From positions 1-64,000 of the forward strand of contig JAHEAD010000007.1 in the NCBI GenBank assembly GCA_019721075.1: DNA of 64,000 bases. Reading direction: 5' to 3'. The translations under genes and the position numbers were made by a program. Shown in pieces: positions 1 to 64,000 of this stretch; position 1 is the first letter of the stretch; the number at the start of each line of letters is the position of its first letter. Source of the stretch: Candidatus Sysuiplasma jiujiangense (lineage in GTDB: Archaea; Thermoplasmatota; Thermoplasmata; Sysuiplasmatales; Sysuiplasmataceae). A model generated the notes under the pieces. The model was given only the letters and a program-made list of their open reading frames with translations, searched no databases and had not been told where the DNA came from.

Positions 1-98
1 GCAAGTTCATCCAGTCTTGCACTGTCCTCATCGGACAGCATCAGTTCCTTTCTCCGCCAATAGTTTCTTATCCTTTCATCCACATCCATTTCCGACAT
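1..98 (-). CDS. Hypothetical protein, N-terminus only (runs off the window edge)
   Basis: ATG at 98 after a GAGAGG-like RBS; open frame MSEMDVDERIRNYWRRKELMLSDEDSARLDEL to the edge. Confidence 0.4.
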   Translation of the reverse strand, partial: MSEMDVDERIRNYWRRKELMLSDEDSARLDEL

Positions 99-404
99 GT
101 GTTCTATTACCTCTCCGGGATTTCATCCATCCCGGAGAGGACATGTCTTTTTGATCGAAAAATGTACCGGTCACTGACTTTGTTCTGCAACTGGCGGTTT
201 CAAATATAAGATCCTCAAATCTTTATGACCCCGTTTTCAGTGTTGCGGTCTAACCTTCTAAGGGCTGGATGTTTTTTGAACGTCTTGCCAATGACAATGA
301 CATATCGATTGAAGGGTTGCCCGCGTTGTTTTTGCCTAGTGTACTTTTGTGAGGAATGACCGGTTGAGATGTGACTGTTAACCTGTGCACCGGACCTGCG
401 TTGG

Positions 405-1230
405 ATGCATGAACCTCTGTTATCTTCCAAGAGCCCTGTGTTTGCAGGGCCGCAACAGGAGATAGATGAACTTACACGTGTGCCGATATCATGGCGCGGC
501 TGGACACCGACAATTTATTTCCTGATGCCAGATCGCAGATGCAAATTAGCCAATATGAATGTCACGTCCACGTCGGTTAGTAGGCAAATGACAAGGTTCC
601 CACGCTCAAAGAAGTGTTGATTCTGAAGGCGTATTTCTCTCCATTGATCCAGTCAGCATCTTCAAACAGAGCATTGTCCAGACTCAATCCACCAAAGCGC
701 TTTGAGGTATGTGAACCACAGGGCGCTTTCGTCTTTGACAATGGATTTTTCCCAGAGCATCTCGTAATCGGTCTTGTTGGTAAACAATCCGACAAGGTGT
801 TGGATAGATGAGAGTTTGAAGCAAACAGGATGACAACTCTGGCTTGTGACGTATCAATAAAAGCTGATGAAAATTACGTAAGGGGGCTGATTCAAAACGG
901 AGAGTCGTCAACGGCTGAGTTTAAGGAAAGCATCGATGGCGCGGACGGTTGGATCAAAACCGTTTGTGCATTTTCGAATAGAGATGGCGGGCTTATAATT
1001 TTTGGTGTCAAACATTATTGTTCTATTGCGGGACCAAACTAATAGATACCGACAGGATCGCAAATAAGTTGCGCGCACTGATAGAGCCATTTCCTGATTA
1101 TGAATAACCAGGAATCGAGACGGATGACAAGATATTTACTACCTGCAGATAGGCCGTGGTTCTCAGAAAAAGTATGTTGTTAGGGTCCTGGCAGTGTTCA
1201 TACGCGCCAAACCACAACCTGTCACTAAAC
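405..1230 (+). pseudogene. Degraded gene with a C-terminal Schlafen/AlbA_2 domain
   Basis: 830..1042 reads LIQNGESSTAEFKES...KTVCAFSNRDGGLIIFGV (AlbA_2 signature). The 614..811 ORF is in the same frame, separated by one TGA. The domain continues in shifted frames (RALIEPFP; YLQIGRGSQKKYVV...FIR). Confidence 0.75.
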
Positions 1231-1337
1231 TTGTTACGAGCTTTTATCGCTTAATGATCAAGCAACCCAGACTCAATAGTCTACAGTCGTTTGTTTATGA
1301 AATCCAGTCTTACCGAACTTCATCTGGCCTGTTCCTC

Positions 1338-4300
1338 TCATGTCGTCTTTGTCGGTGATGACCTCACCTGTTTCGAAGGTTGAATCCAGCACCAGCACAC
1401 CCTCTTAAGCTTCAATCCGCCTGCCTGTCCTGCTGGTTCCTGACCAGAATCGGTCGACTCTTGCAGCAGTTCCCTCGCCTTATCGATGAGCCTGCCCTCC
1501 TTCCTTGCCTTATTCAGGGCAGAAACAAGACTCTGAGTGTTCGATCTGGCTCTGAACCTTGCAGCAAGTGTTTCGCCATCTCCCCCACTGTTTGCAAGTT
1601 CGTCAAATATCTCCTTCACTGCTTTTGTCGCTCTTAGAGGGGTACCTCCCGTCGTTATCTCTCTCTGCCGTCTTTTCTTAAGCTCCATTCTGAGCGATTC
1701 CTTCATTTCCCTCATTCTTTCAAGCAAACGACCGTAATCGATCCTCTCTCCATGATTTTCGGCTTCTCCATCAAGCAGTATGGAGACAGTGTCATTAATA
1801 GAGTCGCTTATTTCCCTGTCACCGTCGAAGTATTTGGTACGCCAGTAAAGATCTTGGCCGTTCCTGAACAGCACGAACATGGCGTCCCTGTCCCCCTTCT
1901 TGAAGGCGCCGATGCCATCGGGTATCCTCTCCAGCCATTCGATGGATCTGTCCTGGATTATCTTTGCGAGTGTGTCGAGAGGATCGCTCGTGAACTGCTC
2001 GAGCTCCCGAGAAAGCTTCTCTATTGCAGAAAAGTTTCCCTTTGACATTTCAATCTGTAATCCAAAATCCTTTGGATCCGCTTCCTCGCCGAGTGTCGTT
2101 GCGTCGATACCAATTGTGGCGCGTATAGCATCTAACTTCTTGTAAAGCTTCCCCATGAGGCCTAGAAAATGTTCCAGCGTTTTGGGATCGTCACGGTTGC
2201 CGTTCACGGAGAGTATGTTGCTCACATACACCTTGTCGTGGACGGAACCCATTCTGTCGACTCTTCCAATCCGCTGTATTAGAACGACAGGATTCCATGG
2301 AAAATCGTAGTTGACCACGTACTGCGCGTTTTGCAGGTTCTGCCCTTCGCTCAGAACATCGGTGCTGACGAGTATGCCGCCATTGTTCTGGAACTCTTCG
2401 ATTATCGCCGATTTCTCTCTGTTGCGCCCTTTTGCATCCCTGCAGATGCTTCCGGTAACCATCATTACGGGCAATGCAGCCGATGACTTGGAAAGCCTGT
2501 CGTAAAGGTATGTCGCGGTTGAGGTAAACTGCGAAAATATTATGACGCCGTTGTTATCATCTGAGGCAATGGCTTTGGTTATGACGCTTAATCTCGATGC
2601 AAAGGTAGCGAACTTCGGATCATTTGCAGGAATTTCCGAGAGAAGTGAGTCGATAGTCGTAACGTCTTCCCTGCACTTTGCAACAAACTGCGCCACTTCA
2701 TCCCGGGTCAGTTTGCACCTTTCCTTGATTTCCGAGTACTTCCCTTCCCTGAAGATATCTTCGGGAGAGGGCAGCTCCTCGTCAAAATCGAACAGCGGAT
2801 CGTTCCTGAATGATGGCGGAATGAAATAGCTCTTTTCGTCAGCGAATGCGATTGCCTTTTCGATATAGTCACGGAGCATGCCTAGTGTATCCTCAAAAGC
2901 TTTCGAGCTGCTTTCGAGGCGTTTGAATATACCGATGATTACAATTGCCTTGACCAGCTTCTTCAGGTTGTCCCTTTTGCTTTGCTCAACCGCCTTCGGG
3001 ACTGGGGTACCGTCCGGCATTTTCAACTGACCACTTAGCCTGTCTATGGACAGGTCGTAGAACATGAAATTCATTTTGTCGAGCAGCGCGTCTATCTTCT
3101 CGTAATCAATCCTGGCATCGTATCGCGTCAGCGGATCCATGTCAAGTTCCCTTTCGGGAAATTTGAGCTTCCCTTCGCCGAGCGCAACCGCGAGCCTTCT
3201 CGAATGCCTCACGATGAAGCGCTCAAGAACCTTCTCCAAATCGATGGGCTCTCCCCTCAGCCATCTCTTCTGGTTTGCAGTGAAGAAACCCTTGAGCGTC
3301 TGGTCAAGGATGTCGGTAATGCAATCCTCGGGAAGGTAAAGCGACAGGAGCGAATACAAATCCATCAGGCTGTTATTTACCGGTGTGGCGGTTGCTAGCA
3401 CCACCTGTGCCTTTGTCCTGAGCAGCAGATCCCTTAGAGCACCGTACCTGTTAGTGGAGGGGCGCCTGAAATCGTGCGCTTCATCCACAATGACGAGGCC
3501 CACGTCGGAAAACTTCTTGTTGTCGAAATAATCAGGATGATCGGAAAGTGACTCGGTTGAGATGGTTTCGTCGAGAGAGATATGCGTCTTGGCAAATTCA
3601 TGTTTCCATGTGGTGGCAAGGACGCTTGCTGGTGCTATGAGAAGGCATTTCTTTCCCTCCCTTATGGCATTCAGGGCAAGGCTGAGAGCTATCCTGCTCT
3701 TGCCAAGTCCGGTAGCGTCTGCAACAACCACGCCGTTGTACCGCTCAAGCATGAGCAGCGCGTCCCTGACTGTCAGTTTCTGGTGCGGCATAAGTGTCTC
3801 GAGCACCTTCTGACTTTCCACAGAAACATCAAGTGTATCCTTGTAAGTTTCATACAGTGCCTTTGCAGCTACCTCATAAGGGCTCCTTGTGGTAACGTAA
3901 TTCTTCAGTACCGACAGAAACTCCTCCTTGAAATCTGTCGAATGCTCCCACGCACCGTTAAACCATGACACAAGTTCATTGACCACTTCCCTATCCGTGT
4001 TCAGCATGTTGAGTTCCCTGTTGGTGACAAGGCCTCCCTTTGTGAAATTACTTGACCCCACGACGCCTATCCCTCTCTTCAGGTTGTCCAGTGCAGGAGC
4101 GGCACCGATGTACGCCTTGCCGTGAAAGAAGGGACCCTTCAGAGCCCTGACACTGACCCTTTCACCTTCAAAGAATTCAACTGCGTTCTGCAGAAGTTCG
4201 AAATAACGGCGTTCGTCCTCGTTTTCCTCAAGCTCTCTGATAATCTCCTCTTCCCATTTTACGCTTTCAGTCTGGGCGCGGCCAAGAAGAAACTTCAGTG

Positions 4301-4445
4301 GTTTGTTCCTGAGGGCGTCCTTCAGTTCACCATATCCATTTACGTTGAAGTAGGCGGATGCAATGGCGATATCATCCGCATCTTCAAGAGCGTTATTCAG
4401 GGTTGCAGACAGTTTTTCCTTTGAATTGTCAATTATCCTGGTCAT
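1338..4445 (-). CDS. PLD-nuclease / SNF2-family helicase fusion (restriction-modification associated)
   Basis: N-terminal PLD motifs ASAYF, FHGKAYI, VGSSNFT..GL..NRELN; SF2 motifs ADATGLGKS, DEAH, TATP, STDVLSEGQNLQ, NYDFPWNP..LIQRIGRVDR. Confidence 0.9.
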   Translation of the reverse strand: MTRIIDNSKEKLSATLNNALEDADDIAIASAYFNVNGYGELKDALRNKPLKFLLGRAQTESVKWEEEIIRELEENEDERRYFELLQNAVEFFEGERVSVRALKGPFFHGKAYIGAAPALDNLKRGIGVVGSSNFTKGGLVTNRELNMLNTDREVVNELVSWFNGAWEHSTDFKEEFLSVLKNYVTTRSPYEVAAKALYETYKDTLDVSVESQKVLETLMPHQKLTVRDALLMLERYNGVVVADATGLGKSRIALSLALNAIREGKKCLLIAPASVLATTWKHEFAKTHISLDETISTESLSDHPDYFDNKKFSDVGLVIVDEAHDFRRPSTNRYGALRDLLLRTKAQVVLATATPVNNSLMDLYSLLSLYLPEDCITDILDQTLKGFFTANQKRWLRGEPIDLEKVLERFIVRHSRRLAVALGEGKLKFPERELDMDPLTRYDARIDYEKIDALLDKMNFMFYDLSIDRLSGQLKMPDGTPVPKAVEQSKRDNLKKLVKAIVIIGIFKRLESSSKAFEDTLGMLRDYIEKAIAFADEKSYFIPPSFRNDPLFDFDEELPSPEDIFREGKYSEIKERCKLTRDEVAQFVAKCREDVTTIDSLLSEIPANDPKFATFASRLSVITKAIASDDNNGVIIFSQFTSTATYLYDRLSKSSAALPVMMVTGSICRDAKGRNREKSAIIEEFQNNGGILVSTDVLSEGQNLQNAQYVVNYDFPWNPVVLIQRIGRVDRMGSVHDKVYVSNILSVNGNRDDPKTLEHFLGLMGKLYKKLDAIRATIGIDATTLGEEADPKDFGLQIEMSKGNFSAIEKLSRELEQFTSDPLDTLAKIIQDRSIEWLERIPDGIGAFKKGDRDAMFVLFRNGQDLYWRTKYFDGDREISDSINDTVSILLDGEAENHGERIDYGRLLERMREMKESLRMELKKRRQREITTGGTPLRATKAVKEIFDELANSGGDGETLAARFRARSNTQSLVSALNKARKEGRLIDKARELLQESTDSGQEPAGQAGGLKLKRVCWCWIQPSKQVRSSPTKTT

Positions 4446-7400
4446 TTATTGCCCCCTGTGATTTCAATCCCCTGTCGGCCTTGATCAAACGATCATCAAC
4501 TAGGTCAACGTATTCTTTATAAAACTCAGCTAGTGGAAAATTATTGGCGCCTATAGCTCTTAAGACTTCGATATCTAACTTTTGTCTGTCTTCCATTTTG
4601 ACCTCTTCAAAATATCTCTTTGCTTCTCTGTTCAATGAAACACCAACGTTTGCTAAATCCAGCTTGCCCAAATCCGGTGCGGGCATCTGTTCGTAGTCAT
4701 TTACCTGAATCTTTAATGCACCTCCACCCATTCTCTTACCAAGAAGTTCTTTACAAACGTGAAAGATTGATGAATTCATATACAAGAAAATAGTCGCCAC
4801 TTCAGTCTGCTTTGGATAAATCAGTACAAACATATCAGAAGCCAATGTGGAATTAACAGAGTATAAAGTGAAATGCCGATCGTTTACAACTTCGTTAGAA
4901 ATCAAATTCGCAGGATCGAGCCTTCGAAGATTATACCACTTTGGAGAGTTGTTTGAAACACTCTGCAATTTGTGGACCCCAATCACAACACTTCCTTTCT
5001 TGGTTCCTTTCTGAATGACGAACTCGCGGTTCATCGCTTGATGAATATACCTAAGCGAAAATTGACCTGGTTCTCTCTTAATGTCTGGATAAAATGCGTA
5101 CTTTTTGGGCTTCTTAATGATGTAAGTATTAGTCTCCTTTGGGCTCCTTACAACCGGAATGACGTCGGTACTATCTATTACGTATCTTTCTCTGCTCTCA
5201 TTTTCTACATAGATGAGCCCTTGATCCTTCAACCCACTTTCTTCCTTCGTCTTCACTCCCCACTCTTCGAACTTCTTCGGATTTGCAAGATAATCGGTCT
5301 CGTATAGGTGGCTTACGTCCTTCATGTAGAAGAAGTCGTTAGCGCCGGTTTTAATCCCAAATTTAATTTCAGCAAAATCTCCGAGTTTGTGTGTGAGTTT
5401 TGGAAGTATCTTTTCCATGAACACCTTCGGCGCGCGAAGGTAGAACCACTTACCGGGCTGGAGGCCCTTCCTCGGGATGGCGTAATGCAGTCGAACCTTT
5501 TCCAGCCCATAAGTCTCGAGGTAAGTAAAATCTATGGCGGGTTTGCTGTTTGGCCGCGAAGTGCATACGGTAACAACGGTGTTGATGTCTGCACCAAAGC
5601 TCCTCTCCCTCTGGCCGTATATTGCGACTATATTGTCCTTTATCCGCCGCTGAAGGGTTATACCGTAACCAGTCTCAAGCCATTTGTCAGATGTTATGAC
5701 GGACAGGACACCATCGTCTGAGACAAGATTGAGCGCCCTGATGAAGAAATACGCATACAGGTCGGATTTCCTGTCGATGCCGAACTTGTCGGTGTAGTAT
5801 TTCTTCCTGGCCTGTGGAATGCCCTCCTGCCTTACGTACGGTGGATTCATGACCAGTATCTGAGCCTTTTGCGGCATGTGCATTTCGATGACAGATGGGC
5901 TGTTCCCCGTCCGCTTCGATATTTCAGCACTCAAGCGAGCCATTTCCTTTCTCAGTTTTGCCTTCTCATGTGGAGAGTGTTCATTCACATACACGGCGTG
6001 AATGCGGTTGTACTGCTCCCTGACCGACTCCGTTTCCTGGTCAAGCGTGCGCTGGCCATCAGGCAGCTGCAGCGAGTCGTCAATGGCGACAATGTTGAAA
6101 TCCAGATTCGGCAGCGGTTCAGGTTCCTTCTCGTCTATTATCAGCGAGAGCCAGAGCCTGAGTCGGGCAATCTCGATTGCCTCTGACTCTATGTCAAAAC
6201 CGTACAGGTTGGGCAATATTCTCTTCTTGTGTGCCTCCGGATCTGATTTCCACCCTACAATCGCTTCCGCCTCCTGTATCAGCGCTATGATCTCGTTCAT
6301 AATCACCAGAAGGAACCCGCCTGAACCAACTGCAGGATCTAGCACCCTCAAAGAGAGCAGTCTTTCACGCAATTCCCTGACTTCCTTCTCGCTCTTCCTG
6401 CTTTTCATGTCTGCGATGAGCGCATGCAATCCATCCCTGAATTTCTCACTCTTTTCAGCTTCTTCGACAGTATCATGGCTGCCGAGATATTCAGCAAGCG
6501 CCCTCCTGCAGATGAATGAGCTTTCATTCAAGGGCGTGTAGAACGTTCCTTTGCCGCCCCTTTCATTCTCCGGCAGCATGTTCTCGAAGACAGTTCCGAT
6601 CAGGGCTGGATCGATGCTTACCTCCAGTTCAAGAGGGGCTGTTTCATCAACTGTGAAATTAAACTGGTTGAAGAAGTCCTTGGCATCCCTGAACATGCCA
6701 TCCATTACACGGTCAAGTTTCCGTTCCATAGAATCGGTCATGTATTCCTCGCGTTCGAACAGGGAGCCGTTGAGGAAGGGGATGCCATCTGTACCCTCTC
6801 TGCTGAGGCTTTCATAGAAAAGCTCATTGAGATGCCTATAGCCTTCGATGGTGTCGATGAACCTCCTGTTCTTTCTCAGCCAGCCTTTCCTCTGCAGGAA
6901 ATAGAGGAACATGAGTCTGCCAAGGAATCTCTGCGCATACGATGTGCTGTGCTTTCCCAGAAACGGCCTGACTGCCTTCTCGATATCCTGATAGAGTCTC
7001 CGATAACCTTCGAAGAACTCTTCGCGCACTTTCTCATAGGGGAAGAATGAAGTGTCGTAGAGATGTGAAAGCTCTTGAGGGTTGTCAACGTATCTGATGG
7101 AGTTCAGCACTTCGATGTCCGTCCTGTAAAGCCGGTCGGCGAGTTTGAGTATCTTCGCCTCACCGTAAGCGCCTTTGCCCGGAACTATCACGGCAAAGGA
7201 TTCATACCTGTTTGTGAACAGCAGCAGCGGTTTCAGCAGCCTGTTCTCCTTCCAGCGTCTTGCCGTCTGGGTGCACAGACTCCTCGAGAAGCCGGAGCCC
7301 GAATCAACCTCCACGATCGCGATTTCAATGAAGCTGTTGGAAAACATGCTTAAAACTCTGGCAGGTTGAAAGTTAGGCGGGAACACTCGCTGTTTTCTCA

Positions 7401-7500
7401 ATGTTTCTATATCCAGCATCTCTTCTTTCACCGGATAACCCAACTGTTCCAGTTGTGATTTCCAGAAAGAGACGTTGAAATTTATGACATCGCCTGCCAT
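4429..7500 (-). CDS. Type IIG/Eco57I-like N6-adenine DNA methyltransferase with C-terminal target-recognition region
   Basis: GTFYTP, DPAVGSGGF (motif I), YGFDI..EAIEIARLRLWL, NPPYVRQE (motif IV), DLYAYF; overlaps the helicase start by 17 nt. Confidence 0.92.
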   Translation of the reverse strand: MAGDVINFNVSFWKSQLEQLGYPVKEEMLDIETLRKQRVFPPNFQPARVLSMFSNSFIEIAIVEVDSGSGFSRSLCTQTARRWKENRLLKPLLLFTNRYESFAVIVPGKGAYGEAKILKLADRLYRTDIEVLNSIRYVDNPQELSHLYDTSFFPYEKVREEFFEGYRRLYQDIEKAVRPFLGKHSTSYAQRFLGRLMFLYFLQRKGWLRKNRRFIDTIEGYRHLNELFYESLSREGTDGIPFLNGSLFEREEYMTDSMERKLDRVMDGMFRDAKDFFNQFNFTVDETAPLELEVSIDPALIGTVFENMLPENERGGKGTFYTPLNESSFICRRALAEYLGSHDTVEEAEKSEKFRDGLHALIADMKSRKSEKEVRELRERLLSLRVLDPAVGSGGFLLVIMNEIIALIQEAEAIVGWKSDPEAHKKRILPNLYGFDIESEAIEIARLRLWLSLIIDEKEPEPLPNLDFNIVAIDDSLQLPDGQRTLDQETESVREQYNRIHAVYVNEHSPHEKAKLRKEMARLSAEISKRTGNSPSVIEMHMPQKAQILVMNPPYVRQEGIPQARKKYYTDKFGIDRKSDLYAYFFIRALNLVSDDGVLSVITSDKWLETGYGITLQRRIKDNIVAIYGQRERSFGADINTVVTVCTSRPNSKPAIDFTYLETYGLEKVRLHYAIPRKGLQPGKWFYLRAPKVFMEKILPKLTHKLGDFAEIKFGIKTGANDFFYMKDVSHLYETDYLANPKKFEEWGVKTKEESGLKDQGLIYVENESRERYVIDSTDVIPVVRSPKETNTYIIKKPKKYAFYPDIKREPGQFSLRYIHQAMNREFVIQKGTKKGSVVIGVHKLQSVSNNSPKWYNLRRLDPANLISNEVVNDRHFTLYSVNSTLASDMFVLIYPKQTEVATIFLYMNSSIFHVCKELLGKRMGGGALKIQVNDYEQMPAPDLGKLDLANVGVSLNREAKRYFEEVKMEDRQKLDIEVLRAIGANNFPLAEFYKEYVDLVDDRLIKADRGLKSQGAINDQDN

Positions 7501-7652
7501 TGCTCAGCGAATATATCGATACTTTGATAATGGTTGCGCCATGCGGGTTTCCACGCATTCTATCCGAAACTGAAAAGACAAATTTGCATCGATATGCGCC
7601 AGTCCCGTTCGCTGCGCACCATGTCGCCTTATCAGCGCATACGCTGTAGAGA

Positions 7653-8390
7653 TTCCAGTAGGCAATGTCTGTTGCCACGGCTGTGACGGTGGAGCCTTCC
7701 GTCACTTCATTCATGAGCTGACCGGGCCGTGTGCTGTCATCCCATGTCCCTCTCGTTGTCCTTACAGCCAGTGTCATCAGCGAATCTGTGCCTGAAAGCA
7801 CATGTATCTTTCCGTAATCCTTCCTCCCTTCCCTGTACCTGCTGCTCCTCCATGAGCCTGAGCCGTGGAGGAGCAGGCCAGATGAGTCAATCGCGATGAT
7901 AGACTCCTCCTTCCATGCACCCTCTGCAGTGTGCCCAAGGAGCGATTTCAGCGTGACCTCCATGGAAGGCATCCTGTTGTATGCCGCAAGTGTGCTGAAG
8001 TGCGGTATACGGCTCAGGAAACCTGTGAGCCTCCTGCAGCTTACATTGAGGCATGCCTTAACCAAGAGGCACAGCACAATGTCCCTCCTGGCTATTCTGG
8101 GTCTGCCGTCCCTCCTCTCCCAGTAATGCACCCTTGAGTTGTCTACAAGTCCTCTCAACACAGTGCATGCGAGGACGATCTCCTTGCACTGCCATTCGTT
8201 GTATTTTCTCCAGTCCCTCTTCCTTTCATGGCACCTGCTTCCGCAACGTTTACGTATGCTGTTTGCACTATCTCTTCTCAAGCATCCCATCCCCGGTTTT
8301 GAGCTTCGTGCTCGTGTTAAACCAGGATGGGATGCCCACAATAAAAATCAATTCACGAACACACTGGAATTACACTTTATGTGCAAGGCC
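7653..8390 (-). mobile_element. IS5-family (IS903-like) element, copy A: left end plus 5' part of the transposase, 3' part deleted
   Basis: RDWRKYNEWQ, IPHFSTL, IAIDSSG, KIHV, HD/DDS DDE region; terminal IR GGCCTTGCACATAAA at 8376-8390; close DNA match to 52443-52774. Confidence 0.85.
8376..8390. repeat. 15-bp terminal inverted repeat of the IS5-family element (partner at 52120-52134)
   Basis: tttatgtgcaaggcc here is the exact reverse complement of ggccttgcacataaa at 52120-52134. Confidence 0.9.
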
Positions 8391-8779
8391 ACATTTTCTT
8401 TAACTTTCCTCTAAATGCTCCGGGAGCATGAAATACTCGATCGTGCTGGGGTGCAGGCCGGAAGGACTCGCAAAGATCATAGCAAATTAGGAGCACATCT
8501 CCCAGCATCCGCCGGCAGCGCTTTCAAGTCATCGATATCTGTACTCCAATCTTACGAGGATGAAAGTGCCTTTTCAATCAAGCTGTAGAGGGCGATTTTG
8601 GCTAATGTCTCGGCTCTCGGGCAATAGGTCATGTGGGCCGCCGAGCAAATCAGAAAATCTGCTGATACACATTTTACACAATTTGTCTGGAATGCTTGTT
8701 ATTCTGGCTGACCACCTCATCCATTACCGATTTTCGGATCTTCTCCTGCATGCCCATTGCAGAGGGGAGGGTGGAACAC

Positions 8780-9137
8780 TAAGTGTGGGCAATTTAGTTG
8801 ACCTGCGCATCGAGATTCGATTGTTCTCGCCAGCGTGTTTCTTGCTGATCTGCTGATAGCTGCACGCTCGGTTTCGGTCAGCGCGATGGTTTCGGTGTCG
8901 GGTTGCGATGCCGGTGGGCGGGTCTCTTCTGGATGGTTCGCCTTATATAACCCTGCCTGCTGCCAGATTCTACTTGCCTGACGCTCTGATGGGCCCGTCA
9001 TTGCCGCTACCTCTGCAAGGTGCGGCCTGCGGAAAGGGCATTGAGCACTGTCTCGTTTTGCCGTCTGATTTAGGCCAGAGTCTGTACGGTCACATTTCGG
9101 TCATAAATGCGGTCATACATACGACCGTTTCGAACAT
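8780..9137 (-). mobile_element. Remnant of an IS1202/ISNCY-like transposase N-terminus
   Basis: LAEVAAMTGPSERQASRIW resembles the AAxLLGLSERQVRR HTH; repeated TGACCG motifs just inside a TGT end. Confidence 0.4.
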
Positions 9138-9201
9138 GTGACCGCTTTTTCAGGGCCACATGTTAGGGGTCAGAGAAAAAGCCACGTAGGGGTCGAAAAA
9201 T

Positions 9202-9221
9202 ACGGGCAGAATTCTGCCCGT
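9202..9221. repeat. Perfect 20-bp palindrome ACGGGCAGAATTCTGCCCGT between IS remnants
   Basis: The sequence equals its own reverse complement; preceded by an imperfect tandem GCCAC..TAGGGGTC..GAAAAA. Confidence 0.85.
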
Positions 9222-9324
9222 GGATCAAGAGTGCTAAATGCCCGGGCGTCCGTTTCGGAAATTTCACAGAGTGGTTTAAAAAGGACAGGGGTAGTGCTTT
9301 GGAAGAGGACATCTGTTTCGCACT

Positions 9325-9515
9325 ATGTCGAGCACAACAATTATTTCACCCCCTCCGATAACCCCTGTGGCCAAACTAAGCGAGACACAGATCCGTTTCA
9401 TCTGCAATCATACAGTCCACAGGAAAGACTGGTCTGTCTCACGTATTGCCATACAGTATAGCGTTACCGCAAGGAGGGTAAGACAGCTGGTTGCACAGTA
9501 CAGGAGGACAGGCAT
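9325..9515 (+). mobile_element. IS481-family (archaeal ISA0963-like) transposase N-terminal fragment
   Basis: AKLSETQIRFI...SVSRIAIQYSVTARRVRQLVAQYRRTG HTH; truncated where the next element begins. Confidence 0.65.
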
Positions 9516-9539
9516 CTGCACCGTGTCGAGGAGCATGGC

Positions 9540-10382
9540 AGAAAGGCATCGGCATATGAAATGCCGGCCTCCTTAATCGTCAATTTTATGGTGGACACAT
9601 CGCCTATGCTCCCCTGCACCATCCTGAAGAATGAGAGGCGGTTGCCACTGACATATGTAAGCAGGACATTGTTCAGCTGCGGAATGAAGCCACCACCGGA
9701 GTTGTGGCCGAGCGTGGCTTCCACCATATTGTCGCTCTTTGAGAACACGTGCGACAGGTCTATGACGCACTGCTCCCCCTGAACGAAGTTTGACATGAAA
9801 TCGACAACTCTCTGCCTTCTCAGTCCTGTGTCGTGCAGCAGGTTGCTGACGCTTTCAGGAGATATCCCTGCATCAGGCAGCGCATCGAACAGATGCGATG
9901 ACACGTAGTGCAGGAGCATATTCTTCATCGGCGCCGAATGGAAGAACCGCATTATAGAGCACACAGCAATCTCTTTCCATTCATCTGGGAAGTGTGCTTT
10001 CAGAAGGTCTATTGTGTCAGAGCATTCGGAAAGTATGAATGTCGATACACCGTACTCCCTGTTTGTTATGGACTGCAGCTCATCCATCATCCTGACAGCC
10101 TTCGGTCTGAGAAGACCGTCGGGTGTTATCTTTCCGGGACATTCGAGTTTGATCTTCCTTGACCTCTTTATTGCCGGATCATATTTGCTTGTTACACGGT
10201 AAAGGTATTACTGTCCGTTAAGATGCCTTATATCGGTATCTTTCACTCTGTGTTTCAGTGCCCAGTCAGCTAAGTCCCCTCAATGGGGAGTGCAAGCAAT
10301 CTACTATTTAGATCTGTCTGTCGATTTGCACTCAAAAACAACGATACGCAGGACAGATTACGCAAATCAGCGGAAGTTAGGG
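9540..10382 (-). mobile_element. IS1634/IS4-like transposase pseudogene (5' half)
   Basis: DWALKHRVKDTDIRHLNGQ*YLYRVTSKYDPAIKRSRK (premature stop), EYG, IDLSHVFSKS...GHNS...PQLN, GSIGDVSTI; candidate end CCTAACTTCCGC at about 10382. Confidence 0.7.
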
Positions 10383-10629
10383 CTTAACCAGAGCCGCGAT
10401 TGATATACTAAAGTAACATAGAGGGGAGTCCGAACTCTACTCATCAGGACCATTTATGAAGGAGAAGCCATTCTCGTGACATACAAAAGCCACTTGAACA
10501 GCGACTATTGAGGACGCTCTGGCTATAAGATACCTGCATTTAACAGAATACAGTATATTGCATCGTATTTCATTGTAATACAGTGAATAACAGAGAGCTT
10601 AAATACAAAAAGCGAGTTATCTGCTGGCA

Positions 10630-11628
10630 ATGACAGATCGTGTCAGTGGTGTGAGAAGGCAGATAGCAATACCTGACCTGATTATCAGCGAGTCGAATGT
10701 TAGGATGGGAGACATTGAACGGGACCAGCATGAAGTGGACAAGTTGGCAAAGAGTATCAGTGAAACTGGATTGCAAAACCCGCTTCGAGTGAGAGAGATC
10801 CCTGGGCAACCAGGCCAGTATGAAGTCTACGAAGGAAGCAGAAGGTTGAGGGCTCTAAAGCAGCTGGGCAAAAGTCACGCAGACTGTATTGTGTCAAATG
10901 TTTCAGATGCAGAAGCTACTCTTGCGTCCCTTCACGAAAACTTGGTCCGTGGAGAGATATCCGCACTGGAGATATCCAAAGGCATTTACAAGATCATGGA
11001 GCAGATCGAAGGAGGAGACATAACCAAAAGGAGAGAAGTTGCAAGGAGGTTAAACTGGTTTAAAGACGATGGTCGTCCTGATACCAATCGAGTGACGAAG
11101 ACGCTCAAGCTTGGCGAGTTTCAGGAAAAACTAGGTGGAAAGGTAGCGGTTAAGTACAGGACAAAAGGGGATGCCATGCGCAAGGAAAAGGTGATTCCGT
11201 GGGCAGTTGCAGAGCGACTGCAGACGATTCTTGAGAATCCCGTCGTGGAATCACAACTGCAATCATTAAAGGTGCCTGAACGTCAGAAGGACTACGAAGA
11301 TTATGTCATGCGACTGGCTAATGCTTATCGTCAAGTCAGAACAGGGAGAAGAAAGGTCTTTGAAGAACGGTTCATAGCCAATGCCAATCAAGATCCGGTA
11401 GAAACAGCGCAGGAAGTGGAACGAGAATCGATCAAAAGCCAACTCGTCACATTCCGCCTGGATCCGGAACTCTACGGGTGGATTGTACAGTTTGCAGCAA
11501 AGAACAACGTCACGAAGACTGAAGCAATTATTCGAATTATACAGGCACATAGGGCCCACCTCTCTTCTTCTGGTCGACAAGACCAGATAAACGACACTAA
11601 AATGACAGTGGAGGGTCAAACACTATGA
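10630..11628 (+). CDS. ParB/Srx-family protein with HTH and C-terminal ribbon-helix-helix-like domain
   Basis: LAKSISETGLQNPLRV, YEVYEGSRRLRAL (GxRR), SLHENLVR; C-terminal LVTFRLDPELYGWIVQFAAKNNVTKTEAIIRII. Confidence 0.85.
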   Translation: MTDRVSGVRRQIAIPDLIISESNVRMGDIERDQHEVDKLAKSISETGLQNPLRVREIPGQPGQYEVYEGSRRLRALKQLGKSHADCIVSNVSDAEATLASLHENLVRGEISALEISKGIYKIMEQIEGGDITKRREVARRLNWFKDDGRPDTNRVTKTLKLGEFQEKLGGKVAVKYRTKGDAMRKEKVIPWAVAERLQTILENPVVESQLQSLKVPERQKDYEDYVMRLANAYRQVRTGRRKVFEERFIANANQDPVETAQEVERESIKSQLVTFRLDPELYGWIVQFAAKNNVTKTEAIIRIIQAHRAHLSSSGRQDQINDTKMTVEGQTL

Positions 11629-11715
11629 AAGACGGGCTCAACTACAGCCGCAGAAGGTGCACCCGGCAATCATTTCTCCTTTCTATGGTTATCAAGCGGC
11701 ACCTTCTGATCAGGA

Positions 11716-11817
11716 ATATATTAATATATCGAAGTGATAATCAGTGATCACAATGAGCCCCGGTGTTCCCAAGGGGACGCCGGATGAAATAATCTTCTTT
11801 TCTTTTTTTTGTTTTTT
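11716..11817 (+). promoter_or_regulatory. TATA-like palindrome, then a GC hairpin and a long U-tract in the NYN gene leader
   Basis: ATATATTAATATAT 11716-11729; CCGGTGTTCC-CAAG-GGGACGCCGG stem 11760-11783 (two G-U pairs); T-rich run 11793-11817. Confidence 0.55.
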
Positions 11818-11833
11818 AAGTGGTGGGTTTTAG

Positions 11834-12433
11834 TTGGATAAGACTATTGTTTTCATAGATGATGGGTATCTCAGCAAGATTTCTAAGTTCCTAGGAGGAG
11901 GCACTTATCTCCAGATAGATATCAACCAATTCGCGATAAACCTAGCAAAGGCTCAGAACCTCTGGTGCGAAGAAGTCTATCTTTACACAGCTCCCCCTTT
12001 TCAATCTGCTGTTCCCACAACGGAAGAGGCAGAGAAGCGGGCGAGGTACGACCGCTTCACTTCTAGAGTGCGGAGGATTTCAGGCTTTAATGTCAGAGAA
12101 GGCAGACTGCAATACGTGGATGGTGAGTATCGCCAAAAGGGAGTAGATACGCTGCTCACAATGGATCTGCTCACGCTCACGAAAGAGAATTACCCTAACA
12201 TCAAGACCGTAATACTACTTGCATGCGACACCGACTTCGTGCCTGTTCTTCAGGAAATAAGACAAAATGGGGTCAAGATAATCCTTTATTACTTCACTGA
12301 TTACAAAAGGGGGTCCCTCTTTTCGATGTCCAATTACATTTTGACTGCTTGCGATCAGTGCGTGCTATTGGATATAAGCTACTTCACCATGAGTCTGCGG
12401 AAGCAGAGGTCAATTTCAAAGACCGAAGTATAA
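11834..12433 (+). CDS. NYN (LabA/DUF88, PIN-fold) ribonuclease
   Basis: VFIDDGY, QKGVDTLLTMD, ACDTDFVPV, acidic catalytic residues intact; TTG start after GTGGTGG. Confidence 0.9.
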   Translation: MDKTIVFIDDGYLSKISKFLGGGTYLQIDINQFAINLAKAQNLWCEEVYLYTAPPFQSAVPTTEEAEKRARYDRFTSRVRRISGFNVREGRLQYVDGEYRQKGVDTLLTMDLLTLTKENYPNIKTVILLACDTDFVPVLQEIRQNGVKIILYYFTDYKRGSLFSMSNYILTACDQCVLLDISYFTMSLRKQRSISKTEV

Positions 12434-12448
12434 CCACGACTGACTAAT

Positions 12449-12880
12449 CTAGTGCCGTGTTCAATAACTGAGTTCTGTCTCCTGAATTTCCAGATAACTC
12501 TTTTCCTTGCGGTTCTCCTGTCTCTCTTCCTCCTCTCCCTGTTCTCGAGCATCTCCTTCCTGTGCGCATTCTTGTACCTGATGGCACTCTGAAGTGCTGC
12601 ATCGACTTCCAGCCTTGATCTGTAGTCTGTATCCTTCAATGCCAGGCGCTGAATGTCACCTATGTGTGTTTCGACGGGATTGAGCCATGAAGCGTTTGTC
12701 GGTGTGGGTGCGAAGGAGACCCTGTTCTTCTTCGCCCATTTCATTATGTCCTCTGTTGAATGGACGGACAGGTTTTCCATTATCATGTGAATGCGCTGCT
12801 CCGCCGGATAGTGTCGTCGCAGCTCCTTGAAGAAGGAGAGTACGTTCTTCGCAGTCTTCCTTCTCCTCAGTCTCTGTCCA
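12449..12880 (-). mobile_element. IS630-family transposase 3' fragment with right end
   Basis: IHMIMENLSVH, PTPTNASWLNPVE (DDE_3); end CTAGTGCCGTGTTC shared with 35615 and 42538. Confidence 0.85.
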
Positions 12881-13122
12881 CCATCAACAATAGATGGGCA
12901 ATACACCTTAAAATGCTAAGCATAGGCGTAAATTCTACCCGAACCACAAACAGATATTAAGCGACAGTTTCTGGAATTGAATCATAGCAGATTGAGGCAG
13001 ATTTGAGACAATATCGTCTCTAGCACGATCAAGGAATCCACAGTGGCCTATTTGATGAGGTTTTCCGTGGCAATCATTATCCCCATTGGCAGAATACATA
13101 AGCAAATGCTTCAGAAACACCA

Positions 13123-15813
13123 TCAACCGTAAATCTTGGTCAACTCGCGGAATACCTGATCCAAATGTTTCAGACATAGTTCTTGGTCGGTTTTCCCATA
13201 CTTTGATAGATGTTCCGTCCTACCGCGTACGACGTTCCCTCTTGCGCTCCTAATCCATATCAAGCTATTAAGAGAGTCCATCCAGATGTGTTTAGACTTT
13301 AGGCATTCAAGTAATTTCCCAGTCACAAGTTGAGCGTGTTCAGCTCGCAATCTCCCTGAGCCAGTGACATATCTCTTCACACCATATTTGTCTTCGTAGA
13401 ACCACTCTTCTTTCTTCACGATAAGCGCATCAACATCAGTATTTCCTAACTTGCATAATATTGCAAACATCAGATTTTCAACACAGTCCCATGCCATAGA
13501 TATTATCTGGAATGGAGGCGCAGTGGACCGTCTCAAACTTATGTAAATTTCCCTTGCATTTTCGTAAAAGATTATGTCTGGACCCAGGAGTAAAGGACTC
13601 TTGAATCTTACCTCAAGATCATCATCCTTCGACTCGGGTGGGGTTGGATTGGTGGAATAGTAAGTCACAAAGTCCCTCACGGAGTAATTGTCCTTCCTCA
13701 ACCCTTTGAAGAGAGATTTCAACCCTTTGTTAGCAGCATAAACTGAGGAGCCATTGCTTAGCATAAGACTTCGATTCGCGATATACTTTAGTGGAGTAAT
13801 AAAGGAGGGTTGAACTTTGTCGGCAGGCAGACCACGCTCCACGAGTTCAATAAGGTAGTTCCATCCTTCTGCTGCATTCATTCCGCGTCTTTCCATCTCC
13901 AAGTAGTAGTGGTAGATGGATATCATGCCATCCCTAGCTTCAGAGTCAACGAGCACTAGTCTGTCAATGGATTTTCCAATGGCGTTGTCAAAATCTCTCT
14001 GGTATTGTTCGATGATAAAGTCCTTGGAAATCACGGTCTGCTTTTTTTGAGCTCCGTATCTGCAAATGGCTTCCGCAAGAATGAGTGCTTGCCGTGGATT
14101 GCCACCACTAAGCGTTCTAAACAAAGATGAGCAGCCTTGTGCGAACACTTTATCATAAGAGGATCCTGAGCTAATTAGTCGTCTTTCCAACAGGTTTTGT
14201 ACATCCTGAGTACTAAATGGAGACAGCTCCCATGCGTTTCGATAGCCCACGTATGAGAGTTCACTTGAACTTAGAAACTGACCCCACCTCTCTGCACATG
14301 CGAACACAACAATAGAAACCTCCCGCAATCTCGAAAGCAGATATTGCGAGCTTTTAAAGAAATCGACAACTAGTGGGTCTTTATCACTTGGCAACCTGTC
14401 AAGACTATCAACACAAATGATCTTCTTATTGCCGAGACGGACTGCCTCGACTATTCTCTCCGAGTCGATATCTTCACCTTTCCCTGTAACTCCTCTGTAT
14501 ATCGATTTGCAGACTATGTTGTAGATATCTGCTGAAGTCCTGACGTTCGAAATTCTGTCGGCGACGTCAGTCATGATCACGTCATACCTAGAATCAAATC
14601 TGCTCTTGATGCTTTGAAACAGTGTTGTCTTACCAAATCCTCTTCCTGCTATCAAGAGTTTTAACTCGCCGTTATTCCCACGCAGATAACCGCCAACTTC
14701 GCTTAAGATCGTTTTTGAAGAGGGTGTTTCAACGAATCTATCTGACCCAAAAGCCATTGGAATATCTATGAAAGGATTTCCGATGAATTTCCAATAAGAC
14801 ATCCAGTCATCGCCTTCGATGATGTCGGCATCCGAAGATGGAATGCTCTCAACTCTCTTGGGTGCGGCGGTAGTCAACCTTGGCCTGATAATATCGAGAA
14901 CACTTTCTGGAAGACCCTGCTTAACTGAGGATAGGGCCGAATCCGTAGTCTGTAGCTTTCGAGGGAAATGCAGTTTTATGTTATTATCCCATAATGCATC
15001 TTCAACGATTCCTAATTCCCTGCCAAGTTTTCCTAACAAATTCTCGGAGAGATATGAAATTACGGGTCCGCTTATTGAATCTGGATACGAAGCACAGATT
15101 CGAACTGAGCCGTTTTCGATAGTCACAGCATCGATGTAGTAGCAGTTGAGCCAATGAAGTATGGATTCAGGAGAAAGCCCATACTGACCTATCTTGCTCA
15201 TATCAACTCTCCTGAAGCTACAATCGAGTTCATCTGAAATCCTGAGCAAACCGGTAAGAACGCCAATGCGAACGTTGCCCTCGCCAAGAGGAGAATTTTC
15301 GTGGGGATCAAACTCAACGGACGATTGGTGCCGCTCACAGAGTGTAGCTACAAAGGGCAAATATCGACGAACACCACCATCGCTCAAACCTACCTCAAGA
15401 ATGTTGTCATTTCCCTTGGCAATTTCCCTGACTAGATATCCTGAAGCTTTCCCGTGAGATGCCCTTATTACCGCGTATTCGTCATTAGTGAGTTCATCTA
15501 CAGGCATATTGATACCATGGGCCCGGGGGACTTGCATTCCGACGTCATGAAACAAGACGGCTAATGCAAATATAAACAGCTCATCTTTAGTCAGTGATTT
15601 GGTGTCATTATTGGCCAAATTTTGGCCCAACAATCGATGAGCCACTGAAATGATGCGATCACAATGTGAAATTGAATGATCGGTGAAATTTGGCAGTAGA
15701 TTGTTATTAAGTATCTTAGTGAGTTTGTAGCGAACCTGCTTCATGGTTTGAAATTGGAAAAAGTGCAAATGATCCTCAAGCCAATTCCAATTATCAGGTT
15801 CTTCCTCCTGCAT
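13123..15813 (-). CDS. HD-CE phosphohydrolase + P-loop AAA+/STAND-like ATPase + C-terminal HEPN-like helical domain
   Basis: FTDHSISHCDR, LFHDVGM, IRASH, CERH, LRISDELD, LHW; GNPF, GRGFGKTT, ICVDSLD, SGGNPRQ; AWDCVENLM...WIRSARGNVVRG. Confidence 0.8.
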   Translation of the reverse strand: MQEEEPDNWNWLEDHLHFFQFQTMKQVRYKLTKILNNNLLPNFTDHSISHCDRIISVAHRLLGQNLANNDTKSLTKDELFIFALAVLFHDVGMQVPRAHGINMPVDELTNDEYAVIRASHGKASGYLVREIAKGNDNILEVGLSDGGVRRYLPFVATLCERHQSSVEFDPHENSPLGEGNVRIGVLTGLLRISDELDCSFRRVDMSKIGQYGLSPESILHWLNCYYIDAVTIENGSVRICASYPDSISGPVISYLSENLLGKLGRELGIVEDALWDNNIKLHFPRKLQTTDSALSSVKQGLPESVLDIIRPRLTTAAPKRVESIPSSDADIIEGDDWMSYWKFIGNPFIDIPMAFGSDRFVETPSSKTILSEVGGYLRGNNGELKLLIAGRGFGKTTLFQSIKSRFDSRYDVIMTDVADRISNVRTSADIYNIVCKSIYRGVTGKGEDIDSERIVEAVRLGNKKIICVDSLDRLPSDKDPLVVDFFKSSQYLLSRLREVSIVVFACAERWGQFLSSSELSYVGYRNAWELSPFSTQDVQNLLERRLISSGSSYDKVFAQGCSSLFRTLSGGNPRQALILAEAICRYGAQKKQTVISKDFIIEQYQRDFDNAIGKSIDRLVLVDSEARDGMISIYHYYLEMERRGMNAAEGWNYLIELVERGLPADKVQPSFITPLKYIANRSLMLSNGSSVYAANKGLKSLFKGLRKDNYSVRDFVTYYSTNPTPPESKDDDLEVRFKSPLLLGPDIIFYENAREIYISLRRSTAPPFQIISMAWDCVENLMFAILCKLGNTDVDALIVKKEEWFYEDKYGVKRYVTGSGRLRAEHAQLVTGKLLECLKSKHIWMDSLNSLIWIRSARGNVVRGRTEHLSKYGKTDQELCLKHLDQVFRELTKIYG

Positions 15814-16333
15814 CTATGAGCGAGATGTCATTTCAAGATAAGAATATGTCGAAGCTTCGGAATAATGGGGACAGAGTGAAGGGTAAGCGAGCAGCCGCCC
15901 AATGTGTGCCGACCAAGGCAGTTGACTGGATTTGTTGACTGCCCGAAAGTGTCATCCTAGGCAGAAGCGACAATAATGTAGCTTATTTTCTGTAACTGGA
16001 AAGGTCTCTCCTGTAATACCAGCCTTTTCAGCTGGATTGAAGGCATTCGCAAGGAGAGTTATTGACATTCAGATTTTTCTATCATAGACTCGACAGAAAT
16101 CAGCCTGTCCGGCGTTACAGTATCGATGGGTCTGAACCAAGCGGACAAGTCAAGCACACTACAGGGCATGATGCATTGTCATTCGTGACAACTTTTCTGA
16201 TTTTTGACTTAACAGAGATGCACAAAACGTGCAAGAAATTTCTTGACGGAGATCTTCATGGGCGATTGGTCGGCCTGTTGACACCCGAATGAAATCGCTT
16301 TTGCCAAGATTGCAATAGATGTTTCAACCAAAA

Positions 16334-16373
16334 TACTTAAATTGATGAGTAAAATTACTTAATATATTGAGTA
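16334..16373. promoter_or_regulatory. Two tandem imperfect palindromes TACTTA-N6-TGAGTA (22-bp period) at the ATPase start
   Basis: tacttaaattgatgagta 16334-16351 and tacttaatatattgagta 16356-16373. Confidence 0.6.
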
Positions 16374-17596
16374 AAATGTCAGATATCGAAACTGCTTACC
16401 CGTTCCGACGCCCAATCCTGAACGTCCTGCTCAATCGCTTGAGAGAACCGAGTCGGTTCATACAAGTCCTGACAGGACCGCGTCAGGCTGGAAAGACAAC
16501 TATGGCGACTCAGGCGATGAAGTATTCGGGATTACCGGCCCATTATGCCACAGCCGATGTGCCCGGCCTCAGGGATCGTTACTGGATTGAAGAGCAGTGG
16601 GATGTCGCCAGGAGACTAGCCGGTGAACAAGGTGGCAGGAGAGGGTTGCTGATATTGGACGAGGTGCAGAAGATACCGGACTGGTCGGAAGTGGTGAAGA
16701 AGCTGTGGGATGAGGAGGTGTCAAAGGGAGGGGGACTGCATGTATGTATCCTGGGTTCTGCTCAACTTCTCACTCAACACGGACTCTCAGAGAGCTTGGC
16801 CGGCAGATTCGAAACCATTCATGTTCCTCACTGGTCCTTTACCGAAATGTCACAGGCATTCGGATGGAATCTGGATCAGTACATATTTTACGGCGGATAT
16901 CCCGGTGCTGCACATCTCGTGAATGATGAGCGAAGGTGGGCGCAATACGTTTTGAATTCTCTGATCGAGACAACAATATCGCGTGATGTGCTTCTGTTGA
17001 CTCGCGTCGATAAACCCGCACTGCTTCGGCAGCTGTTCCTTCTTGGCTGTGAATACTCAGGACAGATACTCTCCTATCAGAAGATGATCGGCCAGCTCCA
17101 GGACGCGGGAAACACAACGACACTGGCACACTATCTTGAACTTCTTGCTGGGGCCGGAATGATTGCGGGTCTTCAGAAGTTCTCCGGCGCAAAGGTGAGG
17201 CAAAGGGGATCCATGCCGAAGCTGTTGGTGCTCAACACCGCGCTTATGACTGCCACTTCGGGATTTACACTTCAGGAAGCTAAAAGGAAACGTGAATTCT
17301 GGGGAAGAATCGTGGAGACAGCAGTTGGAGCGCACCTGTGGAACTCGTCCCTTGGAACAGGCATTCGGCTTTCCTACTGGCGCCATAGAAATCAGGAGGC
17401 AGATTTTGTTCTCTGGGACAAAAGAAATATTCTCGGTATTGAGGTAAAGGGCGGGGGCAGGGTCTATTCCCGAGCCGGACTGGACGCATTCTGTCAGGCG
17501 CATCCGGGAAGCGGAAGGCTTGTGATTGGCGCCGATGGTCTTCCCCTGGCAAGTGCGTTCCGCCTGACGTCTGAAAATCTGCTCCATACGAAATGA
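16367..17596 (+). CDS. AAA_14 ATPase with DUF4143 / PD-(D/E)xK C-terminus
   Basis: GPRQAGKTT, LILDEVQ, ESLAGR, YGGYPG, ETAVGAHL, YWR..EADFV..IEVKG (alternative start ATG 16376). Confidence 0.92.
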   Translation: MSKMSDIETAYPFRRPILNVLLNRLREPSRFIQVLTGPRQAGKTTMATQAMKYSGLPAHYATADVPGLRDRYWIEEQWDVARRLAGEQGGRRGLLILDEVQKIPDWSEVVKKLWDEEVSKGGGLHVCILGSAQLLTQHGLSESLAGRFETIHVPHWSFTEMSQAFGWNLDQYIFYGGYPGAAHLVNDERRWAQYVLNSLIETTISRDVLLLTRVDKPALLRQLFLLGCEYSGQILSYQKMIGQLQDAGNTTTLAHYLELLAGAGMIAGLQKFSGAKVRQRGSMPKLLVLNTALMTATSGFTLQEAKRKREFWGRIVETAVGAHLWNSSLGTGIRLSYWRHRNQEADFVLWDKRNILGIEVKGGGRVYSRAGLDAFCQAHPGSGRLVIGADGLPLASAFRLTSENLLHTK

Positions 17597-17613
17597 ATGA
17601 CATTACAACTGTC

Positions 17614-17640
17614 ATGATTGACTCCGCGACAGTCAATCAT
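17614..17640. terminator. 10-bp inverted repeat downstream of the ATPase gene, possible terminator
   Basis: ATGATTGACT-ccgcgac-AGTCAATCAT. Confidence 0.4.
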
Positions 17641-18015
17641 CGTTGGAAGGGTAGTGGAAACAAGTCTTGGAGATTATGGGGGCATCAAAGTGACAGTTGA
17701 CAGAAAAGGACCTGAAAAGGTGTTGAGAAGCATTGAGACGCAGCTTAATGCCGATATGAATTTACCGGAAGAATGCCACACTGCCTGAAGATAACTGTGA
17801 GATTCTCAGAGTGAACGTTTGAATCTGCACGCATGAGGATGAGACAGCGTGGACTTTCGGCTTTTACTTCCTTTGATTATGGGAGTTTTCCCATGACCAA
17901 ACAGGTATTCATGCAGGTCCCTTGCCTGCCTCCTGGCAAGTATTGCTCTCACATTCTCTGAGAGTACACAGGATCTGCAGGAAGAATTGCAGTATATGTT
18001 CAATGGATCAGGTGT

Positions 18016-19749
18016 TCATCTGAACAATGCTGTCCTGGCAAGATCGATCACTTCGTCGCCTCTTCCGCTCAGAACGGCCTTTGCCATGTATAGCGTGAAT
18101 CCCCTGATCTCCTCATAATGTATGCCCGGCGGTATGATGAGTTCGTTCCTGTTGACAGCAACGTCCACGAGGGCAGGACCATCATGTTTCAGCGCCTGGG
18201 AAATCGCCGGCTCAACCTCCTCGGGCTTTTCGGCCTTAAATCCGGGTATACCCGCTGCCTCTGCCACCTTCGCAAAATCAGGATTGACAAGATCTGTCCC
18301 GTACGGAATAATACCTGCGCCTTTCATCTCCAGCTCCACAAAGTCAAGCGCGCTGTTGTTGAACACGACGACCTTCACAGGCAGTTTGTGCTGGCGGAGC
18401 GTCATCAGCTCGCCCATGAGCATTGAAAGACCGCCGTCGCCTGAGAGCGAAATCACCTGTCGTCCCGGAAAAGCCGCCTGTGCCCCGATTGCAACCGGAA
18501 GCGCGCCTGCCATCGATCCATGCGAGAATGAGCCTATCAGCCTTCTCTTCCCGTTCATTGTGAGATAACGGGCCGCCCAGAGCGTAGGTGTTCCGACGTC
18601 GCAGACGAATATTGCATCCTCCGCCGCCAGTCTGTCGACTGTCCTTGCGGCATACTGCGGATGCACTGGCGTCTTCCCTTTCTTTCCGGTGGCGAGTGAA
18701 TCGAGATCCGCCCTTGTCTTTCTGTAATGGTCGAGAGAGGTTTTCAGGTGTCCGTCCGCATCTGTCTTCTGCTTCAGATACGGCTTGAGCGCAATGAGCG
18801 TTGTCTTTACATCTCCGAGCAGCCCGAGATCAACCCTTGTTCTCCTGCCTATCTGCTCTCCGCGAATGTCCACCTGTATGACTTTCGCATGCTGGGGGTA
18901 GAACTGGCGGTAAGGGAAGTCTGTCCCGAGCATGAGCAGCGCATCGGAATTCATCATTGCGTAATAACCGGAAGCGAAGCCGAGAAATCCCGTCATGCCC
19001 ACATCGTAGGGGTTGTCATGCTCTATGAATTCCTTGCCGCGCAGTGCATGCACTATCGGAGCCTGCAGTATGCCCGCAGTTTCAATAAGTTCCGTGTGGA
19101 CGCCCTCACATCCGGCTCCGCCCAATATAGTCACCTTTGAAGCGCTGTTCAGGATATCGGCCGCATTTCTCACAGCATCTTCCGGCGGCCGGGCAGAGGG
19201 CTGCTCCGTTCTGACTGCAACAGCGGGCGCTTCATCTGAAAGGTCCATCAGTGAAATGTCGCCGGGAAGGACCACTACGGAGACGCAGCGTTCGGTGATC
19301 GAGGTGCGCATCGCAACCTCCAGTATGTCCGGCATCTGCTCCGGCCTCGACACAAGTTCGCAGTAGCGGGCGCATTCTCTGAACAGCAGCTCCGGGTGGG
19401 TCTCCTGGAAATACCTGCTTCCTATCTCCCTGCTGGGAATATGGGAAGCAATGGCAAGCACGGAAGCACGGCTGCGATAACAGTCGTAAAGACCGTTTAT
19501 CAGGTGCATGTTGCCGGGGCCGCAGCTGCCGGCGCAGACTGAAAGGTTTCCCGTCAGCTGTGCCTCTGCACCGGCCGCAAAAGCGGCACTTTCCTCATGC
19601 CGTACACCGAACCATTCAATTTCTCCGGATCGTCTGTGTATGGCATCTGCTATGCCGTTAAGTGAGTCTCCCACAATGCCGTAGATCCTCTTCACACCCG
19701 AGGAGATGAGTGCATCTATCAGGAAGTCGGCGACATTCTGCCTGGCCAT
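18016..19749 (-). CDS. poxB: Pyruvate:quinone oxidoreductase (ThDP/FAD pyruvate oxidase)
   Basis: GIVGDSLN, RHEE, GSCGPGNMHLINGLYD, YFQETHP, GDGG...N ThDP motif, C-terminal AVLSGRGDEVIDLA. Confidence 0.93.
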   Translation of the reverse strand: MARQNVADFLIDALISSGVKRIYGIVGDSLNGIADAIHRRSGEIEWFGVRHEESAAFAAGAEAQLTGNLSVCAGSCGPGNMHLINGLYDCYRSRASVLAIASHIPSREIGSRYFQETHPELLFRECARYCELVSRPEQMPDILEVAMRTSITERCVSVVVLPGDISLMDLSDEAPAVAVRTEQPSARPPEDAVRNAADILNSASKVTILGGAGCEGVHTELIETAGILQAPIVHALRGKEFIEHDNPYDVGMTGFLGFASGYYAMMNSDALLMLGTDFPYRQFYPQHAKVIQVDIRGEQIGRRTRVDLGLLGDVKTTLIALKPYLKQKTDADGHLKTSLDHYRKTRADLDSLATGKKGKTPVHPQYAARTVDRLAAEDAIFVCDVGTPTLWAARYLTMNGKRRLIGSFSHGSMAGALPVAIGAQAAFPGRQVISLSGDGGLSMLMGELMTLRQHKLPVKVVVFNNSALDFVELEMKGAGIIPYGTDLVNPDFAKVAEAAGIPGFKAEKPEEVEPAISQALKHDGPALVDVAVNRNELIIPPGIHYEEIRGFTLYMAKAVLSGRGDEVIDLARTALFR

Positions 19750-20163
19750 ATTAATCTCCGGGGGACGATGGAGTGCATCTTATATCACTGTGACGAAAAT
19801 ACAGACCATGCAAAATACGGAAAGGAGCGCCGGGAAAAGGAAATCCAGAGTCAGCCAGGCCACTCAATTCATGTGCTTGCGGATATATCTGTTATTATGC
19901 ATTATGCAAAAAAATCCGCCACTCTCCGGTGATGTATGCTGATAGCTTGTTTTTCAGTCGGGCAAAATTCTCTACAGGAAAGGAATGCGATTAGGAAAAT
20001 GTGACAACATTCCGCAAAATCCAAATTCATTTGATAAGGAATAAGTGCAGTGAAATTTACATGCAGCGACCGGACTGCCTCCTATGAATGTTTCCGGCTC
20101 CTGCCCAATCCGGCGTGAATCCGCGCTTCTGCAGCTGCTGCCTGCAACCCGGGCTATTCTTAT

Positions 20164-21120
20164 ATGACGGTATGCTTCGGGCTATCCGTGACCAGTGAAG
20201 CGCTCCGGGCTGTCGGACTCAGGAAGACATACCATCCTCGCGGTGCATCTGCCGTTGAGGCGCTCAAAGGGGTATCCATGACACTCCAGAAGGGAGAACG
20301 GATAGCCATCCTCGGCCGTAATGGCGCAGGAAAGACCACTTTCCTGCGCATCTGCTCAACCCTCCTCCTGCCGACATCGGGTACGCTGGAAATCTTCGGT
20401 AGCGATGTGGTGGTCCACCCGGAGCAGGTCCGGCCGCTCATTGCAATTGTCCCGCAGGAGGGCAAACCTTTCTACCATCTGACACCCCGCGAGCAGATAT
20501 ACGCCTACCTGAGGGCCCGCGGGATAGACAGGGAACAGGCGAAGGCCAGGGTGGCGGAGGCCCTTGGTCAGATGGAACTGGATTCAGTGGCTGACAGATT
20601 GTCAGTCACGCTCTCCGGAGGGCAGAAGCAGCGGGTCATGGTGGCAACTGTCATAGCCACCAAGGCGCCGCTTCTTTTCCTGGACGAGCCGACGATAGGC
20701 ATGGATCCGTTCGCGAGAAGAAAAGTATGGGATTCACTGCGCAGCCTGACGCTGCAGGGTTCCACGATTTTGCTGACTACACACTACCTTGACGAGGCTG
20801 AAGAACTCTCGCAGCGTCTCTACGTCATCGAGGGCGGGCGCGTTCTTATCGAGGGCACCGCCTCCTCCATCAAACAGCAGGTCGGGGGGACGCTGAAGGT
20901 GTCGGTCGCCAACGGCAAGGCGATAAGGGAGCAGCTTTCGACATTCGGTGAAATCGTTCCGGACGGGTTAACGATACATCTAATCACCAGCCCTGAGCGG
21001 ATAAACGAAGTAATGGCCCTGGCTCTGCATAACGGCCTTTCCGCGACGGTGGGACCGGTGACGCTCGAAGAAGCATTCCTCAGGATCGTGGGACGATCAA
21101 TCGATGCAGGGGAGGAGTGA
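20164..21120 (+). CDS. ABC-2-type exporter ATP-binding subunit
   Basis: GRNGAGKTT, LSGGQKQR, LFLDEPT.GMDP, TTHYLDEAE, TLEEAF. Confidence 0.93.
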   Translation: MTVCFGLSVTSEALRAVGLRKTYHPRGASAVEALKGVSMTLQKGERIAILGRNGAGKTTFLRICSTLLLPTSGTLEIFGSDVVVHPEQVRPLIAIVPQEGKPFYHLTPREQIYAYLRARGIDREQAKARVAEALGQMELDSVADRLSVTLSGGQKQRVMVATVIATKAPLLFLDEPTIGMDPFARRKVWDSLRSLTLQGSTILLTTHYLDEAEELSQRLYVIEGGRVLIEGTASSIKQQVGGTLKVSVANGKAIREQLSTFGEIVPDGLTIHLITSPERINEVMALALHNGLSATVGPVTLEEAFLRIVGRSIDAGEE

Positions 21121-21130
21121 GGGATTGCCT

Positions 21131-21871
21131 ATGGGTATGATGTGGACCGGCATGAGCAGCTTCATGGCAACGGAGATCCGTGTCCAGCTCCATGAGTGGT
21201 TTGCCGTCGTTACCGGCTCACTTGTGCAGGTGGCACTGCTCGTCTTTGTCTGGGTATGGGCTCCGGGCCTTCTTTCATTTGCACTCATCGGTTCACTGTC
21301 ATATTCCATGTTTCTCGTCGGGCAGCGTGTCCTCAACGAGGCCGCCTATATACGTGTTGACCACAAGCTGAACGAGCTCTACCATGCCAGTCCGCTGTCC
21401 CCCGAGTCGTACTTCCTCGGCATGTCCCTGGGCATACTGATTGCCTACCTGCCTCCGGTAATACTCCTCTTCGCATTTCTGGAGATACTGCATCCGATGA
21501 ATCCTCTTTCCGTACTCGCGCTCATTCTTTCGCTCCTGTCGGTATGGGCCTTTTCCTCCGCACTGGGCTACAGCATTTCGACCAGGTTCAAGGACATGAA
21601 GACCATATGGCCCTACTCGAGCCTGCTCACCAACATGTTCGGCATACTCCCGCCTGTCTTCTATCCGCTTCGGTACTTCGAGGCCTCCCTGCGCACTGTC
21701 GCACTGCTCATACCGACCAGTTCCTCCGTTGCGCTGGTGGAAAATGCTGCCGGCATGGCGGCGCTCACGGGCCTGGAGGTACTCACTGCTGCAATTTCTC
21801 TTGCGCTTGAGGCCACTGCTTTTCTCGCCTTCGGCATCTACATGGCAAGGCGCACGGCAAGGGAGGCATGA
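21131..21871 (+). CDS. ABC-2-type exporter permease
   Basis: About six hydrophobic segments, PPVFYP motif, directly after the ATPase. Confidence 0.85.
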   Translation: MGMMWTGMSSFMATEIRVQLHEWFAVVTGSLVQVALLVFVWVWAPGLLSFALIGSLSYSMFLVGQRVLNEAAYIRVDHKLNELYHASPLSPESYFLGMSLGILIAYLPPVILLFAFLEILHPMNPLSVLALILSLLSVWAFSSALGYSISTRFKDMKTIWPYSSLLTNMFGILPPVFYPLRYFEASLRTVALLIPTSSSVALVENAAGMAALTGLEVLTAAISLALEATAFLAFGIYMARRTAREA

Positions 21872-21875
21872 ACAC

Positions 21876-22649
21876 ATGAAAGGTGACGGGAGTGACGGGA
21901 TGGCGACAGCCGGAACACGCAGAGGGAAGATATTTCCTGCCTTCGCGCTTGTTGGCTGGCGATGGATTGCACGCAATCCCATCGCCGTTGCTGTGCCGGT
22001 GCTTCTGCCGTTCTTCTTCCTTTACTTCCTGCATCTGATATCGCAGCCGAAATACTTTCCGCTCGAGGTTGCAGGCGCCATGCTCTTCACGACACAGAAC
22101 ATAGGAAGCTGGTGCCTCAGCGATGCCGCTGAAATGCGCCTCGAGATGAAACTGCAGGAATTGTTCACAGCCTCCCCTCTTGACCGCATCCGTTATCTCT
22201 TCGGCATTGCATTCTCAAACCTCATACCTGCGGCGCCGGCTCTTGTCGTATTAGGCATACTGCTCTCGTTTGTGACGCACGTTTCGCCGGAGGCCTGGCT
22301 GGTTCTCGTGGCTTCCATCTTCGCAGTGTGGATACTCTATTCGGCTGTCGGCCTTGCCCTGGCAAGCCGTGTCAGGAGCCAGATGGAGGTCTGGCCTGTC
22401 GGCAGTCTTGTTTTCACATTCCTCGGCATCTTCTCTCCGCTTTACTATCCTCTTTCAGTGCTGCCTCCCGCATGGCAGGTTGCGGCGCACTTCCTTCCGG
22501 CCACTTATGCCGCCCTCCTGGTCCAGGGGGCGCTCGGTTTCACCAGCGTGACAGTCGGCGGCATGCTGCTGAACGCGGCGCTGCTTGTCATTTCTACTCT
22601 CGCCGGTCTTGTCATTGTCCTCCGCCTTTATACCTGGCGCGAACGCTGA
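21876..22649 (+). CDS. ABC-2-type exporter permease (second)
   Basis: About six TM segments, SPLYYPLSVLP..WQ...P.TY motif; GGAGG RBS before ATG 21876. Confidence 0.85.
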   Translation: MKGDGSDGMATAGTRRGKIFPAFALVGWRWIARNPIAVAVPVLLPFFFLYFLHLISQPKYFPLEVAGAMLFTTQNIGSWCLSDAAEMRLEMKLQELFTASPLDRIRYLFGIAFSNLIPAAPALVVLGILLSFVTHVSPEAWLVLVASIFAVWILYSAVGLALASRVRSQMEVWPVGSLVFTFLGIFSPLYYPLSVLPPAWQVAAHFLPATYAALLVQGALGFTSVTVGGMLLNAALLVISTLAGLVIVLRLYTWRER

Positions 22650-22937
22650 ACATACCCCGGAACAAACGGCAGAAGAAAGGCACATGGCTTCCGGACAGGG
22701 TGCATCAGGACTTCATTACGCTGCCCTGGAACGGTTTAAAGGGATACAGGCAATTTGCACTTGAGAAAGAGGGCAGGCCCAGCAAGCGGATTACAATGAC
22801 GGCACTCATGGCCCTCAGGAGGGTCCGGGAAGCGGCCTGATCACGCAAAGTCCCGCGGGCATCCGGACCGTGTGGATTGGAGGAACCGTGCCTCGGATGA
22901 AGCGAACGAAACACATGGGGGGAAGCGCAAAGCAGTG

Positions 22938-22990
22938 CGAAAATCGCACGCAGCCAAACCATCCGTTCAGACATGTTCCTGCTTTCTCCC
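22938..22990. repeat. 53-bp direct repeat, copy 1 (copy 2 at 27927-27979)
   Basis: 46/53 identical by manual alignment; on the minus strand both copies encode an RBS plus MSE(R/W)M(V/I)WL(R/C)AIF. Confidence 0.85.
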
Positions 22991-23134
22991 TGCTTTGAAT
23001 GGCAACACCACCGGCAGGAACCTGTTGTGCAATTACAGACCGGTTAAGCATTAAGTCAGGATTTCTGGACATAATCATAAAATTGCAAGGAAAGTTGAAA
23101 TATCGAGTTGGAGATTCTATCCGAGGGGAAGTAA

Positions 23135-25525
23135 GTGAAACCTCTGTTGTCAGTGTTTTGTGTTGCATTGCTGCTGGTCGCATTCGGTACTGCGTTGGGC
23201 ACGGTCCACACCGGGCCGGATAAAGCGTTTACCGGTAAAAGTGCGGCAGCGCCATTGAATTCGGCTCTTCCCCTGCAGCCGCGGAGCACGGATCAAAGGG
23301 CGGCAAATATTCTGAATGAATTGAGATCCAGGCATGTTCCTGTTAATTATGCTCTCCTGCCCAATTTCAATGCCAGGGTCTCGATTACAAAGGGAACGGT
23401 TTCTCCCCTTTACACCTCTTCTCCGGCTCCGATGGGGATCGGTGATTTCGGCCTGATTAACACAAGCTCAGGCATTGTTGGTTATAACACCACGACTTCG
23501 AGCATAGAAGGAACCATAGCATTCAAAGGGCTCCAGCCCTTTTATCTGCTGAATGATGCGCCTCAGACGGTCACTGTTCAGCTCAATGCTGTACTGGACA
23601 ATGTAACCCTGTTCGGTGTTCCTGCGTACAGCTTCTGGACACAGAATGTCTTTTTTTACTCGCAGAGAACGCACACGCTGACCTTCCTTGACAACATATG
23701 GAACTTTTCGAGCCCTGCCTTTGATTTCACGCAGAACAGTCTGTACAAACACAACGGAACCATAGTAGCACCTGTGTTTTATTTTGATGTGGGACCAACG
23801 ATAAGCGTTGGCTATCCTTTCACCGTCAATCTCTATCTGAACTCCACCGTGCTTCAGGACAGGACGGCCGTGTTCTTCAACTACTCCATCTCTTCCCCTA
23901 CCCTGCATTCCACGAAAAGCGGATCTTATGACGAGGTGCTTTTCAATTCAACTTCCCCCGGTATTTCCACGCCAACAATGCCGGCACCCTATCTGATTAG
24001 CGGCACCACAGTCACGCCGACCGGGTATCTGCTCTATGATGCCGAGCTCATGATAGGCGGACCCGGAGGCGGCAGCACAACATCAATTTACAGCATAAAT
24101 GGCACAATGCGGCTGCAGTACCTGAATTCAACAACCGGAGTCTACAACAATGTGCAGTCCGCATTTGACTTCGGGACGGACACCGGTGAGACATCCGAGG
24201 GTGTTGCAGTCTACTGGACTCAAAATGCAGTGGCCCACCTGACAGCAGGGCCGTCCCTGCTCTACGGTATGTGGAATTTGTCCTCTGGCTCACAGGCCGG
24301 AGCGGACATCATGATAAGCGGCACTGTCAGTCCGTCCAATGCATTTCTCTTTGTGAGCGGCGGAAGCTCATTCAACAACACATCGGCCGCATGGGCGCCT
24401 GTGCTTCCGAACGGCATGTTCAACTTCAGCCTCCCTCAGGGAGTGTATTCCGGTGCGGTCCTGATGAGCAACTATGAGCCGGAGTACAATTTGCAGATGG
24501 GACCGGATATGACTGTAATGCTCACGGCCAACGCCTCGGAGGGAGTGTATACACCCCTGTTTGCATTTAACAATATGCAGCTTGCGAACCTTTCCAGCAG
24601 CGGCAATGGCACTATGAAGAGCCCGTACAATATCACTGCGACTGTGATAAACCCGATAAACCAGCTGTTCGGCGAACTGAATGACTTCTTCTTCCCGGTA
24701 TTCCCTGGAGTAATGCTGGTCAACACATCATCCTATGCAGTGCTGATGGGCCTGCCCTCCTTCTATATACAGTATCCGGTTTCACAGCAGTTTGCACTCG
24801 AATTCTTCGGATTCCCGATATGGAATTACATGCCTTTTGAGACGTACGGCGCTTCGAATGTGAGCATAGTCGGATCGCCATTCATTAGCGGCTGGTACCC
24901 AGTGTTCCTGTACGGTTTCCCTCTTGCGAATCTCATCGTATGGAACTCAAGCAGCGTGCTCATCGCCGGAAACTACTTCTCAAGCATGGGCAGTTCAGCG
25001 CTGATATTCAACAGCACCGATGTGCTTGTATGGGGCAATGTATTTGCAGAAAACAGCCTCGCGGGTATTTCGGTTACTCACCCGACCCGTTACTTCGAAT
25101 TCGAGCTGGCACCCATATATCCTGCCACGGTTCCGACCGGTCTCAGCGTCTTCTCATCCGGCGATACAATTTACAACAATGCGTTCATTGTCGATCTTCC
25201 GGCGATCAGCCCCGACTTCAACATATACACATTCGCCGGCGCGACTTATATGGACGCATGGAATGTGTCATTCCAGCTTGTCAAGAATGCAATGCCGTAC
25301 ACGTTCAATGGAATTGCAATTCCGCCAGTGAGTATTACGGGCGGCTCATACCTGGGCGGTAACTTCTGGTACAACTATCACCCGCGCAGCACACTGAAAC
25401 TTCCATTCAACGACAACGGCTGGATCGCGAACGGAGGGGACTATGTCCCGCTTGTCCTTGGAAGTTCCCAGTCAAGCAGCTACAACAGTGTCCTTCAGCC
25501 GCTTGATCCTGGCATCAGCGCATAG
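23135..25525 (+). CDS. Thermopsin-family (A5) protease with signal peptide and C-terminal beta-helix region
   Basis: Hydrophobic N-terminus; PAPMGIGDFG, QLNAVL, FWTQNV, DNIWNFS, DAELMIGGPGGG, FDFGTDTGETS; IYNNAF, GGNFWYNY, GGDYVPL. Confidence 0.9.
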   Translation: MKPLLSVFCVALLLVAFGTALGTVHTGPDKAFTGKSAAAPLNSALPLQPRSTDQRAANILNELRSRHVPVNYALLPNFNARVSITKGTVSPLYTSSPAPMGIGDFGLINTSSGIVGYNTTTSSIEGTIAFKGLQPFYLLNDAPQTVTVQLNAVLDNVTLFGVPAYSFWTQNVFFYSQRTHTLTFLDNIWNFSSPAFDFTQNSLYKHNGTIVAPVFYFDVGPTISVGYPFTVNLYLNSTVLQDRTAVFFNYSISSPTLHSTKSGSYDEVLFNSTSPGISTPTMPAPYLISGTTVTPTGYLLYDAELMIGGPGGGSTTSIYSINGTMRLQYLNSTTGVYNNVQSAFDFGTDTGETSEGVAVYWTQNAVAHLTAGPSLLYGMWNLSSGSQAGADIMISGTVSPSNAFLFVSGGSSFNNTSAAWAPVLPNGMFNFSLPQGVYSGAVLMSNYEPEYNLQMGPDMTVMLTANASEGVYTPLFAFNNMQLANLSSSGNGTMKSPYNITATVINPINQLFGELNDFFFPVFPGVMLVNTSSYAVLMGLPSFYIQYPVSQQFALEFFGFPIWNYMPFETYGASNVSIVGSPFISGWYPVFLYGFPLANLIVWNSSSVLIAGNYFSSMGSSALIFNSTDVLVWGNVFAENSLAGISVTHPTRYFEFELAPIYPATVPTGLSVFSSGDTIYNNAFIVDLPAISPDFNIYTFAGATYMDAWNVSFQLVKNAMPYTFNGIAIPPVSITGGSYLGGNFWYNYHPRSTLKLPFNDNGWIANGGDYVPLVLGSSQSSSYNSVLQPLDPGISA

Positions 25526-26561
25526 GGAAGCGTTGCCGGCCATTAAACCGGCCCGGCTGCGGCAATACAGTTTACGACTGTGAAATCGGCACTTGTTCAT
25601 GCGACCTTGAAATACCGGACTCGAAGCCGCCGAAACAGCACTTCCAGTGCAGATAAACCGCTCAATCATATCTGAAGAAGGATGCGAGTGTCACAACGAA
25701 CACAGTGGGTGCAGGCATACACAGGATACTGTTTTTCAGGTGAAAAGATCGTTGCTGCCGAAATCCGATGCCCCCGGTGCCTGCAGCAATGGGCGCCCGA
25801 AACGCGATGACCAGATAGCAGATGTAAATTAACATGGCGGCCAAATGTGCTCCCTTGAGATTTCTTCCCTGCCTCCTCTGCCGTCGCTGGCAATCCCTGA
25901 ACCGTTGGATGGTATCGGGCTCAAGCCTCAGTATCCCGGCGTGCCTGAAGCATGCACGTGTTCGCATCATGGTTATGAAAATGGTTGAACAGGGATGCTT
26001 GAATGAACACCATCGATGCTATGGAGGCGAATCGGTTATCCCTGATTGCTTACTGTAGAGTGCCTGCAGGTGCTCCGAGCTTGCAGGATTGTATATCCGG
26101 TTGCCCTTTGTGGGAGAACAGGGCCTTAAACTGTCTGTGATCTGCCACTCTATATTTCTCATGGGCGCGGTAACAGCTGTCTGTCCCCAGATCACTCTTA
26201 ACTGCGCCGTGATCACGCAAAACCGGAACTGTCTTGGCAATGGGGATTATCGCGATCGTTTGTAGACACCATTTTCCAGGCCAGTGTAAGAACATTGTCC
26301 ATGTTGTCTTCAGGCACTTCCCCGGCTCCGTGTATGCCAGCTGACGCAGGAAAAAGGCTCAGTCTCATTGTCCCATGCAACGATCGTTCGCAAATTGCGA
26401 TGGTGATGCAGGAACAGGTAATTCCGCACGGCGCTTCATTCACTGGAAAACCGTGTTCATCTGCCTATTGACAGCTTCGTTTTGCCGGAACACCGCTGTT
26501 CTCCATTGTCTGCCTGCAGCCCGAGTCGTGTTACGATCCTGGCATTTCATCTGATCCACCC

Positions 26562-27845
26562 CTAACCGGCACCGCAGAGCCTTTCAGTGTTCCTGGAGGC
26601 GATCCTCAGGAGAGCCTGTGTGGTTGGTGATGCCGGATACGATGCCTGAGACAGCAGATTTGACGGATTAAAGGCGTATCCCGTGAATTTCTTCCCGCTG
26701 CCGGACCATAGAACTGTCCCTTCATCGTCCCTGGTTACAGGCTTTCTGAATATCTCCTGAAATGAACTGCCATGGAATACTGCACAGGTCAGGATCTGCG
26801 GCTTCAGGTTTATGGGATCGATGACTACGCCGAGAAAGTAGAGCTGCAGCCTCCCTGTCTTTCTTGCTTCGTCAAGTTCCCTGAATGGTTTGTCTGCGGC
26901 ATAATCGGGTACGGGCCTCGCCTCCTGATCGTGTGTGCCCAGCAGCTCCTCGTCGTACTCCCTCATTATGTTCTTCCAGAGATCAAAGTCTTCAGAGAGT
27001 GCTTCCGCGCCGTCGTTTGTAGGCTGGAACTCGCCTGCGGGTATCACGTGCACCGAACCCTTCCCCTGCGCTACATCGCGTTCGCTGCGCCTGTGCAGCA
27101 CAAATTCAAATCTTCCCCCATTCTCATAAACGGTCAGCGTGTTGATGCCTGCAACTGCGCATCTTGTTCCGAAATTTGCGGGATATCCGGCAGTCTCCCT
27201 GACTTTCATCCTGGGCAATGTCTCCGGCGCTGCCCTGTCGTCATCGTGTTTTACGAAATACCTCGCAATTTCATATGCCAGCACTTCCTCGGTGTCATGG
27301 TGGTCAAAGTACTTTCCCGCGGTAAACCTCAAAGAGAATGAATCATGGTCAGGCTCAACAGAAAGCAGCCTGTAGGCATTCCTGTTGCTGAAGAGCGACG
27401 GCCTGTCCAGTGTTGAAACAGCCTGCGAATACCTGTGGTAATTGTGGAACCAGATTGCCCCCGGTCTGTGCGGGAGCAATTTCGAAGCCTTCTTCAGGAT
27501 ACTGCCGTATTCATTCTGCCTGTCTGCGTTCATCTCGAGTATTATTCTGACCCGCTCGAGTTTCATAGGGCTGGCAGGCAGCCAATCCCTTTTGAATAGA
27601 ACGGGACCGGTGTATTCGGCACCTTCACCTCCACCGTGGTACATATCCCCCTTCAGGCCGCTGTAGTACCCGAACGCTGCAGTGGCAAGAGTCGTGACCC
27701 TTTCTTCCCTTAGATGTTTCCGGATGTCGATGAACTCATCCCTGCTTCCGGTCAGCCAGCCCCTCAATCCGAAGAAAATTGCCACGGCTGTGACAGCAAT
27801 GCCTATCACAGCCACATAAAGAGCCAGCATACCCTGGGAGTACAA
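26562..27845 (-). CDS. Single-pass membrane protein with a NUDIX-like cytoplasmic domain
   Basis: N-terminal TM helix; FSNRNAYRL, YFDHHDTEEVLAYE, LHRRS, VHVIPAGEFQP, DFDLWKNIMREYDEELLG (degenerate Nudix box); GAGGTG RBS before TTG. Confidence 0.7.
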   Translation of the reverse strand: MYSQGMLALYVAVIGIAVTAVAIFFGLRGWLTGSRDEFIDIRKHLREERVTTLATAAFGYYSGLKGDMYHGGGEGAEYTGPVLFKRDWLPASPMKLERVRIILEMNADRQNEYGSILKKASKLLPHRPGAIWFHNYHRYSQAVSTLDRPSLFSNRNAYRLLSVEPDHDSFSLRFTAGKYFDHHDTEEVLAYEIARYFVKHDDDRAAPETLPRMKVRETAGYPANFGTRCAVAGINTLTVYENGGRFEFVLHRRSERDVAQGKGSVHVIPAGEFQPTNDGAEALSEDFDLWKNIMREYDEELLGTHDQEARPVPDYAADKPFRELDEARKTGRLQLYFLGVVIDPINLKPQILTCAVFHGSSFQEIFRKPVTRDDEGTVLWSGSGKKFTGYAFNPSNLLSQASYPASPTTQALLRIASRNTERLCGAG

Positions 27846-27926
27846 TTCAGCTCACCTCTTCAATAACCGCTACAGTGCGTTGCCGCCGGTCTTTCAGCAT
27901 AATCGGGACGGCATCCGAAGACATGT

Positions 27927-27979
27927 CGAAAATCGCACACAGCCAAATCATCCATTCTGACATGCTCCTGTTTTCTGCC
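27927..27979. repeat. 53-bp direct repeat, copy 2
   Basis: See 22938-22990. Confidence 0.85.
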
Positions 27980-28270
27980 ACATAATTTATCGGTAACACA
28001 GATAATCCATTATAAATTCAACTCATGTTTACGTCTAAACGAGCCTAACCGGTCGATTCGAAACAATACGGATACCGCACTGGTCATTTTCTGAAATGCT
28101 GCAGTCATTCGTGTAGAAGCTGACCATTACATGTTTTTACCGGGAAAAGGTTGCGAAACCCAATGACTTCGACCGTGCGATAGATGTATGCATATAAACT
28201 TCATCGGCAGGTGTGAACTGTAGCCATAAAGGATTTCTGTATATTTGTTCACAATCTCCATTCTCAATGT

Positions 28271-28444
28271 TGTCCGAAGTACAGGAGGCACCAGCTTGTT
28301 GACAGCATCAAACAAAAACCGGAAAGCACCATCATGAATGTTGCTACCGAACATGAATGGGACATCCTTGCAATGGAGGTGATGTCGGACCGCGTCCGGC
28401 TGTCTGTCTCCTTGGTTCTAAGGACTTTTCCGCACAGGGTGTGA
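28271..28444 (+). mobile_element. tnpA: IS200/IS605 tnpA (Y1 HUH transposase) remnant
   Basis: CPKYRRHQLV...EHEWDILAMEVMSDRVRLSVS; the HUH motif DHVHL has decayed to DRVRL; too short for the ORF track. Confidence 0.7.
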
Positions 28445-29232
28445 CTAAGACGTTCGAGGGGAGGAGTTAGATAACCGCTCTGAATCATTCACGAAATCAC
28501 AGGGAAACCGGCAAATTTTGATATGCCGGGATTCGGTGCGCCGCGAACTTCGGAATCACGGGCCCACCAGTGAAAACTATTATGAAACTCTCCTCCAAAG
28601 GCAAGAATATCGCGAATGTTTTAAGGAGGCCGGATGACATCCTTCGCAGGGATCCGTAACGGCTCTGAGGACAGACAACGAGGCTTTTACCTGAAGGGCT
28701 GGACTAATGTGGAACAGGAGAAGCTCACATTCATCCCTGGTCAGTCCGGCTGGTTGGGCGCCTATCCGTCAGTGATTCTGATTTGAGTAAGAAGATATCT
28801 GCCAGGCAAACTAGAGAATCGCCTGGCGCCCATCTAATGACAAGAAGGACGCTGGTTTCATTCAGGGGGAAAATGGCCGGAATACAGCGATAATTGAGGA
28901 TCAGGAGCAGCTCCATGGTGAAATTCACGTGCAGCATTTCAGGAGAATTGCCTCGACAAAAAGCACGAGCTATTCCGTGTACTGGCCATACGGGACAAAG
29001 AAAGTTTGCCTTGATATGGAACTGGGTTTCCTATCGGAGCTTCGAATACATGATTACATAAATCTGAGAGTCAAACAAGGGGAGACGGAGCGATGAATTA
29101 AGGCAAAATAACCGCCTTAATTCCAATGGACCGTAGAAGAAACTGTTCACATGACTATTTGTCAAACAGAACAGTGAACAAGTTGTTCATGCAAAAATAA
29201 AAGGGAAATGGTTTGGGGATGGGAGTTGCGGA

Positions 29233-31461
29233 CTACTGTTTCCTGGATGTGAATTTTGCTATCAACACACCTGCACCGAGACCGACGAGCAACGCCACTA
29301 TGGTACCTGCAATAATGAATAACGGACTGACGGATGGCGCCGGTGCCGCTTTTGCTGTCGTTTTTACCTGTGTCGATGGATGAATGAAAGAGACGGTTAT
29401 AAGCGCTGAATTGCCCTGGACGACAACATTCCCTGAAGCAACTGAAATATTGTATCCGGAAACTGCACCTATTGAAAATTGATACGTACCATTCGGAACA
29501 GTAAACGACATGATTGCCGATGTTGTGCTTTGTGACGTTCCATTGAATGTTACAGTCCATGACTGACCGGCTGCAAGACCCGTTTCTTCAAAGGAGACTG
29601 TATATTGGGGCACCACTGTTTTGACTGCGGGATACTGTGAGACATCATAGGTGAGATTCAATGCATTAATAGATCCGATACCTGTCCAGTCATTCCAGCC
29701 ATTGCCCAGATATGTGTTGTCGGAGATGCTTCCACCAGGCTCAAGGTATTCGACTTTGGTATATGCGCTGTAACCGTATGTGCTGTTATACCCGAGGTTG
29801 TAAAGCGTGGGTTGTATCCATCCGAGCGGATATGCGGTTACACCATGACTGTGCGCAAGCATGGATTCCATATCTGCAAAAGTACCGGCTAAGATGGGGG
29901 CAGCAAAGCTCGTTCCTCCCCCGGCATGCCAATTGCCGTTGACTTCAATCGCGAGAGACGATGCTGGAGCTGAAATATCAGGCATGGACCTGTTGGCATA
30001 TGTTGAGGGAACGGTAATCGCTTCACTTGTCTGATATGCGGGTTTGGGATAGAAAAAGCTTGATCCTCCTCCGCTGCCGACGGAAAGCCCGTAAAAAGAT
30101 CCTGATGGGACATACCACGCATACTGCCCGACAATATTTCCGGTCGAATTGAGGACCGGGTATATTCCGCCCACCGCGACAAAGTACGGCGTGTCCTCGC
30201 CTATCAGGTAGTTGATATTGTGGCTATCAGATGAACCTTCAAAATACGTCGTGCCTTCAGCCACCGCCTGAAGACTCATCTGCGTGTAAGACACAGACCA
30301 TGCCGCATCGTGATGATATTGAAATGCACCCCAGCTGCTTGTAATTGTATTGGGGTCTATGACATTCAGCATGTAATATATTTCGAGCCTGACACCGTTG
30401 TCACCGAGACCAGTGAGATTGAATGCCTGCTGTATGTCGTATATGGATGCCCCGGGTGCAATGGCTGCAGACCATTCGAGATCAAGCGACTCTTCGCCAC
30501 CCACCCGTGCGGTATTGAGGCCGTTTGCGGTAAGATTTACAACGTGGACATGCGTCGGATAAATGCCATACGTATGCCAGAATAATTCTTCTGCTGTCAT
30601 ATTAAGACCCTGTCCGACTCCGACTATGCCGATTTTCTGGCCTGTCCCGTTATATCCACTGGACAACAGAGGCGATATCTGGTAGAACTGTTCCAGATTT
30701 GCCGGCGTCAGCATGCTCTGGGATGCATTCGGGGACCCGGTATTGTCCTGCATCTGGTACAGCCCGCCTCCGACCGCACTCTTGGTGAGCAATACTTCTG
30801 ATGCGTAACTGAGTCCGTGCACATTGACGATGTCATGGGAAAAGATGAACGGCACACTGGGGCTCTCATTGTTGGTAATGAATATCGAGCTCAACTTCTG
30901 GTAGGTATAACTGTTTTCCGTTGGTAGTGTAGTGTTGTAATCATACAATGTTATGCCGAATGCCTTATCGATTGTTGTTATGTTTGCCTGTAGTATTACT
31001 ACAAGCGGTGCATATGGATATGACCACACCTTGAATCCCTCTGAACTGTAATACGATTTTATTGCCGAAACCGTGGCGTTGGAAGGATAAAATTCAGCAC
31101 GAAATTGAGAGGGTGTCAGATAATGATGATAGAGAGCATTGCCTGGCGTATTCAATTCATTCACTAGAATGTAAAGATATGTCAGATTTGTAAGGGCCAG
31201 ATAGAGTGTCACGTTCAAAACAGTACTGCCGTTTGCCGGTCCCATATTGGTAAAAAAACTGCTGAACTGCGGATTGGATATGAGATAAGGCACGTTGCCG
31301 GTCAGCGGTACGAGCCGATATGGATTCGGCCGGATCACCGACACCGATGACGTCGCGTTCTGTCTTTTTACCAATCCCGCTGTCCCCATCATTATGGCGA
31401 AGCCTGTGATAATCACCAGCGCTGCCACAATGAATGCTGCCACCTTTCTGTGTGCTTTCAT
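29233..31461 (-). CDS. S53 (sedolisin/kumamolisin) protease with prodomain and C-terminal membrane anchor
   Basis: Prodomain YHHYLTPSQFRAEFYP; EESLDLEW...APGA; SSDS; RSMPDIS; GGTSFAAP; GWNDWTGIGS; ETGL..W.V repeat and C-terminal TM; GGAGTG RBS before ATG 31461. Confidence 0.9.
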   Translation of the reverse strand: MKAHRKVAAFIVAALVIITGFAIMMGTAGLVKRQNATSSVSVIRPNPYRLVPLTGNVPYLISNPQFSSFFTNMGPANGSTVLNVTLYLALTNLTYLYILVNELNTPGNALYHHYLTPSQFRAEFYPSNATVSAIKSYYSSEGFKVWSYPYAPLVVILQANITTIDKAFGITLYDYNTTLPTENSYTYQKLSSIFITNNESPSVPFIFSHDIVNVHGLSYASEVLLTKSAVGGGLYQMQDNTGSPNASQSMLTPANLEQFYQISPLLSSGYNGTGQKIGIVGVGQGLNMTAEELFWHTYGIYPTHVHVVNLTANGLNTARVGGEESLDLEWSAAIAPGASIYDIQQAFNLTGLGDNGVRLEIYYMLNVIDPNTITSSWGAFQYHHDAAWSVSYTQMSLQAVAEGTTYFEGSSDSHNINYLIGEDTPYFVAVGGIYPVLNSTGNIVGQYAWYVPSGSFYGLSVGSGGGSSFFYPKPAYQTSEAITVPSTYANRSMPDISAPASSLAIEVNGNWHAGGGTSFAAPILAGTFADMESMLAHSHGVTAYPLGWIQPTLYNLGYNSTYGYSAYTKVEYLEPGGSISDNTYLGNGWNDWTGIGSINALNLTYDVSQYPAVKTVVPQYTVSFEETGLAAGQSWTVTFNGTSQSTTSAIMSFTVPNGTYQFSIGAVSGYNISVASGNVVVQGNSALITVSFIHPSTQVKTTAKAAPAPSVSPLFIIAGTIVALLVGLGAGVLIAKFTSRKQ

Positions 31462-31511
31462 AATCTCACTCCGAACAGTAAAAGGTTTTGGGAAAAGATT
31501 TAGGAACAAAC

Positions 31512-34500
31512 TCAAAATGTGTAGACAAAGTCTACAGTTATTGTCCCGAAATAGTCAGGTCCCGGCGGATTGTTGCTTACCGCTTCGAGTACGTGCTGGT
31601 ATCCAGACTCAAGGACCAGCCTTCCATCCTGCGAGCCGTAGACAAGCGATGTGTATGTCTTCAGTGTGGTGCCCTTTATTGCCGTGATTGATGAGATAAT
31701 GCCGGCGACAGGGCTGGTAAGCTCGATGACGCCTGCAAAGAGATCGCCGCTTGTGTAGAGACTGTTGGAAACGGATGTTTCCGTCCTTGTTATGCCGTTA
31801 GCCGTTACGTTTGTGTAAAAGTGTGAAACATCGAAAGCCTCTGACATGTTGTTGAGGTACTGCGCGAACGGGCCATACATTGGGAAGCCGCCGTTTGTTG
31901 TCTGCGTGATTGTGAATACAAAACCGGTCTGCATCTCTATGGGGAAATAAGTCGTCTTTGCATTGATGAAAATATCATGCATCCCCTGCTCGTTGTAAAC
32001 TGTGACCATTCTGGATTGCGTCAGCTGATATCCTGTGAGGTTTTCCCACACAGGGCCTACCACATACTGGTCCATGGATGAAACTTCGCTTGTTCTCTTC
32101 GAGACTGTTATCGTTCCTGTCACTGTATGTATTGATGATGAGAAGCCAAAGTTGTTAATGACGTTCTCGTAAAAGAAGGAGTTCACCGATGCTGTGCCGC
32201 CTGAAGGCAGCGGGACATTTGTGACTATCCGCGGCTTGCCCATATTTGCAAAGTAGCTTACAGGCTGCGCACCGGTTACAGCTGGGTTTGTGTAAATAAG
32301 CAGATTTGCACTGACCATCCAGTTGGCAGCATACGGAAACACGCCTGTCATGTTGAACTCCATGTTGCCAGAGTTTTCAATAATGCCCAGTGCGGCCGTG
32401 ACGTTCACATTTGTTGGCACTTCAGAAAGGTCATACGGTGCCGGTAGAGGTCTCCATGCGAACAGGTCAATGCCGCCGGTGTTGACGAGATACCACGGCA
32501 GTACGTTGGCTATGAGCTTGTTTCCGGAGTAAACTGTTACTGCTCTGTAGGAGGGTTCGTCGCCGTACCAGAACTCGTCAAAGGTGTTACCGCGCTGGAA
32601 AACCTGGAGCGTTGCAGCAGCAGTATCGGATGGTACTGAAACTGGCACCGTTACCTCTGGATGCCCATAGGTAAGACTCGCCCTGGTGACGAGCGGAACG
32701 ACCATATTGGGAATGCCTGCCGGTTTAGAGCCCGGATAAAAGCTCAATGTCGCGTTTGTGTAATACGAACCGTTCACCGCGCCATTCGGGCTGTGCCATA
32801 TCAGATTTACACTCCCATGGAAGAGCGATTCATATTCTGTGAGGTTGGCGACTATTGTCCAGTTTCCGTTTTCAGGCTGGACGCTGTGCCACACGAGAAC
32901 GTTGTTAACGATCAGAAATTCGACAACATCGTAAACAGTTCCATATGCCTGGCCGTTGTATGTAAGGATGATACTCTGGAAGGATTCGTTCGGTACCTGG
33001 ATAGTTGTATACAGTGTTGTGTTCGGTGTCAAACTTCCGACTGTTTTCAGATCATGGACAAGTGTATAATTGATCGGTGCTATATCCGGGATTCGTGTAG
33101 GCTGCCTGACCTGTATTGTTGTATTCGGCGGCAAGTTCAGGGGGACATAATCCCCGCCAGTGCCTATGAGACCTCCATCGTTGTAAGGGATGGTACCGTT
33201 GTAATTCCACCAGAGGTTTCCTCCCTGATATGTTCCATGAATGATGCTGCCAGTGAGCGCATAGCCATTTACGTAATTTATCGCACTCGCGGGTTGCTTT
33301 GATATGTTCCATGTGTTGGAGAAGATTCTTGGGCTTTCCGCAGTGAAACTGACAGGCTGAAGAAACATGTTATTATAGACAAGATTGCCGGAAGACCGTA
33401 CCAGTAAACCCGAACCCAGGTCTGTAAACATATTGCTTTCAAACGTGTTTCCCCACACTGTGTTGTCTGTGCCTCCCAGGATTGCGACCGAGCCTCCGTT
33501 CCTGTGCCCGACAAAGGAGTCCACAGCACTTGCATGTAGTCTGTTGCCGCCCACCAACATATTAGAACTGTCGAGCAATATTATGCCATAGGGAAGAAAA
33601 CTATTGGTGAAGTAGCCGCTCACTTCCGATTTCCAGAGTGAGATGTTCGAGTCGGCATAGAACTCATAATTCAGATAATTGTACACAGCCGGCAGAGAAT
33701 CAGCACTGGCCGTCTGTGTGCCGTACATGACTCTTAACAACGGCATTCCGTTCATTTCCACATGTGCAGAAACATTCCAGAAAAATACGCCAGCGAACAC
33801 GGGGAACAACCAGTCGTTAAGCTCATCAAACAGCGGACTTATGGAGGCGACTGAAGAGACGCCGCTAAGCATATATGGGCTCGACAACGATCCGTTGCCG
33901 CCGCTCGCAATATACGCAATCTGGCTGTTGCCAAAAGCGTAAAGCGGCGTGTATATGCCTGCATTCCGGTTTCTTCGCAGATTGAAATTCTTTCCAGCGG
34001 AAATGGTGAAACTCACCGGCCTGTAGTAGCTGAGTAGTATCTGACCGGAAACCTCACCGTAAGGAACATGGAAGTCGTAATTTCCAGAGAGTGGCAGCGG
34101 ATTCCATGCATCGGCCGAAGCGTTGAATGTCGATCCGCCGCTGACAAACATAAATGCGTTTGAAGGAGAAACCCGACCTCCGAACCCGCGCGGCATGGAA
34201 GACGACACGTTCCACATGCCGTACAGCAGCGAAGGACCTTCGTTAAGGAAGGCTGTTGTTCCATTCCACCACACATTGGCGCCGGTGGATGTTTCACCGG
34301 TATCGGTTCCGAAATTGAACGCCGAAGGAACGCTGACAAGTCCAGAGGATGAAGTGTTATAGTACTTCAGTGCCATTGTCGCATTTATGTTGTAGATTGT
34401 TGTGGTGCTTCCTCCACCCGGACCGCCTATCATTATTTCCGCATCGTACAGGAATCCCATGTGCGTGTGAGTCCCTGCGTTAAGCAGTGGAGGTGTAGTC

Positions 34501-35414
34501 ACGGTTCCGCTGATCAGGTAATGCGGTGCCGGAGCGCTGTAACCGGGAGGCATGCCACCCGTTGAATTGAACAGCACTTCATCAAAAGTCCCTGATGATA
34601 TAACACCGGCGTCCATGAGTGTGTAGTTGAAGAACACAGCGCTGTCCCCGTTTATCAGTGATGCGTTTGTGTAAAGATCCACGGTTGCAGGCAGAGCCAC
34701 ACTGAAACTCGGACCCTGAGTTATGTAAACCTCGTTGCCGACGACTCTTCCCTTTCCCTTTGCTATGCCATTTTTCGGGAATGTGCCGGCTGAGGATGAA
34801 AAATTCCATATGTTTAAAACAAATTTGATTCGGTGGAAGTTGTTGCTGTAAACAATCACGTTTTGTGTCCAGTATGTGTAATTCGTTACACCGAAGAGGG
34901 TAACATTTGTAAGAACAGTGTTAAGCTGGATGCTGCCGCTTGTCTGCTGCGCCGACGACATGCTGGATGAGCTGAGATTGTTCACAGTCATTGTCCCTTC
35001 AATACTGCTCGTGGTCAGGTTGTAGCCTACGATGGTACCGTTCTGATTCTTAAGCCCGAAATCACCGATGCCCATCGGTGCGGGAGCAACGGGATAGAGA
35101 GGCTGGACATGTCCGTCATTCATAGTGACAGGCGGATTAAAATTGGGCAGGTAAATATCACTGGTGGGCGTACCTTCAGTTTCCAGGGAATTGAGCAACG
35201 CGTTTACTCTGTCATTGTATCTGTTTTTTGGCACCCTTGTGACATGAGACACAGCGTTTCGCTGATATGTATACTGAGGTAATACAGCGGTTGCGGGATT
35301 CGTTAAAGTTTTTTGAGACGCAACGCTGTTCCATCCACCCAGAACAACACCTGCAGGTAAAACGAACAGCACTGCAATTGCAAAAACTGTATACTTCAAA
35401 ATCGAGTCTTCCAT
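31512..35414 (-). CDS. Secreted thermopsin + beta-helix + peptide:N-glycosidase A (PNGase A-like) fusion
   Basis: Thermopsin motifs (PAPMGIGDFG, YWTQNV, GGPGGG, FGTDTGET); NTVWGN/LVYNN beta-helix; PNGase A motifs YD..., DEFWYGDEPSYR, PWYLVNTGGIDLFAWRP from about 33130 down. Confidence 0.85.
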   Translation of the reverse strand: MEDSILKYTVFAIAVLFVLPAGVVLGGWNSVASQKTLTNPATAVLPQYTYQRNAVSHVTRVPKNRYNDRVNALLNSLETEGTPTSDIYLPNFNPPVTMNDGHVQPLYPVAPAPMGIGDFGLKNQNGTIVGYNLTTSSIEGTMTVNNLSSSSMSSAQQTSGSIQLNTVLTNVTLFGVTNYTYWTQNVIVYSNNFHRIKFVLNIWNFSSSAGTFPKNGIAKGKGRVVGNEVYITQGPSFSVALPATVDLYTNASLINGDSAVFFNYTLMDAGVISSGTFDEVLFNSTGGMPPGYSAPAPHYLISGTVTTPPLLNAGTHTHMGFLYDAEIMIGGPGGGSTTTIYNINATMALKYYNTSSSGLVSVPSAFNFGTDTGETSTGANVWWNGTTAFLNEGPSLLYGMWNVSSSMPRGFGGRVSPSNAFMFVSGGSTFNASADAWNPLPLSGNYDFHVPYGEVSGQILLSYYRPVSFTISAGKNFNLRRNRNAGIYTPLYAFGNSQIAYIASGGNGSLSSPYMLSGVSSVASISPLFDELNDWLFPVFAGVFFWNVSAHVEMNGMPLLRVMYGTQTASADSLPAVYNYLNYEFYADSNISLWKSEVSGYFTNSFLPYGIILLDSSNMLVGGNRLHASAVDSFVGHRNGGSVAILGGTDNTVWGNTFESNMFTDLGSGLLVRSSGNLVYNNMFLQPVSFTAESPRIFSNTWNISKQPASAINYVNGYALTGSIIHGTYQGGNLWWNYNGTIPYNDGGLIGTGGDYVPLNLPPNTTIQVRQPTRIPDIAPINYTLVHDLKTVGSLTPNTTLYTTIQVPNESFQSIILTYNGQAYGTVYDVVEFLIVNNVLVWHSVQPENGNWTIVANLTEYESLFHGSVNLIWHSPNGAVNGSYYTNATLSFYPGSKPAGIPNMVVPLVTRASLTYGHPEVTVPVSVPSDTAAATLQVFQRGNTFDEFWYGDEPSYRAVTVYSGNKLIANVLPWYLVNTGGIDLFAWRPLPAPYDLSEVPTNVNVTAALGIIENSGNMEFNMTGVFPYAANWMVSANLLIYTNPAVTGAQPVSYFANMGKPRIVTNVPLPSGGTASVNSFFYENVINNFGFSSSIHTVTGTITVSKRTSEVSSMDQYVVGPVWENLTGYQLTQSRMVTVYNEQGMHDIFINAKTTYFPIEMQTGFVFTITQTTNGGFPMYGPFAQYLNNMSEAFDVSHFYTNVTANGITRTETSVSNSLYTSGDLFAGVIELTSPVAGIISSITAIKGTTLKTYTSLVYGSQDGRLVLESGYQHVLEAVSNNPPGPDYFGTITVDFVYTF

Positions 35415-35614
35415 TTTTTGTCACACTCTTTTTTTGAACGCTTATCTTTTTATTCTATTTATATGTGGCGTGTCGGCCATAGACCAATAAAGAAATTTGG
35501 TGAGAATGTGGGATATCCACAGCCTTGTTGTCCTTCTATTGGCTCCTGTATGCAGGCATCTGTGTAACCGCTACTTTTCCTTTCTACATTTCCTGGGAAT
35601 TACTTCCTGATGTT

Positions 35615-35960
35615 CTAGTGGCGTGTTTCGAAACTAAGACCCGGATTTCCTGAGACGCCACAACAGCCTCTTCCTCCTTTGCCTCCTGTCCCTTGTATCA
35701 AGCATTTCTTTCCTGTTTTCATTCTTGTACTTGATTGCCTTCTGCAATGCCGCATCCACCTCATTCCATGACCTGAAGTCTGTTCCAGACAGTGCAATCC
35801 TCTGCATGTCGTTGAAATGCGTCTCTATCGGGTTGAGTCATGATGCATTTGTCGGCGTTGGAACAAGTGTAACCCTGTTACACTTTGCCCACTTCACTAT
35901 ATCCTGTGTCCAGTGTGCCGACAGGTTGTCCATTACTATGTGCATGCGCTGCTCCGCTGA
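35615..35960 (-). mobile_element. IS630-family 3' remnant (copy 2)
   Basis: MHIVMDNLSAHW..., PTPTNAS*LNPIETH, ends TRH* inside CTAGTGGCGTGTTTC. Confidence 0.75.
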
Positions 35961-36238
35961 TATATTGAAATGCAGCAGTAGCAGTTATGAAAACAAGCGG
36001 GGTTGCTGAAATGGCGATCACGGCTATTCCAGTTATACCAGTATTGCTACAGTGATTGCGGGGGCGATAACAGCAGGGCGCTGTGCTGAAAGCCGCCTCA
36101 GAGAAAGAACTTCTCTTTCAAGATCATGTATGTTGTGGCCGCATCGACCATGATAGTTACTGCACTTCTCATTATTTCTGATGCTGTGCAACCTGTTGCA
36201 GCAGGACCGGGTTTATCCTGCTTTCATTCCCTTCCAGT

Positions 36239-36649
36239 TCATTGCAGCCTTACATCTATACCCATGCATTGTATCTCCTCTCTCCTAATTCCGAATTCCT
36301 GATCAAGCGTGATTAATGTGCCAGCGCCTGTTTCAGAACAGGCAGCCAGATGCAAAAGATCCAGTGTTTTCATCCTGACAGAGAACGAAATCTCCGCCGC
36401 TCTCTTGAATACCTTGCCCATGTCAATACTCTTCAGCTCAAATCCAAGCCTGTCAAGGTACTGCACGTATGCTTCAATCTCCTCCTCCCGCAAGTTGGTA
36501 GTCTTCGCCATCACGGACCTCATTTCAAGGACTGTAACCATGGATATTGCCATTTCCTTTGACTCACGGGTCAGCCGCAACGCAGTATCGTGATTTATGT
36601 CTGCAGGATTGATGAGTGAAAGGACTACGTTCGTGTCGATATAGTCCAA
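36239..36649 (-). CDS. vapC: VapC-like PIN-domain toxin
   Basis: YIDTNV, TVLE, MKTLDLLHLA, LITLD; acidic tetrad intact. Confidence 0.88.
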   Translation of the reverse strand: MDYIDTNVVLSLINPADINHDTALRLTRESKEMAISMVTVLEMRSVMAKTTNLREEEIEAYVQYLDRLGFELKSIDMGKVFKRAAEISFSVRMKTLDLLHLAACSETGAGTLITLDQEFGIRREEIQCMGIDVRLQ

Positions 36650-36904
36650 TTCACTCTCTCTCCTTCATCGACTGCACTGAGAGGTCGGCAGGAAGTTCCG
36701 GAAAGCCTTTTTACTGCCATCGTGAAAGCAGCTTCTCTGCCTTCTCCTTCTTCTCTCGACTTCCTCCCGCGCAACTCCTAGGCTTTTGAGCATTATGAAC
36801 CTGAGAGCATCGGCGCTGTTGTCGGCGAGATTGTATTTGATCAGTTTTTTGATAAGCAGAGAAGTGCTCTCGTCTATTCTCATAGCAATTACAGTTGTTT
36901 TCAT
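36650..36904 (-). pseudogene. VapB-like RHH antitoxin, apparently frameshifted
   Basis: MKTTVIAMRID...ADALRFIM; the expected tail KEKAEKLLSRWQ*KGFPELPADLS lies in another frame and contains a stop. Confidence 0.6.
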
Positions 36905-37100
36905 TAGTTAACACATGATTTCATATGTATGTAACACTTGAGACACTTTGTAGCAGAACCCCGACATGAATCCCGTGGAACTCCTTGTCAACAGAAAGAT
37001 GTCTTCTTTTGTGCAGTGCAACAGATGCTACTACAGCACGGACGAACTCAGGGATGCAGGCAGCATGTTTCTTTGCAGATACAACAGTATCTGCGCATGA

Positions 37101-37352
37101 TCACTTGCGCTTCCTCTTCTTGTCCCTGACCCATCCGTACTCCTCGCTGCTCATGTCCGCCTCGCCCAAGTATGGACCCTCCGACATGGCCAGCGCGTTC
37201 ATGGCGTTCATTATGATATCGTAGACTCTGAGGCGATGGTCGAGATCCATGTCGCTGTACTGCTCGCATATCTCATCCCATATGAGTCTGAAGTAAGCTA
37301 TGTCGGGCTTTATCGCAATCCTTGCAGACTTTTCATCGCCATTCGCAGGCAT
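37101..37352 (-). CDS. Small hypothetical protein
   Basis: 83-aa ORF with protein-like composition, co-oriented with its neighbours. Confidence 0.5.
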   Translation of the reverse strand: MPANGDEKSARIAIKPDIAYFRLIWDEICEQYSDMDLDHRLRVYDIIMNAMNALAMSEGPYLGEADMSSEEYGWVRDKKRKRK

Positions 37353-37428
37353 ACCCTGCAGCTGGCTGTAATGCGGACACAGCGGCGCAACAGCGCTGTG
37401 ACAGGAAAGCTTTCATGTGAAAAACTGA

Positions 37429-38259
37429 TCAGTCACTCTTTAATTCAAAATTTTCGACTTCCTTCTGCAAATGTATGATTGACGCTGCCTGTGTTCCCGC
37501 ACCTGCCGCCTGCAATCCGCTGAAGTCTATTCTCAGACGTAACTCAGAATTCAACTCCGGATCTGCTTCGATAAATGCTGTCAGTCTCCTTTCCATGAGA
37601 ACGCCGAAGGCGGCCACCGCAAGGTAACAGGAGGGACCCACAATAATCAACTCCATCACTACAAGGAATAACAGGTCGTACGGTGTATTGAAAAGATAGA
37701 TGAGGGACAGTAGCAGCCCCGCTCCGGTGATGAACCTGACGGCGTTTGATCCAGGCGCAGTGACCAGCAACCTGTCACTGTCACAGATTCTCAGTCCTGC
37801 GTCATTCTTGACCCATGCCGGAATCAAAACGAACGGCAGACTTGCCAGAACAACCAGCGACAGGAAGACGAATGAAATCCATTCCGTGGTGAAGTTTTTC
37901 AGATCGCCTGGAAACAAAGGTTTGAGTGCAAATCTCATGATCGCTGCAGTAAGGCCAAAGACTGCGATTATAACAATGAGAGACCGCCTCCCGACTCTCG
38001 GCTCCGCAGGTTTGCCTTTCAGATATCGGGGAGGATGTCCCATCCTCAGATCCTTGCGTACGGATCTTGTAATCATCTTCGCAATTCCTTTCCGCCTGCT
38101 CCCGGCAATCACCCATACCAGCACAGGCAGCAAGGCAACGGCTGTAATGGCAATAGCTCCAGCCATCCCCATGGCCTCCGAAAACGCAAGGAATAACAGA
38201 ATCACGGCAATGATTGCCAGTGCCAGATGTATGCGAGCCGCTCCCCCTCTGCCGCGCAC
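37429..38259 (-). CDS. Multi-pass membrane protein of unknown function
   Basis: About six hydrophobic segments in 276 aa. Confidence 0.7.
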   Translation of the reverse strand: MRGRGGAARIHLALAIIAVILLFLAFSEAMGMAGAIAITAVALLPVLVWVIAGSRRKGIAKMITRSVRKDLRMGHPPRYLKGKPAEPRVGRRSLIVIIAVFGLTAAIMRFALKPLFPGDLKNFTTEWISFVFLSLVVLASLPFVLIPAWVKNDAGLRICDSDRLLVTAPGSNAVRFITGAGLLLSLIYLFNTPYDLLFLVVMELIIVGPSCYLAVAAFGVLMERRLTAFIEADPELNSELRLRIDFSGLQAAGAGTQAASIIHLQKEVENFELKSD

Positions 38260-38529
38260 ATGTTAGCATGTGTTGTCGAAGGTAAAAAACTTCCTACGAG
38301 CCGAAATTCTGCAACTCGGACCATTTATCACGGTTCGATCGGTCCCGGGAGATGGAGTTGCACCCGGATCTGAGGTTCAATACAATTCTTACATCCGGGG
38401 TATTCTTCCTGTCAAACATGTCATCTGCAATTTACCAAAGGGAAAGTTGCAGTACGTGATTTGTATTACTTTGCCGATTTTGTGAAAGATTAGACTGTCA
38501 CGCCAATCATAGTTGATCTTGACGGTGGA

Positions 38530-38979
38530 GTGATCGTCGCTTCAGCCGTCACATTCACCGAATTACATGCGCGCTGGCAATACGATGAATGCGGTCTGCC
38601 CGCTGGCAAACACTGGAATGCGACGGTTGACAGGGTTACACACACATCCACCACGCCGTGCATCAACATCACGGAAACAAATGGCGCATACCAGGCATCT
38701 GCAGCAGCACCAGGTTACACTTCATCCGCTGTCTGCAACATAACAGCAGTACCCGGCCCATACGCAACATTCACGGTGCAGTTCAGCAGGGCTTTGACAG
38801 CACAGCTGTCATCTCCCTCTACCGCCACAATGAAAGAGGGCATCGGCATAAGTACAGTCGTCGGAACGATTGCAGGCGCACGGGCAAACATATTCGTCGT
38901 CACCGCAATCAGGAAAACAAGGAAGGTGCCTGAATGGGCGCGCCTAAAAAAACAGGTCCGTTTACAGGCAGGCGTTTGA
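38530..38979 (+). pseudogene. C-terminal remnant of a surface protein (Thermoplasmatales ExGL..W repeat plus decayed anchor)
   Basis: ECGLPAGKHWNATV...STTPCINITETNGAYQ parallels the S53 C-terminal repeat; no N-terminal part. Confidence 0.55.
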
Positions 38980-38981
38980 TG

Positions 38982-40088
38982 CTACGCGGGTAATCCGTAC
39001 AGAGTGGCAAGGGACTGGAATTCATAGAAGACAGGCTGCCTCAGGTTGTAATTGCTTATTATATCGGTTGAGTTGGTGTTCCATGTGTAGGAGGAGAAGA
39101 AGTCGGTGTAGAAAGGAAGGACCGCGCTTGCATTGATCTTGAGTGCGAAATAATACAGCACCTGCATCCATTCCCTGTCCAGCATAGCCCTCGAGGGATT
39201 GTGTATATACTTGCCGTCGCCGCTCCATGCTTCCGCTATCCACACGGCCTTTCCTCCGTTGCCGTTCTGAGTCAGGAATTTCATTGTGCCATAGAAACCC
39301 TGGGTGTCGTATATGTCGAAACCAATGAAGTCAAGAGAAGGTATCTTCTCCACAAGCTGCAGATAGCGAACCTCGAATGAAACCTTTCCCTGGTAGTAGG
39401 AACTGTTGTAAAGATCATATGCCGCCACTGAAACACCGACAATCGTCTGTGGAGAGACGCTCTTGACAGCGTTGATAAGAGAGACGGTGAGATTGCTCCA
39501 GTCATACGGACTGTGAACAAGCGGGTTGGTAAGGGCATCCGAAATCATGGGGAAATACCAGCCAGGTTCCTTCACAACAATATATGCATAAGGATGATAG
39601 AGACTGGCAAGCGTCCTGACCCTTTGTATCCACTGCTGCTTGAAGTCGGTCCAGTTCAGCTGGCCTCCGCTCCTGTATGTCTCAGATGAGGCATCGGCAA
39701 TTATCAGTGCCTTTCCGGACGACTTGACAAGGTTCACCGCACTTGTAATTTCGCTGATAATGGCCGTGTTGTTGGTTAGCCATGGTCCATAGCCGATGTC
39801 TATGCGTATCGCTGAAACATTGGATGACAGAAGCATTTTTATGTCAGCTGCCTGGACCTGCATTGTGTTGTAACTTTTAATGCCGTAAGAAGACCTGAGC
39901 GCTGTGGCGCCAAAAATCAGAGACCCGTTTGAAGACGGTTTCCAGTTGATGAGTTGCCGGTTCAGCCACTGGGTGGTTATAGACCCTGATCCGGGGCTCC
40001 TGTTCAGTTCCACGAAGGCCACAGAGACAGTTGCGCTCAGGAGTATGGCAAAGGCTGCAACTGCGAAAATGATGCGCCTTCTTCTCAT
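38982..40088 (-). CDS. Membrane-anchored putative clan GH-A-like (TIM-barrel) glycoside hydrolase
   Basis: RRRR + TM N-terminus; AIRIDI, VVKEPGW (NEP-like), DFIGFDIY, VWIAEAW. Confidence 0.6.
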   Translation of the reverse strand: MRRRRIIFAVAAFAILLSATVSVAFVELNRSPGSGSITTQWLNRQLINWKPSSNGSLIFGATALRSSYGIKSYNTMQVQAADIKMLLSSNVSAIRIDIGYGPWLTNNTAIISEITSAVNLVKSSGKALIIADASSETYRSGGQLNWTDFKQQWIQRVRTLASLYHPYAYIVVKEPGWYFPMISDALTNPLVHSPYDWSNLTVSLINAVKSVSPQTIVGVSVAAYDLYNSSYYQGKVSFEVRYLQLVEKIPSLDFIGFDIYDTQGFYGTMKFLTQNGNGGKAVWIAEAWSGDGKYIHNPSRAMLDREWMQVLYYFALKINASAVLPFYTDFFSSYTWNTNSTDIISNYNLRQPVFYEFQSLATLYGLPA

Positions 40089-40695
40089 TCGCACTAAAAC
40101 CGTGGTATGTTTTTAATTAATATATCGTCCAGAAAATCAAAAAAGGACCCGGGTGAGATGCTACGCTTTCCGCAGCTTTACAATATAAACATCAGTATCA
40201 ATGGTGACAATCAGGCACTGGAAGCACAGGTGAAGATGCTCAAGGCGACGAGTATTCCTTCGGGCCCTGGCAACAGGCAATTTACAGAACGATTCCGAAT
40301 TCTCGAGGTTCACACAGATGCCGGAGAGGTTAATGGGAAAACTGCAGCAGGTATTACGGCCCGGCGAGAGTGTGCGGTTTGCACTTAGGGGCATGGGCAT
40401 GTCACATTTCCAGGGAGGAAATTTTGCAGGAAACTTCAGGTCTCCCAGCAGAGGCGACGGGAGTTCGCATGTCGGCCATCCCTGATTACCTATAACAGAC
40501 AGAAGACTGCCTCTCGTTTCCACCGGACTGGTTTCGTTCGAGTCAATGTCCGTCAATGTCCTTTACATGGGACCGGCTCAATTCCATTGAACTCCGGCAG
40601 GACATTATGGACGGCCATGTGATCATAACAGGCATGTCAACCGCAGAAAACCGGACATTCCGGAAGAAGGTGGGACCCCTTACACTGCAGGCAGT

Positions 40696-40830
40696 TCAGT
40701 TGTCGATATTGTTCAGTTTCACACGTGAAAGAGCAATAACTTCATCAGGAAGGCAGATGCCAAGAAGGGAGCAACGCGGGCATTTGGGGCTGTCAACAAG
40801 CGGAGGCGGAATGGCAGAGCAGTCTGCAGT
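40696..40830 (-). pseudogene. cas4: cas4 C-terminal relic (type I-G/I-U Cas4/Cas1-fusion style)
   Basis: IPPPLVDSPKCPRCSLLGICLPDE with three Fe-S cysteines; no upstream nuclease core and no downstream cas1. Confidence 0.75.
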
Positions 40831-41016
40831 ATGCTTATTCCTGCATGCGGACAGGACAGGATCGGCGTGACACCACACCCGGTCCATTCGTTGATCGGTA
40901 GAATTCACATGGGGCGATATGATGCAGACTCTAGGCTGTTGGGACGCCTTCACAGCCAGTAAGCACCATAGACGCAGGCACCATCTGCATATATTTCTAT
41001 ATTGATATAGTGCTAT

Positions 41017-41217
41017 ATGAGTGAAAAAACAACCCTTCTCGCTTCCAAGACTACAAAACAATATCTTGAGCTTGTAAAAGACGAGACAGGGCTGCAGAGT
41101 TACGATGAGGTTATTGACTTCCTGCTCAAGACTTCGAAACGTTTGGCAGGCAGCGAGAAAGGCAGACTTCCCAAGTTGAAGACCTTCAGGAGGGAAGAAG
41201 GTTACCGCACTCTTTGA
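41017..41217 (+). CDS. VapB-like antitoxin
   Basis: 66 aa with SYDEVIDFLL and FRREE tail, overlapping the PIN gene. Confidence 0.7.
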   Translation: MSEKTTLLASKTTKQYLELVKDETGLQSYDEVIDFLLKTSKRLAGSEKGRLPKLKTFRREEGYRTL

Positions 41218-41576
41218 TAGTTCAGTCTGGATTGAATACTGGAAGGGCGGCGGATATGCCGGATGCGGCAGCCCAGTATATTGAAGGAAATGAAAGAGCA
41301 CTTGCGCCAACAATTAATGTGGGTGAAGTTCATAATTGGATAGCAAGAACATATGGTGAAGAAGAGGCAAATGAGAGAGTTGCCTCAATTGAGAGAAGAT
41401 GCCATTTGCTTCCGGTGTCAAAGGAAATTGCGATTGACGGATCCAGACTTAAACAGAAATATGGTCTCTCTATCGCAGACTGCCTGATTCTCTCCACAGC
41501 TTACAGATATTCGGCCACGGTCATTACTGGCGATTCCGACTTCGAGAAAATCGATAATGTGGTCGTGCTGAAGTAG
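41201..41576 (+). pseudogene. vapC: VapC PIN toxin with a +1 frameshift and lost start codon
   Basis: LFDSSVWIEYWKG is in the 41201 frame while NVGEV, SIADCLI and ITGDSDF are in the 41214 frame; shift at about 41260. Confidence 0.75.
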
Positions 41577-41690
41577 TGTTAAGTGTTGTGGTCAATATAA
41601 TGATTTGAATCGGAGAAGAGACCGGTGTACAGCGACTATACTAACGGCCAATGATAAAATAGATATGATGACCGTTATAAGTGAGCGAAA

Positions 41691-42297
41691 TTGAATCAGA
41701 AGCAGTCCCAAAGAGTTGCGTGTTTTCTGCCGAAAACCAGGGCAGAACTGCCCTATCTTCTGTATTTTCTTGTTGAAATTGCAGTGTTCCTTGCTGTCAA
41801 TATTCCTACAGGTACCCTCAGTTTTGCCTTCAAAGCAGCCAGCAACTCCGCTCAATCAGGATACACTTTTCCCTCTGACCTATTCCCTTGCAATATTTTC
41901 ATTTCTGCTTTCACTTTACTGGTTCAGGCATGAGGGCATTCTTGCGCTGCCTTATGCGATCGGAATCCCCTTCCTGTGGGTAATATTCTTTGAGATCCTG
42001 TGGCAGAATTCCTTCGTTTTCTTTGGAACACTGAATGACAGCCTGACGAATGAAGTGGTGCTTCTGAGCTGGCTTTTACCAGGCACAGCATCCTTTCCTG
42101 AGTGGAGGATGGACAGAATATCTCTGATCGCCTTCCTTACCTTTTCAGCAGGCTGGGTCTACTGGTTTGCAAGCGGTTACCTGCAGATGCCTTCAGCTGC
42201 CGGATATCTGTTTAATATTCCGCTGAAAATAGGTGCGTTCCTAGCTGTGCTGATACTGGTCATGCCCAGAAAGAGGCCATTGCACATTGAGAATTGA
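41691..42297 (+). pseudogene. Membrane protein, probably frameshifted near 41830
   Basis: The first TM is in the 41691 frame and the remaining TMs are in the 41716 frame. Confidence 0.5.
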
Positions 42298-42537
42298 ATT
42301 CTTGTTCGCAACCGGCGCAAACCGCTTTCAAGAAGGCTCCATGAAGCCCGTACTCCTCTACGAGCTGATACAGGCTGCGAAAATTGAATTTCAGGGCAAA
42401 GATACTTTTTCATGATTGCCTGAAGAATCCATTACTGCAAACCCGTGATTTTGAAGTAGTCTCACTTTTGGCAGTCGGGCCGGATAACGCTTCATATCGA
42501 TGATGCGTAGGGAATATTGCTACCTGCCACAAAATTC

Positions 42538-42640
42538 TTAGTGGCGTGTTCGAAAACTTGTGGTCTGGATTCCATGTATTCCACTTCGGCGGTAAAAGAG
42601 GCTATTCCTTTCTTGTGCCTTCTTCAATGTCTGTGTTGCA
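42538..42640 (-). mobile_element. IS630-family right-end scar (copy 3)
   Basis: TTAGTGGCGTGTTCG end encoding TRH*, matching 12449 and 35615. Confidence 0.5.
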
Positions 42641-42725
42641 CTCACCAAAATGCGGAAGTGCGCTATGGATCAACACTTTTTCGAGATTAGGCAATATTTA
42701 ATATAAGTTCCGCTAATTTAGGATT

Positions 42726-43289
42726 ATGAGCCTGACCTACTATGACATCATTACTCTGACATTCGGGGAATCAGAATTCACTTCCGATGAACTGGCTGCA
42801 AGGACCGGCAGCACGAGGGCTCCAAAGCTTCTGAATGAGCTCAAGATGAGGGGCTATGTCATGAGGACGGCGAGAGGCAGATACCGGGCGTTGAAGCCCT
42901 CTGAAAGGCCCGACCTCCGCGAAAATGAGTGGAACAGGGCGAGGAAGATCATACTTGCAGGCCCTGAGCCCAAAGCATGGACCGGTACCAGTGCGGTAGA
43001 GTTATGGACCGGCATGAGATACTGTCTTGCTCCGTCTGTTTATCTCAGGGAATTTCATATTGCCATTCCCGAAGGCAGAAGTTCAATGTGGAAGAACTAC
43101 CTCAGGTCGCATGGTGTTCCAACAGGCGGAAAGAGGAAGATTGGTGTCATTGTAAAACTCTACCCTTCAAGGAACCTGCGAATAGAACACCTTCTTGGAG
43201 AACCGGTGATTTCCAGGGAAGAGACCGTCAGGATAATAAGAGAGCATCCCTCGGTGTATGCCTCTGCAGAAGGTCTGCTGATTTCATGA
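42726..43289 (+). CDS. AbiEi-like wHTH antitoxin/regulator
   Basis: FTSDELA...LLNELKMRGYVMRTARGRY wHTH; WTGTSAVELW. Confidence 0.7.
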   Translation: MSLTYYDIITLTFGESEFTSDELAARTGSTRAPKLLNELKMRGYVMRTARGRYRALKPSERPDLRENEWNRARKIILAGPEPKAWTGTSAVELWTGMRYCLAPSVYLREFHIAIPEGRSSMWKNYLRSHGVPTGGKRKIGVIVKLYPSRNLRIEHLLGEPVISREETVRIIREHPSVYASAEGLLIS

Positions 43290-43990
43290 TGCCCGCTGGC
43301 AGAGAAAGGAGAATCGTTTCCGTGCTCGACGGCTGGCCATTCAGCGATGACCAGGCGGTTATAGGAGGATATGCTGTCGCCGCCTATGGTCCGGCGAGGT
43401 ATTCACAGGACCTTGATGTCGTCGTCTCCAGAGCTTCGCTTGAAGGGGTGAAAGAATGGCTGAGGTCGGAGGGGTTTGAGTTCAGAAAAGGTTCATCGGT
43501 GCAACCGGGTTCGGATGCATTGTTCTTACGCGGAACTGACGGTCAGGCAACAGTTGACATTTTGTCCGGAGCAGTTGTGGACAGGGAAGTGAAGGTGAAA
43601 ATACCGGACATCTGGATAATAGAAAAATCAAGGAAAACACGTCTCATTTTAATGTCCAGTTCCACACAGCATGAAGTTCCAATTGCCAGGCCTGAGGCAA
43701 TATGGGCGCTGAAGCTTCAGGCAGGAAGGGATCAGGATATCGGAGACCTTTTCTCGATTAGCCGTCACTCCATCGATGCTTCGGAAATCATATCTCTTTT
43801 CAGACTGCTGAGGTCGAAAACGCTGTCAGACAGGCTGGAGAAAGTCAGAGGCAAATTGCATGAGCCGAAGTTGTACGAGGATTCAATTTCAAGGCTTGGC
43901 AGAGGAAAACCAGCCGATAAGCGGAACAGGAAGGACTGGTCAAACTTCGTTTCACTTGCGATCCGCATAATTGACAGCAGTATGCCTTGA
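43286..43990 (+). CDS. AbiEii-like nucleotidyltransferase (type IV TA toxin)
   Basis: VIGGYAV...RYSQDLDVVV, VDI, LKLQAGRDQDIGDL; ATGA overlap with the upstream gene. Confidence 0.8.
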   Translation: MMPAGRERRIVSVLDGWPFSDDQAVIGGYAVAAYGPARYSQDLDVVVSRASLEGVKEWLRSEGFEFRKGSSVQPGSDALFLRGTDGQATVDILSGAVVDREVKVKIPDIWIIEKSRKTRLILMSSSTQHEVPIARPEAIWALKLQAGRDQDIGDLFSISRHSIDASEIISLFRLLRSKTLSDRLEKVRGKLHEPKLYEDSISRLGRGKPADKRNRKDWSNFVSLAIRIIDSSMP

Positions 43991-44095
43991 CTTTTCTATG
44001 TACCTGTGCTTCCGTTGTAGCGTGTCAGGGAGCAGGATTCCAGGTTCCCTGCCAGTCGAAAGTTTCGTAGTTTATATGCTGCTCTGTGCCGTCAC

Positions 44096-45589
44096 TTATG
44101 CTCCCTTATAAATCTGATAGTACCAGCTCTTCTTTACTTTTCCAGTGAGGTCGAAATACACGTGCTTTATGTATGTGAACTCTTCGAGCGAATAGGGAGA
44201 CAGTGAAGCACCGTGTCCGCTTTGTTTATACCCGGCCCATGGCATCTCTGAGGGCACCGGAACATGTTCATTTATCCAGACGGTTCCAAACCGAAGATCC
44301 TTTGCAGCATTCATTGCAGTTTTAACATCCTTTGTCCACACGGACGAACCGAGACCATAAGTCACGTCATTTGCCTTCTGAACAGCTTCGTCATAACTGC
44401 TGAATGGGAGCACGGTAAAAACAGGCCCAAAAATCTCTTCCTGAACAATGGATGACTTCTGGTTTTCTGTATATACCACAGTGGGCTCGAAAAAGTACCC
44501 ATGTTCAAGACCCTTGATGTTCGGCCTCTTTCCGCCGTATTCAAGTCTGCCCTGTTCCTCCATCCCTCTTTTCACGTAGCCTTCCACTCTTTCTCTCTGG
44601 GTCTCCGATACCAGTGGACCCATGTCAGTGTTCTCATTGAGCGGATCTCCCACCTTTACCTTTGAAAGCTTTTGGATCAGCATCTTCATGAATTCATCCT
44701 TTACCGATTCGTGCACATAGTATCTTGTTGAATTTGCGCAGTCCTGTCCGTTATTCACCATCCCTCCTACTACGGCCCCTTCAGTTGCTGCGTCCAGGTC
44801 GGCATCGCCGAATACCACAAACGGAGCTTTGCCACCAAGTTCCAGCGAAACCTTCTTGAGGCTCGAAGAGCCTATTTCCGAAAGTCTTTTTCCGACCTCC
44901 GTACTTCCTGTAAATGCAATCATATCCACATTTCTGTTCCTGGCAAGTTCCTCACCTACCAGGCTCCCGGGGCCTGTCACAACATTAAAAACACCTTTTG
45001 GAATTCCTGCAGTTTCAACAAGCTTTGCCAGTTCCAGAGTCGTCAACGGAGTATAGCTTGCCGGTTTCACGACAACGCTGTTTCCCATCGCCAGCGCGGG
45101 GAAAGCTCTCCAGACAACCATCATCAGCGGATAATTCCATGGAGTGACGACTGCAACAGTGCCAATTGGTTCCCGTCTGATCGCACTCGTGCCTTCCTGC
45201 ACATACTCTCCCATCGCCTTGCCTTCCAGAATTCTGCAGGCGCCTGCGAGAAACCTGATGTTGTCAATTGTGTAGGGAATGTCGTAATTGACCGTTTGCT
45301 TTATTGGTTTACCTGATATGCGGCTTTCGAGTTCTGCGAACATGCCTGCTTTTTCTTCCAGGAGGGAAGCAACTTTCAGCAGAAGGTTAGACCTCTCTCC
45401 CGGTGTCAGTCTACTCCAGCTCCCTCTTTCAAAGGATAGTTTCGCGGCATCGACTGCCCTGGCCACATCTTCCCGGGTTGCTTCCGGAACCCGATCAAAA
45501 GCACGGCCATTTGAAGGATTGATAACATCTAAGTGTTTCTCACTGGAGGATTCCGTCCATTCTCCATCAATATACATCTGATATGTCAC
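44096..45589 (-). CDS. NAD-dependent aldehyde dehydrogenase (aminobutyraldehyde/betaine-aldehyde-like)
   Basis: PWNYP, FTGSTEVG, LELGGKAP, NNGQDC, EEIFGPV. Confidence 0.92.
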   Translation of the reverse strand: MTYQMYIDGEWTESSSEKHLDVINPSNGRAFDRVPEATREDVARAVDAAKLSFERGSWSRLTPGERSNLLLKVASLLEEKAGMFAELESRISGKPIKQTVNYDIPYTIDNIRFLAGACRILEGKAMGEYVQEGTSAIRREPIGTVAVVTPWNYPLMMVVWRAFPALAMGNSVVVKPASYTPLTTLELAKLVETAGIPKGVFNVVTGPGSLVGEELARNRNVDMIAFTGSTEVGKRLSEIGSSSLKKVSLELGGKAPFVVFGDADLDAATEGAVVGGMVNNGQDCANSTRYYVHESVKDEFMKMLIQKLSKVKVGDPLNENTDMGPLVSETQRERVEGYVKRGMEEQGRLEYGGKRPNIKGLEHGYFFEPTVVYTENQKSSIVQEEIFGPVFTVLPFSSYDEAVQKANDVTYGLGSSVWTKDVKTAMNAAKDLRFGTVWINEHVPVPSEMPWAGYKQSGHGASLSPYSLEEFTYIKHVYFDLTGKVKKSWYYQIYKGA

Positions 45590-45595
45590 GGTCAG

Positions 45596-46858
45596 TCACC
45601 TCTCCTTTCCCTCTTCGGATGCCGTAAACTTTCCCTCCCAGAGATCATCGAATAGATGTTCAAGATTGTCCCTCGTCAGCTGTCTTGGATTATATGCAGA
45701 CAGGTTGTACAGAAATTGCCTCTCATTGAGCATGTAATCCAGCATCGAAAAGAGAAGATCCTTGGATTCCTTTGTATTTCTCATCAGGGCAGGATCAACT
45801 TCAACTTGTCTCATCAGTGCGGTAATATGCGATATCAGCCTGTCGCACACATCGTCGTCGCTGTTGGGATTTTCCTCTTCTCCGAAAGCAGACAGCAACT
45901 GTCTCATCCTGTGCTTGATACGGGAGCGGTTGAAGTCTATCACATGCGGAAGCATAAGCGCTACGGCGAGACCATGCGGCATTCTGTATTTAGGTCCGAA
46001 AGCTTCCGCCATGTAATGGCCGATGGTTGCAGGTCCGCCCACCCAGGGAAAACCGAGAACCCAGCCTCCCATCGTAGCGGCAAGCGAGAGTGCGGTCCTG
46101 GCCTCCTCGTCATGTCCGTTGCGGTAGGCTCTGGGAAGGTATGTATTTACCAGCGACGTTCCCTGTAATGCCAGTCCATCCGATATCTGGTTGTGGAGGC
46201 TCGAAACAATCCCCTCATCAAGATGGCCAAGAGCATCGAGCGCGGGAAATCTTGTTGCGTTCGGAGGGCAGGAATATGTATTTTCCGGATCAACTATCGT
46301 TGCAGTGGACAATATCTTGTTGCTTGTTATCCAGGTCTTCACACCTTCATGTATTATCACGAGAGTGTTTGATGTTTCGCTCCCCGTTCCCGAGGTCGTT
46401 GGGATCAGTATTTCCGGAACTCCTCTGTTTTTTACCTTGTCAGAGGCAGGATCCGGAGGAAGAGCACAATATTTTATCGGATCGCCGGGATTTGTCTTCA
46501 TTATGGACATCAGTTTGGCCATATCCAGGGAACTGCCGCCCCCAACGCCGACGACGCAGTCGAATTCATTGTCTCTGGCAAACCTGGCAATTTCCAGAGC
46601 CACAGACATGTCAGGTTCCTTTGCATCGATTATATTCTCTATAAATGGAATCTGGCCGGACTTGAGGCTGCTGACGACCTTATCAGTGATTCCGGCATTC
46701 TTGACATTGGCATCTGAAACTATTACTGGTTTTTTTGCACCAATGTCCCTGACTATGCCGGATACCTGGGATGTAAGCCCTCTCCCGAACAGAATTCGCT
46801 TTGGGTTCTCCCAATCCATGGTCAGTTTCCCGGTCAATACTTCATTTTCGATATTCAT
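45596..46858 (-). CDS. Iron-containing alcohol dehydrogenase
   Basis: GGGSSLDMAK, PTTSGTGSE, DALGH, HYMAE...PHG. Confidence 0.9.
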   Translation of the reverse strand: MNIENEVLTGKLTMDWENPKRILFGRGLTSQVSGIVRDIGAKKPVIVSDANVKNAGITDKVVSSLKSGQIPFIENIIDAKEPDMSVALEIARFARDNEFDCVVGVGGGSSLDMAKLMSIMKTNPGDPIKYCALPPDPASDKVKNRGVPEILIPTTSGTGSETSNTLVIIHEGVKTWITSNKILSTATIVDPENTYSCPPNATRFPALDALGHLDEGIVSSLHNQISDGLALQGTSLVNTYLPRAYRNGHDEEARTALSLAATMGGWVLGFPWVGGPATIGHYMAEAFGPKYRMPHGLAVALMLPHVIDFNRSRIKHRMRQLLSAFGEEENPNSDDDVCDRLISHITALMRQVEVDPALMRNTKESKDLLFSMLDYMLNERQFLYNLSAYNPRQLTRDNLEHLFDDLWEGKFTASEEGKER

Positions 46859-47672
46859 TGGCGTTTCACTATGGCTTGTAATTACGCCGAGTGCATTAGT
46901 ATTTTTTGGTACTGTCAGTCAATGAGCAGAAAGTACACGCTATTCTCATAATTTCCACTCAGTGCCCAGTTTGGAAATGTACCCTGTTTTGTTCGGGATT
47001 CTGATTGCATCATCATTCCCGGGAGATGACTTTGTACGGGGAATGAAGAAGCCGAGCGCGCGCAACCTGTCACTTCTCAGGAGAACGGTCAGGACAGATG
47101 GGCAGGAGCGTGACAGTGACGGGCATCCATCTCTGGACGGGGGATGACATACTGCATACCGTCAGGCAGAAGTAAAACGTGCCCTGAAACTCTTGGTTTG
47201 TACTGTTCAGACTCTCCACCGTCGCCGCCATTGCAGAGGCGACAATCAACTTCACTTCATTGAAACTGTGAAGCATCGGCGGCAAGGACGTTCTACGAAG
47301 TAATCTGCACCCCTATGTCCATACTCGGACAGAAATTACGGCGTAGCTGCCTGTCATCTAGGCAATCAGTGAGTTTTTTCCACACATCAAATCAGGAAGA
47401 GGGTTGAGATATGCCGGGTGACGCTTATATGTGGTTGTATTTCCACGGGCCCGGACAGACTGTGGCAGTTTGGAATTTTTTGCCTCTTTAGCGCTTTTGC
47501 AAATTTCAAGCATGAATGAATTGCACATGTGAATTTCCCAGATCCAATATTCAGGATGCCCGCTTCTGGCCGTGATTCTTTTCCTGCCCTGGAATGATGC
47601 AGCCAAAAAGACCCGGGGTGTTTCACACGGTGTCCTGTTTACGGCGCCAGATGTCCTCAGCGCGCGATGTTC

Positions 47673-49139
47673 TCATGCAACGGTTTCCTCAACAACATCG
47701 TAGTCTGCGGAGCCGGCACGCATGAGCGCGTCCCTCTTGTTTCTGTAGAGATAAACACCGAAAAGCAATGCACCGATTATCCATATGCCCGCCAGTACAG
47801 GGGAGAGAACATATGGCCATCCGAGTTCGTCAAACGCAAACACGATTACGGGCAGCAGGGAAACACTCGAAACTATTGGGATGACTGCGTCCTTGAGAAC
47901 ACTGTAGTCTTCCCTTTGTTTGTGTGCAAAACGAAGATACGCAATATTGGCCATCGTATGACCTGCAACAAGCCCTATACCCGCCATTGCTCCGGTAATT
48001 ATTGCCGCAATGAATGGTCCAAATGGAATCGAAAGCGCAAGAGACATAAACAGGGCAATAAGAGAAACCACCACTACGGCCCTGTACGGTGTTTGATATT
48101 TAGGATGTGTTTCAGAGAGCCATTTTGGGAGAACACCGTCTCTTGCCATGGCATACAGAATCCTGGACTGGACGATGGGATTTGCGACAGTATATGCGAT
48201 GTAACCGTTGAGTATGAAGAAAAGCAGTATCAACTCACCGGGAAGACCGAAAAATCTGTGCCAGATTATCAGTCCGGGGTCAGGTGATGTTGCATACGAA
48301 GCCATCTTTGAAGGACCCCAGGCGATAGTCAGTGCATACATGGCAGATATCAGAGTCGCGCCGGCCAGCACAGCGGCAATTATGATCGCCCTGGGGACGC
48401 TCCTCTTTGCCATCTTTGTTTCTTCACCGATCCCGATTACTGTTCCCATTCCTCCATAGGCTTCTATTCCGTAAAGCATCGCGAACAGGAAGGGAACAAT
48501 ACTGATGCCTGCGGGGTTGAATACACTCAGGGTATTCGCCGCTCCCATCCTGATTATGATTGTCCAGCTTGTTACCAGGAGAAATATAACTTCTGCACTG
48601 GCTGTTATCAAAAGGTATACCAGGGAAGGCCTTATGCCGAAATAATTGAAGACGAGGCCGGTTGCAAACGGAATCAGGAGTATTGGGAACCAGATGTATG
48701 CGATGGAAGATATCGCAGGTGAAAGCAGGAATACTACAGAAGTGAAACCCAGAAGTCCAAAACTGGGATAGATTACCATTTCGTTCAGCAGATACATCCA
48801 TCCATTCATGAACCCGTAAAATCCACCGAATCCATGGCCCCCTATCGCATAATATCCGCCTGCATGAATTACTCTCTTCGAAAAGCGGTAGTTTGTATTT
48901 ACCATCAGCAAGTAGAAGACCCACGAAAGCAGGACAGAGAGGGGAGAGGCACCAAGCGCGAAGAGCGCGACGCCCGTCAGCAGTATACCGATGTCGCCAG
49001 AAGGTGCCACATGCGTGTATGCCTGAAAGACAGCATGCCAGACGCCAACAGCATTTTTCCGAAGGGCGTGCTTCGAGTCGAGTTTAATTTTCCCTCCATC
49101 CACAGCCGCGCCAGAAAATTCCACGCTAGGAATGGGCAT
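47673..49139 (-). CDS. APC-family amino acid/polyamine permease
   Basis: About 12 TMs; AGGYY, GEETK.AKRSVPRA, SRILYAMARDGVLP, HPKYQTP. Confidence 0.9.
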   Translation of the reverse strand: MPIPSVEFSGAAVDGGKIKLDSKHALRKNAVGVWHAVFQAYTHVAPSGDIGILLTGVALFALGASPLSVLLSWVFYLLMVNTNYRFSKRVIHAGGYYAIGGHGFGGFYGFMNGWMYLLNEMVIYPSFGLLGFTSVVFLLSPAISSIAYIWFPILLIPFATGLVFNYFGIRPSLVYLLITASAEVIFLLVTSWTIIIRMGAANTLSVFNPAGISIVPFLFAMLYGIEAYGGMGTVIGIGEETKMAKRSVPRAIIIAAVLAGATLISAMYALTIAWGPSKMASYATSPDPGLIIWHRFFGLPGELILLFFILNGYIAYTVANPIVQSRILYAMARDGVLPKWLSETHPKYQTPYRAVVVVSLIALFMSLALSIPFGPFIAAIITGAMAGIGLVAGHTMANIAYLRFAHKQREDYSVLKDAVIPIVSSVSLLPVIVFAFDELGWPYVLSPVLAGIWIIGALLFGVYLYRNKRDALMRAGSADYDVVEETVA

Positions 49140-49419
49140 GGACGCTGGATTACTGATATAATATATATACGTTATTGGGTCTTTCTACCAAACTCTGGTT
49201 GTATACAATGCCAGCAGGTGAAAGTCAAATCAGCAGGACACCGTAAAATTTAGAGTCGGGTGCATCGTTTCACCTGGTATCAAAGCAGGGGATGCAACTT
49301 GACAGAGTCAGAAGTGGATTCGCAAATAAGAAGATATTGTGCCATTTTGGAGAGAACCTTCGGTGAACCTCCCGACAGCTTCCTGAGTCTTCACCCGGAC
49401 TTCAGAGACGCTGTTGCCG

Positions 49420-49905
49420 GATGACCGTTTCCGGCAGCGGCGTCCCTCCATGGCCTGAAGCCTGACACGGTGGAGGAGCTCCTCCCCTCCCTTTACCGCA
49501 GGCAGCCGAAATACCCGGCAGCCGCGATGCTGAAGTCTCTCATGCTGATGGATCGGAAGCTGATGAACATCCATCCCTGCATGCCGGCATTGCTCCTCAT
49601 GCAGAAATGCGGTCTATCGGGGCTTAACATGGTAGATCTTTACACTGAGGTGTGTAGACCCTGAACGGCTGGCTGTTTGTCAATTTCACTGCAATGATGC
49701 TCTAATACCGCATACACAACCTGCTTGTTTCGCACGGTATGCTCAGGAAGTATTCGCCGATGGGCATCCTCGAGCATCGGTCAGGGGTGCAGATGCTCAG
49801 CGTGGACGGTCAATGGATAATGGCGGAGATGCTGAGGAGGACGAGAGAGATGATAACGCAGCCGGAGATACCTGTTATTCAAAATTGACGGAGTTACGGA
49901 TTAAG
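49420..49905 (+). mobile_element. Mixed transposase debris (IS5/IS1182-like N-terminus; IS1634-like C-terminus)
   Basis: VEELLPSLYRRQPKYPAAAMLKSLMLM; VDGQWIMAEMLRRTREMI followed by GTTACGGATTAAG. Confidence 0.45.
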
Positions 49906-49931
49906 CCGCAATGCAATGACCCGAACTGTTT

Positions 49932-50219
49932 TCATGTTCTGAGTGTAAAGTAAAGGGAGAGCAGAGCCGCGAGTCCGAGTGTGTTGAGAATTGCGAGCGG
50001 CAACGATACGGAATCTCCCATGCTCCTGTAAAACGACAGTATTGTCCAGGTTCCCAGCGCATCCTGAGCTATGAAGAGGAGAGCAAAGAGCTGTATTCCG
50101 ATGAGCAGCCTTCCACCGGTTGATCTGTGTATCTTCGAGTAGAGGATGAGAATGTACAGTAGCAGGGCTATCTCCACGGCAAGGACCGCAATTGAGACGA
50201 TCCACCAGAAGCCAATCAT
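49932..50219 (-). CDS. Small three-TM membrane protein
   Basis: MIGFWWIVSIAV...; ATGA overlap with the wHTH gene. Confidence 0.75.
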   Translation of the reverse strand: MIGFWWIVSIAVLAVEIALLLYILILYSKIHRSTGGRLLIGIQLFALLFIAQDALGTWTILSFYRSMGDSVSLPLAILNTLGLAALLSLYFTLRT

Positions 50220-50524
50220 GCTTTCCCTCCATATTTTTCCACTACATCTTTGATGCAATGACCGTTTTCAGTCACTTTCTGTGATGGAAAATACGTCTCC
50301 CCGTACCTCTTTCCAACGACAGCCACTAAACCATTTCCGGCAAGAACCCTGAGATGATGCTCCACTGTCCTGTAGTTCAGTCCAAGCTCACTGCTCAGTC
50401 GATTAGCGTTCATGGGTTCCTTCATCAAACTCTGCATGATCATGAGTCTCGTCCTTCCGCCTCTGGTTGCGAAGAATAACCAGAAACACAGTCTGCTGAA
50501 ATTCTCATCGCTCTCACTCTTCAC
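50216..50524 (-). CDS. ArsR-like winged-helix regulator (archaeal TRGG type)
   Basis: WLFFATRGGRTRLMI, PMNANRLS..LGLNYRTVEHHL..L..NGLV, RYGETYF. Confidence 0.88.
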   Translation of the reverse strand: MKSESDENFSRLCFWLFFATRGGRTRLMIMQSLMKEPMNANRLSSELGLNYRTVEHHLRVLAGNGLVAVVGKRYGETYFPSQKVTENGHCIKDVVEKYGGKA

Positions 50525-50583
50525 GAGGATGACAGCAACCTTGAGCTATTAAAATAAATTTGGAAACGGTTTAGGATCCGGTC

Positions 50584-52032
50584 TCAAACCCTGGACAGGG
50601 GACCGGATCCGGTGAGATCAAACGTCTCGGCAACAATTGCATAGCCGATCTGACCTGTGACAGCGCTGAATCCCTGGCTGTAGTAATGAATTGTGTAGGT
50701 AACGTTCAGGTAGAAGAACTGCGAAGTGTTGGAGGCGTTCTGGACGACGAACTGTACCACAGCCTTCACTAAAGCATTCTGTCCGTTAACTGTGACCACA
50801 GGCGGACTTTCGCTGTAGAACCACACAGCACTCCATATGCCGAAGAACCTGTTCCAAACGCCGTTGATTGCAACTGTGCCATTGTAGGTGCCTGAGAGCT
50901 TGCCGCCGATCCAGTGCAGTGTTGCGTTTGATGCATACTGTTGCATCACAGATGTGCTGTTCTCTATCGCTATATTGTTCCAGTGCGTGAATGCCAGGGA
51001 AGTGACGCTGTTCAATTCTGCAGATTCCTGGGCGAGGGAGATGAAGCCGCTCCCTACTATGTGCCAGATTTCGTTGTATATCATCCAGCTGCCTGCGTTT
51101 TCGATGAAATTCAATGTGTAGTTAATTGTCAGGTACTGTACCTGGCTCTGGTTTGAAGAAGGTGTGAGCACAAACTGATTCATTGATGTCACAGTTGCTG
51201 TATTTCCGCTGACACCGACAGCGGGCGGAGATACCGTATAGAACCACACAGCACTCCATATGCCGAAGAACCTGTTCCAAACGCCGTTGATTGCAACTGT
51301 GCCATTGTAGGTGCCCGTGAGAGGGCCGCCGATCCAGTGCAGTGTTGCGTTTGATGCATACTGGTCGGAGAATAGAGAGGCGTTCTCTATTGCTATGGCA
51401 TCCCAGTGGGAGAATGCAGCAGAACTGACAGCGAGATAATTAAGTTCGCTGAACTGTCCCTGAGTGTATGAGAGAGGCCCTGCGCCCTTGATCATCCACT
51501 CTTCAGCATATATGTGCCATTCTGAAGCGTGTTCAATAAAATGCAGCGTGTACGATATATTCAGATAGTTCACCTGCTGAGGCGATGCAGCCGGAGAAGC
51601 GGTGAACTGTATTCTGGCTGAAACCGAGGAAACATTTCCCGTGACAATCACAGACGGCTGTCCCTGGCTCAGGAACCAGATGGATGACCAGCCGGAAAAG
51701 AATTTCTGCCATACACCCTCTATTGATGCCGTGCCCGAATATGTGCCGTTCAGCGGACCACCTATCCAGTCGAGCGTGGCGTTCGAGGTGTACTGACTCA
51801 TCAGTGAGGAAATATCCCTGTCAGAGATGTAGTTCCAGTGATCATAGGAGGATTTGAGAACAACAGCGCCCTGCTGATTCACATAATTCTGCGAAACCGT
51901 GTTCAACGTCTTCTGATAACCTGCAGCCTTTGAATTTGCTGAGTTGAGGGATACAAGCTCAAAGGCAAACGCAGATGCAAATACAATCGACAGCACAACA
52001 AATACCGCAAGTGCAATGCTGATTCCTTTCAT
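50584..52032 (-). CDS. Membrane-anchored protein with three tandem SnoaL/NTF2-like domains
   Basis: N-terminal TM MKGISIALAV...; three repeats of HW..I..E/DN...QY.SNATL.WIGG.L.GTY.G...I.GVW..FF..WS..WF. Confidence 0.8.
   Translation of the reverse strand: MKGISIALAVFVVLSIVFASAFAFELVSLNSANSKAAGYQKTLNTVSQNYVNQQGAVVLKSSYDHWNYISDRDISSLMSQYTSNATLDWIGGPLNGTYSGTASIEGVWQKFFSGWSSIWFLSQGQPSVIVTGNVSSVSARIQFTASPAASPQQVNYLNISYTLHFIEHASEWHIYAEEWMIKGAGPLSYTQGQFSELNYLAVSSAAFSHWDAIAIENASLFSDQYASNATLHWIGGPLTGTYNGTVAINGVWNRFFGIWSAVWFYTVSPPAVGVSGNTATVTSMNQFVLTPSSNQSQVQYLTINYTLNFIENAGSWMIYNEIWHIVGSGFISLAQESAELNSVTSLAFTHWNNIAIENSTSVMQQYASNATLHWIGGKLSGTYNGTVAINGVWNRFFGIWSAVWFYSESPPVVTVNGQNALVKAVVQFVVQNASNTSQFFYLNVTYTIHYYSQGFSAVTGQIGYAIVAETFDLTGSGPLSRV
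50816..51363. repeat. Near-identical 125-bp intragenic repeat (50816-50940 and 51239-51363)
   Basis: 77 bp identical, 9 divergent nt, 39 bp identical; spacing 423 bp (141 codons). Confidence 0.92.
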
Positions 52033-52119
52033 TTCAACCGGTAGAATCAACAGCGGCGCCGTTATTTGAGCGATTTTCGCAATTATTACACAAATCATAT
52101 GCAAATTACGTGCAATTTG

Positions 52120-52774
52120 GGCCTTGCACATAAACTCATGATCTGGCACCCTTTGCGAGCAGCCTGACATTGTGGCATATCTCCCTTGCAGGCACCTCGT
52201 TTCTCCTGCTCACTGGTTTCCTGCACCTGAGCCTCTCACCGAATATCGCCTTCTCCATGTGGTGACGTGTTTCAGCCATGCTCATTCTGTGGTATCTGCT
52301 CCGGAACCTGTTCACGAATCTCATCGAGTAGTATGTCATGCTGTCGAATGCATCGCTGATATTCCGGGGGAGTACTGCATTGCCCTTCGGCCTGAAACAG
52401 GGCTGCAGTCCGGCAGCCCTTGCAGAGTTGCAGCATCTGTGGTTCCAGTAAGCACTGCCGGCCGCCATGGCTGTGGCGGCGGATTGTTCCGGCACCTCAT
52501 TCATGAGCTGATCGAGCTGGGTGCTGTCATGCCATGTGCCTGCTGTCCTTACAGCCAGTGTCATCAGCGAATCTGTGCCGGAGAGCACATGTATCTTGCC
52601 GTAATCCTTCCTCTCTTCCCTGTACCTGCTGCTCCTCCATGAGCCTGAGCCGTGGAGGAGCAGGCCGGATGAGTCAATCGCGATGGTCGACTCCTCCTTC
52701 CATGCACCCTCTGCCGTATGCTCAAGGAGCGATTTCAGCGTACCCTCCATGGAAGGCATCCTGTTGTATGCCGC
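52120..52774 (-). mobile_element. IS5-family element, copy B: 3' part of the transposase plus right end
   Basis: IAIDSSG, WHDS, GSAY, YHRMSMAETRH, FGERLRCRK; IR at 52120-52134. Confidence 0.88.
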
Positions 52775-53677
52775 TGGAAACTCTGGACCGGCACTTACAC
52801 CAGAGGATCCCCTGATTCCTTTGCAGGCCTGTTAAGAATCTTTGATTCTGAATCCGGAACTATTCCCATTCCTGCCGGCAGGAGATATGGCATTCCCGAA
52901 ATTTAACGTTTTCCACACAATTTTCCTGGAGAGCTATAAATGATATAGTTCAAATCAGAATTTTATCTGCCTAAAAATACTATCATCATTTCAGGAATTT
53001 TGAAACTGTATTCCTCTTCCTCTTTTATAATGAAGCGGAAGCAGGCAGCGTGAATCCCTTCCAGAGTGCAGGAGGCAAATTATTTTGAGTGCCCGGCTTC
53101 GGACCGGACATGGTTTTACGTGTGACCTTTCGGGAATTTTACTTTCGATTTGTGGTGATAGCTGAAAAGCGCGTCTGCCCAGGCAGACAGAACTATCTCA
53201 TCTTCCGTAAACACCATCTTCCCCGTGCCGAGAGCATCTGCAAGCGAACAATACCATTTAGCTGGTTTGGTTGAGGCGAGCTATCTGTGCTTTGTGTCGT
53301 TTCCTTACCGGTATGCCTCGACAGCATCGGATGCACCAGCTCACAGCAGCTTGACCTCGCAAACGGTTTTCAACGTGATTGCAGGGTGGGCAGGCGCGCT
53401 GTATCTTACCGGTTCATATATCATGTCAAGCCTTCACGTTTCCGTTCAACTTGCGGAGAGGCTGAATGTCTGTTGCTAACACAGACAGTCAAATCAAAGA
53501 AGAGTGAAATTGATATGCCGGACCTGACCAGGGTGCAAATCGGCATGCGTCATATGTGGAATGATGAGATGCCGTCATCCTGCGCTGTTATTGGATGACC
53601 TGAGGCATTATGCTCGCAGCCGGCCAATGTTTATCTGAAATCCAACGTCACCTGCACCGCGTGGTTGATTGTACGAT

Positions 53678-54460
53678 TTACAGCCTGACTTTGAGTCCGC
53701 TCGGATCCAGTCTGTATTTCCCGAAGTCATTTGTTGAAAGCAGAAAAGAGCCGTCAAACACCGGACCGTCGCGACATACAAGGTAACCGTCAATTGAGCA
53801 GGCATCGCATATTCCGAAACCACATTTCATGTATCTCTCCACAGCGATCTGAGATTTTATCCCGTTCTGCTCCGCAATCTCTGCCAGCTTGTAGAGCATA
53901 ATCTCAGGGCCGCAGGCAATAAGGCAATCGTAAGTTCTCGACCGCATCAATTTCTCTGCCACTTCCGTGGCAAACCCTCTGTGCCCCTCCGAGCCGTCGT
54001 CCGTGGAGACTAGAAATTCATTCGCATACTTCTTCATCCTGCCGCAAAAGAACAACTCATCAGCGCTTCGTGCTCCAAAGACTACGTCGACAACAGCCTT
54101 TCTGGAAAACTCTTCGGCAGCAGTTACAACCGAAGCTATGCCTGTCCCACCGCCGACAACAAGCATCCTCTTTCCATTTGGTTTGAAACTGTTGCCAAAG
54201 ACTCCTCTGATGCCAATTCTCTGGCCGACCTCCATCTTTGACAGATATGATGTTGTTTGACCTATCGTTCTGAACGTGAAGCCTTTCTTCCTGGCATTGT
54301 ATGAGAGCGACATGGGGACCTCCCCTGCTCCCGGCGCCCAAACCATCACAAACTGTCCCGGCTGTGCTTTCCTGGTATCGTCATACCGAATAGTCCAGAT
54401 GTCTTTCCCCTCGCATGTTATCTCTCTGATTTCGGCAATCTCAAGGGTTCCTGTGGGCAA
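53678..54460 (-). CDS. pyrK: Dihydroorotate dehydrogenase B electron-transfer subunit
   Basis: PGQFVMVW, GGGTG, ACGPEIM, ERYMKCGFGICDAC...VCRDGPVF. Confidence 0.95.
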   Translation of the reverse strand: MPTGTLEIAEIREITCEGKDIWTIRYDDTRKAQPGQFVMVWAPGAGEVPMSLSYNARKKGFTFRTIGQTTSYLSKMEVGQRIGIRGVFGNSFKPNGKRMLVVGGGTGIASVVTAAEEFSRKAVVDVVFGARSADELFFCGRMKKYANEFLVSTDDGSEGHRGFATEVAEKLMRSRTYDCLIACGPEIMLYKLAEIAEQNGIKSQIAVERYMKCGFGICDACSIDGYLVCRDGPVFDGSFLLSTNDFGKYRLDPSGLKVRL

Positions 54461-55361
54461 TTCCGATCATCTCCTTTATGTTCTTCAGGTTCTCCCTCTC
54501 CATGAAGTCAGAGAGTTCCGAAATCACCCTGCCGAAAATGCCACTGCCGAATTCCGCGACAGCCGTTCCGATCTGGAAGGCGCAGGCGCCCGCCATTATA
54601 TACTCGGCGGCATCGAGTCCCGTGTAAATTCCTCCCACTCCAACAACTGGAATGGAACATCTCTCGTAAACTTCATATACGCATCTTAGGCCGATAGTTT
54701 TTATCGCCCTTCCTGAGAGTCCGCCATATTTGTTTGACAGAACAGGCATTCTCAACTTGGCCGATATGGCCATTGCCTTGACAGTGTTTATGCACACAAT
54801 CGCATCTGCACCTGAGGATTCGGCCGCCTCGGCAAGGTCTGCAATATCTGCTACATTGGGTGTGAGCTTTGCCCAAACAGGAATATCGACCGCATCCCTG
54901 ACTGAATGAACAATCTCCGAAACATCTTCCTGTGTGCTTCCTATCTCAGAGCCAACTCCCTTTGCATGGGGGCAGCTCAGGTTGAGTTCCACCGCTGCTG
55001 TCCCGGCTTCCTCCATCTCCGAGGCGATTTGTGAAAACTCATCGCCGCTTGCTCCGAATACGCTTCCGATAACCGTAACGCCCTTGGAAACCAGTGAGCG
55101 GATCACATCCGTATAATTCCGTATTCCAGGGTTTGGAAGACCCATTGCGTTGACCATTCCTTCCTCTGTGACGTAAACTGTAGGATTTCTGTAACCGATT
55201 CGCGGTTCAAGGCCAATAGATTTGGTTACCACTGCTCCAGCCCCATCCCTGTATGCCCTGTACATCGATTCTGCCGTCTCGCCAAGTATGCCGCTGGCGA
55301 GAAGAGTTGGGTTTCTTATTGGAATTTTCCCGATTTCACATCTTAATTCCGGTGCTTCCAC
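54441..55361 (-). CDS. pyrD: Dihydroorotate dehydrogenase B catalytic subunit
   Basis: ASG, VTKS, NAMGLPNPG, ELNLSCPH, KLTPNV, GGLSG. Confidence 0.95.
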   Translation of the reverse strand: MEAPELRCEIGKIPIRNPTLLASGILGETAESMYRAYRDGAGAVVTKSIGLEPRIGYRNPTVYVTEEGMVNAMGLPNPGIRNYTDVIRSLVSKGVTVIGSVFGASGDEFSQIASEMEEAGTAAVELNLSCPHAKGVGSEIGSTQEDVSEIVHSVRDAVDIPVWAKLTPNVADIADLAEAAESSGADAIVCINTVKAMAISAKLRMPVLSNKYGGLSGRAIKTIGLRCVYEVYERCSIPVVGVGGIYTGLDAAEYIMAGACAFQIGTAVAEFGSGIFGRVISELSDFMERENLKNIKEMIGIAHRNP

Positions 55362-55469
55362 GGTTATACGGTTAAGGACGCAGGTTATATGAATTCTGTT
55401 GATGAACCTTATCCAATTTATTTCTGCCAGTTATCGAAAAATATTATTTTGCCGGAATTTATCACCGTT

Positions 55470-56339
55470 TCAGGGGGACGTTATTTGCATATAGCCTATT
55501 TCGATATTCAGGTCTGTTATATTGAAAATCGAAAGCTGAATACTGTTGCTGCTAACCTCAATTGAATATTCTCCGCCAGTACCGGTAGGCGGAATGCCTG
55601 TAACATTCTGCAGCTTTCCGAAAGACTGTTTAAGATATTTCGCCCAAGCTTCTGTATAACTGGAGTGTATGGTGAGGTTGAGATCGCCAATTTCGCCTGA
55701 ACCGAACGAAACGCTTCGGTTTGAGAAATATGTGCTTGTCAGAGAAACAGGTCCATCGCCAGAGACAGTGAAATCCCGACCGATAAGTGAAATAAGATTG
55801 ATTGTTATTGAGGCTCCGTTTGAACCTTTTGTGACACTTAGTTGCGGGCCCTCCTGGACGAAGGCAACACTTCCCTGGCTGAGTATTACTGCACCTCCTT
55901 GATATGCAACTGTCTGCGGTGTGTAGTACTGATTGCCAACATTGGTCGATAATGATCCGTTTATTGAGTAATACTCGGTGACATTAGAATGCGCCAGTTT
56001 AAGCTGGTAGCTGAGGGAGGCAGAAAAGGACGTACTGGAAAAGCTCACGCGCCCATTTGTCGGCGAGGCAAAAGGAGCAGATCCCGGCGTTCCCAGCACC
56101 ATTGTCGCTGTCATTGGATAGGGCCATTTCCCGGATTCAAGATTGTAATTCTGTATCTGAAGGGCGGAGAATTCGCCGTAAAGCTGCTGCATGTGGTTGT
56201 ATTCCTGTGTCTTCATGTAAACGGGCACATAGCCAATCATGTAGAGATTTATGAATGAAAGCACGATCAGCAGGATGAACATGGTTGCTATTGCACCTGC
56301 CACCCCTTTCCTGTCAGCGTACAGCTTCTTTACTGTCAT
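55470..56339 (-). CDS. Archaeal type IV pilin-like protein (class III signal peptide)
   Basis: DRKG|VAGAIATMFILLIVLSFI; EYNHM; NQYY..QT..YQGGAVI..Q. Confidence 0.7.
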   Translation of the reverse strand: MTVKKLYADRKGVAGAIATMFILLIVLSFINLYMIGYVPVYMKTQEYNHMQQLYGEFSALQIQNYNLESGKWPYPMTATMVLGTPGSAPFASPTNGRVSFSSTSFSASLSYQLKLAHSNVTEYYSINGSLSTNVGNQYYTPQTVAYQGGAVILSQGSVAFVQEGPQLSVTKGSNGASITINLISLIGRDFTVSGDGPVSLTSTYFSNRSVSFGSGEIGDLNLTIHSSYTEAWAKYLKQSFGKLQNVTGIPPTGTGGEYSIEVSSNSIQLSIFNITDLNIEIGYMQITSP

Positions 56340-56453
56340 TCAAGCCGCTACATCTTCCGTTTGGCTCTTTTTAAACATTACACTCCAGTTTCAACTGTGA
56401 TAATCACATTTAATAAGGCCGAGAGATAACCGCTAAGACGGGCAGGCACGAAA

Positions 56454-57833
56454 ATGATGATCTATGACACAATGTCTCGCGGCAAGGTGAAATTCATCCC
56501 GCAGAAACAGGGAGAAGTAAGCATCTATGTCTGCGGCCTGACAGTATATGATTCAATGCATGTCGGTCATGCAAAGTCATTCGTTTCATTTGATTTCATT
56601 GTCAGGTATCTGAAATTTGCTGGCTATAAGGTAAATCTTGTCGTCAACATCACAGATATCGACGACAAGATCATAAAAAGGGCGAATGAGAAGGGAATTG
56701 AAGCGCTCAAACTGTCATCGGTGTATGCTGCGGAGTTCATCAGTGATATAGATTCGCTGCTGATCGACAGGGCGATTGTCTATCCTAAGGCAAGTGAACA
56801 CATCGGCGATATAATGGCAATGATCGTCTATCTGCAGGAAAACGGCTTCGCATATGAGCTTGAAGGGAGCATCTATTTTGATATAGCAAAGACAAAGGAC
56901 TATGGTAAACTTTCCGGGCAGTCGATCAGCCAGATACTCTCCGGAGCGAGAGTGGAGGTCAATGAGAGAAAGCGGAACCCTGCGGACTTCGCTCTATGGA
57001 AGGCGGCAAAAGAGGGGGAAATAAGCTGGGAGAGCCCGTGGGGAAGGGGCAGGCCGGGCTGGCATATCGAGTGCTCTGCAATGTCTATGAAGTATCTCGG
57101 ACAGACACTCGACATCCATGGCGGGGGTGAGGACCTTATATTCCCCCATCATGAGAACGAAATACAGCAGAGCGAAGCTTACACAAAGAAGAAATTTGCC
57201 AATTACTGGATGCATGTCGGCCTGCTCAATTTTTCTGGCGAAAAGATGTCCAAGTCATTACACAATTTTGTGACAGTGCGGGAACTGCTTTCAAAATACA
57301 GGCCGGAATCGCTCCGTTTCTTTTTTGCCGGCAGTCTATACCGGAGACAATCGGAATTCGGCATGGAGTTGCTCGAGGAAAGCGAACAGGCCCGCAGAAA
57401 ATTGGAGGGCTACGTTCAGGAGCTCCTTTCCGTGGAATCCGAGTCAGGTTCGGGTGAGGAACTGGCATCGTCAATGCTGAATTCATTCAGGGAGCTGATG
57501 GATGATGATTTCAATACACGCGACGTCATAGCTATGCTCTTCACTAAACTCCATGAAGCAAGAAGAATGAAGGAAGCCGGGCAGATATCCGGAAAGGGGG
57601 CGAAGAGCATAATTTCTGCGTTGAAGGAAATCAACGGCGTTCTAAGAATCATGAATGAGGATGCATTTATCAGGCAGACACTGGAAAAAGAAGTCCTCCT
57701 CCTCATAGAGCGCAGGGAGAACGCCAGGAAGGCAAGGCGGTTTGATGAAGCGGATGCAATCAGGGCAAGACTGAGCGAAATGGGCATTGTGCTTGAGGAC
57801 ACGCCTGAAGGTGTCAGATGGCGTAAGAAATAG
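56454..57833 (+). CDS. cysS: Cysteine--tRNA ligase
   Basis: YVCGLTVYD..HVGH, DFALWK, GRPGWHIEC, FPHHENE, KMSKS. Confidence 0.97.
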   Translation: MMIYDTMSRGKVKFIPQKQGEVSIYVCGLTVYDSMHVGHAKSFVSFDFIVRYLKFAGYKVNLVVNITDIDDKIIKRANEKGIEALKLSSVYAAEFISDIDSLLIDRAIVYPKASEHIGDIMAMIVYLQENGFAYELEGSIYFDIAKTKDYGKLSGQSISQILSGARVEVNERKRNPADFALWKAAKEGEISWESPWGRGRPGWHIECSAMSMKYLGQTLDIHGGGEDLIFPHHENEIQQSEAYTKKKFANYWMHVGLLNFSGEKMSKSLHNFVTVRELLSKYRPESLRFFFAGSLYRRQSEFGMELLEESEQARRKLEGYVQELLSVESESGSGEELASSMLNSFRELMDDDFNTRDVIAMLFTKLHEARRMKEAGQISGKGAKSIISALKEINGVLRIMNEDAFIRQTLEKEVLLLIERRENARKARRFDEADAIRARLSEMGIVLEDTPEGVRWRKK

Positions 57834-57838
57834 AAAAT

Positions 57839-59509
57839 TCAGTTATGTGTGTAGTAGAAGAGCAGTTTCTCTCCTTTCCTTCTCAGATTCACGAACCCGA
57901 ACCTCTCAAACTGGATTGGCACGTCGATAGCTACGTCCTTTACCGATGGTTCCGCAAATCCGCTTATCTTTGATCCGTCCACCATCACAACCTCGCACGG
58001 AACTGCGCCGTCAACTGGTGCCCACTGTATTCTCGGTATGTTTTTGTTATCTCTTCCGGTGAATAATCCCTTCCTTCCGCTGAGAACGAGATTGCAGTAG
58101 TCTTTCAGCCTTATCTCCTGTCCTCTGAATCGGTCCGCGTCTGCGGAAGGTATATACACATACCTTCCCGCGTCTATGCGCCTCTTGCCTTTTTCCGGCC
58201 GATCCGGATGAAGCGGTACCTCCACGTAATCTATGTCCGGGGCGTTCTCTATTTCAATTCTCGCTGGGGTGTCGGCAAAGAAGTACCTGTTTGCATCTGC
58301 CTCAAGGAATTTCCTGTTTTCCGAATAAAGCGACTCCACCGGCACAGTGATGTCATTGAGACTCATTCCGAAATTCAGTATGAAATTTCTGATTGCCTCC
58401 GGCTTTATTCCCCTTGAGCGCAAAGACTGGAGGCTCCATGTCCTCGGATCGTCAAATCCGGAATATTCACCGCTCTCAATTTCTTTCATTGACTTGCTTT
58501 TGCTTATCTTGACGCCAGAAATGCGCAGCAGGCCGAAGTGTTCGAATCTCGGTCCTGTTATTCCCAGTTTGCCCCATATGAATTCCTCCATCAAATCCTC
58601 CATATAGAGGTCCTTGCCTCTGATTACATGTGTCATTCCGAGTTCTATGTCGTCTACGGCCCACGAAAATTCGAGCATGGGCCACACTTTATATCTTGTT
58701 CCCACTCTTGGATGACTCCTGTCTGAAATTCTGCAGAGCACCCTGTCTCTGAAAGCAGGATTCTTGTGCTTCATATCCGTCTTCGCCCTGAGAACCGCCC
58801 TGCCCTCCTCGAATTCTCCGGAGAGCATTCTATTCCACAGAGCAATGTTTTCGTCAACGTGCCGGTCTCTGTGCTGGCACTCATTCCCGTTTTCTCTGTT
58901 CTTTCTCAACTCTTCTGCGCTGCACTCGCAGACATATGCTATTCCCTCCTGTATTAGCCTCAGAGCCCAACTGTAGAAAAGTTCCAGCCTGTCTGATTTG
59001 TAGTATTCTGCATCCCACCTGACGCCAAGCCATTCCAGCCCTTCCTTTATCAGATCATATGAAAAAAGCTGCGGCAACTTTTCTTCCGAGCCTATTGTGT
59101 CGTCATAGATGAGCAGTAATTTTCCGCTGTATTTCTTTGCATATTCATCATTCAGTATTATCATTCTGCTGTTGCCTATGTGAAGAGCGCCGGACGGATA
59201 TGGTGCCAGTCTCACGGTGAAGCCGGGGCCTGCGCCCTCAAGTTGCCGGAGCTGCTGAATCTTCTCCTTTTTCTCTTTCTTCAGCAGTTCAGGCGCTCTT
59301 TCGGTCAGCTCTCTGTTCTGCATTTCCAGAGACATTGAATTGACTTCCGCAACCACTCTGGATATCAGCACCATCGCCTCCTTTGCGCTGGCATTCTTGA
59401 ATTTGGCCATTATTCTGCCCAGAACTGCGTTAACCTCCGCCTTCCCGTCATGCAATATGGCGTTCTGGAGGGCGAGAAGACGTGCCTCAAATTCCATTTG
59501 TTCCGTCAT
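57839..59509 (-). CDS. gltX: Glutamate--tRNA ligase (archaeal type)
   Basis: RLAPYPSGALHIGN, THVIRGKD, KISKS, DDPRTWSL..L..RG, QFERFGF. Confidence 0.96.
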   Translation of the reverse strand: MTEQMEFEARLLALQNAILHDGKAEVNAVLGRIMAKFKNASAKEAMVLISRVVAEVNSMSLEMQNRELTERAPELLKKEKKEKIQQLRQLEGAGPGFTVRLAPYPSGALHIGNSRMIILNDEYAKKYSGKLLLIYDDTIGSEEKLPQLFSYDLIKEGLEWLGVRWDAEYYKSDRLELFYSWALRLIQEGIAYVCECSAEELRKNRENGNECQHRDRHVDENIALWNRMLSGEFEEGRAVLRAKTDMKHKNPAFRDRVLCRISDRSHPRVGTRYKVWPMLEFSWAVDDIELGMTHVIRGKDLYMEDLMEEFIWGKLGITGPRFEHFGLLRISGVKISKSKSMKEIESGEYSGFDDPRTWSLQSLRSRGIKPEAIRNFILNFGMSLNDITVPVESLYSENRKFLEADANRYFFADTPARIEIENAPDIDYVEVPLHPDRPEKGKRRIDAGRYVYIPSADADRFRGQEIRLKDYCNLVLSGRKGLFTGRDNKNIPRIQWAPVDGAVPCEVVMVDGSKISGFAEPSVKDVAIDVPIQFERFGFVNLRRKGEKLLFYYTHN

Positions 59510-59616
59510 TCAAACCTATCCTGTGTATGCTCCATGTATATTAATGCGGAGAGTCCAGCCTCATTTTAATATACCCTGCCGGTTTAATTATTGCCTGTCC
59601 GGAGCCAGGGAACTCT

Positions 59617-61188
59617 TTGACTTACATAAGAGAAGGTAAAATCAGCGAAAGGCTGTACCAGAGGAATATTGCTGCCGCCGCCGGAGAACTGTCAACACTA
59701 GTTGTTCTGCCCACCGGTCTCGGTAAAACCGTTATAGCACTGCTTGTCATTGATAATGTGCTGGCGAATTCCCCGGGAAAAATACTGTTCATGGCTCCCA
59801 CGAAGCCCCTGGTGGAACAGCATTTCAACTTTCTGAAGGAAAAACTCACACTGGCTGAAGGGGACATGGCTCTGATGACCGGTGAGATTCCTGCCGGCGT
59901 CCGCAGCAGACTGTGGAAGACTTCAAAGGTAATTGTCTCCACGCCACAGGTCGTCGAGAATGACGCTGAATCCGGCCACTGTGACCTGACTGGTTTCTCC
60001 CTGCTCATTTATGACGAATGTCACAGAGCAAGAGGAGATTATTCTTATGTCAGAATCGCACGAATGCACTCTTCAGCAGGAGGCGGAGGGCTTGTTCTCG
60101 GCATAACGGCCTCTCCGGGCAGCGATCCATCCTCTGTTGAGGAGATATGCAATGTTCTCGGCATAAGACACATAGAGGTCAGAACAGAGGAGGATCCGGA
60201 TGTGGAACAGTATGTACAGGACACTTCAATCAGGTGGGTTGACATTGAACTCTCTGAAGAACTCTCGGCATTATCGGGTGAACTTCGTTCGATGCTTGGA
60301 GAGAGAATTGAGAAATTGAAAAATCTCAACGCATTGCCAAGAGAGTCCCAGGGTTCTACAAAGGATCTCCTCACTGCGGGCAGGGAACTGTCAATGAAAC
60401 TTTCCGCAGGGATGAAAAACAGAGCGCTATTTGATTCCATGCGTATCCAGTCGGAGGCAATCAAGATCGCGCACTCAATCGATCTCGCGGAAACGCAGAC
60501 TGTATATGCACTCAGGAAATTTGTCGAGAAGCTCATTTCGGAGGCGGATGGGAAGGCATCGAAAGCCTCTTCCTTCATTGTGAGCGATGAGCATTTCGGC
60601 ATAGTGCAGTCGATGCTTTCGTCAATCGGGCACGAACATCCCAAGATCTTTAAATTGAAGGAAATAGTCTCCCGTCAGCTTGAAAGTGTTCCTGCGAGCA
60701 GGATAATGGTATTCACACAGTTCAGGGACACGGCGGAAATCGTGCAGAAGGAACTCTCACAGATTCCCGGCGCGAATGTGGTGAAACTCATCGGGCAGGG
60801 GACACGAGGAGAGGACAGGGGTCTCCGTCAGAGCCAGCAGAAAGAGGTTGTTTCCAGGTTCAGCTCCGGCGGTGCCAACGTTATGATATCCACTTCAGTC
60901 GGCGAAGAGGGACTGGACATCACCTCCACTGACATGGTGATATTTTACGAGCCCGTACCATCGGAAATCAGGCTTATTCAGAGAAAAGGGAGGACTGGAA
61001 GACTGAGTTCAGGCAGGGTTGCCATACTTGTCACGAGGGGAACGAAGGATGAAAGTTTCTATTATTCCTCAAAGAGAAAGGAGAGGATGATGAAGATGGC
61101 ACTGATGGCGCTGAATGAGAAATTGAGCGGCAGGAGCGTCGGCTTTTCTGAAAGAGAGGCAAAGCAGAAGACAATTTTTGAATTCTGA
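59617..61188 (+). CDS. hef: Hef/FANCM-like DEAH helicase without the nuclease domain, with C-terminal PIP-box-like motif
   Basis: LPTGLGKT, APTKPLVEQH, DECHRA.GDY.Y, TASPG, TSVGEEGLD, QRKGRTGR; ends KQKTIFEF. Confidence 0.9.
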   Translation: MTYIREGKISERLYQRNIAAAAGELSTLVVLPTGLGKTVIALLVIDNVLANSPGKILFMAPTKPLVEQHFNFLKEKLTLAEGDMALMTGEIPAGVRSRLWKTSKVIVSTPQVVENDAESGHCDLTGFSLLIYDECHRARGDYSYVRIARMHSSAGGGGLVLGITASPGSDPSSVEEICNVLGIRHIEVRTEEDPDVEQYVQDTSIRWVDIELSEELSALSGELRSMLGERIEKLKNLNALPRESQGSTKDLLTAGRELSMKLSAGMKNRALFDSMRIQSEAIKIAHSIDLAETQTVYALRKFVEKLISEADGKASKASSFIVSDEHFGIVQSMLSSIGHEHPKIFKLKEIVSRQLESVPASRIMVFTQFRDTAEIVQKELSQIPGANVVKLIGQGTRGEDRGLRQSQQKEVVSRFSSGGANVMISTSVGEEGLDITSTDMVIFYEPVPSEIRLIQRKGRTGRLSSGRVAILVTRGTKDESFYYSSKRKERMMKMALMALNEKLSGRSVGFSEREAKQKTIFEF

Positions 61189-61232
61189 TGTAGCGTAACT
61201 GTAAATTAGACAAGCGGCAATACCATTGAACC

Positions 61233-62990
61233 ATGCTCTACAGAGAGGTGGCTGATTTTTACGAAAAGGTCGAAGCCACAGCAAAAAGGCTCGAAATAAC
61301 ATCCCATCTTGCCGACATGCTCAGGAAATCGGATTGCAGTGAAATAGCATTCGTCGTCTATCTCACGCATGGCAGGCTGTTTCCTGATTTCTATCCTGAC
61401 AAGATCGGGATGGCAGAGAAGATGGCGTTGCGTACTCTCTCGACTGTATGCCGTATGGATCAATCGTCAGTGGAGAGTATGTGGAAGGAGTCGGGGGATA
61501 TAGGCCTTCTAGGCGAGAAACTTCTGCTGAAATCCTCTTCATCGTTTCCCGGTAAGGAACTGAGCGTTTCTGAAGTGCACAGATCTCTGGTAAAGATCAC
61601 CACGGCAACTGGCCAGGGGTCGCAGGAGACGAAGATCAGTCTGCTTGCCGAACTTCTCTCCTCATCCACTCCGAAGGAGGCGAAGTACATACTCAGGATT
61701 GTCGTTGGTAAAATGAGGATAGGCGTGGCGGCAATGACGCTTGTAGATGCGCTCGCTTCCACTTTTGGAACGAAGGAAGACAGGGACGAAGTGGAGCACG
61801 CATTCAACATAACAAGCGACATAGGCAAAGTTGCGAAGACACTCTGCATCAAAGGAACTGCCGGTCTGAAGGATCTCAGGCTCGAAATTGACGTTCCCGT
61901 TCGTTCGATGCTCGCAGAGAGGCTTCCCAGCCTGGAGGAAATACTGGAAAAGATGGGCGGGAGGGTTGCACTTGATTTCAAATACGACGGCCTGAGGATG
62001 CAGGCGCACATAAAGAAAGGAAAGGCGAAATTGTTTTCAAGGCAGCTTGAAGACATAACGGAACAGTTTCCTGAAATAAGCCACGCTGTTGCGGAGGCGT
62101 TCAGGGGAAGAGAGGGGATAGTCGAGGGTGAATGTGTTCCGGTGGACGTTAATACCGGGGAACTGCTTCCATTCCAGGTTGTTTCGAGAAGACGGGGAAG
62201 GAAACATGGTGTCAAGGAAGCGGTGGAAGAATTCCCGGTGACGCTGTTCCTTTTTGACATACTGATGGCTGACGGAGAAGAGCTGCTGACCACTCCATAC
62301 GTGGGGAGAAGAGACAGACTGAAGTCGCTTATTTCAGAAAGCGAACGGGTAAAACTTTCAACTGTCCAGATTGTGGACAATCTTAAGGATGCTGAAGACT
62401 TCTTCAATCTCGCCCTCCAGTCAGGATGCGAAGGCGTAGTCGCGAAGTCGCTTGCCGAAAATGCAGTGTACCAGGCTGGAGCCAGGGGCTGGCTGTGGAT
62501 CAAATACAAGAGGGACTACAAATCGGAGATGATAGATACCGTTGACCTTGTGATTGTCGGTGCTTTTGCAGGAAGAGGCAGAAGGAGTGGTACATACGGA
62601 GCCCTCCTGATGGCCACATATGACAGCGGTAAGGATGTTTTTGAAACAGTGACGAAGCTCGGAACAGGTTTCGATGATGAAACGCTGTTCTCGCTGCCGA
62701 AGTTGCTTAAGGATTATGAAGTGGCGTCAAGGGATCCTGGCGTAGAGAGCAGAATGCAGGCGGATTTCTGGTTCAGGCCCGGGATAGTTCTCGAAGTCCT
62801 GGGCGCGGAGATAACACACAGCCCGGTACATACATGCTGCTGGAATGCGGTCAGACAGGACTCAGGTCTTGCGATCAGATTTCCGAGATTCACCGGAAAT
62901 TTCAGGAAGGACAAGTCGCCGTTCGACGCAACCACCAGCAAGGAGATTCTCGAAATGTATAATATGCAGATGAAGAAGACCAGAGACTGA
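61233..62990 (+). CDS. lig: ATP-dependent DNA ligase
   Basis: KYDGLRMQAH, EGE, FDIL, EGVVAK, WIKYKRDY, RFPRF..RKDK. Confidence 0.97.
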   Translation: MLYREVADFYEKVEATAKRLEITSHLADMLRKSDCSEIAFVVYLTHGRLFPDFYPDKIGMAEKMALRTLSTVCRMDQSSVESMWKESGDIGLLGEKLLLKSSSSFPGKELSVSEVHRSLVKITTATGQGSQETKISLLAELLSSSTPKEAKYILRIVVGKMRIGVAAMTLVDALASTFGTKEDRDEVEHAFNITSDIGKVAKTLCIKGTAGLKDLRLEIDVPVRSMLAERLPSLEEILEKMGGRVALDFKYDGLRMQAHIKKGKAKLFSRQLEDITEQFPEISHAVAEAFRGREGIVEGECVPVDVNTGELLPFQVVSRRRGRKHGVKEAVEEFPVTLFLFDILMADGEELLTTPYVGRRDRLKSLISESERVKLSTVQIVDNLKDAEDFFNLALQSGCEGVVAKSLAENAVYQAGARGWLWIKYKRDYKSEMIDTVDLVIVGAFAGRGRRSGTYGALLMATYDSGKDVFETVTKLGTGFDDETLFSLPKLLKDYEVASRDPGVESRMQADFWFRPGIVLEVLGAEITHSPVHTCCWNAVRQDSGLAIRFPRFTGNFRKDKSPFDATTSKEILEMYNMQMKKTRD

Positions 62991-63118
62991 ACCGCGGAAG
63001 TAATTTACATGGCGCCCACAGTAATCCGGATGTCCGTCGGGTGCTCCTCAGGAAACGTGAAATGGGCAGTCATGCAAAAACTTAACAACTTTCATGCCAT
63101 CGTGAGCCCGGATTGGCC

Positions 63119-64000
63119 ATGGAAAGGAGGATCTTCGGATATGCCGCTGTTATGACGGTGCTCCTGCTGATCGTTATCTTTGCGATTTTTCTGGTAACAT
63201 CGGTCTACAGGTTGATTCCTGTTAATTTTACAAGACTCGTGAACGCCATATTCGCCGTCATCATCATATTCTTCATTTTCAGGATCATAACGGGCTTTCT
63301 TTACCGCTATCTCAGGCGCTACCTTGACATCACAAAGGTTCATCCAATTATTTTCATAGTCAACATATTCGGATATTTTATCATCGGCGTGGCTCTTCTT
63401 GCCTCCCTCGGCATAGATGTATCATCACTGATACTCGGTGGCTCACTGATTTCGGTTGTCATCGGACTTGCCGCCCAGACAGTGCTCGCGAATCAGTTCG
63501 CGGGGCTGTTAATAGCCATAGTTCGACCATTCAAGATAGGAGACTCAATTACAATCAACACATGGCAGTACGGCGGGGCGTATCCGGTCCTCTTTCCGAA
63601 ATATTTTTCGGTCGACAGGCTTGAGATAACCGGGTACAGCGGGACTGTAATGAACCTTACAATAAACTACACTACAATAAGCATGGCCAATGGAGATCAG
63701 GTGAAGATACCCAACAATCTGGTCTTCCAGGCAGCGGTCATCATAAGAACAGGCAGTATATCGGTGAAGGCGAGGTACGAGGTACCGAAGTACATACCGT
63801 TTGACATTTTAAGACAGAAAGTAGCTGAAGAAATAGTGAAGCTACCGGACTACAGGGGGGAGGCGGCTGTCACCGTTGACGAAACGACACTGAACACCTA
63901 CATACTTATGGTCGTCGCAAAGTTCAACGGAACAGACGCCGATTTGATGCGCAGCAATATCCATAATCTGCTCATGGGGATAGTTGAACCGCAGAAGTTC
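63119..64000 (+). CDS. mscS: Small-conductance mechanosensitive channel (runs off the window end)
   Basis: Own translation: GIDVSSLILGGSLISVVIGLAAQTVLANQFAGLLIAIVRPFKIGD...VKIPNN. Confidence 0.9.
   Translation, partial: MERRIFGYAAVMTVLLLIVIFAIFLVTSVYRLIPVNFTRLVNAIFAVIIIFFIFRIITGFLYRYLRRYLDITKVHPIIFIVNIFGYFIIGVALLASLGIDVSSLILGGSLISVVIGLAAQTVLANQFAGLLIAIVRPFKIGDSITINTWQYGGAYPVLFPKYFSVDRLEITGYSGTVMNLTINYTTISMANGDQVKIPNNLVFQAAVIIRTGSISVKARYEVPKYIPFDILRQKVAEEIVKLPDYRGEAAVTVDETTLNTYILMVVAKFNGTDADLMRSNIHNLLMGIVEPQKF

What the first reader, a model, noticed from the sequence alone, without database searches (positions are those of the whole stretch)
12935..15813. HD-CE + AAA+/STAND ATPase + HEPN-like fusion: candidate single-protein antiviral system
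Seen: all HD-CE metal ligands present, a central P-loop ATPase (NPF, GxxGxGKT, hhhhD, GGNPR), a helical linker, and a terminal domain shaped like HEPN whose R-x4-H appears as RGNVVR (His replaced by Arg). GC is low (21/60 at 13441-13500). A short ORF starts in a TGATG overlap at 13123 and ends next to the IS630 breakpoint, perhaps a damaged partner gene. Known: HD-CE domains were described in conflict systems mostly fused to HSP90-like ATPases, and STAND NTPases (Avs) oligomerise to activate N-terminal effectors. Inference: an effector-ATPase-sensor protein with a nucleotide-degrading HD effector and an inactive HEPN reused as sensor or dimeriser. I do not recognise this architecture as a named system.
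Basis: partly seen in the sequence, partly recalled or inferred. Interest (0 to 1): 0.72.

Follow-up and report, generated by a model that had tools for sequence, protein, structure and literature searches.

The report
Archaeal HD–ATPase–HEPN candidate defence protein
One rare archaeal gene joins a nucleotide-cutting enzyme, a replication-initiator-like ATPase switch and a remodelled RNase-fold domain, probably a stand-alone antiviral protein of a known general kind with an unusual sensor end, untested in the lab.

Summary
The architecture is real. Window 13123-15813 (-) encodes 896 aa: an HD-CE phosphohydrolase (Pfam E 9e-23; metal ligands invariant in 31 of 31 near-full-length sequences), a Cdc6/Orc1-like AAA+ ATPase with lid and winged helix (Z 18.1), and a C-terminal HEPN fold (Z 13.8). 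It belongs to a conserved, sparse family (0 of 9 family genomes, 2 of 400 class genomes) with no PADLOC match. The HEPN histidine is lost, but E779, R858 and N860 and another histidine (H883) are kept in 26-27 of 27 core members, so 'inactive' is likely, not shown. Relatives without HD either keep an intact HEPN motif and Walker B glutamate, or add a C-terminal Schlafen domain: effectors are swapped on one ATPase-wH-HEPN chassis. Defence neighbours occur at 3 of 10 independent loci, mobile genes only at 2, none at 5. The short downstream ORF has no homologue and is probably not a gene. Best reading (0.6): a single-protein immune switch whose ATPase-HEPN part senses infection and releases HD-CE nucleotide hydrolysis. 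It is a new variant of the known effector-plus-STAND/ORC-Cdc6 kind. The paper defining HD-CE could not be read, so prior description is not excluded.

The parts
13123..15813 (-). 896-aa HD-CE + Cdc6/Orc1-like AAA+ + winged helix + HEPN-fold protein (whole gene)
   Evidence: full-length homologues at about 24-81% identity
14944..15762 (-). HD-CE metal-dependent phosphohydrolase domain, aa ~18-290; H46-x3-H50, H89-D90, R117, H120, H162, D194
   Evidence: Pfam PF24391; invariance in 31 of 31; model pLDDT 93.8; nearest solved folds Ppx/GppA C-terminal HD part Z 12.4 and class I cNMP phosphodiesterases Z 10-12
13990..14808 (-). AAA+ ATPase core and lid, aa ~336-608; NPF, AGRGFGKT, DSLDR, R545, GNPR
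   Evidence: Cdc6 7jgr_G Z 18.1 rmsd 3.3 over 246; TnsC Z 14.9; MuB Z 14.5; motif tallies
13639..13989 (-). helical domain with predicted winged helix, aa ~609-725; conserved Y-x2-Y-x-EMERR
   Evidence: secondary structure of the model; alignment to Cdc6 1fnn spans 340-710; R642/R643 in 26-27 of 27
13126..13590 (-). HEPN-fold domain, aa 742-896, with a beta-hairpin insert (D808-x2-G-x2-R814); motif R858-G-N-V-V-R863 lacks the His
   Evidence: 2hsb_A Z 13.8, 1ufb_A Z 11.9, sacsin HEPN 3o10_A Z 11.9; weak Pfam HEPN hit in relative P0040, E 0.0032; tallies
12935..13123 (-). 62-codon ORF starting in the TGATG overlap; probably not a gene
   Evidence: only self hit; no counterpart in homologue loci; no Pfam/NCBIfam/PADLOC/PHROG hit
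12444..12873 (-). IS630-family transposase remnant (neighbour, not part of the system)
   Evidence: DDE_3 and NF033545; DNA homology limits in related genomes
1338..7500 (-). neighbouring PLD-SNF2 helicase and Eco57I/type IIG-like methyltransferase pair (defence context)
10630..12433 (+). neighbouring ParB-family gene and NYN-domain gene (island context)
   Evidence: the ParB is 31% identical over 277 aa to the ParB just upstream of the homologue in L002
16367..17596 (+). adjacent divergent AAA_14+DUF4143 gene, matches PADLOC candidate PDC-S01
   Evidence: E 2e-163

Best explanation
A stand-alone, horizontally spread anti-virus/anti-plasmid protein built as effector - switch - sensor. Shown computationally: the three folds, intact HD metal ligands, an ATP-binding site with sensor-2 Arg but no Walker B Glu, and a HEPN pocket that lost its His but keeps E, R and N. 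Inferred: at rest the protein is autoinhibited in a nucleotide-bound state. An infection cue, most likely nucleic acid or a nucleotide product bound by the winged helix and the basic HEPN pocket, drives the Cdc6/STAND-like ATPase to oligomerise. This clusters the N-terminal HD-CE domains, which hydrolyse a phosphoester bond of a cellular nucleotide and stall virus and host. The H-x3-H spacing and the PDE-like fold hint at phosphodiesterase-type chemistry (spacing comparison recalled, not tested). Substrate and trigger are unknown.
For: HD ligands are invariant in 31 of 31, while the HEPN motif is intact in only 2 of 45 and wholly lost in the outer clade, so HD is the common output. In the nearest HD-CE proteins the C-terminal slot holds TPR (28 of 62), STAND NTPases (4 of 62), HEAT, FGE, TIR or CHAT modules typical of immune sensors and effectors. 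The same chassis occurs without HD, with an intact HEPN (P0175) or with a Schlafen AlbA_2 domain (P0135, P0157, P0123). Patchy presence: 0 of 9 family genomes, 1 full and 1 partial in 400 class genomes. Low G+C. Decay at 2 loci: a frameshift in L010 and a 3' remnant in G449. L006 lies between a type I R-M/AbiC cluster and a BglII-like nuclease, near a Schlafen gene and a methylase; L002 has ParB and a HEPN pair; the window has R-M-like, NYN and PDC-S01 genes. DS-8, a metallophosphatase+NACHT single protein, needs both domains for phage defence (PMC13092281, passages).
Against: 5 of 10 independent loci show no defence or mobile neighbour (L004, which is short; L007; L008/L010; G431 over 28 kb among hydrogenase and glycine-cleavage genes; G449). 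There is no background rate for this count, and part of the G431/G449 neighbourhood was judged from sequence by eye. No PADLOC model matches the query. The arginine-finger position is not conserved (R 17, K 10 of 42), which weakens a Cdc6-like ring. No TPR/WD40 sensor. No phenotype, expression or substrate data.
Confidence: 0.6

Rival explanations
1. Defence protein in which the HEPN is still an RNase with a rebuilt active site (E779, R858, N860, R/K863 and an alternative His, H883). It would be a dual effector, or HD-CE would degrade a nucleotide signal to keep the RNase off.
For: In the 27-member core clade E779 27/27, R858 27/27, N860 26/27, H883 26/27. One nested member keeps RNNVLH (P0016). 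The HEPN survey notes HEPN-T members that lack the motif His but keep a His elsewhere (PMC3710099, passages).
Against: The motif is wholly lost in the outer clade while HD stays intact. The His position holds R/K in 26 of 27. Whether H883 faces the pocket could not be checked (no coordinates available to scripts).
Confidence: 0.17
2. A non-immune signalling or housekeeping enzyme: an ATPase-regulated phosphodiesterase/phosphatase that clears a second messenger, alarmone or polyphosphate, like non-defence STAND regulators.
For: Nearest solved folds are the Ppx/GppA HD part and cNMP phosphodiesterases. Half of the loci sit among metabolic genes. Only 198 of 589 STAND clades were called defence-associated (PMC12803255, section 4).
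Against: Very patchy distribution, effector swapping, low G+C, decay, and no shared metabolic neighbour across loci.
Confidence: 0.13
3. Selfish or mobile-element cargo: a self-regulated toxin that stabilises an integrated element, or a TnsC/ExeA-like element ATPase with an accessory enzyme, with no benefit against viruses.
For: Integrase (L011), IS (L003, window) and related ParB genes (L002, window) lie nearby. The ATPase fold is close to TnsC and MuB.
Against: No constant transposase or integrase partner. No match in plasmid, phage or viral collections (these collections are poor in archaea and the pattern scan is insensitive).
Confidence: 0.1

Closest known systems
HD-CE nucleotide-targeting conflict effectors (Pfam PF24391; Nicastro et al. 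2023, PMC10681802, not held, content recalled)
   Same: N-terminal HD-CE above the Pfam cut-off, fused to an NTPase module as in other HD-CE proteins (NB-ARC, NACHT, nSTAND5 and AAA_22 fusions seen).
   Different: No HSP90 module and no TPR repeats; ends in a HEPN fold. Whether that paper or its supplement lists this architecture could not be checked.
Avs / bacterial NLR-like STAND systems (PMC12803255: abstract, passages and section 4 read; supplements unreadable)
   Same: Tripartite order effector - NTPase with GxP motif and winged helix - C-terminal module; swappable effectors; patchy spread.
   Different: The C-terminal module is about 155 aa of HEPN fold, not TPR/WD40/FGE and below the 400-aa sensor size surveyed there. 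The ATPase is nearer Cdc6/Orc1 than NB-ARC (Z 18.1 vs 13.2). No Avs model hit in PADLOC 2.0.
DS-8 (metallophosphatase + NACHT; PMC13092281, passages)
   Same: Single protein, N-terminal phosphoesterase plus P-loop switch, substrate unknown.
   Different: Calcineurin-like versus HD fold; NACHT versus Cdc6-like ATPase; no HEPN reported in the passages read.
HINPO systems (bioRxiv 10.64898/2026.10.19.760177, section 22 read)
   Same: Combine an ORC-CDC6/STAND ATPase, proposed DNA sensor, with a HEPN domain and an inactive enzyme domain proposed as sensor.
   Different: Multi-gene, centred on ParA with an inactive nucleotidyltransferase; HEPN is the proposed effector; no HD domain.
Cdc6/Orc1 initiators and ExeA/TnsC-type AAA+ ATPases
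   Same: AAA+ core, lid, winged helix, sensor-2 Arg; weak hits to TIGR02928 (13 of 38 members) and TIGR03015 (32 of 38).
   Different: All hits far below cut-offs; Walker B Glu absent; flanked by HD-CE and HEPN.
HEPN superfamily, HEPN-T / sacsin type (PMC3710099, passages)
   Same: Fold match to 2hsb, 1ufb and sacsin HEPN; N-terminal E and motif R kept.
   Different: Motif His replaced by Arg/Lys; hairpin insert; C-terminal to an ATPase. The STAND-HEPN fusions in the table passages read are described as mostly active and TPR-linked.

Membership tests
HD-CE (PF24391) | Score above the curated Pfam cut-off | tested here: met
   81.7 bits vs 27
HD-CE (PF24391) | Conserved H...HD...H...H...D metal ligands | tested here: met
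   invariant in 31 of 31 and in 71 of 71 wider HD-CE sequences
HD-CE (PF24391) | Nucleotide phosphoesterase activity | not testable with these tools
   needs an assay
HSP90-linked HD-CE systems | HSP90-like ATPase fused or adjacent (recalled) | tested here: not met
   the central domain is a P-loop AAA+; no HATPase hit in the flanking genes scanned
STAND NTPases / Avs | P-loop NTPase followed by a GxP helical domain and a winged helix | tested here: met
   G571-N-P573 in 42-43 of 44; predicted fold
STAND NTPases / Avs | N-terminal enzymatic effector | tested here: met
   HD-CE
STAND NTPases / Avs | C-terminal repeat sensor (TPR, WD40 or similar) | tested here: not met
   no repeat hit; the C-terminus is HEPN fold
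STAND NTPases / Avs | Match to a named Avs or other defence profile | tested here: not met
   PADLOC 0 families for the query; NCBIfam anti-phage models only far below cut-off, e.g. DS-41 in 15 of 38 members
STAND NTPases / Avs | Ligand-triggered oligomerisation and phage defence | not testable with these tools
   needs experiments
Cdc6/Orc1 initiators | AAA+ plus lid plus winged-helix fold | tested here: met
   top Foldseek and VIA hits
Cdc6/Orc1 initiators | Family profile score and Walker B Glu | tested here: not met
   TIGR02928 best scores about 34 bits vs cut-off 181; D-S/N-L-D-R in 38 of 40
HEPN superfamily | HEPN helical fold | tested here: met
   Z 13.8, rmsd 2.5, 121 of 126 residues of 2hsb_A, plus two further HEPN structures; a helical domain, so Z is near the caution line, but sequence motifs and relatives agree
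HEPN RNases | R-x4-6-H catalytic motif | tested here: not met
   RGNVVR; His in 2 of 45 aligned relatives
HEPN RNases | RNase activity, possibly through an alternative His | not testable with these tools
   H883 conserved in 26 of 27 core members; position relative to the pocket unknown
HINPO | ParA with an inactive nucleotidyltransferase in the locus | tested here: not met
   none among the window or homologue neighbours scanned

The most novel reading that the evidence does not exclude
An NLR-like archaeal immune receptor built on a replication-initiator ATPase, in which a former HEPN RNase effector became the ligand sensor (His to Arg/Lys, pocket kept) after new effectors were attached at either end: HD-CE at the N-terminus, Schlafen at the C-terminus. 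The presumed older form (active Walker B, intact HEPN, zinc-ribbon insert) still exists. It would sense RNA, DNA or a nucleotide rather than a phage protein. The direction of change is inferred; the tree has no outgroup root.
Probability: 0.3. Interest if true: 0.75.

Novelty: new variant of a known kind. Interest (0 to 1): 0.52.

Why it matters
I found no tested HD-CE system in the papers searched and no close solved HD-CE structure, and archaeal innate immunity is thinly described. This family gives a compact single-gene test case with clear point mutants. It also gives a natural series (intact HEPN without HD; HD with remodelled HEPN; HD with degenerate HEPN; remodelled HEPN with Schlafen) to test whether an effector nuclease can be recycled as a sensor. 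If the trigger is nucleic acid, it widens what STAND-like receptors recognise beyond phage proteins.

Tried and rejected
Short ORF as partner gene: rejected. ATGA-type overlaps also follow the stop in 3 of 9 homologue loci, because the protein ends Y-G-stop, and they open short ORFs unrelated to the window's. Conserved partner gene: none across 10 loci; a related ParB occurs at 2. HEPN homodimer prediction (aa 736-896, two copies): score 0.13, no answer, no evidence either way. Expression: no RNA holder listed and nothing laid from 3 runs, no evidence either way. Pattern scans of genome contigs and viral contigs found nothing; they are insensitive, since G431 holds a full homologue. tblastn of plasmids and phages: no match. 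Phylum sample of 400: no full-length homologue besides the window's; one search drew the same sample again and added nothing. Sequence search of solved structures: only weak ORC1/Cdc6-type hits. Protein atlas: nearest clusters are AAA_22-type ATPases, one with HEPN_Swt1 in 11% of members, a lead only. Earlier scan findings: none. Paper searches listed no paper describing this architecture; the defining HD-CE paper is not in the library, and the supplements of PMC12803255 could not be read. DS-41: only weak ATPase-region similarity.
Full report
Observation. The finding's coordinates cover one 896-aa ORF at 13123-15813 on the minus strand and a short ORF behind it. The host is inferred to be an acidophilic Thermoplasmata-type archaeon from two thermopsin genes in the window; this label is inference, not a tool result. 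Pfam gives HD-CE at aa 40-233 (E 9e-23) and a weak AAA_22 hit. PADLOC gives nothing, and NCBIfam gives only sub-threshold ATPase hits. It is the only HD-CE gene found in the genome.

Family. Eleven proteins of 873-903 aa are 38-81% identical over nearly the full length. The HMMER search of 50% representatives extends this to full-length relatives at 26-36%, and a profile search adds six or seven more. The architecture is therefore conserved and not a chance fusion. It is rare: 0 of 9 other genomes of the family, one full and one partial copy in 400 class genomes, and no full-length copy in a 400-genome phylum sample. These are samples, so this means 'not found in those searched'.

Anatomy. The AlphaFold2 model has mean pLDDT 85. 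Residues 336-608 match Cdc6/Orc1 best (Z 18.1, rmsd 3.3, 246 residues), then TnsC, MuB and BrxC, with the plant NLR 6j5t at Z 13.2. The match to Cdc6 1fnn runs to residue 710, through a predicted winged helix. Residues 742-896 match three HEPN structures, best 2hsb_A at Z 13.8 over 121 of 126 residues. The N-terminal domain folded alone (pLDDT 93.8) is closest to the C-terminal HD part of Ppx/GppA (Z 12.4) and to class I cNMP phosphodiesterases (Z 10-12); dNTPases such as SAMHD1 score about 8. No solved structure is close (rmsd 3.5 or more in the top rows), so the substrate cannot be read off.

Motifs. H46, H50, E78, H89, D90, R117, H120, H162, D194, R202 and W221 are invariant in 31 of 31 near-full-length sequences, several of them close kin. 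Walker A K395 is invariant (39 of 39) and sensor-2 R574 is kept in 42 of 44. Walker B is D-S/N-L-D-R in 38 of 40 and the arginine-finger position varies, which fits a slow switch better than a motor (inference). The HEPN R-x4-H is complete in 2 of 45 sequences (P0016, P0040). In the 27-member core clade, E779 and R858 are invariant, N860 is kept in 26, the His position is Arg or Lys in 26, and H883 is kept in 26. In the outer clade the motif is gone while HD is intact. So the pocket is under selection in the core clade, as a binding site or as a rebuilt active site, and HD is the one enzyme common to all full-length members.

Modularity. P0175 (596 aa) starts at the ATPase, aligns through the HEPN (23% over 598 columns, E 3e-43), has a DELD Walker B, RNNVLH and a zinc-ribbon insert, and lacks HD (Walker B read from its cluster mate P0040). 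P0135, P0157 and P0123 also lack HD, have a degenerate HEPN region and end in Schlafen AlbA_2. In an ATPase-wH tree of 46 rows, the P0040/P0117 pair and the Schlafen trio are each fully supported clades outside the remaining rows, but the separating branch is weak (89/78) and the root is a midpoint, so the order of events is not shown. Among HD-only hits, 62 of about 108 were scanned: 28 carry TPR, 4 a STAND-type NTPase, single ones HEAT, TIR, CHAT, FGE or TIG, and none HSP90 or HEPN at E<=1e-5. HD-CE with an NTPase is thus a recurring theme; the HEPN end is what sets this family apart.

Context. In the window the gene lies in a 17-kb stretch with a PLD-SNF2 helicase and an Eco57I-like methyltransferase, IS remnants, ParB, NYN and a PDC-S01 match. 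In the 9 related genomes, DNA matches to this stretch are IS pieces and short fragments, none in the HD-CE gene. The gene is 43.8% G+C against 49.6%. After merging near-identical loci (L005=L006, L008~L010, L009~L011) and leaving out L012, which matches only the ATPase, there are 10 independent loci. Three have defence neighbours (window; L006 with type I R-M, AbiC, a BglII-like nuclease, Schlafen and a methylase; L002 with a HEPN pair and ParB). Two have only mobile genes (L003 IS, L009/L011 integrase). Five have neither (L004, L007, L008/L010, G431, G449). Several contigs are short, no background rate was computed, and part of the G431/G449 surroundings was judged by eye. L010 carries a one-base deletion after the HD domain, and G449 holds only the 3' part, as expected of genes that turn over.

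Short ORF. Read from the overlap it has 62 codons, matches only itself in 5.8 billion proteins (only lengths 34-109 searched), and has no counterpart behind 9 of 9 homologues. The overlap is a by-product of the Y-G-stop ending. The IS630 homology stops near 12873, about 60 bp beyond it. I treat it as not a gene.

Mechanism. Most likely (0.6) a one-gene immune switch: the ATPase-wH-HEPN block occupies the slot that TPR or STAND-TPR sensors fill in related HD-CE proteins, detects a cue of infection, oligomerises and releases HD-CE to destroy a nucleotide. Folds, motifs, modularity and distribution are shown; autoinhibition, trigger, oligomer, substrate and defence are inferred. Rivals: HEPN still an RNase through H883 (0.17), a non-immune signalling enzyme (0.13), selfish element cargo (0.10).

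Comparison. It works like DS-8 (phosphoesterase + NACHT; PMC13092281, passages) and like Avs/NLR receptors (PMC12803255, passages and section 4), but fails Avs membership on the repeat sensor and on profile matches. HINPO systems join an ORC-CDC6 ATPase and a HEPN in a multi-gene ParA system without HD (10.64898/2026.10.19.760177, passages and section 22). The HEPN survey lists STAND-HEPN fusions as mostly active and allows for non-catalytic nucleic-acid-binding versions (PMC3710099, passages). The BREX survey (PMC12839542, passages) describes HEPN N-terminal to DUF499 ATPases, a different layout. Clover (PMC12265719, passages) is an HD dNTPase defence of another HD family. Passages of 10.64898/2026.01.15.699771 gave only the citation. 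Ten paper searches listed no description of this architecture, but the defining HD-CE paper (PMC10681802) is not held and the STAND clade tables could not be read; either may already list it.

Verdict. A real, conserved, rare family; a new variant of a known kind. Interest 0.52. The boldest reading still open, a HEPN effector recycled as a nucleic-acid or nucleotide sensor on an initiator-like ATPase with swappable effectors, has probability about 0.3 and would merit 0.75.

Noticed in passing
proteins P0175/P0040/P0117: HD-less relatives of about 596 aa: Cdc6-like ATPase with canonical Walker B, winged helix and a HEPN with intact RNNVLH and a zinc-ribbon insert; a candidate single-gene HEPN RNase system in its own right (P0117 is a 393-aa piece lacking the HEPN).
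   Followed up: partly
proteins P0135, P0157, P0123: Same ATPase-wH-HEPN-like chassis ending in a Schlafen AlbA_2 domain (Pfam E about 1e-18 to 1e-20); no PADLOC match.
   Followed up: partly
window 10630-11628 and L002:1-867: Related ParB-family proteins (31% over 277 aa, including the C-terminal part) lie near the HD-CE gene at two loci, with no ParA seen; may mark a shared mobile element or be a nucleotide-targeting ParB.
   Followed up: partly
window 1338-7500 (-): PLD-SNF2 helicase (1035 aa) coupled to an Eco57I/IIG-like adenine methyltransferase (1023 aa); R-M-like pair, only a fragment of it matched in one same-genus genome.
   Followed up: partly
L006:11261-18306: Defence island with a BglII-like nuclease, a Schlafen protein, a 581-aa protein with an N-terminal nucleoside 2-deoxyribosyltransferase-like domain, ThyX and a methylase; the deoxyribosyltransferase-ThyX neighbourhood may be a nucleotide-related system.
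   Followed up: no
L010:7749-10552: Homologue split by a one-base deletion just after the HD domain; the same two pieces appear in two database records of different contig length.
   Followed up: partly
L012:132-4273: A distant ATPase relative lies divergent to a metallo-beta-lactamase-fold gene and an Apea-like HEPN gene.
   Followed up: no
window 36242-36649 and 42977-43987: A PIN-domain gene and an AbiEii-like nucleotidyltransferase gene further along the window, probably toxin-antitoxin parts.
   Followed up: no
window 31515-35414 (-): 1300-aa secreted protein joining a thermopsin domain and a PNGase A-like domain, next to a kumamolisin-type protease.
   Followed up: no
L015, L016: Two same-phylum genomes hold a 435-463 aa ATPase with a similar N-terminal NPF motif, behind a KaiC-like-looking gene and a pilin/archaellin-like gene (judged by eye); weak matches to the family's ATPase, probably an ExeA-like housekeeping relative.
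   Followed up: no

Follow-up and report, generated by a model that had tools for sequence, protein, structure and literature searches.

PNGaseA-Bif (PNGase Bb) of Bifidobacterium bifidum, solved with a glycopeptide (9VLA), is a secreted, membrane-anchored, stand-alone amidase. According to the accessible part of its report (PMC13728245), it is active on glycopeptides, weak on denatured protein and inactive on native protein, and its Arg108, like Arg61 of PNGase F, touches both core GlcNAcs. The acidobacterial PNGases H+ and Rc (PMC4231336) are also PNGase A-type and stand-alone; they act on chitobiose cores, and PNGase H+ accepts glycoproteins as well as glycopeptides at pH 2.6. Thermopsins (MEROPS A5, S. 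acidocaldarius; SsMTP and SsMTP-1, PMC3842238 and PMC3958906) are secreted acid proteases that S. solfataricus overproduces on peptide-rich medium, and a further member of the family, Saci1846, has a structural S-layer-anchoring role. HC7 of Bacillus cereus (8PMU/8PN5) is a di-glutamate mucinase that cleaves O-glycosylated mucins, as the accessible part of PMC13003899 describes. Zebrafish Ngly2, PNGase F-like in the part of its description available, was left out of the comparison. In our literature search, no paper dealt with an archaeal PNGase A, none held both terms (thermopsin and PNGase A) and none concerned a fusion of the two.

Modules of both families occur in a single gene of Candidatus Sysuiplasma jiujiangense, within the window analysed here (64,000 nucleotides of contig JAHEAD010000007.1; Table 1). 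The earlier note had proposed a thermopsin, a beta-helix and a PNGase A in one ORF, and this architecture stands: Pfam recognizes both enzymatic domains, AF2 models the beta-helix, and the plus strand over 31512-35414 is full of stops, the coding strand being minus. The protein contains 32 N-x-S/T sequons, no Cys and no clear C-terminal TM anchor. A hydropathy peak of 2.34 at residues 9-27, the sole basis for its putative signal peptide, suggests secretion. The motifs GGDYVPL, DEFWY and TGGID start at residues 753, 946 and 979. The beta-helix drew no Pfam call on the 1300-aa protein; when residues 60-769 were modelled with AF2, right-handed beta-helices came out as structural matches for about 459-767 (Z 12-15). 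An NCBIfam search returned no family for the fusion, its paralogue or the neighbouring S53 protein, and a PDB search with the full protein as a single sequence gave 0 matches.

Table 1. Coordinates of the fusion gene, its domains and motifs, and neighbouring genes in the window
Feature	Position	Strand	Remark
1300-aa ORF: thermopsin, small beta-sandwich, beta-helix and PNGase A-fold domain	31512..35414	-	
Putative signal peptide, hydrophobic N-terminal residues 1-27	35334..35414	-	hydropathy only
Thermopsin domain	34209..35108	-	Pfam 103-378; by structure, reaching about 402
D324 and E326 (YDAE), candidate catalytic	34437..34445	-	invariant in 61/61 thermopsin homologues
E374 (DTGET), candidate second catalytic glutamate	34293..34295	-	invariant in 61/61 thermopsin homologues
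Right-handed parallel beta-helix, about residues 459-759	33138..34040	-	AF2 model matches
GGDYVPL (753-759), end of thermopsin-beta-helix module and cassette junction	33138..33158	-	
PNGase A-fold domain (765-1300), predicted two beta-sandwiches and beta-sheet cradle	31515..33122	-	
Y828-D829-V830, equivalent of PNGaseA-Bif Y106-D107-R108	32925..32933	-	
E947 in DEFWY, corresponding to the catalytic E236	32574..32576	-	
Sedolisin (S53), 742 aa, hydrophobic C-terminus	29233..31461	-	50 nt downstream, same strand
Unfused thermopsin-beta-helix paralogue, 796 aa	23135..25525	+	ends 23 aa after GGDYVPL

The C-terminal half is identified as a member of the PNGase A superfamily, as first proposed, by both profile and structure. 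Pfam PNGaseA (PF12222) covers residues 798-1046 with 67.9 bits, where the curated cut-off is 25.3 (E 8.5e-19), and a profile built from 93 relatives matches 9VLA at 1.1e-95. The AF2 model of the domain (pLDDT 95, pTM 0.93) has 9VLA as its top Foldseek match (E 2.8e-27, TM 0.75); a VIA comparison aligned 477 residues over 1-536 (Z 35.9, rmsd 2.8) at 16-17% sequence identity. All top structural matches are PNGases, with PNGase F structures matching only over 13-282. Residues 765-1300 are modeled as a complete PNGase A fold, a pair of beta-sandwiches with eight strands each plus a beta-sheet cradle, the same parts as in PNGaseA-Bif, across the whole domain.

We mapped the active site by profile alignment, using 9VLA chain numbering, which equals that of the PNGaseA-Bif paper at an offset of 20. 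The catalytic residues D107 and E236 correspond to D829 and E947, Y106 to Y828, E126 to E848, K230 to R941, and G289/I291 to G980/I982 in the GGI equivalent. Two residues differ: Tyr161 aligns to Gly878, and Val830 takes the place of the chitobiose-reading Arg (PNGaseA-Bif R108, PNGase F R61). For the cradle contacts to the +2 Thr (D478/Y481/R523), the alignment is weak and gives no clear equivalents. PNGaseA-Bif is anchored and stands alone, whereas its likely secreted, Cys-free archaeal counterpart is fused behind a protease in an acidophilic host. The acid-active deglycosylation of PNGases H+ and Rc is the activity that we propose for the fusion, which we liken to them by description, not alignment.

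The replacement of the arginine extends across the fusions. Two groups from Thermoplasmataceae, FUSA and FUSB, retain the catalytic Asp and Glu (11/11 and 20/20), and the alignments indicate that all 32 full fusions keep both acids. At the R108 position, FUSA has Ser (11/11) and FUSB has Asp (20/20). In groups that we picked from the tree and the motif, Arg108 is replaced in 32/32 full fusions and 49/49 related free proteins, whereas all 23 canonical proteins and 16 of the 17 from the sister clade keep it. With Val830, and Gly878 in place of Tyr161, activity on standard eukaryotic glycans is therefore doubtful, and we do not class the domain, judged by its residues, as a canonical chitobiose PNGase. 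Its glycan preference has possibly shifted, perhaps towards archaeal glycans; its site may also be dead to glycans, or may act on another amide. The earlier note's single-chain glycoproteomics tool is possible, though less likely than was assumed, because the same two replacements make release from RNase B or HRP uncertain.

Chitobiose cores have been described for Thermoproteota, and the glycan of T. acidophilum contains a heptose and sulfofucose. To our knowledge, the core of that glycan is without HexNAc. Our search of the accessible literature did not turn up the sugar by which Thermoplasmatales glycans are linked. S-layer glycoproteins, suggested earlier as the substrate, are a shaky choice, since Thermoplasmatales are mostly without an S-layer according to the accessible part of PMC12448462.

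We now turn to the protease. Pfam Thermopsin (PF05317) covers residues 103-378 over nearly its whole model (E 5e-58, 197 bits against 25, profile positions 5-255 of 256), and the protein has in common with thermopsin A5 and SsMTP a signal-like N-terminus, many sequons and the Q/N/D/E motifs. The SsMTP type carries repeats and a membrane anchor, while here a beta-helix and a second enzyme follow. Eight of the nine candidate active-site residues of PMC3842238 (Q109, N111, Q128, D/N129, D144, D228, D257, D302 and E305) are kept, as Q163, N165, Q184, N185, D278, D324, D371 and E374. The exception is Asp144, one of the five candidate aspartates named there: its equivalent is L200, the position is D in 49/61 thermopsin homologues, and it is missing across the protein's thermopsin subclade. 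The positions checked as invariant in the 61 homologues (Q163, N165, Q184, N185, N201, D324, E326 and E374) are all retained.

The best Foldseek match of the thermopsin-beta-helix model is HC7. A VIA comparison of the thermopsin domain, taken from the model of residues 60-769 and so folded together with the beta-helix, also places HC7 (8PMU) first (Z 14.3, rmsd 3.8, 215 aligned, identity 7-9%), ahead of the putative sugar hydrolase 4QHX (Z 12.8). The thermopsin profile had 0 matches in the PDB, so this possible likeness of the overall fold comes without a profile match. From the model and the two invariant Glu, we predict that the thermopsin half uses two glutamates (E326 and E374), not aspartates. 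Fold match and glutamates together make the thermopsin mechanism, left open in PMC3842238, testable.

The paralogue is 41% identical to the fusion over residues 9-761, and its end shortly after the shared motif supports GGDYVPL as the fusion point. The downstream S53 protein shares 46% identity with the S53 that follows thermopsin in a Thermoplasma volcanium fusion; such thermopsin-sedolisin fusions (e.g. T. volcanium P0225), like FUSA and FUSB, have the same module and GGDYxPL joint, whereas here the sedolisin is a separate gene, likely co-transcribed with the fusion. A sigma-70 promoter and terminator scan, whose model does not cover archaeal promoters, stayed at chance level, and the sequencing runs listed for the locus include no RNA run. 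Decayed IS-like pieces also lie near the locus.

The GGDYxPL joint is a cassette site, at which three PNGase lineages, sedolisin and Ig-like tails attach. PNGase A directly follows it in 34 of the 121 thermopsins examined and sedolisin in 11 of the 120 matches listed; the cargo seen comprises PNGases of types A and B, sedolisin and Ig-like/TM tails. Two assembled contigs with 90% DNA identity switch PNGase type exactly at GGDYxPL, which identifies the joint as a cassette-exchange site, and the thermopsin parts of P0230 and P0228 are 91.5% identical with cargo only 28.9% identical. Allelic exchange of this kind makes the joint a clean example, from nature, of domains being shuffled repeatedly. 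NCBI already contains a family of Thermoplasmata proteins with this architecture, of which two are titled 'peptide-N4-asparagine amidase'. The earlier statement that no characterised fusion was known holds for the literature searched, but the fusion is no single case. A word-seeded search with residues 765-1300 had given only 2 proteins; a search with 85-765 overturned the uniqueness this implied.

The PNGase tree contains three separate fused lineages, our gene being the third. Its PNGase is 32-35% identical to FUSA and 24-28% (local) to FUSB, and its nearest relatives are the unfused P0027 and P0028. AU tests on the PNGase tree rejected a grouping with FUSA (p 1.8e-5) and of all fused PNGases (p 0.0019), and on the thermopsin tree rejected all PNGase-fused thermopsins as one group (p 1.8e-5); a single origin of the PNGase fusion is thereby rejected. 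These trees used LG+G4 without a mixture model on subsets (PNGase, 61 rows with 8/20 FUSB, and 33 rows; thermopsin, 59 and 31 rows). The deeper placement of the gene's thermopsin clade varies between trees, which therefore do not separate de novo fusion from cargo replacement in this lineage. The fusion is dispensable: for either half, the nearest relatives stand alone, the 3 same-genus genomes examined gave no orthologue, and in Oxyplasma meridianum M1 the fusion is split at the joint. The closest unfused thermopsins were absent from the results of a metagenome scan, whose best segments were at most 46% identical, bar one 45-residue piece.

We infer secretion, activity in both halves, an order of action, a nutritional purpose and a glycan preference as follows. 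The protein is likely a secreted acid hydrolase, its protease yielding glycopeptides and its amidase freeing glycans whose core is probably other than chitobiose; we give this reading a probability of about one half. The thermopsin half would act first, on N-glycoproteins, and the PNGase A half would then take the glycans off the resulting glycopeptides. The family's cradle admits short peptides, and therefore a tethered protease would supply the amidase with substrate. The purpose would be nutrition: the biomass of dead acidophiles would yield amino acids and sugars, with help from the adjoining sedolisin. The hand-over from protease to amidase comes from the earlier note, and its premise that PNGase A prefers glycopeptides holds for PNGaseA-Bif in the accessible part of PMC13728245; however, the joint also takes sedolisin or Ig-like anchors, so co-secretion may be as much the role of the fusion as hand-over. 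Predicting a complex between residues 100-405 and 775-1300 without alignments gave a score of 0.00, which is uninformative either way.

More tentatively, acidophilic Thermoplasmata may possess a swappable platform of secreted hydrolases, a di-glutamate thermopsin plus beta-helix whose attached enzymes are swapped at GGDYxPL, at one locus even between alleles, and whose Arg-replaced PNGase cargo would be the first amidase to free intact non-chitobiose archaeal N-glycans from asparagine. If the Arg-less clade does so, it would provide a release enzyme for archaeal glycobiology and reveal how glycoprotein biomass is recycled among acidophiles.

A broad activity of the ordinary PNGase A/H+ type towards chitobiose cores (fungal, algal, Sulfolobales), giving an acid all-in-one glycoproteomics reagent, is unlikely. 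The fold and catalytic pair appear fully retained in model and alignment, Y828 and a basic R941 at the K230 position are present, and PNGase H+ works in acid; but the arginine kept in every canonical homologue is Val here, and Tyr161 is lost.

We consider it somewhat less probable again that the thermopsin-beta-helix is mainly a carrier for the secretion, stability or display of hydrolases, with independent halves or a weak or inactive thermopsin. The variety of cargo at one joint, the near-identical thermopsin parts of P0230 and P0228 with divergent cargo, the missing Asp144 equivalent and the structural role of Saci1846 all suit a carrier, whereas every invariant thermopsin position checked is intact. 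Recruitment from three separate PNGase A lineages also argues against it, suggesting that the pairing brings a specific benefit, yet the joint also accepts Ig-like tails or a further protease, so that hand-over of substrate does not necessarily follow from the pairing.

There is a still smaller chance that the PNGase A fold serves as a peptide Asn/Gln deamidase, another amidase or a glycopeptide-binding module feeding the protease, as the clade-wide loss of several glycan-contact residues and the low identity to 9VLA might suggest; the two catalytic acids, apparently present in all full fusions, argue against a mere binding module, and the top structural matches are PNGases without exception.

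Finally, it is very improbable, and already largely refuted, that the gene is an assembly chimera or a functionless product of recent, accidental read-through: the IS-like pieces nearby and the lack of an orthologue in the 3 same-genus genomes would fit this, but the architecture arose repeatedly, the joint has no second signal peptide, and the junction is spanned in 13 of the 14 cluster members compared, one of which (P0008) may be the window's own source. The junction check in sequencing data asked for earlier gave the same answer, with one contig bridging it in 4/4 runs from 4 studies, none flagged as a possible source of the window, at flat depth and without joints. Strain differences within the gene, among those listed, are mostly synonymous (14/18 overall, 4/4 in the PNGase part).

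The fusion of a thermopsin with a PNGase A, which the earlier note had proposed while allowing that the junction might be an assembly chimera, is real. A single open reading frame on the minus strand encodes 1300 residues, in which Pfam places a thermopsin domain at residues 103–378 (E = 5e-58) and a PNGase A domain at residues 798–1046 (E = 8.5e-19), both well over the cut-off. The N-terminus is hydrophobic (hydropathy peak 2.34), and the protein has 32 sequons, no cysteine and no clear C-terminal anchor. One contig crosses the junction in all four sequencing runs examined, from four studies, with no joints listed, showing that it is not a chimera; in two of these runs, a single 6.0-kb contig takes in the sedolisin gene and nearly the whole fusion. 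The source labels of runs with this DNA are mine drainage, mine tailings, sediment and plain metagenome. The 90% cluster of the fusion protein has 21 members (15 listed, 14 compared), and the junction is spanned in 13 of the 14 compared, 12 near full length with 1–27 differences and one partial. Among the 18 strain differences listed within the gene, in a table with 11 further rows, 14 are synonymous, as are all four in the PNGase part, though these numbers are small. In one member, P0007 (MCL5252726.1), 15 of 27 differences from P0001 lie within residues 405–572, a stretch joining the thermopsin domain to the beta-helix that has locally diverged or been exchanged.

By sequence and fold, the fusion belongs to both PF05317 (thermopsin) and PF12222 (PNGase A). 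A homologue search with residues 85–765 returned 486 matches, of which the best 120 were examined. Counting the fusion protein, 34 of these 121 thermopsins (two partial) carry a PNGase A directly after GGDYxPL, the joint that ends the thermopsin-beta-helix module, and consequently the fusion is less unique than first thought; two family fusions bear the NCBI name 'peptide-N4-asparagine amidase'. A sedolisin occupies the same joint in 11 of the best 120 matches, and Ig-like or membrane tails occur in others. The two other fused PNGase A lineages, FUSA and FUSB, carry cargo types A and B, each represented by numerous independent clusters. Among 26 GTDB loci, three are fused, one is split at the joint and one has a separate thermopsin nearby; 80 metagenome loci include six PNGase-fused and two sedolisin-fused. 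The split locus belongs to Oxyplasma meridianum M1, a cultured strain with a complete genome, where a FUSA-type fusion exists as two frames, a thermopsin of 850 aa and a PNGase of 544 aa that lacks a signal; the PNGase GTG overlaps the thermopsin TGA, and the joint is one base shorter than in relatives.

Phylogenies place the fusions in separate lineages. In a PNGase tree (61 rows, eight of them FUSB, and 534 columns), fusions appear in three places: FUSA (100/100), FUSB (99/99, with a free protein as sister) and the window protein with the unfused P0027 and P0028 (100/100). AU tests rejected grouping the window protein with FUSA (p = 1.8e-5) and all fused proteins together (p = 0.0019). In the thermopsin tree, the window protein is nested among the unfused P0176–P0178 (99–100), FUSA and FUSB are interleaved, and an AU test rejects uniting the PNGase-fused thermopsins in one clade (p = 1.8e-5). 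The thermopsin trees disagree deeper down, and both de novo fusion and replacement of an older cargo fit the window lineage. Elsewhere in the family, P0230 and P0228 share 91.5% identity over the thermopsin part and 28.9% over the cargo. Two loci from one metagenome, L076 (type A) and L081 (type B), a pair for which chimerism is possible, share 90.5% DNA identity from base 1 to 4108, ending within the GGDYEPL codons; no alignment runs through the cargo, and downstream of it the two align again at 89%. Both flanks of L081 are shared by the complete genome of O. meridianum, which is of type A.

The gene for the 742-aa sedolisin runs in the same direction as the fusion gene and starts 50 nt past its stop. 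With the sedolisin that follows thermopsin in a T. volcanium fusion, this sedolisin shares 46% identity (E = 1e-172), compared with at most 31% for full-domain paralogues in five family genomes. Its leader peptide is a homologue of the one on P0176, an unfused thermopsin. Thermopsin, PNGase and sedolisin are thus combined in several ways. An internal Pro-rich stretch of P0176 recurs at its C-terminus. A search of three genomes of the same genus (78–95% complete) gave no fusion orthologue. Some PNGase A match occurs in 12 of 61 genomes, and the fusion gene alone lies in a frame longer than 927 aa. The same-genus locus compared with the L001 region has a 914-aa PNGase A-like frame, and the frame directly after it matches a sedolisin pro-domain. 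The host's sole other PNGase A-like gene has FUSB-type motifs and its own signal-like N-terminus, and is broken by two frameshifts, either as a pseudogene or through assembly error. The thermopsin paralogue in the window is 41% identical to fusion residues 9–761, ends 23 residues past GGDYVPL (residues 753–759), and shares 61% identity with a thermopsin from Ca. Sysuiplasma acidicola. A protein almost the same as the fusion is recorded for a 'Candidatus Thermoplasmatota archaeon', and with the paralogue this makes the host a probable relative of the Sysuiplasma group. A third paralogue has a repeat-like tail and a hydrophobic C-terminus, and adjoins RNA polymerase subunit genes.

The C-terminal domain also matches PNGase A in structure, as the earlier note had expected. 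For an AF2 model of residues 765–1300 (93 sequences, pLDDT 95.1, pTM 0.93), Foldseek ranks first the structure of PNGase Bb with a glycopeptide (9VLA; E = 2.8e-27, TM 0.75), and next enzymes of the PNGase F type. VIA aligned 9VLA across the whole domain (Z 35.9, rmsd 2.8, 477 residues) and PNGase F with just the first ~280 residues; therefore, the cradle is present in the fusion protein. According to PMC13728245, PNGaseA-Bif has the catalytic pair D107/E236 and glycan contacts Y106, R108, Y161 and K230, and strongly favours glycopeptides over native protein. At each residue checked, 9VLA chain numbering equals this numbering with an offset of 20, and we therefore treat the two as the same or near-identical enzymes. 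By profile mapping, Y828, D829, E848, R941, E947, G980 and I982 are retained or conservative, R108 becomes V830 and Y161 becomes G878, with the cradle contacts not assignable by this mapping.

The catalytic Asp (D829 equivalent) is invariant across all groups compared. The chitobiose-reading Arg (R108) is retained in 23/23 canonical proteins and 16/17 of a sister clade, one member of which carries a name from a Thermoprotei archaeon. It is missing from 14/14 close and 35/35 further free relatives, and is replaced by Ser in 11/11 FUSA and Asp in 20/20 FUSB fusions. We do not class the fusion protein as a canonical chitobiose PNGase. To our knowledge, the T. acidophilum glycan has no HexNAc core. 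It is described as containing heptose and sulfofucose, and as fitting densities in Cuniculiplasma and Oxyplasma filaments; chitobiose cores are reported in Thermoproteota (PMC12153357, PMC11407970). The pattern of Arg loss across clades, set beside these glycans, suggests by correlation among related sequences that the glycan preference of the fusion PNGase may have shifted. Thermoplasmatales are described, in PMC12448462 and PMC11349054, as mostly without S-layers but with a dense coat, likely of glycoprotein. The host genome has an AglB/STT3 match above cut-off, which sits within an unusually long 2231-aa open frame.

An AF2 model of residues 60–769 (62 sequences) has pLDDT 87.9. Against 48,161 chains, VIA matched residues ~459–767 to right-handed beta-helices (Z 12–15) and residues 111–402 to the Bacillus cereus mucinase HC7 (8PMU; Z 14.3, 215 aligned, 7% identity), then to 4QHX (Z 12.8). 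HC7 entries also top the Foldseek list (E = 6e-6), with a low TM on the multidomain model. HC7 is reported to be a di-glutamate mucinase (PMC13003899). PMC3842238 calls the thermopsin fold and catalytic residues unknown, and judges a glutamic mechanism unlikely on pepstatin sensitivity; SsMTP-1 is reported as insensitive to pepstatin (PMC3958906). In 61 homologues, D324, E326 and E374 are invariant, the pepsin-like D371 is found in 40, and the D144 equivalent is Asp in 49 and L200 in the fusion protein. Model and conservation together make a two-glutamate mechanism (E326/E374) an unproven lead, with possible consequences for the catalytic classification of the A5 family in general.

With the domains, fold, residues and modularity established, the most likely mechanism, each activity of which we infer, is that the fusion protein would be secreted, its thermopsin half would proteolyse N-glycoproteins in acid, and short glycopeptides would pass on to an amidase gated by its cradle, in which the Asn amide would be polarised by E947 and D829 would activate the attack on it; peptides and sugars would then be taken up. 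Weighing against this mechanism are the replaced glycan contacts, L200 at the D144 position, the dispensability of the fusion, the occurrence at this joint of cargo other than PNGase, and the structural role reported for one thermopsin-like protein (PMC12207459). In a search mostly without subscription journals, we found no paper joining 'thermopsin' and 'PNGase', and by title no archaeal PNGase study or such fusion; PNGase A-superfamily genes are reported from 94 archaeal species (PMC13728245). The fusion makes three questions testable: glycan specificity, thermopsin catalytic type and the benefit of one chain.

On the flanks of the fusion, IS-like fragments recur and contig ends vary, with many loose ends of sequencing-run contigs at 35612–35617 and 29120. 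Three proteins with hydrophobic N-termini match no NCBIfam family, and two of them (370 and 427 aa) no Pfam family either. DISARM/BREX-like matches of the helicase-methyltransferase pair all fall under the cut-off; together with the ParB-like and 896-aa proteins, the pair possibly forms a defence or mobile island.

Coordinates of features in the window (no prefix), elsewhere in the host (G000) and in compared loci
Feature	Position (strand)	Remark
Fusion gene	31512-35414 (-)	
Thermopsin domain of fusion	34209-35108 (-)	HC7-like
Sedolisin	29233-31461 (-)	
Thermopsin paralogue	23135-25525	
Decayed IS-like fragment	35660-35960	by eye; 72% identical copy at 12529-12804
Decayed IS-like fragments	about 28300-28480; 52136-52759	by eye
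SNF2-like helicase/PLD + DNA methyltransferase pair	1338-7500 (-)	
ParB-like protein	10630-11628 (+)	
Unassigned protein	13123-15813 (-)	896 aa
Proteins with hydrophobic N-termini	38982-40094 (-); 50584-52170 (-); 26562-27845 (-)	
Third thermopsin paralogue	G000:C9 38329-42432 (+)	1367 aa
Other PNGase A-like gene	G000:C3 ~34000-35990 (+)	L014
AglB/STT3 match	G000:C1 57264-58460 (-)	L068
Same-genus PNGase A-like frame	G001:C4	L012
O. meridianum M1 split joint	L043:6940-6960	
Same locus, different PNGase cassette from GGDYEPL	L076:1-8833; L081:1-8422	~90% DNA identity both sides
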